Under the pieces are notes generated by a model. The model was given only the letters and a program-made list of their open reading frames with translations, ran no database searches and had not been told where the DNA came from. This document shows, one piece after another, positions 1-45,619 of a DNA stretch of 45,619 nt. This DNA is from Ginglymostoma cirratum. Lineage: Eukaryota. The position numbers were made by a program, and so were the translations under genes. Each line of letters opens with the position of its first letter. Positions within the stretch are counted from its first letter, which is position 1. The stretch covers positions 2,529,488 through 2,575,106 of the forward strand of contig JAHRHZ010000085.1 of NCBI GenBank assembly GCA_024137785.1, given 5' to 3'.

Positions 1-71
1 GACCTGCTGTGTTCATCCAGCCCCATGCTTGTTATCTCGGATTCTCCAGCATCTGCAGTACCTTTTATCTC
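1..71 (+). repeat. Penelope-tail-derived short repeat (3' arm only; window edge)
   Basis: gacctgctgtgttcatccagc...ctccagcatctgcagt...tatctct matches copies at ~2060-2150, 28240-28330 (reverse complement) and 38735-38810 (reverse complement). Confidence 0.7.
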
Positions 72-615
72 TAACACACCATATGCCTTCTTAACAGCAA
101 TATCAACCTGGCTGGCAACTTTCAGGGATCTATGTACCTGGACACCAAGATCCCTCTGCACATCCGCACTACCAAGAATCTTTCCATTGACCCAGTCTTC
201 TGCCTTCCTATTATTGTTCCCAAAGTGCATCACGTCACATTTGTCTGCAATGAACTCCATTTGCCACCTTTCAGCCCACGTCTGCAGTTTATCCAGTTCT
301 CCCTGCAACCTGCAACATTCTTCCACACTGTCCACCACTCCACCGACTTTAGTGTCATCTGCAAACATACTAACCCATCCACCTATGTCTGTGTCCAAGT
401 CATTTATAAAAATGACAAACAGCAGTGGTCCCAAAACAGATCCTTGTGGCACACCGCTAGTAACCGGACTCCAGGCTGAATATTTTCCATCAACCACCAC
501 TTTTTGCGTTCTTTCAGAAAGCCAGTTTCTAATCCAAACTGCTAAATCTCCCTCAATCCCATGCCTCTGAATTTTCTCCAATAGCCTACCATGTGGAACC
601 TTATCAAAGGCTTTA
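72..615 (-). mobile_element. CR1 LINE ORF2 reverse transcriptase fragment
   Basis: Minus strand reads KAFDKVPHGRLL...SGVPQGSVLGPLLFVIFINDLD...MFADDTK...RDLGVQV, which are canonical CR1 RT motifs. Confidence 0.92.
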
Positions 616-839
616 CTTTCATCATTTACCTATTTCTCTAGATTTGAGACATTTTGTTTCTGACTGCATACAGATCAGTTGAACAAAGAGGCAGCAAAAT
701 TGAAATGCTGAGATTTTATGTACTATATTGATCATATGTCTAAGGCAGTACAGTTGAGAATAATGCACTTGACATTTTAACCTGTGTATCTTCAGTTTAC
801 ATTGCAACTCCAAAATTTGAATGTCTATTAACATTACAG

Positions 840-953
840 ATTTTGCCTCTAACATCAGTGTTACTATGGCCGCTGGTTGTGCTGCTGGTGCACTTGCAAT
901 TCTAATATTGGTCGCGATGATTGTCAAGAGTTTTCTGTTCTTTACATCCAAAG
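840..953 (+). CDS. Gene A (SIRP-like ITIM receptor paralog, 5' part outside window): transmembrane exon
   Basis: cag|...AAAG|gtaaga, 114 nt, phase 1-1; (D)FASNISVTMAAGCAAGALAILILVAMIVKSFLFFTSK. Same length and phase as, and homologous to, gene B TM exon 25910-26023. Confidence 0.88.
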
Positions 954-1372
954 GTAAGAACATGGATAAAATGTCTCATGAAAAGTAATATAATTGGGAA
1001 CTGAACTTCTGAACTGTATAATTTAAGCAACTATTTTACGAGAAAACTCTTTCAAACATATACCTTGCTTCACAATAAATTATCAAATAAGAAGATTTGC
1101 AGTTTTCATTTTGCAAAGTTGTATTGGTGTCGATCAAAATTGTGATGATGAAATTCATTGCTGAAAGAAGTTTCCATAGCTTCAACCCTCAAAACATAAA
1201 TTCAAAGCCACTGCGTATAACGTTTAGAGCTACATTGCAAAACTGTTGGTCCTATTGTACCCTGTTTATAATTGCCAAATACTAGTTGATTTGCTTTTGG
1301 TTTCTTTAATTTGCTGAGAAGTACAAGTATCAACTGCATTTTTTGCCAACGTAAGTCATTTTTATTTCTCAG

Positions 1373-1419
1373 GACGAGGAAAGAAAAAGTCAATAAATCC
1401 AACTCAACATGAATATGTG
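1373..1419 (+). CDS. Gene A: first cytoplasmic exon
   Basis: tttctcag|...GTG|gtgagg, 47 nt, phase 1-0; (G)RGKKKSINPTQHEYV, homologous to gene B GSKEKVRNPTQHKVE. Confidence 0.85.
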
Positions 1420-1979
1420 GTGAGGCAAATTTCCTTTGTTCTGTCTATTTTGATTTTCAAGTTGAGTTGAACAATTCAAACTGGGAACCCAAATATATAT
1501 TCCCAACATGTCAAGATAAGTCTTGAATATGTCCTCAGCTCTTAGAAGCACAATTTCAGATGAATAAAACCAAGTTAAAGTAATTAAAAATTGTAGGAAG
1601 TTTCACAAACCGTTGTAACTATTTTAAATAGTCAGAGATGTGTATAAATATGTGAGCTATATCAGTTAACATACGCTGCCACTTTCAATTGTCATTCGTA
1701 GGTTTGAAGCTGACGAAAAGTTTTGATTTTTCTTTTCTTTCATTTCTAATAAGTGACAGTGTGCTGAATAATTTTGCCGCATTGATTACAGAGATCATAA
1801 TCGATTACATTGGGCTGATGATTATTTTGAACAGTAGGTTTCTAGTTGCAAAGAGAGGTGGATGTTCTCTCCTTCCCTTCTATGCTGTTCAAACTTAACT
1901 CATCAATTAGTCTGAGTTCAGTGATTATGAGTGACTTCGTCTGAGCACCTGTACTAAAGAACTGAATATATTCTGCAGA

Positions 1980-2150
1980 CAGATTGCACAGGTTGGAGGA
2001 ACACAACAGGTCAGGTAGCATCAGAGGAGCAGGAAAGTTGATGTTTCAGGTCAACCTTCGCACTCCTCTGATGTTGCCTAGCCTGCCTTGTTCTACCCGC
2101 ACCACACTGTGTTGTCTCTGACTCCAGCATCTGCAGTTCTTGCTATCTCT
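1980..2150. repeat. Fold-back mini-element derived from a Penelope tail
   Basis: Left arm (...caggtagcatcagaggagc) is the imperfect reverse complement of the right arm (cactcctctgatgttgcctagcctg...); the centre holds a decayed hammerhead remnant. Confidence 0.7.
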
Positions 2151-3931
2151 GAGTTTGCACAAATTGGCTTCCTTCGACAACTTTTACTGTAGGCTGTCCC
2201 TCTGCTAGTGCAACATGCGACAGCGCCACGCGACCTTGAAACTGAAATAGATGAGCTATTGTGAGGAAAACTTCTCTCATTTTTAATTTTCAAAAAGTGG
2301 ATATCAGTTACATGTGAGAGGAAACTCTGTGGCATCTGAAAAGGAGCAAGTGGGACTAATTCAGGAATCACTGAGAACAATTTGTTAAAACTTGTAAAAA
2401 TGTGAATCTTTGTTGCCGACTTCAGAGTGTGCAATTGAATTACATATGTGGCTCTTGACTGCGATTGAATGCAGTGCATACCAGCAGATTTAATCCACTT
2501 AAATACATTTTTAAAACAGTTCAAGTCTTTAAATCAATTCAACAGCATTTTTGTCTCAGCCTCAGTCAGGATCTGAATTTGCTTTCTAAAAAAATTTTCA
2601 CCAAGATCCCTCCCTGACAACAATGTAGCTAAATTACCTGGACTGCATGAAGTCATGAAAATTGATTCACTATTGGGACCTTAATAGGAAGCAGTTATTG
2701 GCACCAAATACATGGCCCTGTCACCAAGGCTCCCATGCCACTTAAAATAGTTTGCGGTGCAAAAAAGACTCACTTCTGTATTGGAAGTGAGACAAAAGTA
2801 AAACTTGTTTCTTGGAGGTCTTGAGAAAACCAGGACAAAGTCTTTACTCCTTGTCTGTATGTCTTTCTGTGAAATATTGCAGCTGCACTGTTGTAGGTAA
2901 TGGAATAAAGTCCTCTGATGTCCAGGTGCAATGCTTAGCCTGTCTTTTATTGTTTCATGAACAGTGGATCACATCAAAAGAGAAGACAAAATTTTCTATG
3001 ATTGCGAAATACCTCACAGAAGACCAAAGGTTACCTTTTACAGCAATGAAATATTGTGGCTTACTTTTCGGACTTGTCGCATTTTTTCATTGTCACTAAC
3101 CTGAACTTGTTCCTCCCTAAATTGTTTACACATTTTCTAACCTCAAACATCAATAATTTGCTTTAAAAATACTGTCAGGCATCAAGTGTATCCTGCAAAT
3201 TATTTGAAAATGCGCTGCCCATTGGTCGTCATTTCAGACTTCAGTGGCATTATTTATTACCATTTATATAGCCTGTCGAAATAATTACCTTCCTTTATTC
3301 ATAAGGGAACCGGGTGATTCTAAAATTAATTTTCCAGTAGCAGTGATAAGTACAGTTGTTCCTTATCTCTAAATGACTTACTAATATACCTAATTTAACG
3401 TGAGGGAATATTCAGTCAAAACCCACATCATACAGGTTTGTATGGATGAAAGGCGATATTAATTTATTTCAAGTAATTGCCACTTATAATTTTACTTTTA
3501 CCTGTGAATTTTTATCGTCATTAAACAAACACAGACATATTTATTTTTGTTTCATTTTAAAAACAGCACTGCATTCTCAATTTGTAGCAGAATGTAATAA
3601 AACAGAATGTCACCTATCAGAATTTGAAAACCTAATTAAATTGAACTCATGTGTACAACGTTTTCTTCTGCATAATTGCAGCATTTGCCTGGTTACTTTA
3701 AATTAAAACTACAATAATATCAATAATATTGAAACAATGTTTGCTTGTTTTGATTAAGTGTGATGTTCCTGGCAAGAAACAGTTCAAAGTGAGAAACTGT
3801 GAAGTGTTATGATTGTAATGAAGTGCTAGTACAGTCAGTACATCAAACTAATTGTTCACGTTAAGAACATACGTTTGTCGCTTGACTCTAAACTAAAATA
3901 ACCTAATAAGTATTAAACCTTGACTTTCTAG

Positions 3932-4042
3932 AGAAAACAAGAGATGCCTGAGGATAAGCTAACATACGCTGCTCTGAATCTAGTTGGTTCTGAGGATGGC
4001 ATAATGCCTTAAAATCAGAAAGAAATCACAGGACATGCAGAG
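3932..4042 (+). CDS. Gene A: second cytoplasmic exon (ITIM LTYAAL; in-frame TAA at 4010-4012)
   Basis: ttctag|AGAAAACAAGAG...GCAGAG|gtacat, 111 nt, phase 0-0; RKQEMPEDKLTYAALNLVGSEDGIMP*NQKEITGHAE. Collinear with gene B exon 21645-21755. Confidence 0.85.
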
Positions 4043-4185
4043 GTACATTGCAGATCATATGTGTAAAGTATCAGTTCATTCGTCATAATGAGTTGATTTG
4101 GAGATGATGTTGACAATTGCTTTGTGTTATTTTCATCCAGAATGGTTTAAATGAATGGTAATTCAGTCTCAATGTTACTTTTCAG

Positions 4186-4314
4186 ACAAAACAGGGTATG
4201 ACAGATAGCAGGCTGACTTACCTTGCTCTGAAATTCAGTGATTCCTGTAAATCATCGAAACCCAAGCAACAAGAAAAAAGTTCAGTGTATGCAGCAGTGA
4301 CAAGCAGCCACTAA
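4186..4314 (+). CDS. Gene A: terminal cytoplasmic exon (ITIMs LTYLAL, SVYAAV)
   Basis: ttttcag|ACA...CACTAA, 129 nt; TKQGMTDSRLTYLALKFSDSCKSSKPKQQEKSSVYAAVTSSH*. Same length as the gene B terminal exon. Confidence 0.82.
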   Translation, partial: TKQGMTDSRLTYLALKFSDSCKSSKPKQQEKSSVYAAVTSSH

Positions 4315-5139
4315 ATTGGGCAAATGAAAGGAGGCTTAAAAGATAGAAGCAGAGATTGCATCACAGAGGTGTCATGTTTCTTATCAATTTTAAGCTGTTA
4401 TTTTCCTCATGTACGTCTGTCGTAAGGTTGCAAAACTGTACATTAATTTCTTCGCTTCATGTAATGTCACCTGGATCCATTTCATTTCACCTTGAAAATT
4501 CATGCAACCGTTACAACTAACAATCTCAATTCAGTTATTTCCAACTGGTAAGGTTCTACGTAGTCTCTTTCAAGCTGCACGAAGTTCGACCTATTCAACA
4601 TTAAAATTATTATTAAGTATTTTTCTGTTGTGGTTGTATATCAGCAGATCTTTATATTTCCACCTGTATTGGTAACATGATATTTTCATTCCCTTTCTGC
4701 AGTCACTGCATTTTGACCTCGAAATGATGGGCTTTACCGTGACAAATGTTCACAAGGTTTCTGTTGGTTAATTGTCTTTAACTTGTTTTTGTTTCACTTT
4801 TTCTGGCATGAATTGATAGTTCATTCTGCTTCCATTGTGGCAGTAGTTTTAATGCTGTTTGTCCTCTTGCTGTTATTATGACAATGGTCGTGTTGATTCT
4901 TAAATATCCAAAAGGCTGAAGAGATCCAATTGCTAATCTGCCTAATATTTTGATGGTTCATTTTGCTCAGTTAATTTGCTTAAATTAATAATTGGCAGTT
5001 TCTTCTTCAAATTTTAATTCAATGTAGAGTGGCACTGTGCCCACACAGAGCAGACCATTCTTGATCCCCCATTGTTTAGCATTGCACTCTCATTGTAATA
5101 TGATATAGTAGGACGAGATGGAATGGCTCGTGAATGGAA

Positions 5140-5398
5140 TCTTAGAATCCCTACAGTGTGGAAAAACAGCCCAAAAAGACCACACTGACCCTCAGAGCAT
5201 CATACCCAGACCCATCTCCCGAATCCAAAGATCTCTGAAACGTATGGGCAATGTAGCATGGCCAATCCACTGAGCATGCACATCTTTTGACTGCAGGAGG
5301 AAACTGGACCACCCAGAGGAAAATCACACAGACATAGGGAGAATGTGCAAACACCACACAGACAGTCACCTGAGGGTGGAATTGAACCCAGGACCCTC
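5140..5398 (-). mobile_element. HE1-type elasmobranch SINE
   Basis: Reverse complement has a tRNA-like B box (gggttcaattcc), the tgtctgtgtgg...tttgcacattctccc core and a CR1-like tail. Confidence 0.8.
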
Positions 5399-5850
5399 GG
5401 CCTCCTCTAGGTCACAATGACACCACCTGGAAACTGGAGGAGCAGTCTTGGAACATGAACAGCCTCATGTTCCACCTTGGTAGCCTGCAGCCCAATGGTC
5501 TCAACGTGGACTTTACCAGTTTCAAAATCTCCCCACCCCCAGCCTCATCCCATGACCAACCTTCCCTCTCATCCTTGCCTCCTTGACGTGACACAACCTT
5601 TCCATCTTCTCTCCCACCTATCCGCTCCTCCCACTTCACTGACAAATTCCCACAATTGCCTCCCTGCATTCATCTATCACCATCCCACCTACCTTCACCA
5701 GCCCCACCCCTCCCCTCTCCATTTCTTTCAGAGCTCTCTTCCCACTTCCCCCATTTCTGAGGAAAGGGTCTAACCCAAAACGTCAACGGTCCTGCTACTC
5801 TGATGTTGCCTGGCCCGCTGTGTTCCTCCAGGTCCACACTGTGTTATCCC
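5399..5850 (+). mobile_element. Penelope-like element 3' end (GIY-YIG C-terminus plus tail with decayed hammerhead)
   Basis: LMFHLGSLQPNGLNVDFTSFKI, then a C/T-rich tract and ctgaggaaagggtctaacccaaaacgtc at ~5757-5784. Confidence 0.8.
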
Positions 5851-5879
5851 TAAATTCAAAGCATTCCTGGATCTCAATC

Positions 5880-8850
5880 TCCAGGGAATGAAAACACAAA
5901 TATTGCACAAGACAACATTTAACCACCAACGAACAAATGTACATTGAAGCCAGACCACAAAGTGTTAACTGAAGATGATAAACTGAACGGGTTGTATCGA
6001 AAAGCGTACATAGAAGAAGAATTTGAGTGTATTCCCAAATGTTACTATCTTAAAAATGATGTCTTACTGAACAAATAGAGACCATTACATATTCAGGCAG
6101 ATGAGAAATGAGCAGAGGTTCATTCGGTCGTATTATCACTGGGTTATAGAATGCAGGTGTTGCGGGTAGAGCATGAATTACTAGTTGGAGGTCATTTAGG
6201 GGTAAGAAAAACTCAAGCCAAAATTCAAAGCCATTTTTACTGACCTGGATTGCAAAAGGATGTTGTTGAGTTTTGCCAGACATGTTATACATGTCAGGTA
6301 ATTGGAGAACCTCAGGCAGTAATAAAGCCAGCACCTTTAATATCCATTCTTGCATTTGTGGAAAATTTCACAAGGGTCTTAATTGATGGAGTAGGATCCC
6401 TACCTAAAACAAAAAGTACGAATGAGAATTTGTTGACAACAACGGATGTGTGCACAGATATCCACAGGCCATTCCATTATGCAATATCACAGCAAAAAGG
6501 ATTATAGAAGTGTTACCCACAGAGATGTAATGAGATCAAGGGTCAAATTTTACATCAATATTGTTCAGGGAAATTATGGAGAGCTTAGGAATAAAACATT
6601 CCAAATCCATTGCATACCATTCTGATTAAAAGGGAGCATTAGAAAGCTGGGTATCAAACTTTACAGACCATGTTAAGGACTTATAGTCAAGACTATTCAA
6701 ACGAAATAGATAAATAATTTTGTTTGGACTTTTTGAAATTCGGGATGTACCAAATGAATCGACCAAGTTCAGTCCATTGGAATTAGTTTTTGGGCATGAG
6801 ATGAGAGGATCACTGAAATTTATTCAGGAGAAATTGATGAATCAAAATTCAGAGATCACATATTTGGACTGTGTGTCAAAATTTAGGGAATAATTAAATA
6901 GAGCAGGGGAGTTGGCCAGACAACATTTAAAAGTAGCACAGCATATGATGAAGCAGAAAGTAGACAAAAAAAATCAAAATTTTGCAACTTTGCGAACAGA
7001 GATGAAGAGTTAGTGTTACTTCCAGTGACGGTGAACCTTTAAAGGGAAGGTTTCGCAGAGCTTATCAAACCGAAGGGAGATTGAGTGATGTGAATTATTT
7101 GATAAGGATTTCAGATAGAAAGAAATCTCACAGAGTATATCATGTGAATATACTAAAAGGATATTTTGGGAGGGAATGTAAGCAAAAGGAGAATGTTTTA
7201 CTGCTGACAACACAAAGTGAAGAACAAAGTTAAGAGAATTCTGAATTGTACATTCCTCTAATTAATTTGGATAATGAGGAAGTTCTCAGAAATTGGGATT
7301 AATTACTGTGTTACTTTCCAGAGGGAAATCAAAATGACCTGAAAGAATTAATACTATTGCATGGGGAGATATGTGGGAATATAATGAGAAGTACTAATTT
7401 GATTATGCATGATGTAGATATAAGAAATGCTGTTCTAATTAAGGAACATTCTCATAGACTTATCCCTCTAAAGTTGTCACAGGTTCAAAAAGAGATTGAA
7501 CACATGCTCCAAGACAACATAATCAAAGCGAGTTGCAGTGACTGGAGCTCACCCATAGTAATGGTGCCTAAAGCAGGTAGTACCCAATGACTCAGTGTAG
7601 GCTATTGCAAAGTCAATGCAGTAACAACGTCTGATTCCTATCCAATTCCAAGTTTGGAAGACTGTATTGAGAAGGTGGGATAAGCAACTTATATTTCCAA
7701 GTTGGACTTACTCAGAGGATACTGGCAGGTACTTTTATCCGAAAGAGTGAAGACAATTTCAGCTTTCATCCCACCAAATGTACTATACCAATTTACATTC
7801 ATGACACTTAGTATTAAAAATGCACCAGCTACATATCAAAGACCAACTAGGAAAGTCATTTCTGGATTACGCAGTTGTGTGGGAAACATCAACGACCTGG
7901 TGATATTTAGTCACACGTGGAACGAACATTTGCAGCGTTTATCAGAATTATTTGATCAACTTTGGGAGGCAGGCTTGGTGATAAATCCGGCTAAGAGTGA
8001 ATTTGCCAAAGCTCAAGTCACATTCCTGGGACATGTTATCGGACATGGACAGATGGCCCCACTGAATGTGAAAATAAAGGTTATTGAGGAGATTCCCATA
8101 ACATCGTTGAAGAGATCAGCACTACAATTCCTGGGATTGAATGGGTTTGAATAGAAATTCAAATTTTAGCAGTATGATTTCTCCACTGGCTGACTTATTG
8201 GGGAAATGCAGAAAATTTCAGGGATGGCAGACTGTCGGAAGACATTGATAGCCTGAAAGCTGTGTTAACCACAGCCCCAGTGTCAGCCACCTTTCAAGGT
8301 GGCTGTCGATGTGAGTGATGTGGGTGTCAGTGCTGTACTCCTCCAAGAAGATAAAGATAAGATAGAAGAACCTATCAGGTATTTCTCCAGGAAACTGAAT
8401 ATTCATCAACAGATATATTCCATGATTGAGAAGGAGACCTTGAGCTTGGTGGTGGCGTTATGGTATTTCAACATTCCTATTTTCAGTAATGTGTCTGAGA
8501 CAATTGTCTACACTGATCAGAACCCACTAAAGTTTTTGGAGCAATTTCAGGACAAGAATTCCTGACTGTTTAGATGGAGCTTATTATTTCAGCCATTCAA
8601 TTTGAAAATGACACACATGGATGGAGGAGAAATCGTAATTGCTGACATGTTGTCACACCTTGGATGAAGAAAGACGGAGGCATTTGGTGGCAGGAGTGAA
8701 CGGACTGAAATAAAATGTGGTAGTGAATGTTTGCTTGCTGAGATTCAATGTAATGTACGTATATCCTAGTGTACTAATAGAGTAAGACCAAGGAATTTCA
8801 ATTGAAGCCATTGTTGTTCATTGATTGTTCATGATTTTTAAGGGTGGAGG
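5880..8850 (+). mobile_element. Degenerate Ty3/Gypsy pol of Gmr1 type (INT-RT-RH order)
   Basis: Integrase Zn-finger/core (GGHLG...CQTCYTCQVIG...LIDGVGSLPKTKS, ~6180-6800) precedes RT (WSSPIVMVPK, DLLRGYWQV, KNAPATYQR, INDLVIFS, 7350-8150) and RNase H (VDVSDVGVSAVLLQ, IEKETL, YTDQNPL, 8300-8660); many stops and frameshifts. Confidence 0.88.
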
Positions 8851-9225
8851 TGTGACAATGCTGTCACTTTAAAAAGGTTATTTTGTCCTCGGTTTTTTGG
8901 AAAAGAGGTTGTAAAGACAGAGGTGAAAAAGAGTCTAAGGAGTAACAGTTTAACAATGAATGGAAACAGTTCTGCCAGTTCAGGTTTTTTCTAGTTTTTT
9001 TGGCCGTAGCAGTCACAAGATGTTTTGAGTACCAGAAGTGTTGCAGGCTTCAGTCAAGGATTCTTCTGACTTTCTCTGAAATCTCTGTCTGGATGTTGTT
9101 CCGGCCTGTCTGTAAGAATCTGGGTTTTAATTTACCTTTTTGCCAGGGGGTGTGTTTAGGGGACATGACTATGTTGGAACAGTTAATTAGTGAAGTTGCT
9201 ATTTCAGGTCAGATAGGTTTTTACA
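8851..9225 (+). repeat. Partial 3' LTR of the Gypsy element
   Basis: Polypurine tract aagggtggagg is followed immediately by TG (tgtgacaatg); truncated by a SINE-like piece at ~9225. Confidence 0.6.
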
Positions 9226-9744
9226 CCTGGGTCCCTGGCGGTGTGAGGAGCAGTGCGAATCTCTGAGCCACCATGCCTTCTCCTCCTCTCTCTCACAGTC
9301 TCTACTCCTGTGGAGATCAAGTTCTTGTTTAATACTTCATCTTCCTCTGCTTTTTAGCTTCAGTTGGAAATGTTGGTAAATAATTTGAAATTCTGCATCA
9401 TTCCTTGGACTTCCATCTGCAATATATTGATGATCTTTCTCAGTTTAGCATTAGCCAAGTTTTCAGTTATCTACTGTTATATATTCCATTTCGACAAAAC
9501 TCTTAGCAGCGTTCAAAATCATCTTCAAAATTCACAAAATTCACGAAATTGCTTTCCTGTGGTGAGATTTACTGATCAGAATAAACACATACCAGTTACT
9601 TATAAAAAACACTGTTCACTTTAAAATCCAAGGAATTTAATCCCATGATTGCCATCACTTATTATGACCCCAGTGATGTTATTCGTGAACCTATCTGGTC
9701 ACAGGCTGAAACTGGCTCGATTGATCACATCAATGATAGGAGAG

Positions 9745-12700
9745 ATGATGGCCTTGTGGTGTTATCTGGACTGGTAATCTGAAGATCCAGATAATATTCT
9801 GGGCACCTCATTCTGAATCCTGCCATGGTAGATGATAGAACTTGAGTTCAATGCAAATCTGTTGTTCCTCAAGTGGTTTGGACAAAACAATTGTCAATTT
9901 CCAGGAAAGTTCCTTCTGATGCTTTTTATGGCACAAAGCTACTGTGGTCATGTTACCTGAGGTCCACAGAAACGTGTTTGAATCTGTAGTGACCTCAGAA
10001 CCACTCAATTGTAACAATCATGAAAAGATCACAAATAGAAATAAAACCAGAGAGATCACTTGGCATCAACCTAGGTACTGAGAATGACAACAGCAAAAAC
10101 TGCTCTGTTGGTCCTCCTGACAAAAAGTTGGGGATTGGTGAAAAATATTAAGGAGACTGTGTCATTAACGAGTCAAGAAACAGCCTGACACAGTTATATT
10201 CAGGGAATCATACCTTACAGACAATGTCCCAGCTACCACCATCACAACCTCACAGGTAGGACAGGTACAGCCGAGGTGGAAACACAGTGGTGTACAGTGG
10301 CCAGGAGTCCTTAACATTGACTCCAGATACCATGATGTGTCAATGCATCAGGTGAAACCTGGGCAAGGAAATCTCCCTGGGCCGTTGAAACAGTGTTCCA
10401 TTATGGCCAGACTCGTGACGAGCACTTGGGTGCAGAATGTCCTGTGGGTGGGGAATTTCAATATCCACCACAAAGAGCAGTCACAGCAGCATGACGGATC
10501 GGGCTGTTCGATACCAAAAGGACATTGCTGTTAGAGGGGGTCTACTGCAGGTTATGACAAAACCAACAAGAGGAAAAAGCATTATTGATCTCATCCTTAC
10601 CAATCTGTCCATCACAGGTTCATCTGTTCATGACATTCTCAGTCGAATGACCACTGCACAGTCATTGTGGAGACAAAGTCCTGCCTTCACATTGAGAATA
10701 GCCTTCTTTGTGTTGTGTGTTACTATCACCGTATGATAGGGACATCGGAACAGATCCAACTCTCAACACTGGGGGTCCACAAGACACAGTGGGCCATCAG
10801 CAGCAGCAGAATTGTACTTCAACACAATCTACAACCTTATGGCCTGGCACAGCTTCCCTTAACCAGTGCTATCAAGCCAGGGGTTCAACCCTGGTTCAAT
10901 GGAGAGTGCAGGAGGGCATGCTGGGAGTAGCACCAGGCATAGATAAAAACGAGGTATCAAGTTGGTGAGGCTACCAAACACGACTACTTGTATGCCAAAC
11001 ATGATAAGCAATCTCACAACCATTGGATCAGATCTAAGCTCTTCAGTCCTGCCTCATCCAGTCATTGTAGTGGCTCTTTATTTCTTATTTGTTCATTCAT
11101 TCACAGGATGAGGGGGTTGCTGGCTAGGCCAGCATTTATTCTTGATCCCTAATTGCCCAGAGGACAGTTGAGACTCAACCACATTGCTGCTGGTCTGGAG
11201 TCAGATGTAAGCCAGATAATATAAGGATGGCAGTTTCCTTCCCGAAAGAGCATTAGTGAACTGAAGGGGTTTTCTAACCATCGGCAATGGGTTCACGATC
11301 TTCGTCAGACTCCTAATTGCAGGCATTTATTGAATTCAATATGTCAGGGCAGGATTCAAACCCTTGTCCCTGGAACATTACCTGGGTCTCTGGATTAACA
11401 GTCCAGCGATAATACCACTAGGCCATTGCCTCTCCTGAGGCTAATGTGGACACTTAAACAACTCACTCACAGGAAGGAGGAGGCCTCACAGGTATCTTCA
11501 TAGTCAATGATGAAAGAGCCTGGTGCATCAGTGTAAATGATAAGGCTGAAGGATATGCTGTAGCATTCATCGGAAGTGCCTCATGGGTGATCCTTCTCGG
11601 CCTCCTGTAGAGGTCTCCACCATCACCGATGCCAGACTTAACCTCCATGTGATATCAGGAAACAATGATATTGACCTAATAACATTCCAACAGTATTACT
11701 AATGACAGATGTTACAAAAATTGACACACCCCAAGCCAAGCTGTTCCAGAATAGCTACAAATACCTAACAACATGGAAAATTGTCCCAGTAATTTCATGC
11801 ACCAAAAGCAGCACAAATCCAACCCGATCAATTATTGTGCCATGCATACAGCCGATCAGCAGTGAAGTGATGGAAGGTATCGACAACAGTATTCTCAAGT
11901 AGCATCTGCTGAGCAATGACCTGCTCTGTGATACTCAGTTTGCTGAGGGGCACTCAGCTCCTCAACTTCTGACAGCCTGGGTTCAAACATGGACAAATGA
12001 GCTGAATTGCAGAGCTGAGGTGAGAGTGACAGCACTTGACATCCAGGCTACATTTGGCTGAGAGTTGCATCAAGGGCCCATAGCAAACATGGAATCAATG
12101 GGAATTGGGGGATAAATCTCCATTGATTGGAGACACACATGGCACAAGGCAAGATGTTTGTGGTGGTCGAACGTCAGTCACTCCCCATCCAGGAATTTCT
12201 GCAGGAGATCCTCAGGGTCTTTTCCGAGGACCAGTCTTCTACACCTGTTTCACCAATGATCTTTCCTCCATCATAAAATGAGAACTAAGGACATTCATTC
12301 ATGAACTCACAACATTTAGGACCATTCATTTCTCGGATACTGAAACAGTCTACATGTGAATTCAACAAGATCTCTACAGTATCCACTTTGAGTGAATAAA
12401 TAGGAAGAAACATTTGCTCCAGACAAATGTCAGACAATGGCCATCTCCAAAATGAAACAATCAAAATATTGTCCCACAATATTCAAGGTCATTTCCATCA
12501 CTGAATCCTTCACTAGCAACACCCTGGGATTTAGCATTGTCCAGAAACTGAACTGGACGAGCCGTTTAAATACAATAGGAATCTGCAGTGAGTAATTCAT
12601 CTCTTGACTCTAAAAAGACCATTCACCATCTACAAGGTATAAGTCAACAGTGTGTTGGAATGTCCCCACTTGCCTGGATGAGTGCAGAACCACATCCCTC

Positions 12701-12830
12701 CCCAGAACAAAGCAACCCACTTGTTTGTCAACCCACAAATATATACTCCCTCCAGTACTGATGCTCAGTAACGTCAGTGTGTTTCATTCACAAGATGCAC
12801 TGTAGAAATACAGTAAAATTCCTTAGATTT
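9745..12830 (+). mobile_element. Highly decayed CR1/L2-clade LINE (APE endonuclease plus RT)
   Basis: VLWVGNFNIHH, PTRGKSIIDLILTN and KPGVQPWFN (endonuclease/linker); decayed ALDIQATF-type RT remnants at 12000-12700. Confidence 0.75.
11085..11435 (-). mobile_element. SINE inserted into the LINE
   Basis: Reverse complement starts gaggcaatggcctagtggtattatcgctggactgttaatccagagaccc (tRNA-like head) and ends ataaatgctggcctagccagc...gaatgaa; LINE sequence resumes on both sides. Confidence 0.7.
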
Positions 12831-12935
12831 CACAAATAAAAACCAAAAGAACTGCAGATGCTGTAAATCGGGAACAAAACAAAGTTGCTGGAAAAGCTCA
12901 GCAGGTCTGGCAGCATCTGTGGAAGATAAAACAGC

Positions 12936-12972
12936 GTTAAAGTTTCGGGTCCAGTGACCCTTCCTCAGAACT
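12936..12972 (-). ncRNA. Minimal type I hammerhead ribozyme motif
   Basis: Minus strand: agtt-CUGAGGA-a-GGGUC-acug-GACCC-GAAA-cuuu-aac; conserved core and a perfect 5-bp stem II; stem III mutated. Confidence 0.65.
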
Positions 12973-13668
12973 GATGTTGGCTGGGAAAACGTCAGTTTAT
13001 ATGCAGAAAATAGGGAGGTGGGTGGGGTCGGGAGTAAATGATAGGATAGAGCCCAAAGAGAGAGAAAGACAGTTGGACAGACAAAGGAGTTGCTAATGAT
13101 CAGACTGGGAGGGTGAATAGATGTTAATGAGGACAGTTAGTGACTAACAACAGGGGGTGTGTAGTGGCAGGCTATGTGGTAACAAGGCCTGGTGTGCAGG
13201 GTTGGGGGCTGGGACATGGGAGAGTTTCGGCCATAAAATTATTGAACTCAACATTGAGTCCGGAGTGCTGTGGGTTCCACAAGCGGAAAATGAGGTGTTG
13301 TTCGTCCAGCTTGCTGGGGAAGGTGCCGTGGGGCTGTGGGGAGGAGTTGGGGGTGAAAGAAGTATGGACCAGGGTTTCCTGGAGGGAAGGGTCCCTGCGG
13401 AAGGCAGACAAGTGAAGCCGGGGAGGGGGGGAGGTGTGGAATATGTGTCTGGTGGTGGCATCTTGAGGGAGGTGGCAGAAGTGGAGTCTGATGATCTTCT
13501 GGATGTGGATGCTGGTGGGATGGGAGGTGATGATAAGGGGAACCCTATCGCTATTGCGGGAGGGAAGAGGAGGGGTGAGGACAGAAGTGCAGGAGATGGG
13601 TTGGACCCGATTGAGGGCCCTGTCGACAACGGAGCTGGGGAATCCTTGGTTAAGGAAGAACGTGGACA

Positions 13669-13813
13669 TTTTGGAGGCTCCCTTGTCAAAGTTGGCCTCA
13701 TCTGAACATATGCAACGGAGTTTTCGGAGGCTCCCTTGTCAAAGTTGGCTTTATCCGAACACATGTGATGGAGTTTTCGGAGGCTCCCTTGTCGAAGTTG
13801 GCCTCATCTGAAC
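13669..13813. repeat. Three tandem ~52-53 bp units at the 5' junction of the Penelope copy
   Basis: tttt(c)ggaggctcccttgtc(a/g)aagttggc... units start at 13669, 13721 and 13774. Confidence 0.9.
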
Positions 13814-16545
13814 TTATCCAGGGGTGGGATGAGGCTAGTAGGTAGGCGATGGGGCTGGGGCTTGAGGTGGGATGAGGGGATAGGTGGAAGGAATGACAGG
13901 TCAGGGAGGCAGGGACAAGCTCGGCTGGTTTTGGGATGCGGTAGGGGGAGGGGAGATTTTGAAGCTTGTGAAGTCCACATTGATACCATTGGGCTGCAGG
14001 GTTCCCATTGAAATGTGAGGTGCTGTTCCTGCAACCTTCGTGTGACACTGCAGGAGGCCAAGGATGGACATGTTGTCTAAGGAATGGGAGGGGGAGTTGA
14101 AATGGTTCGTGACTGGGAGGTGCACTCGTTTGTTGAGAACCGAGCTTAGGAGTTGCGGGAGATATGGTCGAGGGCGTGCTTGACCACCGAGGGGGGAAGT
14201 TGAGGTCCTTGGAAAACAAGGACATCTGAGATGTTTGGGAGTGGAATGCCTCATCCTGGGAGCAGATGCGGCAGAGGCTAAGGAATTGGGAATCGGGGAT
14301 GGCATTTTTGCAGGAAGGTGGGTGGGAGGAGGTGTACTCTAGGTATCTGTGGGAGTCGGTAGGCTTAAAATGAATATCGGTTTCCAGGTGGTTGCCAGAG
14401 ATGGAAACAGAGAGGTCCAGAAAGGAACTGTTCGAGCTCCTTGCGGGAGCACGAGGCAGCGCCGATACAGTCATCGATGTAACGGAGGAAGAGGTGGAGT
14501 TTCGGGCCAGTGTAGCTATGGAAGAGGGATTGTTCCACGTAACCTACAAAGAGGCAGGAATAGCTTGGGCCCATGTGGGTACCCATGGCCACCCCCTTTG
14601 TCTGTAGTAAGTGGGAGGAATTGAAAGAGAAGTTGTTCAGGGTGAGGACAAGTTCAGCTAAGCAGATGAGGGTGTCAGTGGAGGGGGACCGGTCGGGCCT
14701 GCGGGACAGGAAGAAGCGGAGGGCCTTTAGGCAATCTGCATGGGGAATGCAGGTGTATAGGGACTGGACGTCCATGGTAGAGAAGATGTTTGGGGACCAG
14801 GGAATCAGAAGTTTTGGAGGAGGTGGAGGGTGTGGGTTGTGTCACGGGCATATGTAGGGAGTTGCCGGACCAAGGGGGAGAACATGGAGTCAAGGTAAGT
14901 AGAGAGAAGTTCGGTGGGGCAGGAGCAGGCGGAGACAATGGGTTGACCAGGGCAGTCAGGTTTGTGGATTTTGGAGAGGACATAGAAATAGGCAGTGCGG
15001 GATTGGAGAATGATGAGGTTGGAAGCTGTGGGTGGTAGGTTATCTGAGGTGACGATGTTGTGGATGGTTTGGGAGATGATGGTTTGGTGGTCCCGGGTGG
15101 GGTCATGATCAAGGGGGCGGGAGGAGGAGGTGTCAGAGAGCTGGTGTCTGGCTTCGGTGATGTAGAGGTCAGTGCGCCATACTACAACTGTGCCTCCCTT
15201 GTCTGCGGGTTTTATGGTGAGGTTGGGATTGGAGCGGAGGTCACGGAGGGCTGCACGTTCTGAGGGGGAGAGGTTGGAGTGGCTGAGAGGGGTGGAGAGG
15301 TGGAGGTGATTGATGTCACGACAGCAGTTGGAGATGAAGAGGTCAAGGGAGGGTCGGAGGCCTTGGGGTGGTGTCCAGGAGGAGGGGGTGTGTTGGAGGC
15401 GGCAGAAGGTGTCAGTAGAGGCAGGGTTAGGCTCACGGTTAAAGAAGTAAGCGTGGAGGTGGAGGCAGTGGAAAAAATGTTCAACGTTCAAGCGTGAGCG
15501 GTATTCGTTGATGTGTGGCTGGAGGGGGACAAAGGTGAGCCCTTTACTGAGGACTGATCGTTCGTCCTCAGTAAGGGGGAGTTCTGGGGGGATGGTGAAG
15601 ACTCGGCAGGGCTGGATGCTACTGTCTCCTCTGGAGCTGCTGGCTGTGGAGGCAGTGGGCGGAGTGACATCGGCAGTGGGCGGAGCGATGCTGGCAGTGG
15701 TCCGTGCGGCGTCGGCGGTGGCCATGCAGCATCGGCGGTGGGCAATGCGGGGTAGGTGGTGGGAGGAGCGGAGTCTGTCAGCAAGACCTGGATGTTGGCT
15801 GTGGCGGCAGCAGCGGTGTCAGCAGGTGTGTCTTTGATGTCTGTGGTGTTGGCCTTGGAAATGGAGGCGGCGGCGTTGATGGCGTTCGCTGTACCGGAAG
15901 TGGCGTACATGGCGGCGGCAGATGTGACGTCATCCGTGGTTGCTCTGATGGTGGGCACATGGCCAATGGCGGCGGGCACATTGTGGGTAGGTCCTGGTTA
16001 GGGTTGGGGATTTGGGGGTTGGAGGAGGCCTGTATTGGGTTGCAGGCACCAGTAAGTTTACTGTACTTACGGTTTTTAGTATCCAATAAAGCCTAGTGGA
16101 ATTGTGAGTTCAGGTTGTGGATCCTGCGAAGAATTAAAAACAGGAGAGGCCCTTTGCAGGTCTGGGAGAGGGAGGCTCTGAGCTGGGGTAGGCTTGATTG
16201 TAGTACCAGGAGATGCTGGCAAATTGCTGTGAGTGTATGTTTCCGGAGTCGCAGGGAGAAACATTTTTGAAGGATCTCAATGTCCTGAATATAGCGGTTG
16301 TCGCAGTTGGGGCCAAATTGGGAAGGCCTAAATGTGGATAGTAATCCATTGGGGATGATCCGGTTCCGTCGGCAGATACTAAGAAAGGTAATGTGGCTGG
16401 TTTGCTTCAGGACGTGGTCGAGCAGTTTCGGGGCCAAAGAGATTACGAGAGAGTTGCAGTGGGAGAGAGATCCACTGAGGTCTTTCCGGAGGGAGGAGGG
16501 TAACTTCATCAAGGTAGGCATCCTTAGAAGAGGCTTCACAGTGGG
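13814..16545 (-). mobile_element. Near full-length degenerate Penelope-like element (family 2): RT and partial GIY-YIG region
   Basis: LSKGLTFVP, IKPADKGG, KIHKPDCPGQPIVS, MDVQSLYT, QTKGVAMGTHMGPSY, RYIDDCIG, FKPTDSHRYL; frameshifts and internal deletions. Confidence 0.92.
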
Positions 16546-16655
16546 GTTACAGGGATAGGGTGAGGGGGTGATACTGGATGGGATGCTCTTCAGAGGCTTG
16601 CAGTGGACTCAATGGGCCATATGGCCTGCTCCCACACTGTCGGGATTCAATGATA
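16546..16655 (+). mobile_element. HE1-type SINE 3' fragment
   Basis: gggttacagggatagg...gggatgctcttcagagg...gggccatatggcctg...cactgtcgggattc; matches other SINE tails in the window. Confidence 0.65.
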
Positions 16656-17189
16656 CATCTATTCTATGTGAAGAGAAAACAGAATAATCCAAGCTGTTTA
16701 CATGTATCGTATTTTAAACAGTTTAGAAACACACGTTATAAATAGCATCCCATCACTTTACAATGCTGCAACACAAGAAAGAGCTTTCCTCCCTCAAACA
16801 TCTATAGTTTTGATTTAACTGTTTATTTCATTTCCTGCTCATGACAGTGTGATAACCTCTCTCTTGATTATTCACAGAAATATACTTAGGTATTCTCAGC
16901 TTCAAGTATCATGTTCAAGATTCTAACCAAAGCTTTAGGGTCTGGAATTTTGAACTTGAATCCCTTAAACTAAGGTCTGAACTAACACTTTTTTTGGAAC
17001 ATTATAATGCTACTTGTTCTTAGTCTTCATGGGCTTACATTATCCAGGGTTTTCAACTTAGTTTGCCCTTTTAGGCTCATAGCTTCATAGACACATCGAG
17101 ATGAAAAGCACAAAGACAGACCCTTCAGCCCATCACATCTGCACTGGTCAAAAACAACCACCGAACTATTCTAATAACATTTTTGTCTA

Positions 17190-17810
17190 TTCACTCATGG
17201 GATGTGGGCATCGCTGGCTGGCCAGCATTTATTGCTCTTCCATCATTGCCCTCAATATTGAGTTGGTGAGCTGCCTTCTTAAGCCACTGCAGTCCCTGCT
17301 GGAGGTTGCCCACAATGCCCTCAATGAGGGAAATCAAGGATTTTGATCCAATGACAGTGAAGGAATGGTGATATGTTTCCCAGTCAGGATGGTGAGTGGC
17401 TTGGAGGGGAACTTGCAGGTGGTGGTGTCCCCATACATCTGCTGCCATTGTCCTTCAAGCTGGAAGTGGTCTTGGGTTTGGGAGGTACTGTCTCAGGATA
17501 TTTTATGAATTTCTGCATTGCGTCTTGTCAATAGTACATACTGCTGCGACTGAGTGCCTGTGATAGAGAGAATGAATGCTTGTGGATGTGGCACCAATCA
17601 AGTGGACTGCTTTGTCTTGGATGGTTTAAAGTTTCTTGGGTGTTTCTGGAGCTACACCTTTCCATACAACTGGAGAGATTTCCATCAAACTCCTGACTTG
17701 TGCCTTGTACATGGTGGACAGACTTGGTGTCAAGTGCTGTCACTCTCATTTCACTTCTGAGATGCAGCTTTCCCGCCCATGTTTGAACCAAGGCTATAAT
17801 CATTTTCTAG
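17190..17810 (-). mobile_element. CR1/L2-clade LINE 3' fragments
   Basis: Reverse-complement similarity to 11950-12800 (VRVTALD..., aagatgcagaaattc) and the shared ataaatgctggccagccagc tail. Confidence 0.65.
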
Positions 17811-18074
17811 CATGTGATCCATTTTTGATTGGTTGTACCCATTACGTGGTCTTCTCTTCACAGACATCGTGTTATTGCATCTTCGCTAACAAAGATATAT
17901 CCTACATTAGACAGTGAAATCAAAACCACGTACAGTTTTGCAATTGAGATCTCATCAAAACCACCTTTAATAAAGGGTACAATACTGCCTTTCTATTTAT
18001 ACATTCACGTCCAGAAACTGTGTAACTGTGTTAAAAAATATGATTTTTCAAATGTCCTATTTCACATCCCTGCA

Positions 18075-18305
18075 ATGAGGAGAAATTTCTTCACACAGGA
18101 AGTTGTGAGCTTGTGGAATTCTCTGCCACAGAAAGTGGTTGAGGCTAAAGCATTTAATGTTTTCATGAAGGAGTCAGATTTAGCTCTTTGTGCTAAAGGA
18201 GCCAAAGGGTACCAGGAGAAAGCGGGAACAGGGCACCAGCTTGGATGGTCTTAGTGAATGATGGAGCAGCCTCGAAAGGCTGAATGGCTTACTCGTGTTC
18301 CTATG
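18075..18305 (+). mobile_element. CR1 LINE 3' end
   Basis: MRRNFFTQEVVSLWNSLPQKVVEA, the CR1 ORF2 C-terminus, followed by its 3' UTR. Confidence 0.8.
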
Positions 18306-20367
18306 TTCACTTACATATCAATATTACAGCTGATTGTCTGTATCCATTTGAGCATACCTGTTCTGAGATCATAACATGTATTTATTTATAAGTGAAATAC
18401 CTCTCAAGAAAATAATGATAGATTGGATTGGTGCAATATGCTTTGTAATATGGTCCAGAATAAAAAATGTTTCACGAAATTCTGGCTGAAATGTTACCCA
18501 GAAAGTAGCACTTCATGGGGAAGCTACATTAATCATACCATCACTTTTGAAAAGAATTATCTTATGTTTTAAGACTTATTTAAACATATACTTAAATGGG
18601 TGCTTCTAAAGTAAATCCACTCGTTTCTCTCATTTCACTTCTATCATTACTGCATTATATTTTTCTTATACAGAGACATCAAGAGTTTTTTTTTAAAGTA
18701 AAAACAACAGATTCCTTGGGCCTATACATCTTAACACGGAACACAGGTAAAACAATTCTGACGTTTGAAAAGTAAAACAATGGATTATCAGAAATTGAAT
18801 TGGTAAAATTATATCTGCAAAGATAAATAACAAAATAGTCAGGAAAGTTCTACGAGTTAGTTAAGAGTACAGAGTCCACTATACTGAAGTACTTGATATT
18901 ATTGAGATTGGAAGCAGATATGACAATGGACACCTTATCAATACTAAATTGTGAGATGTGATAACTGGTGCAAATTAAGGGTGCACGAGATTAGCAAGTT
19001 GCTACAGCAGTTGTGATGATCCCAGCTGATGTTGTTTTATAACCAGATAAATCAGAAACCAGTTAGGAGTCTGGTTGATAGATCATAGTTTTATTTGTTT
19101 GGTTTAAACAGTGTTATCTTATGAAAACAAAAGCACACTGTCCTGCAGGTTTTGCTTTATCAACAAAGCAAATGCATTACAAAAGAGCAAAGATATAATA
19201 GAATAAACAAAACTATAAACTTCCATACAAATTCAAAGACTATAAGCGCACAGTAAAATGTATTATCCATTAATCACAAAACACACCTCTATAAATTGAT
19301 AACAACAAAATTAGCTTTTAAGTAGTATCCAAAACATAATGCCAGTGAAGCTCTCAACACATCTTTCAAATAATATTATGATGATAGGTTTAAGCTAATT
19401 GACACAACAAATTTTCGACTGGAACAATGATTGCTTCTTCCTGGCCTGTAAACAAACCTGAGCTTCTCTGAACCACTGCAAGTCGGATTTTTTGGTTGTC
19501 CCAACAGTTCTGTTTCTGGACTAACAAGAACTCTACACTTCAAGGTAATCTCATTCACTTCATCTATCAGTCCCTGCTTCTGAACATTTCACAATACATC
19601 TATCCTTTTCCAAGAACTTCACAGGACTTCACTACTCAAGGCTCTCTCTCAGTAATGTTACATTTCCCTGAGTGTTAAGCAAACCAACTTCCACTACTCT
19701 CTAACAAACATTTGATACTCCATTATTAACCTTCCTATCTTGCAAGAAATCTATGACTAGCAAAAGTCCACAAGTCACAGAATTGAAACCCCTCAGAGCC
19801 GTGCTTTGTAAATTGTTTTAGAAAAGCAATTGCCTGGTAACAAAATAATTACAAGTTAATTATTAACATCAGATACAGCGGTTGTAGGGTAGGTGGTGGG
19901 AAGCTAGTTCGTAACACAAAACCAGTAACTCAAGCTCACACTAAATATTATACATGTAAATCCAACAGGAAAAGCGTAGCACTGAATAAAGAATAACTTG
20001 AGTGGAAACAAATACCAGATCAATTTATCCAAATAACACAAAGCATGACATTAGCTTTGTTTGCAATGAAACTATCAACAGATCATCTTCAAATTATGTC
20101 TGATGAGAGCATGAAACCGGAGTAACTGCTGGACTCCAGAAATACAAAATGAAAATGAAGATTATAAACATTAAATGTTCTTGACTTGTCAAGGTGCATA
20201 TTTCTGAGATGCTGCAAGAGGTTTTGCAGGAATGTACTTTGTTGAAAAGGTGGGTTCTCAAGATTGAAACATTGGTAGAAACATTGGATGGATAGGGCAC
20301 ATCTATTTGCTACCTGCACTTTAAGAGTCATGTTTGAGCAGAAAATATTGCCAATTAATGAAATCAA

Positions 20368-20755
20368 GGAAGCTTTAGCATAGTGGTCATGTCAATGAAG
20401 TGGAAATTCAGTGACCCAGACCAATTTTCTGAGAACATGGGTTAGAATTCCTCCATTGCAGAAGGGAAAACCTGATTGCAATTTGAGAATTTGGAATTGA
20501 AAGTTAGTCTCATAGTGACCAAGTATCACTCATGACTTTTGTGAAAAAAAAGGGATTATTAACGCCCATGACAAAAGAAAATGTGCTATCCTCACCAGCT
20601 CTGACCTGAATGTGATTCAAGACCCAAAGTCATGTGGTTGACTCTAAACGGCTCTCTGAACTGTCCTCGTAAACCACTCAGTTAAAGTGCAATTAGGAAC
20701 GGACAATTAATGCTGGCCCAGCCAATGACACCAGCATCCAATGAACAAATTAAAA
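20368..20755 (+). mobile_element. Old tRNA-derived SINE
   Basis: Head similar to 9745-9870 and to the reverse complement of 11085-11435; ends with the atgctggcccagccaatgacaccagcatcc tail. Confidence 0.6.
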
Positions 20756-21376
20756 CAAAGTATTATAGCCAATTATCAATTGGGCCTATTTAGCTTCACA
20801 GAAGAGAAACAAATGACAAATACTTTTACAGAACGTGGTTAAAGTGGAATGACACAGAACTAATAAAATCAGAGCTATTGCTTGAATTATCGTGGATTGA
20901 ACCAATTTAAATCAAAAAAATGCAATGAAACATGAACAAACTAAAAAGAATAAAACAATGAAAAACTGATATATATTTGGCACAGTTAGAACTATCCTAC
21001 ACTGAAAAAAATAAATAGAAATCAAAATATCAGTATTTTCACAATGTCACTAACAGTGAAATGGTGAAAAAAAAGGTGGTATAAGAGTTTTCAGAAAGCT
21101 ATTAGAAAACAACGATACTTATTACGCATAACATAGTGGTGAGTTCAAGAGAATGAAGAGTTTAACAGTTAGAATGAAGCCAGTTGCTATCTTAAATGGT
21201 ACAGCAAGTTTGTAGGCAAAACAGAGTTGATTCTTGAAATATTAAAGGAAGAAAAACCTCAACAACTATTTTTTGAAACCAATTAAAGACCACGAAAAGC
21301 ACTGCACCAGACAGAAAAGGATTGAAAACACCCATGATACCAATATCACTTGACTTTTGTCTGAGTATCATTATAT

Positions 21377-21505
21377 TTAGCTGCTGGCTTTCACTGCTGC
21401 ATACAATGGAGTTGCAGCTGTGTGTTCTGGCTTCATTGTTAACCTGGGACCATTCAAATTCAGAGCAGCATAAGTCAGCTGGCATTTGTTCGTGCTCTGT
21501 TTGGT
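21377..21505 (-). CDS. Gene B exon 7: terminal cytoplasmic exon
   Basis: ttttacag|; TKQSTNKCQLTYAALNLNGPRLTMKPEHTAATPLYAAVKASS*. Confidence 0.88.
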   Translation of the reverse strand, partial: TKQSTNKCQLTYAALNLNGPRLTMKPEHTAATPLYAAVKASS

Positions 21506-24500
21506 CTGTAAAACAACAGTGAAAGTAGTTCATTATTGTTTCAAATTTCACTAAAAGTTAAGAATTCTTCAATGTTAGCTCAAAACCAACTGATTGTAAT
21601 TAAGAAAATGGTTACTTTATTCATACATATGAACAGAGAGATACCTCTGCATATACTGTTCTTTCATCCTGTGGCTGAGGATTTCTAGCATCCTTTGAAT
21701 GGACCAGTTCAAGATCAGCATACGTTAATCTGTCTTCAGTGCTTTCTTGTTTTCTCTGGAAAATTGAGGTTTAACATTCATTAATTTCTATTTTCTGGAG
21801 CCAAGAATCAGTTTTCCATAGTCATCAATGGCAATTACTCTGTCTCTGTGAGTTTGCTATCTCTTTGTTACATTCTTAATAGTTTAAAGCTTCTCTATTC
21901 AATTCCTTTCTCTCCACTCGACATAAATGAAAGCTTCCTCTTTTGCTCATATGACCCTGCTTGCAAACAATGAAACTTCATGTTTGAGTGTGTTAAAACT
22001 TAGAAGAGGAACTCTGCTAAATTCAGTTTCCTGAGCAAAAAATTCAATTGGATTAATTCAATACGATCAATTTCAACATTCATATGGAATCCATTCAACA
22101 TTACATCCTGTAACAAGTTGAAGATGTGTACTTTCTAAATGGAATTGGTCTGAATTTCCTTTACAAAGATAAACAAACTTACTTAAATGCGTGTTTCTTC
22201 ATTTGGAAATAAAAGTACAAATTCAAACTGTGTGTAATAATTAAACTTTTGATTGGTGCATTAGTTCGTTTAAAACTGGCATTCCCTCATATTTTTTGCT
22301 TAATGCTTAAACTAATGAGTTAATTATACTCATACAAGCAATCGTTTATTGGTGAGTTGAATAGTGATGAAACAATGAGATCTCTATCGTTATTTCAATA
22401 GCACCATTTGAAGAATGACAAATGGGACAGTGAAGGTTTATTTCAGTGAAGACGATCTTGCAATCCAATTGCACAGAATCTTTTAGGTACTTAAGATGCC
22501 ATACATTTTACAGCAAATTGTTAATTTCTATCTGAAAATTTTTGTTCAGATAGAAACATGAGGCAACAGATTAATGGAGCGTGTGGTCATACAGAGAGCA
22601 ATGAAACAATTTAACGGATAAACAATGGTGTTCCTTTCAATCAAAGAACAAAATAAAAGAAGTCAATTTTGATTTACATATATGATCTCAGACTTTTTAT
22701 GCAATGGGCTTTATCATTGGGAATGTTTCATTCTTTTCTGATCTGCACCTCTGCACCTGAGTCAGTGAAACACAGGATTTCATAACCTGACAAGACCAGG
22801 GGAAATGAAGGTAAGCATTAGCAAAGCTTAGAATCATGTTGACGATGACAAATTCAAGGGCAGTCCATTCAATGCATGTATTACTTGCAACAAGTAAATG
22901 ATTAAAAAGAAATAAATAGAGATGAATGGCTGTGGTGTAATTGACATTACAAACACATCACTGCAGGATAATCGGGAGAAGTGATTTTTCAATAATGTTC
23001 AATGACATTTAGGATGGAAAAAGGAAAAGAAGATCTGTTAGTATCATGCGAGTAGTAATGGGTGGGATCAGTGAATAAGGATCTCAGATTGGAATAACAA
23101 AATGAGGAATCTTCTGTGGTGGAGCTAAGGAACAGCAAGCGGCAGGAAACATTGGCAGTTGTTTACAAGCCACAAACAGTTGTAGTAATGTGAAACATAG
23201 ATAAATAAAACGATTTGTGATGTGTGGTACATAGCTTTTGCAACAATCATGACTGGATTCGATCTCGATAAAGGCTCAACAAACTAATGAGCACAAAAGC
23301 TGTGAAGGATGAGTTTTTGAGTGTGTTAGGGATAGTTTTCTGGAGCAGTATGTTGAGGAACAGATTAGAGAAATGTGTCCATCTCATAACGTCACGAAAA
23401 GTAGTTATTTAACAATATTGTTGTAAGAGAATCTTGAAACATGAGTGACTGTACAGTGATGGAATTATTCATGAAAAGTATCACAGTTGCATTTGTAATA
23501 CATTAAATCATGTCTTTTGACATGTTCTTTTTATATTACTGGCTCAGTTGTACTTTTGTCAAGGAAGAAAAACAGAAGGCTGGATGAACACAGCAAGCCA
23601 GGCAGCATCTGGAGGAAAGGAGAAGTCAACGCTTCGGGTATTACCCTTCTGCAGGACTGATGTGGTGGTAGGGGGAGCTACAGAAAAAATGGAGGGGGGA
23701 TGGGAGGGAAGCAGAATGGTGGTGATAGATGGATTTTGGTAGGAAGGGTGACTTGATTGTTCGATGGGAGAGATGAATCTGCTTGGTGGCTGGAAGGGAG
23801 GGTCAGAAGGTGGAATGAAACAGAGGAGATGGGGCTGGAAGGGAAGGTGGCAAATGGGTGGGAAGGTTATTTGAAATTGGAGAACTCAATGTTGAGTCCT
23901 CCAGGCTGTAGGGTGCCCAGGCGGAAGATAAGGTGTTGTTGTTCTGAGTTGCTGTGACACTGGAGGAGGCCGAGAACGGACATGTCTGAGGGGGTTGGGG
24001 GGGTGGTGAGTAGAAATGTACAGCGACCAGGAGACTAGGCTCGCCATTACAGGCCAGGCGAAGATGTTTGGCGAAACGATCACCTGGTCTATGTTTAGTC
24101 ACACCGATGTATAGAAGACCACATCAGGTGCACCAGATGCAATAGACCAGGTTGGAGGAGATGCAGGTAAATCTCTGTCTCACCTGGAAGGACTGTTTAC
24201 AGCCCTGGATAGAGGTGAGGGAGGTGGTGTGTGGGCTTTGTGTCTTTTATGGTTACAGGGCAAGGTAATGGACAGGTTGGACTGGTTGGTTGGGAGTGTG
24301 GCACGAACTAAGGAGTTGCAAAGGGAATGGTCCTTGTGGAAGGCAGAGAGAGGTGGGGAGTGGAAGATGTTCTGGGTGGTGGGGGCTATTTGCAGTTGGT
24401 GGAAGTGTTTGAGGATGATACATTGGATGCGGAGGCTGGTGGGGTGCAAAGTGAGGACAAGGGGGACCCTCTCTTTATTATGTTTGGGGAGGGGCAGTGC

Positions 24501-27500
24501 TTAAGAGCTGTTGAGTGGAGAATGGAGGAGGTGTAATGGAGGGCTATCTGGATGTCAGAGAGGGGAAAAGAGCATTGTTTGAAAAAGGCGGACATCCCAG
24601 ATGCTTGGGAGTAGACCTTGTGAGACCAGATGTGATGAACATGAAGGAATTATGAAAAAGGGATGGTGTTTTTGCAGGATACAGGGTGGGAGGATGTGTA
24701 ATACAGGTAGCTATGAGAGTCTGTGGGTCGAGAGTAAATGTCGGTCCATAAATTGTTGCCAGAAATGGAAACAGAGAGATCAAGAAAGGGAAGGGAGGTG
24801 TCTGAGATACACCAAGGGAATTTGAGGGTAGGGTGGAAGTTGTTAGTGAAATCAATGAACTGCTCCAGTTCACCCTGGGTGCAGGATGCAGCCCTGATGC
24901 TGTCATCGATGTAACAGCAGAAGATTTGGGAAACGAGACCGATGTACGTACTGAAGAGGGGCTATTCAACAAATAGGCAGGCACAGTTGTAGCCCACGCG
25001 AGTGCACATGGCAAACCCCTGATTTGGAGAAAGTGGGAAGAATTGAAGGAAAAGTTAGTGAGGGTGAGGACCAGTTCAGCGAGATGGAGGAGGGTGTTGC
25101 TGGAGGGGAACTGAAGGGGTCTGTTGGAGAGGAAAAACCTGAGGGCCTGTAGGACGTACTTGTAGGGAATAGATGTGAAAAGGGATTGCACATCCATGGT
25201 AAAGATGAAGCACTAGGGGCCAGGGAGCTGGAAGTTTCCCAAGAGAATGGTTTGTGTCCCAGATGTAGGTGGGAAGTGCCTGGGCTCAAGGGGAGAAAAT
25301 GGTTTCGAAGTAGGTCAAGACAGTAAAACGTTTTGACTAAAGCATAGATTAAAGCATATTATTTTGATTGCAATGTCTGATTCATTCAGATGAATTTCAA
25401 AGCAAAGTTGATGACAAAAAGCCTTACCTCAACTTTGTGTTGAGTAGGATTTCTTACTTTTTCCTTTGAACCTGGTGACAATAAATTCAGCATTAATTGT
25501 CAAGAAAGATGCGATGTTTGCATTCGTCTGTAAGCCAACAAAATACCATGTAATTCAAATAGCCACGCAGTATAACAGGCAAATTGGATTCAGAATGTAA
25601 CTCAAAATGTTGAACACAAATGCACATATTTAGTTGTGCCTTGAAGCTGTGGAAATATTACTTCATCCGTGAAATTCACCGGACTGCCTTCGGATCTGTA
25701 AAGATATGATTTTGCATTATAAAGCTATGAACGTGAACATGTCATGCTACTGTTGAAGTGAAACAACTGCCTGCAAGTAGTTTCACATCATATATTTATT
25801 TTAACTGGACTAGTCAGATTTCATTACCCAATTATGTGAAATTCAGGTTGTTTAATCAATACTTGAATGGAAGTTATTTCATTTAGTATATATATATTCC
25901 TATTCGTACCTTTAGTTATTCTTAAGAGAAGACACTTCACAATCATCACTGCGCATAATAGAATTACAAGTGCTCCAATGGCAGATCCAGCAACAAGAGG
26001 AACAATACTTTTTGAGGCAATATCTATTAGATGGACATAAAACTAAAATTAGAAATTGTATTGGAAAGCAGAGACATATAAATTTAAATATGACATGCTT
26101 CATTTCCCATGAAGCCACCTTGCTAGTATTCTAATACTGTTCACTACATCTCACATATCAACTTCTCCAGTCAGTTTTCCTATATGCAATCGGATATAAC
26201 GAGGGAAAATCATAGGAATCTGGGGAAATTACAGTAATGATGAAGAAATTTGAATCGTCATCTTATAATTAATCGAAATGAAGACAATGCATGTATCCAA
26301 CACCAGCAATATTCAATTGTAAAGAGTACAGAACAGAGAGCAGTGATCATCGGACAACATTCTTCGAGATTCACTTTGGAACATAAAGTCATTGACACCA
26401 TTTTAAACAACATTTTTCTCCATGTGTAACCAATCTAACTGTTGAGGGGAGACAATTACATAGTTACAGTGTACTTGGCTGACAATACAGAGCTTGAAGC
26501 TCTTGGCTCTTGGATTTTTATGCCACCAGTGCAGAAGGTGACACTTGAATTCATTAAAAACCTGGAATGGTGTTCATGTCAAAAACACTGGTCTCCTTGC
26601 TACAGGAAAAGTGTTGTTAAACGTGAAAGGGTTCTGCGAAGATTTACAACGATGTTGCCAGGGTTGAAGGGTTTGAGCGAATGGGAGAAAGGCTGAGTCG
26701 GCTGGTCCTTTTTTCTCTGGAGCATCGGAGGTTGAGGGGTGAATTTATAGAGGCTTTAATAGTCACAAGGCCATGGATAGGGTGAATAGCCAATGCCTTT
26801 TCCCCCAGGGTAGGGGAATCAAAACTGGAGGGCATAGGTTTAAGGTGAGAGGGGAAAGATTTAAAAGGGACCCAAGGTGCAACTTTTTCACGCAGAAGGT
26901 TGTGCATGTTTGGAATGAGCTGCCAGAGAAGTGGTAGAGTCTGGTACAATTACAACATTCAAAAGGCACCTGGAAAGGTGTATAAATAGAAAGTGTTTGG
27001 AGGGATATGTACCAAATGCTAGCAAATGTGACTAGATTAATTTAGGATATCTGTAATGATTCTGGTGTAATGACCATCTCTATGACTCTAAGACCAGATA
27101 GTTTACTTCATGTCCTTTTGGAAGTCATTCTGCCATCATTAATTGGCCTTCATGTGACTCATTGCATATTGGATGGTTTTAACTGCTGTCTAGGCAATTA
27201 CATATCAACAATAAATGTTCCCCAGTAAATAACACATTCAATGAATTCAAAAAGAATGTTTAGTAATATGATGAATAGGGAAATTCACTGTGCTCTGCAT
27301 TGCTTTCTCAATGTATGTGAAGATATTCAATCGATTTTAAAAGAAATAGCGACACAAGGGACTGCTCAATGAATAGCAAGACACCAGGAAGCTCACAGGA
27401 TCAGGAAGATCTTGGAACTTTCCTTCACAGATCACTGAACGTGGCAGGGCAAGTTAATAGGATGGTTAAGAAACGTACAGAGCATATGCTTTTATCTGGA

Positions 27501-30500
27501 ATGGTATTGATTATGAGAGGAGAGAGGTTACACTGGAGTTTTACAGGACTTTAGTTAGCTCACAGTGGGAGTACTGTGTGCAGTTCTAGTCGCCACAGGA
27601 GAGCAAGGTGTGGCATTGGGCTTAAAGATATCTCCGAAATAGACCATTGGAGTGATTCATTAGGTTAATTGGACATGACAATGTGCAGTTGAGGACATGT
27701 GGAAAAGTACAAGGTTACTGCAAAACAGCCTCTTTTGGCTTGGAGCGACACATAATATTGTGCAGTGAAAAAGGAACCACCTTGAAAGTGTTCTCAGCCT
27801 GTTTTTGTCCAGTGGGCTGCGTGGGAAAGAGCTGAAAATACGACAAAAGAGTGAAGCAGCGTGTAACATGAGATTCAGAACAGGTGTAATATCGGGGACT
27901 TTGCACCACCCATTGGACTTTCACTGTTGGGCGTGAGACAGGTGCTGCGGAACTGGAGACAGAGCTCGAAGTACCGCCATCACCAAAGTTCCCGGGGAGC
28001 GGAAAGGCAGTGTGAAACTCACATGTTGAATATATATCTCAGTAGGTTAACGTCACCAGTAAGCTTTAATATATATATGTGTAGTGTAAACGAACAGTTG
28101 TAATTCAGTTATGTAAAGTATTATAACCCAATAAATTATATGTATATTGAAGTACATTAGTAATCATTTTGACCAGAATTTAAAGAGGCAGTTACTTTGG
28201 CTGTTGAAGCATTCTGTGTCCCCGGATGGTCCTGTAATAGAGATAGTAGGAACTGCAGATGCTGGAGAATCTGAGATAACAAGGTGTAGAGCTGGATGAA
28301 TACAGCAGGCCAAGCAGCATCAGAGGAGGGTAAGGGTGACGTTTCGGGCCTAGACCCTTCCAAAACAAGAGCGTTAACCACATGGGGTGGATCCTGCTGA
28401 GCAGCCTCCCGTCTGCTGCCCCGGGAGGTACGAGATTTAAAGGAGGCGACCGGGACATTGACCGCTGGGCTGGCGAGGGCGGCTCGGACCACTCAGGAAA
28501 GAGCAAATAAAGCCAAGTAGAAGCAGACCAGTACAGCCTGCAACAAAAACAAAAAGTACTGGGAATCACAGGGGGTCAGGCAGGATCCATGGAGAGAGAG
28601 AGCGAACGTTTCGGGTCAAGACGACCATTCATCAGAGCTGGTGAAGCCTGGAGGGGGCAGCATTTATACAACTGTAGGGGGTGGGAGGGAGGGGAGCGGA
28701 AGTGCTCGGGGAGAAAGGGTGTTGACAGAGCAGATTAAGTGATCGGAATGTGAGAAGGGCAGAATATTGGTGTGTCTAACTGCCGGGCTGGTAAGAACTG
28801 ACAGTCAAACTGTAAAACCTGCAACAAAAACAAAGTTGCTGGAAAAGCTCAGCAGGCCTGGCATCGTCTGTGAGGGAGGAAACAGAGTTAACGTTTCGGC
28901 CCGTTGTCGACAGGACCCTCAATCGGGTCCGACCCATCTCCTGCACTTCTGCTCTCACCCCTTCACTTCCCTCCCGCAACAGCGAGAGGGTTCCCCTTAT
29001 CCTCAACTACCATCCCACTAGCATCCACATCCAAAAGATCATCAGATGCCATTTCCGCCACCTCCAGCAAAATGTCACCACCAGACATATATTTCTCTCC
29101 CCTCCCTTGTCATCCTTCCGCAGGGACAGTTCCCTCCGGGACACCCTGGTCCATACTTCCTTCACCCCCAACATCTCCCCACAGCCCGACGGCACCTTCC
29201 CCTGTAACCGGCGAAGGTGCAACACCTGCGCATTTACCTCCTCCCTCCACAGTATCCAAGGGCCCAAACATACCTACCAAGTGAAGCAACACTTCACCTG
29301 CACTTCCAAGAATCTAGTCTAGTGCATTCGCTGCTCACACTGTGGTCTCCTCTACATTGGGGAAACGAAGCATAGACTTGGTGACCGCTTCACAGAACAA
29401 ATACGTTCTGCTCGCAAAAAAGACCCTGAACGACCTGTTGCTTGCCACTTCAATGCACCATCCTGCTCCTTAGCCAACATCTCTGTCTCCGGCTTGCTAC
29501 GGTGTTCCAGTGAAGCCCAGCGCAAGCTGAAGGAACAACACCTCATTTTCCGCTTGGGGACACGACAGCCCTCCGGACTCAATATTGAGTTCAATAATTT
29601 TAGGGCCTAAACTCGCCAATGTCCCAGCCCCCCCACCCCACACACCAGGCCTTGTTACCACATAGCCTGCCATTGCACACAAGCTGTTGTTAGTCACTAA
29701 CAGCCCCCATTAACAACTATTCCCCCTCCCAGCCTGATCGTTAGCAACTCCTTTGTCTGTCCAACTGTCTTTCTCTCTCTTTGGGCTCTATCCTATCGTT
29801 TACTCCCTACCCCACCCACCTCCCTATTTTCTGCATATAAACTGACGTTTCCCAGCCACCATCAGTTCTGAGGAAGGGTCACTGGACCCGAAATGTTAAC
29901 TCTGTTTTCTCCTCCACAGATGCCGCTAGACCTGCTGAGCTTTTGCAGCAACTTTGTTTTTGTTAACTTTTCGTGTCCAGTGAGCCTTCGTCAGAACTGT
30001 CCCTTAGAACCGGGGTTGAAAACTCATTGACCCCTCCCATGGTGTGAGACCCCAATTCTGATTTAGATGCTTCTTCTCAGAAAAAAAAGGATATGTCAGA
30101 GTTTCTTCTGTACCCAACATGAGAGGAACTGGAGCAGATGTGGAGAGTGAGTAATCCCCTCGACTCGGAAGGTAGCTGGGCCACTGAGATGTGACTAATA
30201 GTGGGAATCGACTCAGGGGTCCAGAGGCAATACATCTCTAGCAGAATTCATTGGAGAAATGGAAATAAAGAGCACATTGTGCTCGATACCTTCCAGAAAT
30301 CTGTGAACTAAAATGACTATGAATAGATTTGAGAGAGCAGAACCACCGGCGCTTTGAGCACTGGTGTGATTGGCAAAGGGGAATAGGCCACCGCGGATGG
30401 TGTCTGTGTTAATATGCAGCGTAAACAAAAATATTGTCGGGATGGATGTTGTTAGGGGATAGAAATATGGACCCCAACTGGAAAGTCTTGTTTTGGTGAA

Positions 30501-33500
30501 TGAAGGATGAATGCAGTAATTGGGAAAGCTAATTGGGACTCCAATACATTCCATTCATTCACGAATTGTTAACGGTAAGCAGTATTGAGGGCACAAGGAG
30601 ATCACAGACGCTATTGAAGGGTCAGTGACAGCAAGGGTTGTATGACCTGCTGTCTTCCCGTATAACTGCCTTGTGTGGTCAGTACAGAAACCAGGTGGTA
30701 ACTGGAGAATGACGGTAGATGACTGACGGTTAAGCCAACATACCCCAGCATTGGCATTGGCTCTCCCAGAGATTGTAACATTACCGGAGCAACTGTCATT
30801 GGAAACTGATGAATGGTTTGCCGGAATCTACCTCCCTAATACTTTCATTTCCTTGATGGGAATTCACAGAATCAGTTCGCTTTCACACAAGAGGGCAGAG
30901 AGCACACAGTTTGTAGGTTGTGCGGGGCTACTTGCACATTCCAATTCTCTGCCATGGTTTAATAGCCAGGATCTGGAGATGTCCCCTCTCTCCAGCGATA
31001 TAACATCCCCTTATATTGATGATGTATTGCTACATGGCCCTTCAGAGGAAACAATAGCCGAAGACATAGCTACTTTGACTCAGGGCGTACGGAATAAAGG
31101 CTGGGCAATTAATTCTAAAGAAATCCAGGGACCAAGCCGGTGTGTTATTTTTCTGAGAATAAAATGGGCCGGGGAGAAGGTGTGATTCCTGACAAAGTGA
31201 GAAATAAAATCAGTGAGTTGCAAGTCCGGACCGCGAAGGAAATGGCCCAAAGATTTATAGCGATGTGAGGTTATTGAAGAAGGCATGTCCCTCACTTAAT
31301 CTAATTACACCTCACCTCTGAACTGGTTTCTTCCTGTGACTTTGAGGCACAGCTCCTGAGAGCGATGTTGCCTGGCAGTGGCTCATATGCTGGGTGATTC
31401 GCCGCTGTGACAAAATGCGAAAGAGATAAAGGGCCACAAACCGTCTTGGGGATTATTATGGTGAGCCATGAATTCAGCTCCATTAAATTCTATAGTTTCT
31501 CCATCTTCAATACTGGTATGACACCTGCACTCCAAACCGAATATTGTTTTAACTGTGACAGTGGAGACAACTAATGGAAATAAATAACCTTCCCATTGCC
31601 GCTCGGGAGACACACGATAAACATTACAAAGCCGAGGCAGGAGAAATGCACTCGTCACTATTCTAAGTAGAGCAGAGGCGGGAAACGTTGTGTGAACTTC
31701 CATGGGTATTGACACTATATAAAATAGAATTGCTAAAGCTGGGCAAGTAACTAAGAAGACTATTAAACTACTTGTTGTGTGGCCAAACCATTAACCCATT
31801 GAGATTTGGCAAATAGGTTTTTGACTGATAAAGTGCGGAAGTTTGCGAGTAGCAACATTTTGGAAATGTATTACACCCAGATAAATCTTAGTGCTGAAGC
31901 TAACTGAATACATTGTAATCTGCTCGAGCTGTATATTTTAGCACAATGATGTCAAAATAACCAATACATTGCTGTCCTGATACCTGTTGTCTTGGAGACA
32001 AACATTTCACCTCACCATTAAGAACTTAACATTTATGCCTGATTTGTTAAGTGGTCATTACGCTGTCACAGTATGTCATGCTATCTTTAAAAAAAACAGA
32101 ACATAGCAGCAAATATAGCAGCAAGTCTATCACCCTACCCCATCTGTCTTGGATATGCCACGGACACCCGTGTATTGTGAGAAACGGCTGGACAGCAACA
32201 ATTAAACCCACCGGAAACAATAGCCAGAAGCCTGGTGTGCCCCTTATATTTCCCTACCTTTGAAACATGATACAATCGTCTAAGAAATTGGCCTGAACTA
32301 CAAACTTGTTTCCAGCACTCATATTGTCTACCTCAATGATAAGAGAGAGGAACAATCTGCCAATCTACTTCGGGACAAAACATATTATCTGTGAGGAAAT
32401 GAGACATAAACACCATATAATCAAAGAATGAGAGGCGATAATTGCAAGCTCTCCTTGCCAATCATCAACAGATTATTTCTCACTTGGAAACAGTACACCA
32501 GGGCTTCTTGCATCAAGAAACTGCCATGACTAACAGCCAGGACCTATTGATTCGCAAAGCAGGCAATTTAGGAACCCTGACCATGCATCATTAGTGGGTC
32601 ATATTTAACAGGTAGACACCAAAAGCTTCAGCAGTCCGCTCACAGCGACAGTATCCAATTGTTTATATTATTTTTAATTGCTCGTTTCTTGTTTTTCTGT
32701 ACCTGTGTAAAGGCCTGAAAACTATATTGTGTGTATATCCAAATTGTAGCTACTGAGCGGCATGTACATGCTTGTATAGTGTTTTGATTATCTAGTTTGA
32801 AGACATCAATGGACGTCGTGTCGTGTGAGCTTAAAAATGACCACCAAATCAAACCATTCAGTGTTAATCATTCAGGGTTAATTGGGCATGAAAATTAGCA
32901 ATTGAAGACAAGTGGAAAATGACAGGTTCAGAGTAAAATCTGCCTTCATTGGCTGGGAGGTAACTGCATGAACTTGGCTGGGTGGGAAACAGAATAATGT
33001 GCAGTGAAAAAGGGACCATCCGGAAGATTTTTTTTCCAGCTTGTTTTCCGTACAGTGGAATACCAGGAAACATACTGTAAGTACTATGAAATGGTGCTAT
33101 ACCATGTAACAGTTGATTCAGAACAGTATTAACATTGGGGACTTTGCCCCAGTCATTGGACTTTCACCGTTGGGCTGGAGTCGGTGAGACGAGCACCGTG
33201 GAATCTGAGATAGAGTTCCAACTGCTGTCATCGCCAAAGTCCCCGTCGAGTCCGAAAGGCAGTATGAGAATCACATGTTTAACATATATCTGAGTAGTTT
33301 AACCTAACCATTTCACTTTAATATACATCCACAATTTAAAAGGTCAACTATAAATTCATATAAATACGAAGTATGAACCAAATAAATTAGCAATACAATG
33401 AATGCACATGTCTTCTTGTAATCATTTCAATCAGACCTTAAAGTAATCGGTTAGAGTCTTACGGTCCAACAATACGGAAAGATTTGATTGCACTGGGGAG

Positions 33501-36104
33501 GGTACAGAAGAGATTCACCAGGATGCTGTCTGGTTTGGAACATATTAGCTGTGATGTTTCTGGAGGAGCACGAACTGTTTTCTTTGGAGCAGAAAAGGTT
33601 GTGGGGAGCCCTGATTGAGGTGTATACGATTATGAAGGCATGGACAGGGTGGATTAAAAGCAACTGTTCTCTTTAGTTTAAGGGTGAATAAGAGAGGGCA
33701 TAATTTGTGCAGGGAAAAGCAAGAGGCTTTCAGCGAAATTGAGGATTGATTTTTTTTCACCAAGAGGGTGTTGAGTAAAAGGAATGCACTGCCTGGGATT
33801 GTAGTGCAGGTTGGAAAGCTTTAACAAATGTCCATGGACGAGCACGTCAAATGTCTTTCCATTCAAGTCTATGAGCAAAGTGTTGGAAAGTGTGATTAGT
33901 GTAAAGAGGTGGGATGCACCCAATGGACCAAAGGGCTTTTTCTGTGCTGTGTAACCTGATCATGTCTCTCTCGCAGACGGTAAGGACTGTAGATGCTGGA
34001 AGCTGCAATCAATAAATGTGGAGCTGGAAAAACACAGCAGGTCAGACAGCACGCGAGAAGCGGGAAAGTCATCGTTTCCGGCCGAAACCTTTCGAGCGTT
34101 TGCCCTTCCACATTTGTTGATATTCCTCCCCATTCACGTTGCCCCTTTATAACATTTCCAGTTTTTGAATTTAACACTGAACTTATCTTCGGAAATGAAT
34201 TGTAACATTGTGTATTTAATCTAAGTTATTGGACCTCTCCATGACGAATATCCATTATTGGCTGTATGCAATGTGACAATATACTGCACATGTTCGGAAT
34301 AAGCTGAAGAAAATAAACCTTTAACCAGATAATGCCAAATTTATGGATTGACACAATTAAAGGCAGTTGACTGTAGTACTCACTTTCGACTTTGTCAACC
34401 TTTTAAAACAATATCTGAAAGATTAATGTACACCGTGTCATACAATCTTACCTTCTTTTGTAACAGTGTAGCTGGCATTAACTGGAAATGTGATCGAAAC
34501 GTGATGTACTTGACACATGTAGACTGTGTCACTTTCGGGTATATTTGGCACGTCCAAGGAGCTGACCACTTCATAAAGTCCGTCACCTTTTGCCTGTTTT
34601 ACATCTCTAAATCCAGTGAAGATTTGTGCACCGTTTCTGTGCCAAGTAAGGTTATAGTCTTCTGGATAAAAGCCAGATGTCCTGCATTGCAGCTTGAAAG
34701 GAGCAGATGAAGTGTTTTCAGAACGTATTGATACAAGTTTTAGAGGAGCTGGTGAAGCTGCATAGTAAATAACAACATTTAAATGAATGTGGACATTACA
34801 CTTCTACTCCAAAACTTAAACTGTTTATTGAACTAGCCAACTCCTACTTATCCGTGTGGCAGCTGCATTGATCGTCATTATTTCCACTGGTAGGGGTTGC
34901 TATGACTATTATCATGCAGCGATCTTCTAATGCAATTGATACATCACTTTTATGTTCCGCAAAATTGGATACAACGCTGTGTCTATATTAATTAATACAA
35001 ATATGTTTGAGTTTTCATACTGTACCCTCCTTGCATTCAGCAGCTTGGCAACTGGATCACAAAAAATGAGGAGAACGGGAATTTGGCTTTTCAAAGTTGA
35101 AAATAAAATGACATTTAAAGTGCTTAATATTGCTGAAAACCTCCAGGCAATTCACTCTGTTACTCCATGCTTAAATCGTAAAAAGTGCTTCACTTGGAAG
35201 TCTTACATTAGCTTTCAATGCAACACAAATTCCAATACCATTTGCTGATAGAGTGCAATTGCTGAAATGTGTGGTGTCCCTGATGATCCTTTGTTTTTGT
35301 TTCCATATTATTGACCATGTTGTTCCAAAGAAGTGAATGATTTATATTCACTTATATTTAAGAAAATGTAATTGCTAACTCACGTTCACTGTCCATTGGA
35401 ACTAAGGCCTAACGTTTACTGTGGTACCACTAACCGTAGACAACAAGTTGCGCAGCGTGTTTGTCATCAACCGTTCTGTGCTGATTTTTGGCTACGCAGT
35501 AATATATTCCAGCATCCAGGACAGTCACATTGAAGAGATGAAGGTATGCTCTACGTTTCATGACTTTGAAGAGCTTTTTGCTGTCTTCCTTGAGAAGCAT
35601 CTTATTATCTTCCCGCCACCAGAAAACCGTTATGTTTGCAAGGTCGAGTTCGAAGGAGAAATCGCATCGCAGGATCGCTGTTGTATTTGTCAGGGCCTTT
35701 GTTTGCATAATATCCAGAGGAGCATTGTCCAAAGTGCACACAGCAACTGTTAACAAAAGAAATATACCCTGATTAATTCGGGAAGTTGGACTGCACCATG
35801 AAATAACATAATTAATCCAATACATTCAAACAGGAGCAATTTAGCATGTCTTGCTTTTTAAATTCTGCTCCACTATCTGAATTTATGCCCGAACTGTACT
35901 GTTTTCACTTATCAAGAGGATTCGTAGGACAAGCAAAACTGATGTGAAAGACATGCGTTAAAAGTCTCCGATTATCCGTCAAATGTCAGTTCAATTGTTC
36001 TTCTGTCTTGATAAAGAACATTTCAAACACTGCCAGAAGAAACCTGTACCTGGATATGAAAGATACAACAAACATAAGTTCCACAGTGATCCGCTCACAA
36101 ACAT
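21377..36104 (-). CDS. Gene B: complete SIRP-alpha-like inhibitory Ig receptor (leader-V-C1-TM-four-Tyr tail), 7 exons, 356 aa: join(36104-36050, 35746-35435, 34757-34452, 26023-25910, 25471-25428, 21755-21645, 21505-21377)
   Basis: All introns are GT-AG with compatible phases (1,1,1,1,0,0); exon lengths sum to 1071 nt with no internal stop; Ig and ITIM motifs are recognisable. Confidence 0.88.
21645..21755 (-). CDS. Gene B exon 6: cytoplasmic ITIM exon
   Basis: ttttccag|...|gtatct; RKQESTEDRLTYADLELVHSKDARNPQPQDERTVYAE. Confidence 0.9.
22950..23480 (+). mobile_element. Decayed CR1 endonuclease-region fragment
   Basis: Remnants ESSVVELRN..., FLSVLGDSFLEQYVEE. Confidence 0.5.
23568..25320 (-). 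mobile_element. Degenerate Penelope-like element (RT plus GIY-YIG plus tail)
   Basis: MDVQSLFTSIP, RYIDDSI, NLVYCIWCT.CGLLYIG.TKHRPGDRF; tail has agtc-ctgcaga-a-gggtaataccc-gaagcgtt-gact (mutated hammerhead, ~23623-23658). Confidence 0.88.
25428..25471 (-). CDS. Gene B exon 5: first cytoplasmic exon
   Basis: caccag|...GAG|gtaagg, 44 nt; (G)SKEKVRNPTQHKVE. Confidence 0.87.
25910..26023 (-). CDS. Gene B exon 4: transmembrane exon
   Basis: aatag|...AAAG|gtacga, 114 nt; (D)IASKSIVPLVAGSAIGALVILLCAVMIVKCLLLRITK; uncharged TM core. Confidence 0.9.
26580..27092 (+). mobile_element. CR1 LINE 3' end
   Basis: WSPCYRKSVVKRERVLRRFTTMLPGL...LFSLEHRRLRG...FFTQKVVHVWNELP. Confidence 0.85.
27360..27608 (+). 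mobile_element. CR1 fragment upstream of the ERV
   Basis: QEDLGTFLHRSL...TLVSSQWEYCVQF*SP; stops at the LTR start. Confidence 0.75.
27609..28196 (+). repeat. 5' LTR
   Basis: Starts with TG, AATAAA at ~28130, followed by tgg; aligns along its length with 32819-33455 (shared tgcagtgaaaa.ggaccac/t, ggggactttgc, cattggactttcac, ccaaagt.cc). Confidence 0.75.
28238..28362 (-). repeat. Penelope-tail short repeat
   Basis: Reverse complement of the element at 1-71; ends in a truncated hammerhead gaagggtctaggcccgaaacgtc. Confidence 0.75.
28537..28817 (-). mobile_element. Penelope-like 3' tail (another subfamily) with hammerhead motif
   Basis: Same layout as 12835-13140, with diverged sequence. Confidence 0.7.
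28601..28640 (-). ncRNA. Minimal hammerhead ribozyme motif
   Basis: agcu-CUGAUGA-au-GGUC-gucuu-GACC-c-GAAAC-GUU-cgcu: canonical CUGAUGA/GAAAC core and palindromic stem III. Confidence 0.65.
28818..29964 (+). mobile_element. 5'-truncated Penelope-like element (family 1): GIY-YIG endonuclease region flanked by inverted tail copies
   Basis: CNRRRCNTC...NLV*CIRCSHCGLLYIGETKHRLGDRF...EQHLIFRLGT; 28823-28899 is the imperfect reverse complement of 29888-29964. Confidence 0.92.
29864..29901 (+). ncRNA. Minimal type I hammerhead ribozyme motif
   Basis: AGUU-CUGAGGA-a-GGGUC-acug-GACCC-GAAA-uguu-AACU; stems I and II pair perfectly. Confidence 0.7.
32819..33455 (+). repeat. 3' LTR
   Basis: Diverged direct repeat of 27609-28196; AATAAA at ~33381. 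Confidence 0.75.
33456..33965 (+). mobile_element. CR1 3' part downstream of the ERV
   Basis: KDLIALGRVQKRFTRML...LFSLEQKRLWGALIEVY...; picks up roughly where the 27360-27608 fragment stops. Confidence 0.8.
33983..34095 (-). repeat. Penelope-tail short repeat
   Basis: actgtagatgctgga...acacagcaggtcagacagc...catcgtttccggccgaaaccttt, the same family as 28238-28362. Confidence 0.65.
34452..34757 (-). CDS. Gene B exon 3: Ig C1-set domain
   Basis: tgcag|...GAAG|gtaaga, 306 nt; (A)SPAPLKLVSIRSENTSSAPFKLQCRTSGFYPEDYNLTWHRNG...DGLYEVVSSL...TVYMCQVHHVS...; GFYP and YxCxVxH are C1 signatures. Confidence 0.93.
35435..35746 (-). CDS. Gene B exon 2: Ig V-type domain
   Basis: ttaacag|...TACG|gttagt, 312 nt; TAILRCDF...VFWWR...YLHLFNVTVLDAGIYYC. 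Confidence 0.93.
36050..36104 (-). CDS. Gene B exon 1: signal peptide
   Basis: ATG...CCAG|gtacag, 55 nt, phase 1; MFVSGSLWNLCLLYLSYP. Confidence 0.78.
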
Positions 36105-36557
36105 CGCGACGAAGAAAATCTAGCAGATCATACATTGAATATAAAAAGAGAACTGATGAAAGATTGTTGGAACATCAGTTATGCATCGATTTTAATCACT
36201 TGCGTCTACACGACGTCAATAAGAAAGTGACTAATTCCTTGCCGAGTGCACAACATGCATGTGTTTTCATGTAAGATCTTGTTGTGGTAACAGTGAGCGG
36301 AAATGATAACACGTACAGACAATAGCAGTTATAGAAAAATCTAACCCGAGTTGGTGAAACTACTGTCAGAGTCCGTCTCCACTCACATGACCCACCAGAC
36401 TTGGGTGCAATATCGGCCGGACCAATACAAAACTTCATCCTTTAATTTTTTACCCGCGTCCACGTAACGATAATATCCTTTCTTTGAGAACATTTTTCTC
36501 CGAATTTCAATTCAGCCGCAGGATACAACTCAGGCCCTTTCAAAGAAAACACATGTT

Positions 36558-36835
36558 TCGGTGGCACGGAAACTCAATGGTTGGCACTGCTGCCTCCCAG
36601 TGCCAGGGATCCGTGTTCGAGATGGTGACTGTCTGTGTGGGTTTTTGCCATTTCCTCCCGCAGCCCAAAGATGTGCAGGTTCGGTGGGTTGGTCATTGTC
36701 CGCAGTGTCCAGGGATATGCAGGTAAATGTGGGTTAGCGGTGGGAATGCGGAGTGCAGATGTGGTGGGGTAACGGGGATAGGGTGCGATGCTCTTCAGAG
36801 GGTCGATACACTACACGATAGGGATTCTATGATTC
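36558..36835 (+). mobile_element. HE1-type SINE
   Basis: ggcacgg...ggttggcactgctgcctcccagtgccagggatcc...cccaaagatgtgcaggtt...gggattctatg. Confidence 0.8.
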
Positions 36836-37020
36836 AAAGCCATTTGTAATTTAATTAGAGTTTGAAAGATACCAGGACTTGGTAAGTAACTGATGTAAAT
36901 CATTCATTCAACTGAATGAGTATTTGCCCTGGCTCTTCTACCAATGACTTAATTGTGTAAAAACGCAATATTCTTATTTCTTGCGCTGGAGGTACCGGTG
37001 ATGGATTCAGGTGGACAAAG

Positions 37021-37173
37021 TCAGAAGTCGCAAGACATCAGGTTATAGTCCAACAGTTGTATTTGACAAGCTTTCAGAGCGTTGAACTTCACCCGACGAA
37101 GCAGCAGCGATTCGAAAGCTTTTGATTTCAAATAAACCTGTTGGACGATGACCTGGTGTCGTCTGACTTCTGA
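37021..37173. repeat. ~150 bp palindromic mini-element with a hammerhead-like centre
   Basis: tcagaagtcgcaagacatcaggttatagtccaacag pairs with ctgttggacgatgacctggtgtcgtctgacttctga; centre ccgacgaagcagcagcgattcgaaagct. Confidence 0.8.
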
Positions 37174-38732
37174 CATTTCTTGTAGGTTGCCGTTTGTCTC
37201 ATTAAATGAAGTTGCTGGCACGCTGCTTGTTGAGTGATGTGGATTTGCATAATTTTGTTGATGTTTTTAGCAGCCGTGGTACAAAGTTTCCACTTTCCCT
37301 GGCGGAGACACCCGCTGAGGTTCACAAGAACGCTGCACTGAACATTTAGCTCAACCATCGGATCCAAGGCATGACCATGGTGATGGAACGCATGTAAAGT
37401 TGTAGATCAGTGATTGCTTCAGTCTGCTCCTGCTCTTCAGTTACGAAGCGCATTTAGACGTAAATTTGAGATGAGTTCAATTAACATGTCCAGGGCAAAT
37501 ACATAATAGTGAATAACATTTTGTTTATTCACTGCTTTGGGGAATCCCCGACAATTAATCTCAGAGACAGTGTTTCTTTCTTGAAGCTTTAAGACAATGA
37601 ATGTCTTGTCTGTCAGTTTCACTGCCTTATCCTGATGCCGTCCTTCTCAGTTCTGTGGGAGCTGTAGCCATTCAGGCAAGTAGCGAGATTTCAGCAAACT
37701 CCTGAATTCTACTGTTTCCAGAGAAGTAATGCACTTCCAAGCAACGATATGGATCAACAAAGAGCGACCCACTGCCCTGTTTCTAAAACCCTCCTGCATT
37801 CCAACTGCTCACTCGGTTTATCTGCGCCATGTTGCCGACAGCGGATTAAGAAGGCAGCCCGAGACGGCTTTCTCAGCGGCATTTAGGTGTTTCCAATAAA
37901 TACTGGCCCAGCCAACAATGTCCTCATTCCGCTAAAGCATTGCAGTAAAAGTTGTGTTGTCGGCTTCATTTCAAGAGCCAACCCTATTCTGATGTCTGGA
38001 AAGAACATAAAAATCCTAACAGAGAATTAAAAAAGAAATAATAAGATTCACGGGCTATTCATGCGTTGGTTTGCTCGTAACATTGTTAATTAAGATTTCC
38101 ATTTTTCTGCTTACGCATGAGCGTAGAAGCTGTGAAGTTAATTGGGTGGAATGAGCTCGTGCTGTATTTTGGGATAAGAATCAAAGAGCTGCGGACACCG
38201 GGGATCTGAAACAAAAACAGACATTGCGAGAGAAACTTAACAGTTTTGAGCTAATACTCTGGTGATCGGATCAGATACTTTTTGTTTGTAGAGCAAAGAG
38301 CGCCAGCTCTCGTGATGTTTATCATTACGCAACATAAATAACAGAATGCTAAAACCGATCAAACCAGACAGTGTTTAATAAATGTGTTTAGAATTCTTTT
38401 AAAAGAAATATGAAACCTGCAGTCGAGGGAAGTTGTATTTCGTGACCTGAGGTGAACCCTAGAACGTTTCCACTTGCGTGTCCGCTCGGCTGAGTGGGAC
38501 GTATTGCACAATAAACCGAAATGTCACTGGCTCATAGGCTGCTCTCTGAGTCAGGAGAACGAACATGTCCATTCAGTGCTTCTGCTAATGCGCTGAGCAT
38601 AAAAAGAGAAAGAAACAACTGCGTTTGTGCTTCGAAGTGACTTCACTTTTATGTGAGAATATGAGATGAATGTGTTTAATTGACAGAGACCCTTTCAATC
38701 GCCATTTCAAAGCAGCAGCTATCTTTAAAATA

Positions 38733-38876
38733 TCATAGATAGTAGGAACTGCCGATGCTGGAGTCTGAGATAACAGAGTGTGGATCTGGAGGAACACGGC
38801 AGGCCAGGCAGAATCAGAACAGCAGGGTCCCGACTCGAACGTCAGCTTTCCTGCCCCTCTGATGCTGCCTGGCCTT
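38733..38876. repeat. Penelope-tail short repeat, partial fold-back
   Basis: gatagtaggaactgccgatgctggag...ggccaggcagaatcaga, then gtcagctttcctgcccctctgatgctgcctggcc. Confidence 0.75.
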
Positions 38877-39254
38877 CAAAATATTATCCTGTGTTTCTCA
38901 CTACAGGCTCTCATGTTGAATAATAATGGGAGTATCCAGCGCAAGGCTTTCTGAATAAGTCGACCTCAAAATTCTAGGAATTATAGCATGTTAGGAGCAT
39001 ACGTCAACTTTGTTTATTCTTTCACGGATAATCTATCGCCGAACGTTAATAAATCGTGTTTTTCGACAAGACATCAGCTTAGAATCGCTGTAGTGCAGAA
39101 AGAGCCCATTTGGCCCATCGACGGTACACCGGCATGGAGATCAACTTCCCACCCAATGGCCAAAGTGAATATCCATTAAATGTATGATTTACTTCAATTA
39201 TTTAATAAGCCCTGGTGTTGTCCAGACACTAAATAAATTGTTCCTGTCATTAAA

Positions 39255-39542
39255 TCATATAATCCTTACAGTGCGGTGGGAGGCCCTTTCGCCCATCGAG
39301 TCTACACAGATGCTGCAAAGAGCGTCCCACCCAGTCCCCGTAACCCCACATTTGCCATGGCTCACCCACCTCTCCTACAGACACCAGGCCAATCCACCTA
39401 ACCTGCACATCTTTGGGCTGTGGCAGGAAACTCACACAGACATGGGGAGAACGTGCAAACTCCACACAGACAGTCGCGCGAAGCTGGAATCGAACCCCAG
39501 TCGCAGGCGTTATGAGGCTGATGACTGTGCCACCATGCCACA
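39255..39542 (-). mobile_element. HE1-type SINE
   Basis: Reverse complement: ggcatggtggcacagt...ggggttcgattccagc...gactgtctgtgtggagtttgcacgttctcccc. Confidence 0.85.
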
Positions 39543-39587
39543 CAATTGGAACCTCGTGATGACATCGATAAATAAACTGATAGAATT

Positions 39588-39665
39588 ATTTGAGACAACA
39601 AGGTGAAGAGCTGAATGAACACAGCAGGCCAAGCAGCATCAGAGGAGCAGGAAATCTGACTTTTC
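39588..39665 (-). repeat. Penelope-tail short repeat fragment
   Basis: gaacacagcaggccaagcagcatcagaggagcaggaa. Confidence 0.7.
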
Positions 39666-40239
39666 CGATTGAGGTTGGAAATGAAGTAGTCCAACAACGT
39701 AGAGTTAGAATCCTAAAGCTAAACAAAGGAAAACACAGAATTGTGAAGGATGATTTGATTACCATTGGTGTGTCACTTCATGAAAAGGCATGACAGTGGC
39801 TAAGCATTGGTGAATATGTAAGGAATGAATGCAGGCTGTGCAACACCACATCTATATCTGGTGCAACATATACATCAGGAAGGTTGCAGCAACAATGGTG
39901 GGCAATATAAATGTTCATTAATGGACAAGTGAGTCTTGAACCCAGGCTTCCTCAATCAAACGTACTGCACTATTGTCATTGGCCAGAACCATGCTCAGAC
40001 CAGTGCTCCTGTGGCTAGCATAACTAGGTAAATAGAGAAGGTTTTAAACTGAATAGTGGGGGCAAAGGATCACATGTGGAAAGATGTTGTCTATCAGAAG
40101 CAAATGCAAGTGAAGAAGGGAAAAGAAGGCTAAGGGAAATGAGGGACAGAGAAAGGCACAACGGGCAACAAGAGACAGTGAAAAGGAATATATTACCAAT
40201 CAAGATGATGTACTCCAAAATTAACAAAAAGGAAGAAAC

Positions 40240-40572
40240 TAAAGCATTGTGGAAGCAATTTGGCCCATTGAATCCACAGCAACCCCTGAAGAGCATCCCA
40301 CACCAGACCCACACCCCGAACTCTATCTCTGTAACCCTGTATATCCTATGGCTAATACACCTGTCCTGAGCATTCCCAGACAACATGGAAAAGTTTGCAT
40401 GGCCAATGCACGTAACCTGCCCATCTTTGGACAGTAGGAGTAAACCGGCACACCCGGAGGAAACACACGCAGACACAGGTGGAATGTGCAAAATCCACCC
40501 AGACAGTCACCTGAGGTTGGAATCGAAACCGGGTCCTGGCACTGTGCTAATCACTGAGCCATTGTCTCACCT
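40240..40572 (-). mobile_element. HE1-type SINE
   Basis: Same core as 5140-5398 and 39255-39542. Confidence 0.8.
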
Positions 40573-40599
40573 CCCACTACCACAGCAAAACTGAAGGAC

Positions 40600-41130
40600 C
40601 CATGATAACTTTCCAAATCAGATGGAGGGCAATATACAGGTATTTGTGTTCCCATGTATCTGCTGTCCTGTTATTTTAGACAGAAGTGGGTATGGATTTG
40701 GAAGGTGATCTTCAAAGATTCATGGATTTGTCAGCACAAACCTGGACATTGTTCAGGTTTTACCACATTTGCACTTTGACTCTTCCAGTAACTGAGGCCA
40801 TGTCAATGCTGCTGATCATTGTGCAATTATCAGTGAATGTCCCTAACACCGATGTAATAGTGGAGGGAAGGTCTTTGATGAAGGACGTGAAGATATTTGG
40901 GCCAAGGAATCTAACCCAAGGGCCACCATCAGAGATATCCCAGATATGAGATGACTGAAATCCAACAATCTGGCCCATCTTCCTGCATGCTAATTATGAT
41001 TCCAACCATGGGGATTTCCCTCAATTCCCATTCACTCCAGTTTTGTATGGGATCCTTGATGCCAAACCCAGTCAAATGCAGCCTTGCTGTCAAGACCTGT
41101 CACTCTTCCCTCATCTTCAGTTGATTTCTT
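40600..41130 (-). mobile_element. CR1/L2-clade RT fragment
   Basis: LDSKAAFDWVWHQG; FLGPNIFTSFIKDLPS...FTDNCT. Confidence 0.7.
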
Positions 41131-41137
41131 TTCCCAT

Positions 41138-41660
41138 CGAGTCATGGAGCACGGAAACAAACCGCTCGGTCCAACATTTCCATTCCGATCAAGTTTTCCA
41201 AACCAAACTGGTCTCATTTGCCTGCACCCGGTCCATATTCCATAAAACCATTCCTATTCATGTATCTGTCCAAATTTCCATTAAATTGTGGAACTTAACC
41301 TGCATCTATCACTTCGTCTGGCATTTTATTCCATAATGAACCACACTCTGTGTGAAAAATGATGCCTCTCAGGTCCCTTTAAAATCTTTCTGCTCTCACC
41401 TTAAAATATGATTCCAAGTTTTGAATTCCCCTGATCAAGGGAAAAGTCCTTTGCTATTCACCTCAACGAAAGATGATTTCATAATCATCTATAACATCAC
41501 CCCCAAAAGTCCCAGCCTATCCAGTCTCTCCTCATAACTCAACTGCTCCAGTCCCAATAACATCCTTTTAAATCTGTTCTGCACCCTCTCCAATTTAATA
41601 ATATTCTTGCTGAATTGTGCACAGTAATCCAAAAGTGGCCTCACCAAAGTCCTGTACAAA
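41138..41660 (-). mobile_element. CR1 LINE 3' end
   Basis: LYRTLVRPLLDYCAQF...KLERVQNRFKRMLLGLEQLSYEERLDRLGL. Confidence 0.85.
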
Positions 41661-41937
41661 ATGATCCAAGTCATTAATGAAGTCAATAGCTAAGTGGAAA
41701 TTGAACTGAGTATCATTGAGTTCGTTATAGAAGGACCAGTCTAAGAGCTGTGGAAGTCAGCCAACTTTTTACAGATGCATAAGATGATCTTGATAGGGAA
41801 GTAATGGGGTGGGTTGGATTTATCCTGTGATCTTTCCTCAGGGGAAATAAAAATCCTCATCTCTGTCCAAAAATGCAACCACTAATTTGAAAACAGCATC
41901 CTCTGCATCTGGACTCACCCTCCCTCATGGCAGGTAT

Positions 41938-42090
41938 AAAACACAGAGAACGCTGGAGAGAGAAACAAATAGAATGTTTGAATCTGGTATGACTTCTTCA
42001 GTCATATCAGACTTGAAATGTTAACTCTGTTTTTCTATCCACAGAACTGCCAGACCTGCTGAGTTTCTCTTGCAATTTCTGTTTTCACTT
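41938..42090. repeat. Fold-back Penelope-tail mini-element
   Basis: Right half (gaaatgttaactctgttttt...ccagacctgctgagtttc) matches 29890-29960; left half is a deleted inverted copy; centre tctggtatgac-ttcttca-gtcatatcaga is itself a hairpin. Confidence 0.7.
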
Positions 42091-43089
42091 GTTTCAATTT
42101 TCGACATTGTCTGGTAGAATCGAGTAACGCTGCTGTGCTTGAACAGCTTGTCAAGGGACCCCGACATATCTGGAGTATATGTCTTCAGTACGATTGCGGG
42201 ACTGTTGTGAGGGCCAATAACTTTTGCATCATTTAGTCATATCATGTAGAGTGAATTGAATTAGCTGATGACACGCATTAGTGATGCTTTAGACATTTTG
42301 AAGAGGTCAGTAAGCCCATCCACTCAGCACTTCTGGCTGAAGTTTGTCGGAAATGATTCAGCGTCATCTTTCGCAAAAAATGTGTTGGATTCCCATATCA
42401 TTAAGAGTGAGAATATTTGTGGAGCCACCTACTCCAGTAAGTTGTTTCATTGTTTAACATCTCTCACAACTGGATGTGGCAGTACGTAAAATTACATACC
42501 TGGCCTGGTCACTGTGAAATTGACTAACCAATTCTATCACTTGTTGCATTTACCATTTGACATGCATGATGCCCTAGCTGCCACAGACCAATCGGTATGT
42601 AGTTTGGAGATCTAAGTGGTGACTTTTGGAGAATTTCACAACAAGTAGTTGAAAGGCATCATAGTGATGGCTGCAAGTTTCACTTTGTAATGTCAAAGGA
42701 ACATTGCTCGACATCGCTGTCTGTGCCTCACCTGAGTTTCTCTAAAATAGACATAACTATGGTTATACAATCACATTAAAGAATCAATCAGCTCATAACC
42801 AAGTTTGTTTTTTTCTCATCTTCACTGCCACTTTGGCTGATTCTCCAAATTGTTTAAAAATACTTCTCTTTGCCTTTGTACAACCATGCAAGAATTGAAG
42901 TTTATGAATCAATCTAACTGCTCACAATGGATAGGTTACCAACAGTGCTGTAAGTAAAATAGAAGACCACCTTAAAGTCCATTTTGGACCCAGTCTGATA
43001 TGTTGATGTCCAAGTCTCTCTTCGATACATTGAATCCTAACTCACACTTTGTCTCTTTGTGCTGCATCTGAAGAGATATGACTTCACCG

Positions 43090-43182
43090 AAGAGAACAAG
43101 GTACAGAGCTGGATGAACCTGCCAAGCAGCATCAGAGGAGTAGGAAAGCTAACGTTTCAGGTCTGGACCGTTCTTCAGAAAA
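43090..43182 (-). repeat. Penelope-tail short repeat with hammerhead core
   Basis: Minus strand CUGAAGA-ac-GGUccagACC-u-GAAAC-GUU at 43147-43178. Confidence 0.7.
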
Positions 43183-45264
43183 ATGAACCCACTATCTATG
43201 ACTTCACCTATATCTCTTATCTTCTGACAGGCATCCATCTCTATTAAAACCCCTGATTATTTCTTTTATGGCAACCTAAAAAATGAAGCAATTTACTTAC
43301 AGTTATCCAATTTACTGTCAATGATGGGAACAGTTTCCTCCATCTGCTCTATCCAGACTTCTCATTATGTTGAACATTGTACCAGATTCCCACTTGACCC
43401 ACTTCTCTACATGCAGAACAATCCCAAGCTCACCAACATATCCTCATAACTGAAGTTTCTCAACTCTGCAACATGCCTTGTAACTCTTGTTTACAATCTC
43501 TCCGTTGCATTCACATCTTCATATAATGTGTTTTCCAGAAATGACTACCATTGTCTGGCTGAAGTCTAATGCATGTTTTCTGTATGTTCATGTATTTATG
43601 TGCTGAGTATGTTCAGCATAAGCTCCTTGCTCTTGCATGCTATTCCTCCATTTGTAAATACCAGAATACTCTCTACAAGCGGCTATGGATGAAAATATTT
43701 TGTCACAAATTTTTAGCATCTGATCTTGTCCTGCTAGACTGTCATAGAATGATGGGTCGAAATCCCTGGTGTGTCAAGAATGCCACATTGGCCTCAAATG
43801 AGTGGATGATGGGCAACAATTTAGTGAACATATTTTGACAGTAATATTTTGCAAGCAGATTGTCAGCCATTAATTGAAACCAATAAAACAGAAAAAGCAT
43901 GGATTCATGAAACATTGTTGAAAAAAAGTAACTCTTTGAACAATTTTTTAAGCTAAATGAAGGCTTGTGAGTGGACAGTCGCTGAATAAAATGCATAAGC
44001 AAAGATATGTATAATAATCACATTGCTTGGATCTTTTAAGCTCATTCTTGTTTTTGTAATTTAGCAGCTGATTTGCAGCCGTTGATAATGAAATTGCTCC
44101 TTTGTGTTTGGTTGTTGACAATAGCTGGGACCCATTCAAATTTGAGCAAAGTGACCTTTTTTTTTGTCTGTTGTGCTGTGCTTTAGCTGTGAACACAGTG
44201 TATAAATTAATTTCATATTTCCTCAAATAACATTGAAGAAAAAGTGTCAAAGAAAGTTCCAGTCTCATCTCAAAACTATCTTTTTCTAATTAACCCAATA
44301 AATGTGCCTACACAAATCCCGAGAAAAGCAACACATTTTTGTACAGAGTCTTTTCTTCTGTTTCAGAAATCCATTGTCCTTTGAATCTACCAGATCAAGG
44401 ACAATTTATATCAGTTTGTCTTCATCTATATATCATCTTTTATGCTGTTCATGTTTATCATCCGTTAAGTTTATTTTCTGAAGTCAAGAGTGAAGTATCC
44501 ATATTGTAATCAACATTTGCTATGTTTGGCTTTGCTAACAAGAAGCACAGCCTTAATCGTCTAAAGTGTCTGTTCCAATCTGCTTCTCGCCAGTGGACAA
44601 ATAGTTTAAATTTGTTTCATCTCAGAATAAACTTCATTTTTAATATGATGAAAATTAGCAGAAGAACTCTGTACGCATCCAGTTCCCTGGAAAACAAAAT
44701 GCTTTTTTTTTCCATCAGTTTGAAATTTAAATGTTTCAGATAAGAAAAATCTTCGACAAAATCGCACTCTGTCATGATCTGAAAAGAGCAATTTATTTCA
44801 AAAGTAAAATGGAATTTGTTTAAATTTACATTGAAAATATTTTTGAATAACTTTTTACTACATTCAGAAAGAAAAATAAAAAATGCCAACTGTGTGAATT
44901 GCCTTTTCTCTCCATAGATACTGCCTGACCCACTGTGATCACCAGCACTTTTTGTTTTCAGTAACTTTTCTTCCTCTTTACCAATGTAAATACAGTGCAG
45001 CAATTGTATGAGCACGGGAGTTCCCCCATATGCAGAGTTCACTGTTTTCACATATGATCATTAGAGCTTTAAAAAGGGTTTAAACACCTATTAAGACGTA
45101 AAACACACATGAAATAAGTTGACTCCCTGTAAGTAGAAGGTGTTTACGTCAATAGCCCATCCAGAGACAATATCTGAGAAATTTGAAAGTTGAGGTGAAG
45201 GTCCAGTGTATTTCCACAGAATGCTCGAGAGACAGGTGAAATTGTAAAGCATTCTCTGCAGTTG

Positions 45265-45368
45265 TCAACTTCTTTTTGGCAGTTTCTTCATCAAGTTCGG
45301 AAAGTGTCCCAATAGTCCAACGGGGAACATGGCCGTGCAGATTGCAACGAAATAAATTACCATTGTAT
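45265..45368 (-). CDS. Candidate terminal TM plus short-tail exon of a third gene (upstream part outside window)
   Basis: ctaacag| phase 1: (D)TMVIYFVAICTAMFPVGLLGHFPNLMKKLPKRS*; hydrophobic run followed by basic residues; AATAAA ~470 nt downstream. Acceptor is weak. Confidence 0.35.
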
Positions 45369-45619
45369 CTGTTAGCTCTTTATTTTCTAAAGAACAAATA
45401 AATATAATTAACTGCTGTTTACATGTTCTCTGATTTTGATAATACTGCTCAATAATATGAAATGCTTGAATCTGTAACTGGAGAGCTGCATGTGAAACAA
45501 TGAAACTTTTCAGACAGATAGGATTTCTGTTTTTTATATCCTTTAATTACCAACATTCAGATCTCTAAACTGGTAAATTTGTGCAGTTGTATGGAACTGC
45601 CCTGTTGAGAATTTAATTC

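Follow-up and report, generated by a model that had tools for sequence, protein, structure and literature searches.

The DNA analyzed here is a window of 45,619 nucleotides from the nurse shark Ginglymostoma cirratum that contains only members of one gene family and repeats. On its minus strand, from position 36104 down to 21377, we have found a gene of seven exons in which all borders are GT-AG. The exon lengths (55, 312, 306, 114, 44, 111 and 129 nt) add up to 1071 nt, that is, 356 codons plus a TAA stop; the codons split across exon joints code for V, A, D and G, and the exons are free of in-frame stops. The encoded protein has, in this order, a leader, an Ig domain, a C1-set domain, an uncharged transmembrane segment and a tail with four tyrosines. 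The first exon (E1, 36050..36104) carries the ATG at 36104 and part one of a split leader, MFVSGSLWNLCLLYLSYP, similar to the leaders of the paralogues P0160 and P0020, followed by 1 nt and the GT donor after 36050. E2 (35435..35746) completes the leader and codes for the N-terminal, V-derived Ig domain, E3 (34452..34757) codes for the sole C1-set domain, and E4 (25910..26023) for a stalk and the uncharged transmembrane segment IVPLVAGSAIGALVILLCAVMIV, after which come basic residues. The next exon, E5 (25428..25471), is a juxtamembrane exon of just 44 nt that goes from phase 1 to phase 0 and encodes (G)SKEKVRNPTQHKVE. The original prediction had not placed this exon explicitly. Enumeration of AG..GT pairs alone was not decisive for it, and it was located through conservation with the intron of a neighbouring paralogue, at 1380-1426; its product matches that of the zebra shark protein P0157 (GSKEKVRNPTQHKVE versus GSKEETRNPTKHKDE). 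The tail is encoded by E6 (21645..21755) and E7 (21377..21505), the latter ending in the TAA stop. The 3'UTR extends below 21377, with the first AATAAA at 19095, 2.3 kb downstream.

We have found evidence of splicing in the assembled contigs of the public sequencing run X1, which were compared with one 6-kb stretch holding the E4-E5 and E5-E6 joints. Contigs at depths of 11-24 join 25910 to 25471 and 25428 to 21755, exactly at the modelled sites and with GT..AG ends. One contig of 226 letters spans E4 and joins it to E5, and 86 more of its letters, toward E3, lie beyond the compared stretch; the match extends past the E4 acceptor by 2 nt, which is expected since E3 likewise ends in AG. E6 is covered at a depth of 12.7, and coverage is unbroken over 20148-21469, which corresponds to the 3'UTR and most of E7, while introns 4-6 have no contig coverage apart from repeats. 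Run X1 is not recorded as RNA, and we have taken it as cDNA because the introns are empty and the joints have GT..AG ends. A polyA RNA-seq run with the same species label (X19) contained almost no reads from the gene. The original prediction had described an intact spliced gene, as the seven canonical exons and these joints bear out, and had proposed a check of its six junctions with RNA; E4-E5 and E5-E6 are the two seen in run X1.

The assignment of E3 to the C1 set is clear from Pfam (PF07654, E 5.5e-12, with 46.3 bits where the cut-off is 21). Domains of this set are characterized by (F/Y)(F/Y/H)P in the BC loop, xVxH past the F-strand Cys and 13 residues between the Cys of strand B and the Trp of strand C (PMC2785349), and the three hallmarks appear in E3 as FYP, C-QVHH and a Cys-Trp distance of 13 residues (RTSGFYPEDYNLT). 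A tblastn search of the whole window with this domain gave no second C1 copy or relic in the 8.4-kb intron of the gene. When compared with other C1 domains, it scored 16.5 bits against D2/D3 of rodent SIRP-alpha, 17-21 against human Ig C domains, 33-40 against the C1 domains of lungfish SIRP and, in P0148, a frog Ig-like protein with a B7-style V, 46 against the first C1. By these scores, the C1 of the shark gene is not nearer to mammalian SIRP-alpha than to the Ig C domains.

The N-terminal domain is more peculiar. The order leader, V, C1 and transmembrane segment that had been predicted, with one C1, was found as such, but the label V for the first domain needs a correction, since in Pfam the V-set model reaches 23.7 bits, below its cut-off of 26, and the ig (E 1.4e-8) and I-set (E 1.9e-6) models score better. 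The AlphaFold model of the E2 domain (pLDDT 84.5) also has I-set-like strands. There are 56 residues within the Cys pair and three N-glycosylation sites. In the family alignment the domain ends in KHAAQLVV and has no J-like G-x-G motif. Most relatives retain a J-like end, GTG(S/T)xLx(V/I), and we therefore consider that the motif was lost in the lineage of the nurse shark gene; both of its glycines are also missing from zebra shark P0157, P0156 and P0160, the three members compared. The V of the whole family is 8-10 residues shorter in the C'-C'' region than D1 of coelacanth and rodent SIRP, and that of the nurse shark gene gives 9.9 bits against rodent SIRP-alpha D1. Its best matches by sequence among solved structures include PD-L1, CD276 and CD86, with SIRP not among them, and by VIA-align the V of B7-H3 has the highest sequence identity (29%), with a Z of 12.2. 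The path between the gene and P0157 measures 0.58 in the V and 0.19 in the C1, i.e., the V has evolved about three times faster. All this describes a shortened, fast-evolving derivative of a VJ-type domain with neither the C'' strand nor the G-x-G bulge. It probably departs from the SIRP-alpha/CD47 pair both in its ligand and in the way it binds, and CD47 binding should not be assumed for a domain that is short and I-set-like, has lost the J-like motif and is unlike SIRP D1 at C'-C''.

It is in the tail where the resemblance to SIRP-alpha is most marked. The four predicted tyrosine motifs, LTYADL, TVYAE(T), LTYAAL and PLYAAV, were all found on the minus strand at the expected places. Of the four tyrosines, the first (LTYADL, E6) and the third (LTYAAL, E7) conform to the ITIM consensus (I/V/L/S)-x-Y-x-x-(L/V/I), and the other two fall outside it, the second by a Thr at +3 and the fourth by a Pro at -2. 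The tail is thus made of two paralogous exons, each with a canonical ITIM and, 23 residues later, Y-A-x-(T/V). ITIMs in the tail together with a transmembrane segment devoid of charged residues are the marks of an ITIM-bearing inhibitory receptor. The spacing of the tyrosines is 23-14-23, versus 24-17-24 in rodent SIRP-alpha. Local alignment of the tail gave a score of 67 with rodent SIRP-alpha and 62 with lungfish, values that none of 2000 shuffles reached. The SIRP-alpha string cited in the original prediction turned out to be real, with PEDTLTYADLDMVH in the rodent protein versus EDRLTYADLELVH in the shark gene, and the match spans the whole ITIM-spacer-YA unit. None of the database relatives has a five-residue word in common with the TYADL of SIRP-alpha. 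As judged from these alignments, the shark tail is homologous to the tails of lungfish and rodent SIRP-alpha, and the same layout of four motifs is found throughout the chondrichthyan family.

For the protein of the gene, searches were run with its individual exons or with proteins from the databases. The family was gathered with HMMER, searching exhaustively from the C1 exon (a prior word search had given one fragment of 118 aa), and the search returned full-length proteins with V, C1, transmembrane segment and tail from sharks, rays and chimaera, with representatives from at least 15 chondrichthyan species. Most of the members that were looked up carry the NCBI name tyrosine-protein phosphatase non-receptor type substrate 1-like (PTPNS1/SIRP-alpha-like), and one, from a ray, bears the label NCR3LG1 (B7-H6)-like. 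The shark origin that had been suggested agrees with the close relatives, which are all chondrichthyan, and with the nearest protein, zebra shark (Stegostoma tigrinum) LOC125459911 (P0157), whose identity is 81% in the C1, 56% in the V and 65-67% in the tail. The two have the Cys/Trp residues of the Ig domains, the C1 hallmarks and both ITIMs in common, and they pair with SH-aLRT values of 100 in the C1 tree and 96 in the V tree, so that the gene is apparently the orthologue of LOC125459911 by sequence. In the same trees, obtained from about 100 columns by a quick method and lacking an outgroup from Ig, TCR or MHC, the C1 domains of the chondrichthyans all group in a single clade (98 SH-aLRT) apart from the C1 of sarcopterygian SIRPs, and the V subfamily is a clade with 100. 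The gene has the layout of the family, with a leader, single V-type and C1 exons, a transmembrane exon, a short exon and two tail exons, and the same domain order and lengths appear in P0157 (381 aa) and P0020 (357 aa).

Outside the cartilaginous fishes, the C1 matches with a specific name were SIRP-like proteins of lungfish, coelacanth and alligator, the remainder being named just Ig-like, and a word search with P0020 had rodent SIRP-alpha (E 1.5e-11) as its sole non-chondrichthyan match. Against solved structures, the family profile found its best V-C1 match in UrIg2 (109 bits), with SIRP-alpha at 94.9 and CD276 at 74. Read as sequence scores, neither this profile nor the bit scores of the separate domains single out SIRP. 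The window itself contains a second family copy, a paralogue whose first tail exon is interrupted by an in-frame stop. Over the whole window Rfam gave nothing at gathering score, and Pfam detected in ten long ORFs outside the gene one reverse-transcriptase fragment and nothing else. We found no description of this receptor family in the literature searched. The gene is an ordinary member of a large family that annotation pipelines have already predicted in sharks, rays and chimaeras, and rather than a lone checkpoint orthologue it is one copy among many paralogues.

Comparison with known systems helps to place it. The chondrichthyan PTPNS1-like or SIRP-beta-1-like models (such as LOC125459911 and Heterodontus francisci XP_067905931.1) have exon for exon the same architecture and fall in the same V and C1 clades. 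With mammalian SIRP-alpha (PTPNS1/SHPS-1/CD172a) the gene has in common the split leader, a V-type domain followed by a C1-set domain, the uncharged transmembrane segment and a four-tyrosine tail in two units (ITIM, some 23-24 residues, YAx[VI]), with a direct match EDxLTYADLxxVH. It differs in having one C1 instead of two, a V that is shorter in the C'-C'' region and without the G-x-G bulge, second and fourth tyrosine motifs that are not canonical, and a large multigene family around it. UrIg and UrIg2 (PMC12227049) are shark genes that do not rearrange either, and likewise have a leader that is split, a V-type domain in a single exon, and C1-set domains. However, UrIg2 has nine C domains after one VJ in the nurse shark and eleven in the epaulette shark model, and the paper describing these genes mentions neither ITIMs nor SIRPs (PMC12227049); we rejected membership of this group for a gene with a single C1 followed by a transmembrane segment and a SIRP-type tail. 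The B7 ligands (PD-L1, B7-H3/CD276, B7-H6) have a V-C ectodomain too, and N-terminal domains weakly similar in sequence and comparable in fold, but the chondrichthyan family has the J-like motif, true C1 hallmarks and the SIRP-type tail.

We consider it probable that the product of this locus is a functional type I membrane glycoprotein belonging to a cartilaginous-fish SIRP-like V(J)-C1 family, the apparent orthologue of LOC125459911. Strictly speaking, it is no SIRP, having one C1, an I-set-like N-terminal domain and no J-like motif; the qualification SIRP-like, as originally proposed, is justified by the homology of the tail and the pipeline labels and weakened by the C1, not nearer to SIRP-alpha than to Ig, and by the lost motif. 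The N-terminal domain would bind a ligand, Src-family kinases would phosphorylate the tail tyrosines, and the paired phosphotyrosines would dock the tandem SH2 domains of SHP-1 or SHP-2, damping the activation of the cell that bears the receptor. The recruitment of SHP-1/2 is what the tail motifs suggest.

The ectodomain could come instead from a B7/PD-L-like or other non-SIRP V-C1 lineage, the tail having been acquired by exon shuffling or convergence, and SIRP-like would then be a mislabel. The matches of the V to PD-L1, CD276 and CD86 with SIRP absent, its top identity to B7-H3, the higher C1 score with frog P0148 than with lungfish SIRP, the lower one with rodent SIRP-alpha than with human Ig C, and the B7-H6 label of the ray protein all argue in this direction. 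Nevertheless, most members keep the J-like V end as in SIRP D1, the family profile ranks SIRP-alpha over CD276, and the shark gene has C1 hallmarks that domain 2 of CD80 is without. Besides, the lungfish SIRP-like protein combines this type of C1 and the four-tyrosine tail in one molecule, and we regard such an origin as unlikely. A true shark orthologue of SIRP-alpha, as the homology over the full ITIM-spacer-YA unit, the PTPNS1-like names and the rodent match of P0020 might suggest, seems to us doubtful at best. There are many paralogues across the chondrichthyan species represented, one of them in this very window, and their C1 clade is separate from that of the sarcopterygian SIRPs. The short C'-C'' region, the loss of G-x-G in the nurse shark copy and the low V score against D1 point the same way, and a V evolving faster than the C1 is not what would be expected of a receptor that has to keep to a single conserved self ligand. 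Finally, a silent or dying copy, its frame open by chance in a cluster with many decaying copies, could be invoked from the stop in the neighbouring paralogue and the scarcity of reads in run X19, but with seven open exons, intact splice sites, spliced contigs in run X1 and the key residues conserved in the zebra shark orthologue it is very improbable.

The SIRP-like family reading has implications for the history of these receptors. Few non-rearranging proteins carry a V domain ahead of C1-set domains. SIRPs belong to this small group, and have been discussed as kin of the antigen-receptor precursor (PMC2785349). That a shark gene carrying a four-tyrosine tail of the SIRP type is transcribed makes it likely that this signalling module is older than the divergence of cartilaginous and bony fishes. 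The gene alone does not place CD47-SIRP self signalling in sharks. It belongs to a large family with a divergent V domain, one that annotation pipelines have already picked up. More tentatively, the double tail (ITIM, 23 residues, YAxV) and a VJ-C1 ectodomain with a single C1 may have been joined already in an ancestor that cartilaginous and bony fishes share. The chondrichthyan family and the tetrapod SIRPs would be the two surviving branches of one ancient inhibitory receptor, non-rearranging and with the shape of an antigen receptor, within which a subfamily dropped the J-type G-strand bulge while its V evolved about three times faster than its C1. If this were true, the lost bulge and the fast V would point to a change of ligand or binding mode, perhaps driven by pathogens, rather than to conserved recognition of CD47. 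The nurse shark gene also provides a concrete construct for SHP-1/2 binding work and for the search for its ligand.

The receptor gene is split into seven minus-strand exons: a split leader (E1, 36104-36050, 55 nt), an Ig domain (E2, 35746-35435, 312 nt), a C1 domain (E3, 34757-34452, 306 nt), the stalk and transmembrane (TM) segment (E4, 26023-25910, 114 nt), a juxtamembrane exon (E5, 25471-25428, 44 nt) and two tail units (E6, 21755-21645, 111 nt, and E7, 21505-21377, 129 nt including the TAA). Read on this strand, canonical AG acceptors and GT donors are found at the borders throughout. Together they make 1071 nt, i.e., 356 codons plus the stop, the length originally predicted, and no in-frame stop was found in any of the seven. 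The intron phases are 1,1,1,1,0,0 and the four split codons encode V, A, D and G. E5 could not be fixed by a plain listing of splice-site pairs; it is the sole block conserved between its intron and the matching one of a paralogue that lies at the window's left end.

We have compared one 6-kb stretch (20101-26100) with public sequencing runs. Contigs of run X1, which carries the same species label as the best-matching runs, contained the joints 25910>25471 (E4-E5) and 25428>21755 (E5-E6), both with GT..AG ends on the minus strand and at depths of 11.5-12.7. E4 was covered by a single contig of 226 letters, with leftover letters flanking the exon on both sides; the match overruns the E4 acceptor by 2 nt, as is expected when E3 also ends in AG. 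The 3'UTR and most of E7 (20148-21469) were unbroken at a depth of 12-24, and unique sequence within introns 4, 5 and 6 had depth 0. Given these joints, the exon and 3'UTR coverage and the empty introns, we infer that X1 is cDNA (its library type is unrecorded). The E6-E7 joint was absent from the X1 contigs listed for this stretch, where one contig ended precisely with E6 and another 36 nt inside E7. One quarter of X19, a polyA RNA-seq run, was examined; roughly one read fell on the 3'UTR, so expression in that sample is weak at most. Reading through the E6 donor (21630-21644, minus strand) would yield TVYAEV, a canonical T-x-Y-x-x-V switch-type motif, with a stop after six further codons and loss of the second tail unit; nothing supports such an isoform, since X1 coverage of the E6-E7 intron is nil. 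Intron 5 also houses a dispersed repeat that is transcribed and very abundant: at 23577-23631, some 50 nt reach contig depths of thousands in X1 and another run, X21, with hundreds of polyA RNA reads in X19 and loose ends on both sides.

All four predicted tail motifs are present on the minus strand: LTYADL (21728-21711), TVYAE (21659-21645), LTYAAL (21478-21461) and PLYAAV (21409-21392). LTYADL and LTYAAL are canonical ITIMs, each with a further tyrosine 23 residues later, one in TVYAE-T (Thr at +3) and the other in PLYAAV (Pro at -2). E6 and E7 are paralogous units of the same layout, and the four-motif tail is common to the family. The resemblance to SIRP-alpha was confirmed on the rodent protein (P0168), where PEDTLTYADLDMVHLSRAQPAPKPEPSFSEYA matches EDRLTYADLELVHSKDARNPQPQDERTVYA of this gene with a local score of 67 that none of 2000 shuffles reached. 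A lungfish SIRP-like tail aligned over the whole exon, from the KQ(D/E) start to YAE (score 62, 0/2000 shuffles). The tyrosines are spaced 23-14-23 versus 24-17-24 in SIRP-alpha.

The 3' half of the convergent paralogue occupies 838-4316 on the plus strand, its V and C1 exons lying upstream of the window start. It has a TM exon (~840-953, ASNISVTMAAGCAAGALAILILVAMIVK), a short exon of 47 nt (~1373-1419), a first tail exon (3932-4042) and a last exon that is still open (4186-4311), and resembles the zebra shark (Stegostoma tigrinum) proteins P0156 and P0160. The first tail exon is interrupted by an in-frame TAA (4010-4012) that follows LTYAALNLVGSEDGIMP, and His stands in place of the next tyrosine (TGHAE), so one ITIM is all that this copy keeps. 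Positions 21375-21783 (minus) and 3904-4316 (plus) align with 64.7% identity over 419 nt, unbroken through exon 6, intron and exon 7, so the intron between the tail units is homologous too. The 17-kb spacer separating both receptor genes contains a reverse-transcriptase fragment (7702-8154, plus strand; Pfam RVT_1, E 5.8e-13). A G+C-rich block at 13144-16539 (0.57 at 14001-16000) with strong GC skew (+0.46), a 53-nt tandem repeat (13669-13817) and a series of long minus-strand ORFs of up to 306 aa, none with Pfam matches, may be a transposable element. Rfam gave no match at gathering score over the whole window.

The ectodomain was predicted to be V-C1, and the C1 part held. By Pfam, E3 is a C1-set domain (PF07654; 46.3 bits, cut-off 21; E 5.5e-12), and it shows all three sequence features used by Hatherley et al. 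(PMC2785349) to assign D2 and D3 of SIRP-alpha to the C1-set: the BC loop opens with FYP, the F-strand Cys is followed by xVxH (C-QVHH), and Cys(B) and Trp(C) are separated by exactly 13 residues. The C1 is indeed single, as neither a second copy nor a relic was found in the 8.4-kb intron ahead of the TM exon. The first domain is instead I-set-like. E2 matches Pfam ig (E 1.4e-8) and also I-set, its V-set score is under the cut-off and only 56 residues separate the cysteines. In an AlphaFold model built from a family alignment (pLDDT 84.5), the strands are A', B, C, a minimal C', D, E, F and G, and C'' is missing. The model's first matches in both Foldseek and VIA-align were I-set domains (titin, NCAM, Dscam; Z ~12-13), with short V domains effectively level (PD-L2, B7-H3 at 29% identity, IgNAR V). 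Basic residues follow the TM segment, which is uncharged and so of the inhibitory and not the adaptor-binding type.

An exhaustive HMMER search with the C1 exon gave 811 matches at E<=0.001 (234 at E<=1e-10), and the full-length ones with equal part order were all chondrichthyan (Heterodontus, Stegostoma, Chiloscyllium, Hemiscyllium, Rhincodon, Scyliorhinus, Heptranchias, Cetorhinus, Carcharodon, Pristis, Hemitrygon, Mobula, Amblyraja and Callorhinchus among others). NCBI and UniProt entries for members carry names such as 'tyrosine-protein phosphatase non-receptor type substrate 1-like' (i.e., SIRP-alpha-like), 'signal-regulatory protein beta-1-like' and 'uncharacterized', with evident mislabels such as 'H-2 class II', 'tapasin-related', 'NCR3LG1-like' and 'titin-like' (fused arrays). 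The best was zebra shark LOC125459911 (P0157, 381 aa), with identities of 56% in V, 81% in C1, 58% in TM and 65% and 67% in the tail exons. The two proteins pair in the C1 tree (100 SH-aLRT), where chondrichthyan domains form one clade (98), and in the V tree (96), within a subfamily of sharks and rays (100). The path from the gene to this apparent orthologue is 0.58 in V versus 0.19 in C1, so that change at the ligand-binding end is about three times as fast. A skate protein (P0028, Amblyraja radiata) has a V-C1-C1 ectodomain, as in SIRP-alpha. The tree pairs its two C1 domains, which are near-identical; this suggests that a single C1 is the usual family state and that two-C1 forms arose separately. 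The skate form could be a lineage-specific duplication or a gene-model artefact. P0156 and P0160 have identical V domains and different tails, one with all four tyrosines and the other truncated and labelled SIRP-beta-1-like; they look like paired receptors whose similarity is maintained by gene conversion or reflects recent duplication.

Regarding the predicted SIRP-alpha-like identity, tail homology and a place in a SIRP-like family stood, and strict SIRP membership did not. Outside chondrichthyans, the C1 matches with a specific name come from lungfish, coelacanth and alligator and are SIRP-like proteins. Against solved structures the family profile scored higher with SIRP-alpha (2wng, 94.9 bits) than with Fab light chains (82.5 at most) or CD276 (74), and in most members the V domain ends like SIRP D1 in a J-like GTG(S/T)xLx(V/I). 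However, SIRP-alpha has two C1 domains to the one found here, and V of the whole family is 8-10 residues shorter than coelacanth and rodent D1 in the C'-C'' region. Neither glycine of the J-like motif survives in this gene (KHAAQLVV) or in the three zebra shark members examined (P0157, P0156 and P0160). Its V scored only 9.9 bits with rodent D1; its C1 scored 16.5 bits with rodent D2/D3, no better than with human Ig CH1/CL (17-21 bits) and below the 46 bits obtained with the first C1 of an Ig-like frog protein whose V is B7-style. The top V-C1 match of the family profile was UrIg2 (109 bits), a non-rearranging shark antigen-receptor-like gene that differs in having nine to eleven C domains. 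ITIMs and SIRPs go unmentioned in the paper that describes it.

No product of the window appeared among the database matches. As far as our searches show the gene model is new for the Ginglymostoma cirratum genome; the family and the orthologue are already in public annotation, and no paper describing a shark SIRP-like family was found in the literature searched. The present contribution is a clean model of seven exons, partly supported by cDNA, a SIRP-type tail verified against real SIRP-alpha sequences and a subfamily in which the J-like motif is lost and the first domain is I-set-like. SIRP-alpha is engaged by its ligand, phosphorylated by Src-family kinases and docks SHP-1/SHP-2, damping the response (summarised in PMC12975943). 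By analogy, a ligand would engage the N-terminal domain of the shark receptor, Src-family kinases would phosphorylate the tail tyrosines, the tail would dock the tandem SH2 domains of SHP-1/SHP-2 and activation would be damped. Observed in the gene itself are the domain order, the uncharged TM and the two canonical ITIMs. The N-terminal domain is divergent, fast-changing and J-less, which argues against simply assuming CD47 as the ligand. On the unrooted C1 and V trees, orthology to SIRP is not established; what is well supported is the prediction that this gene would work like SIRP-alpha, as a member of a SIRP-like family of cartilaginous fishes.
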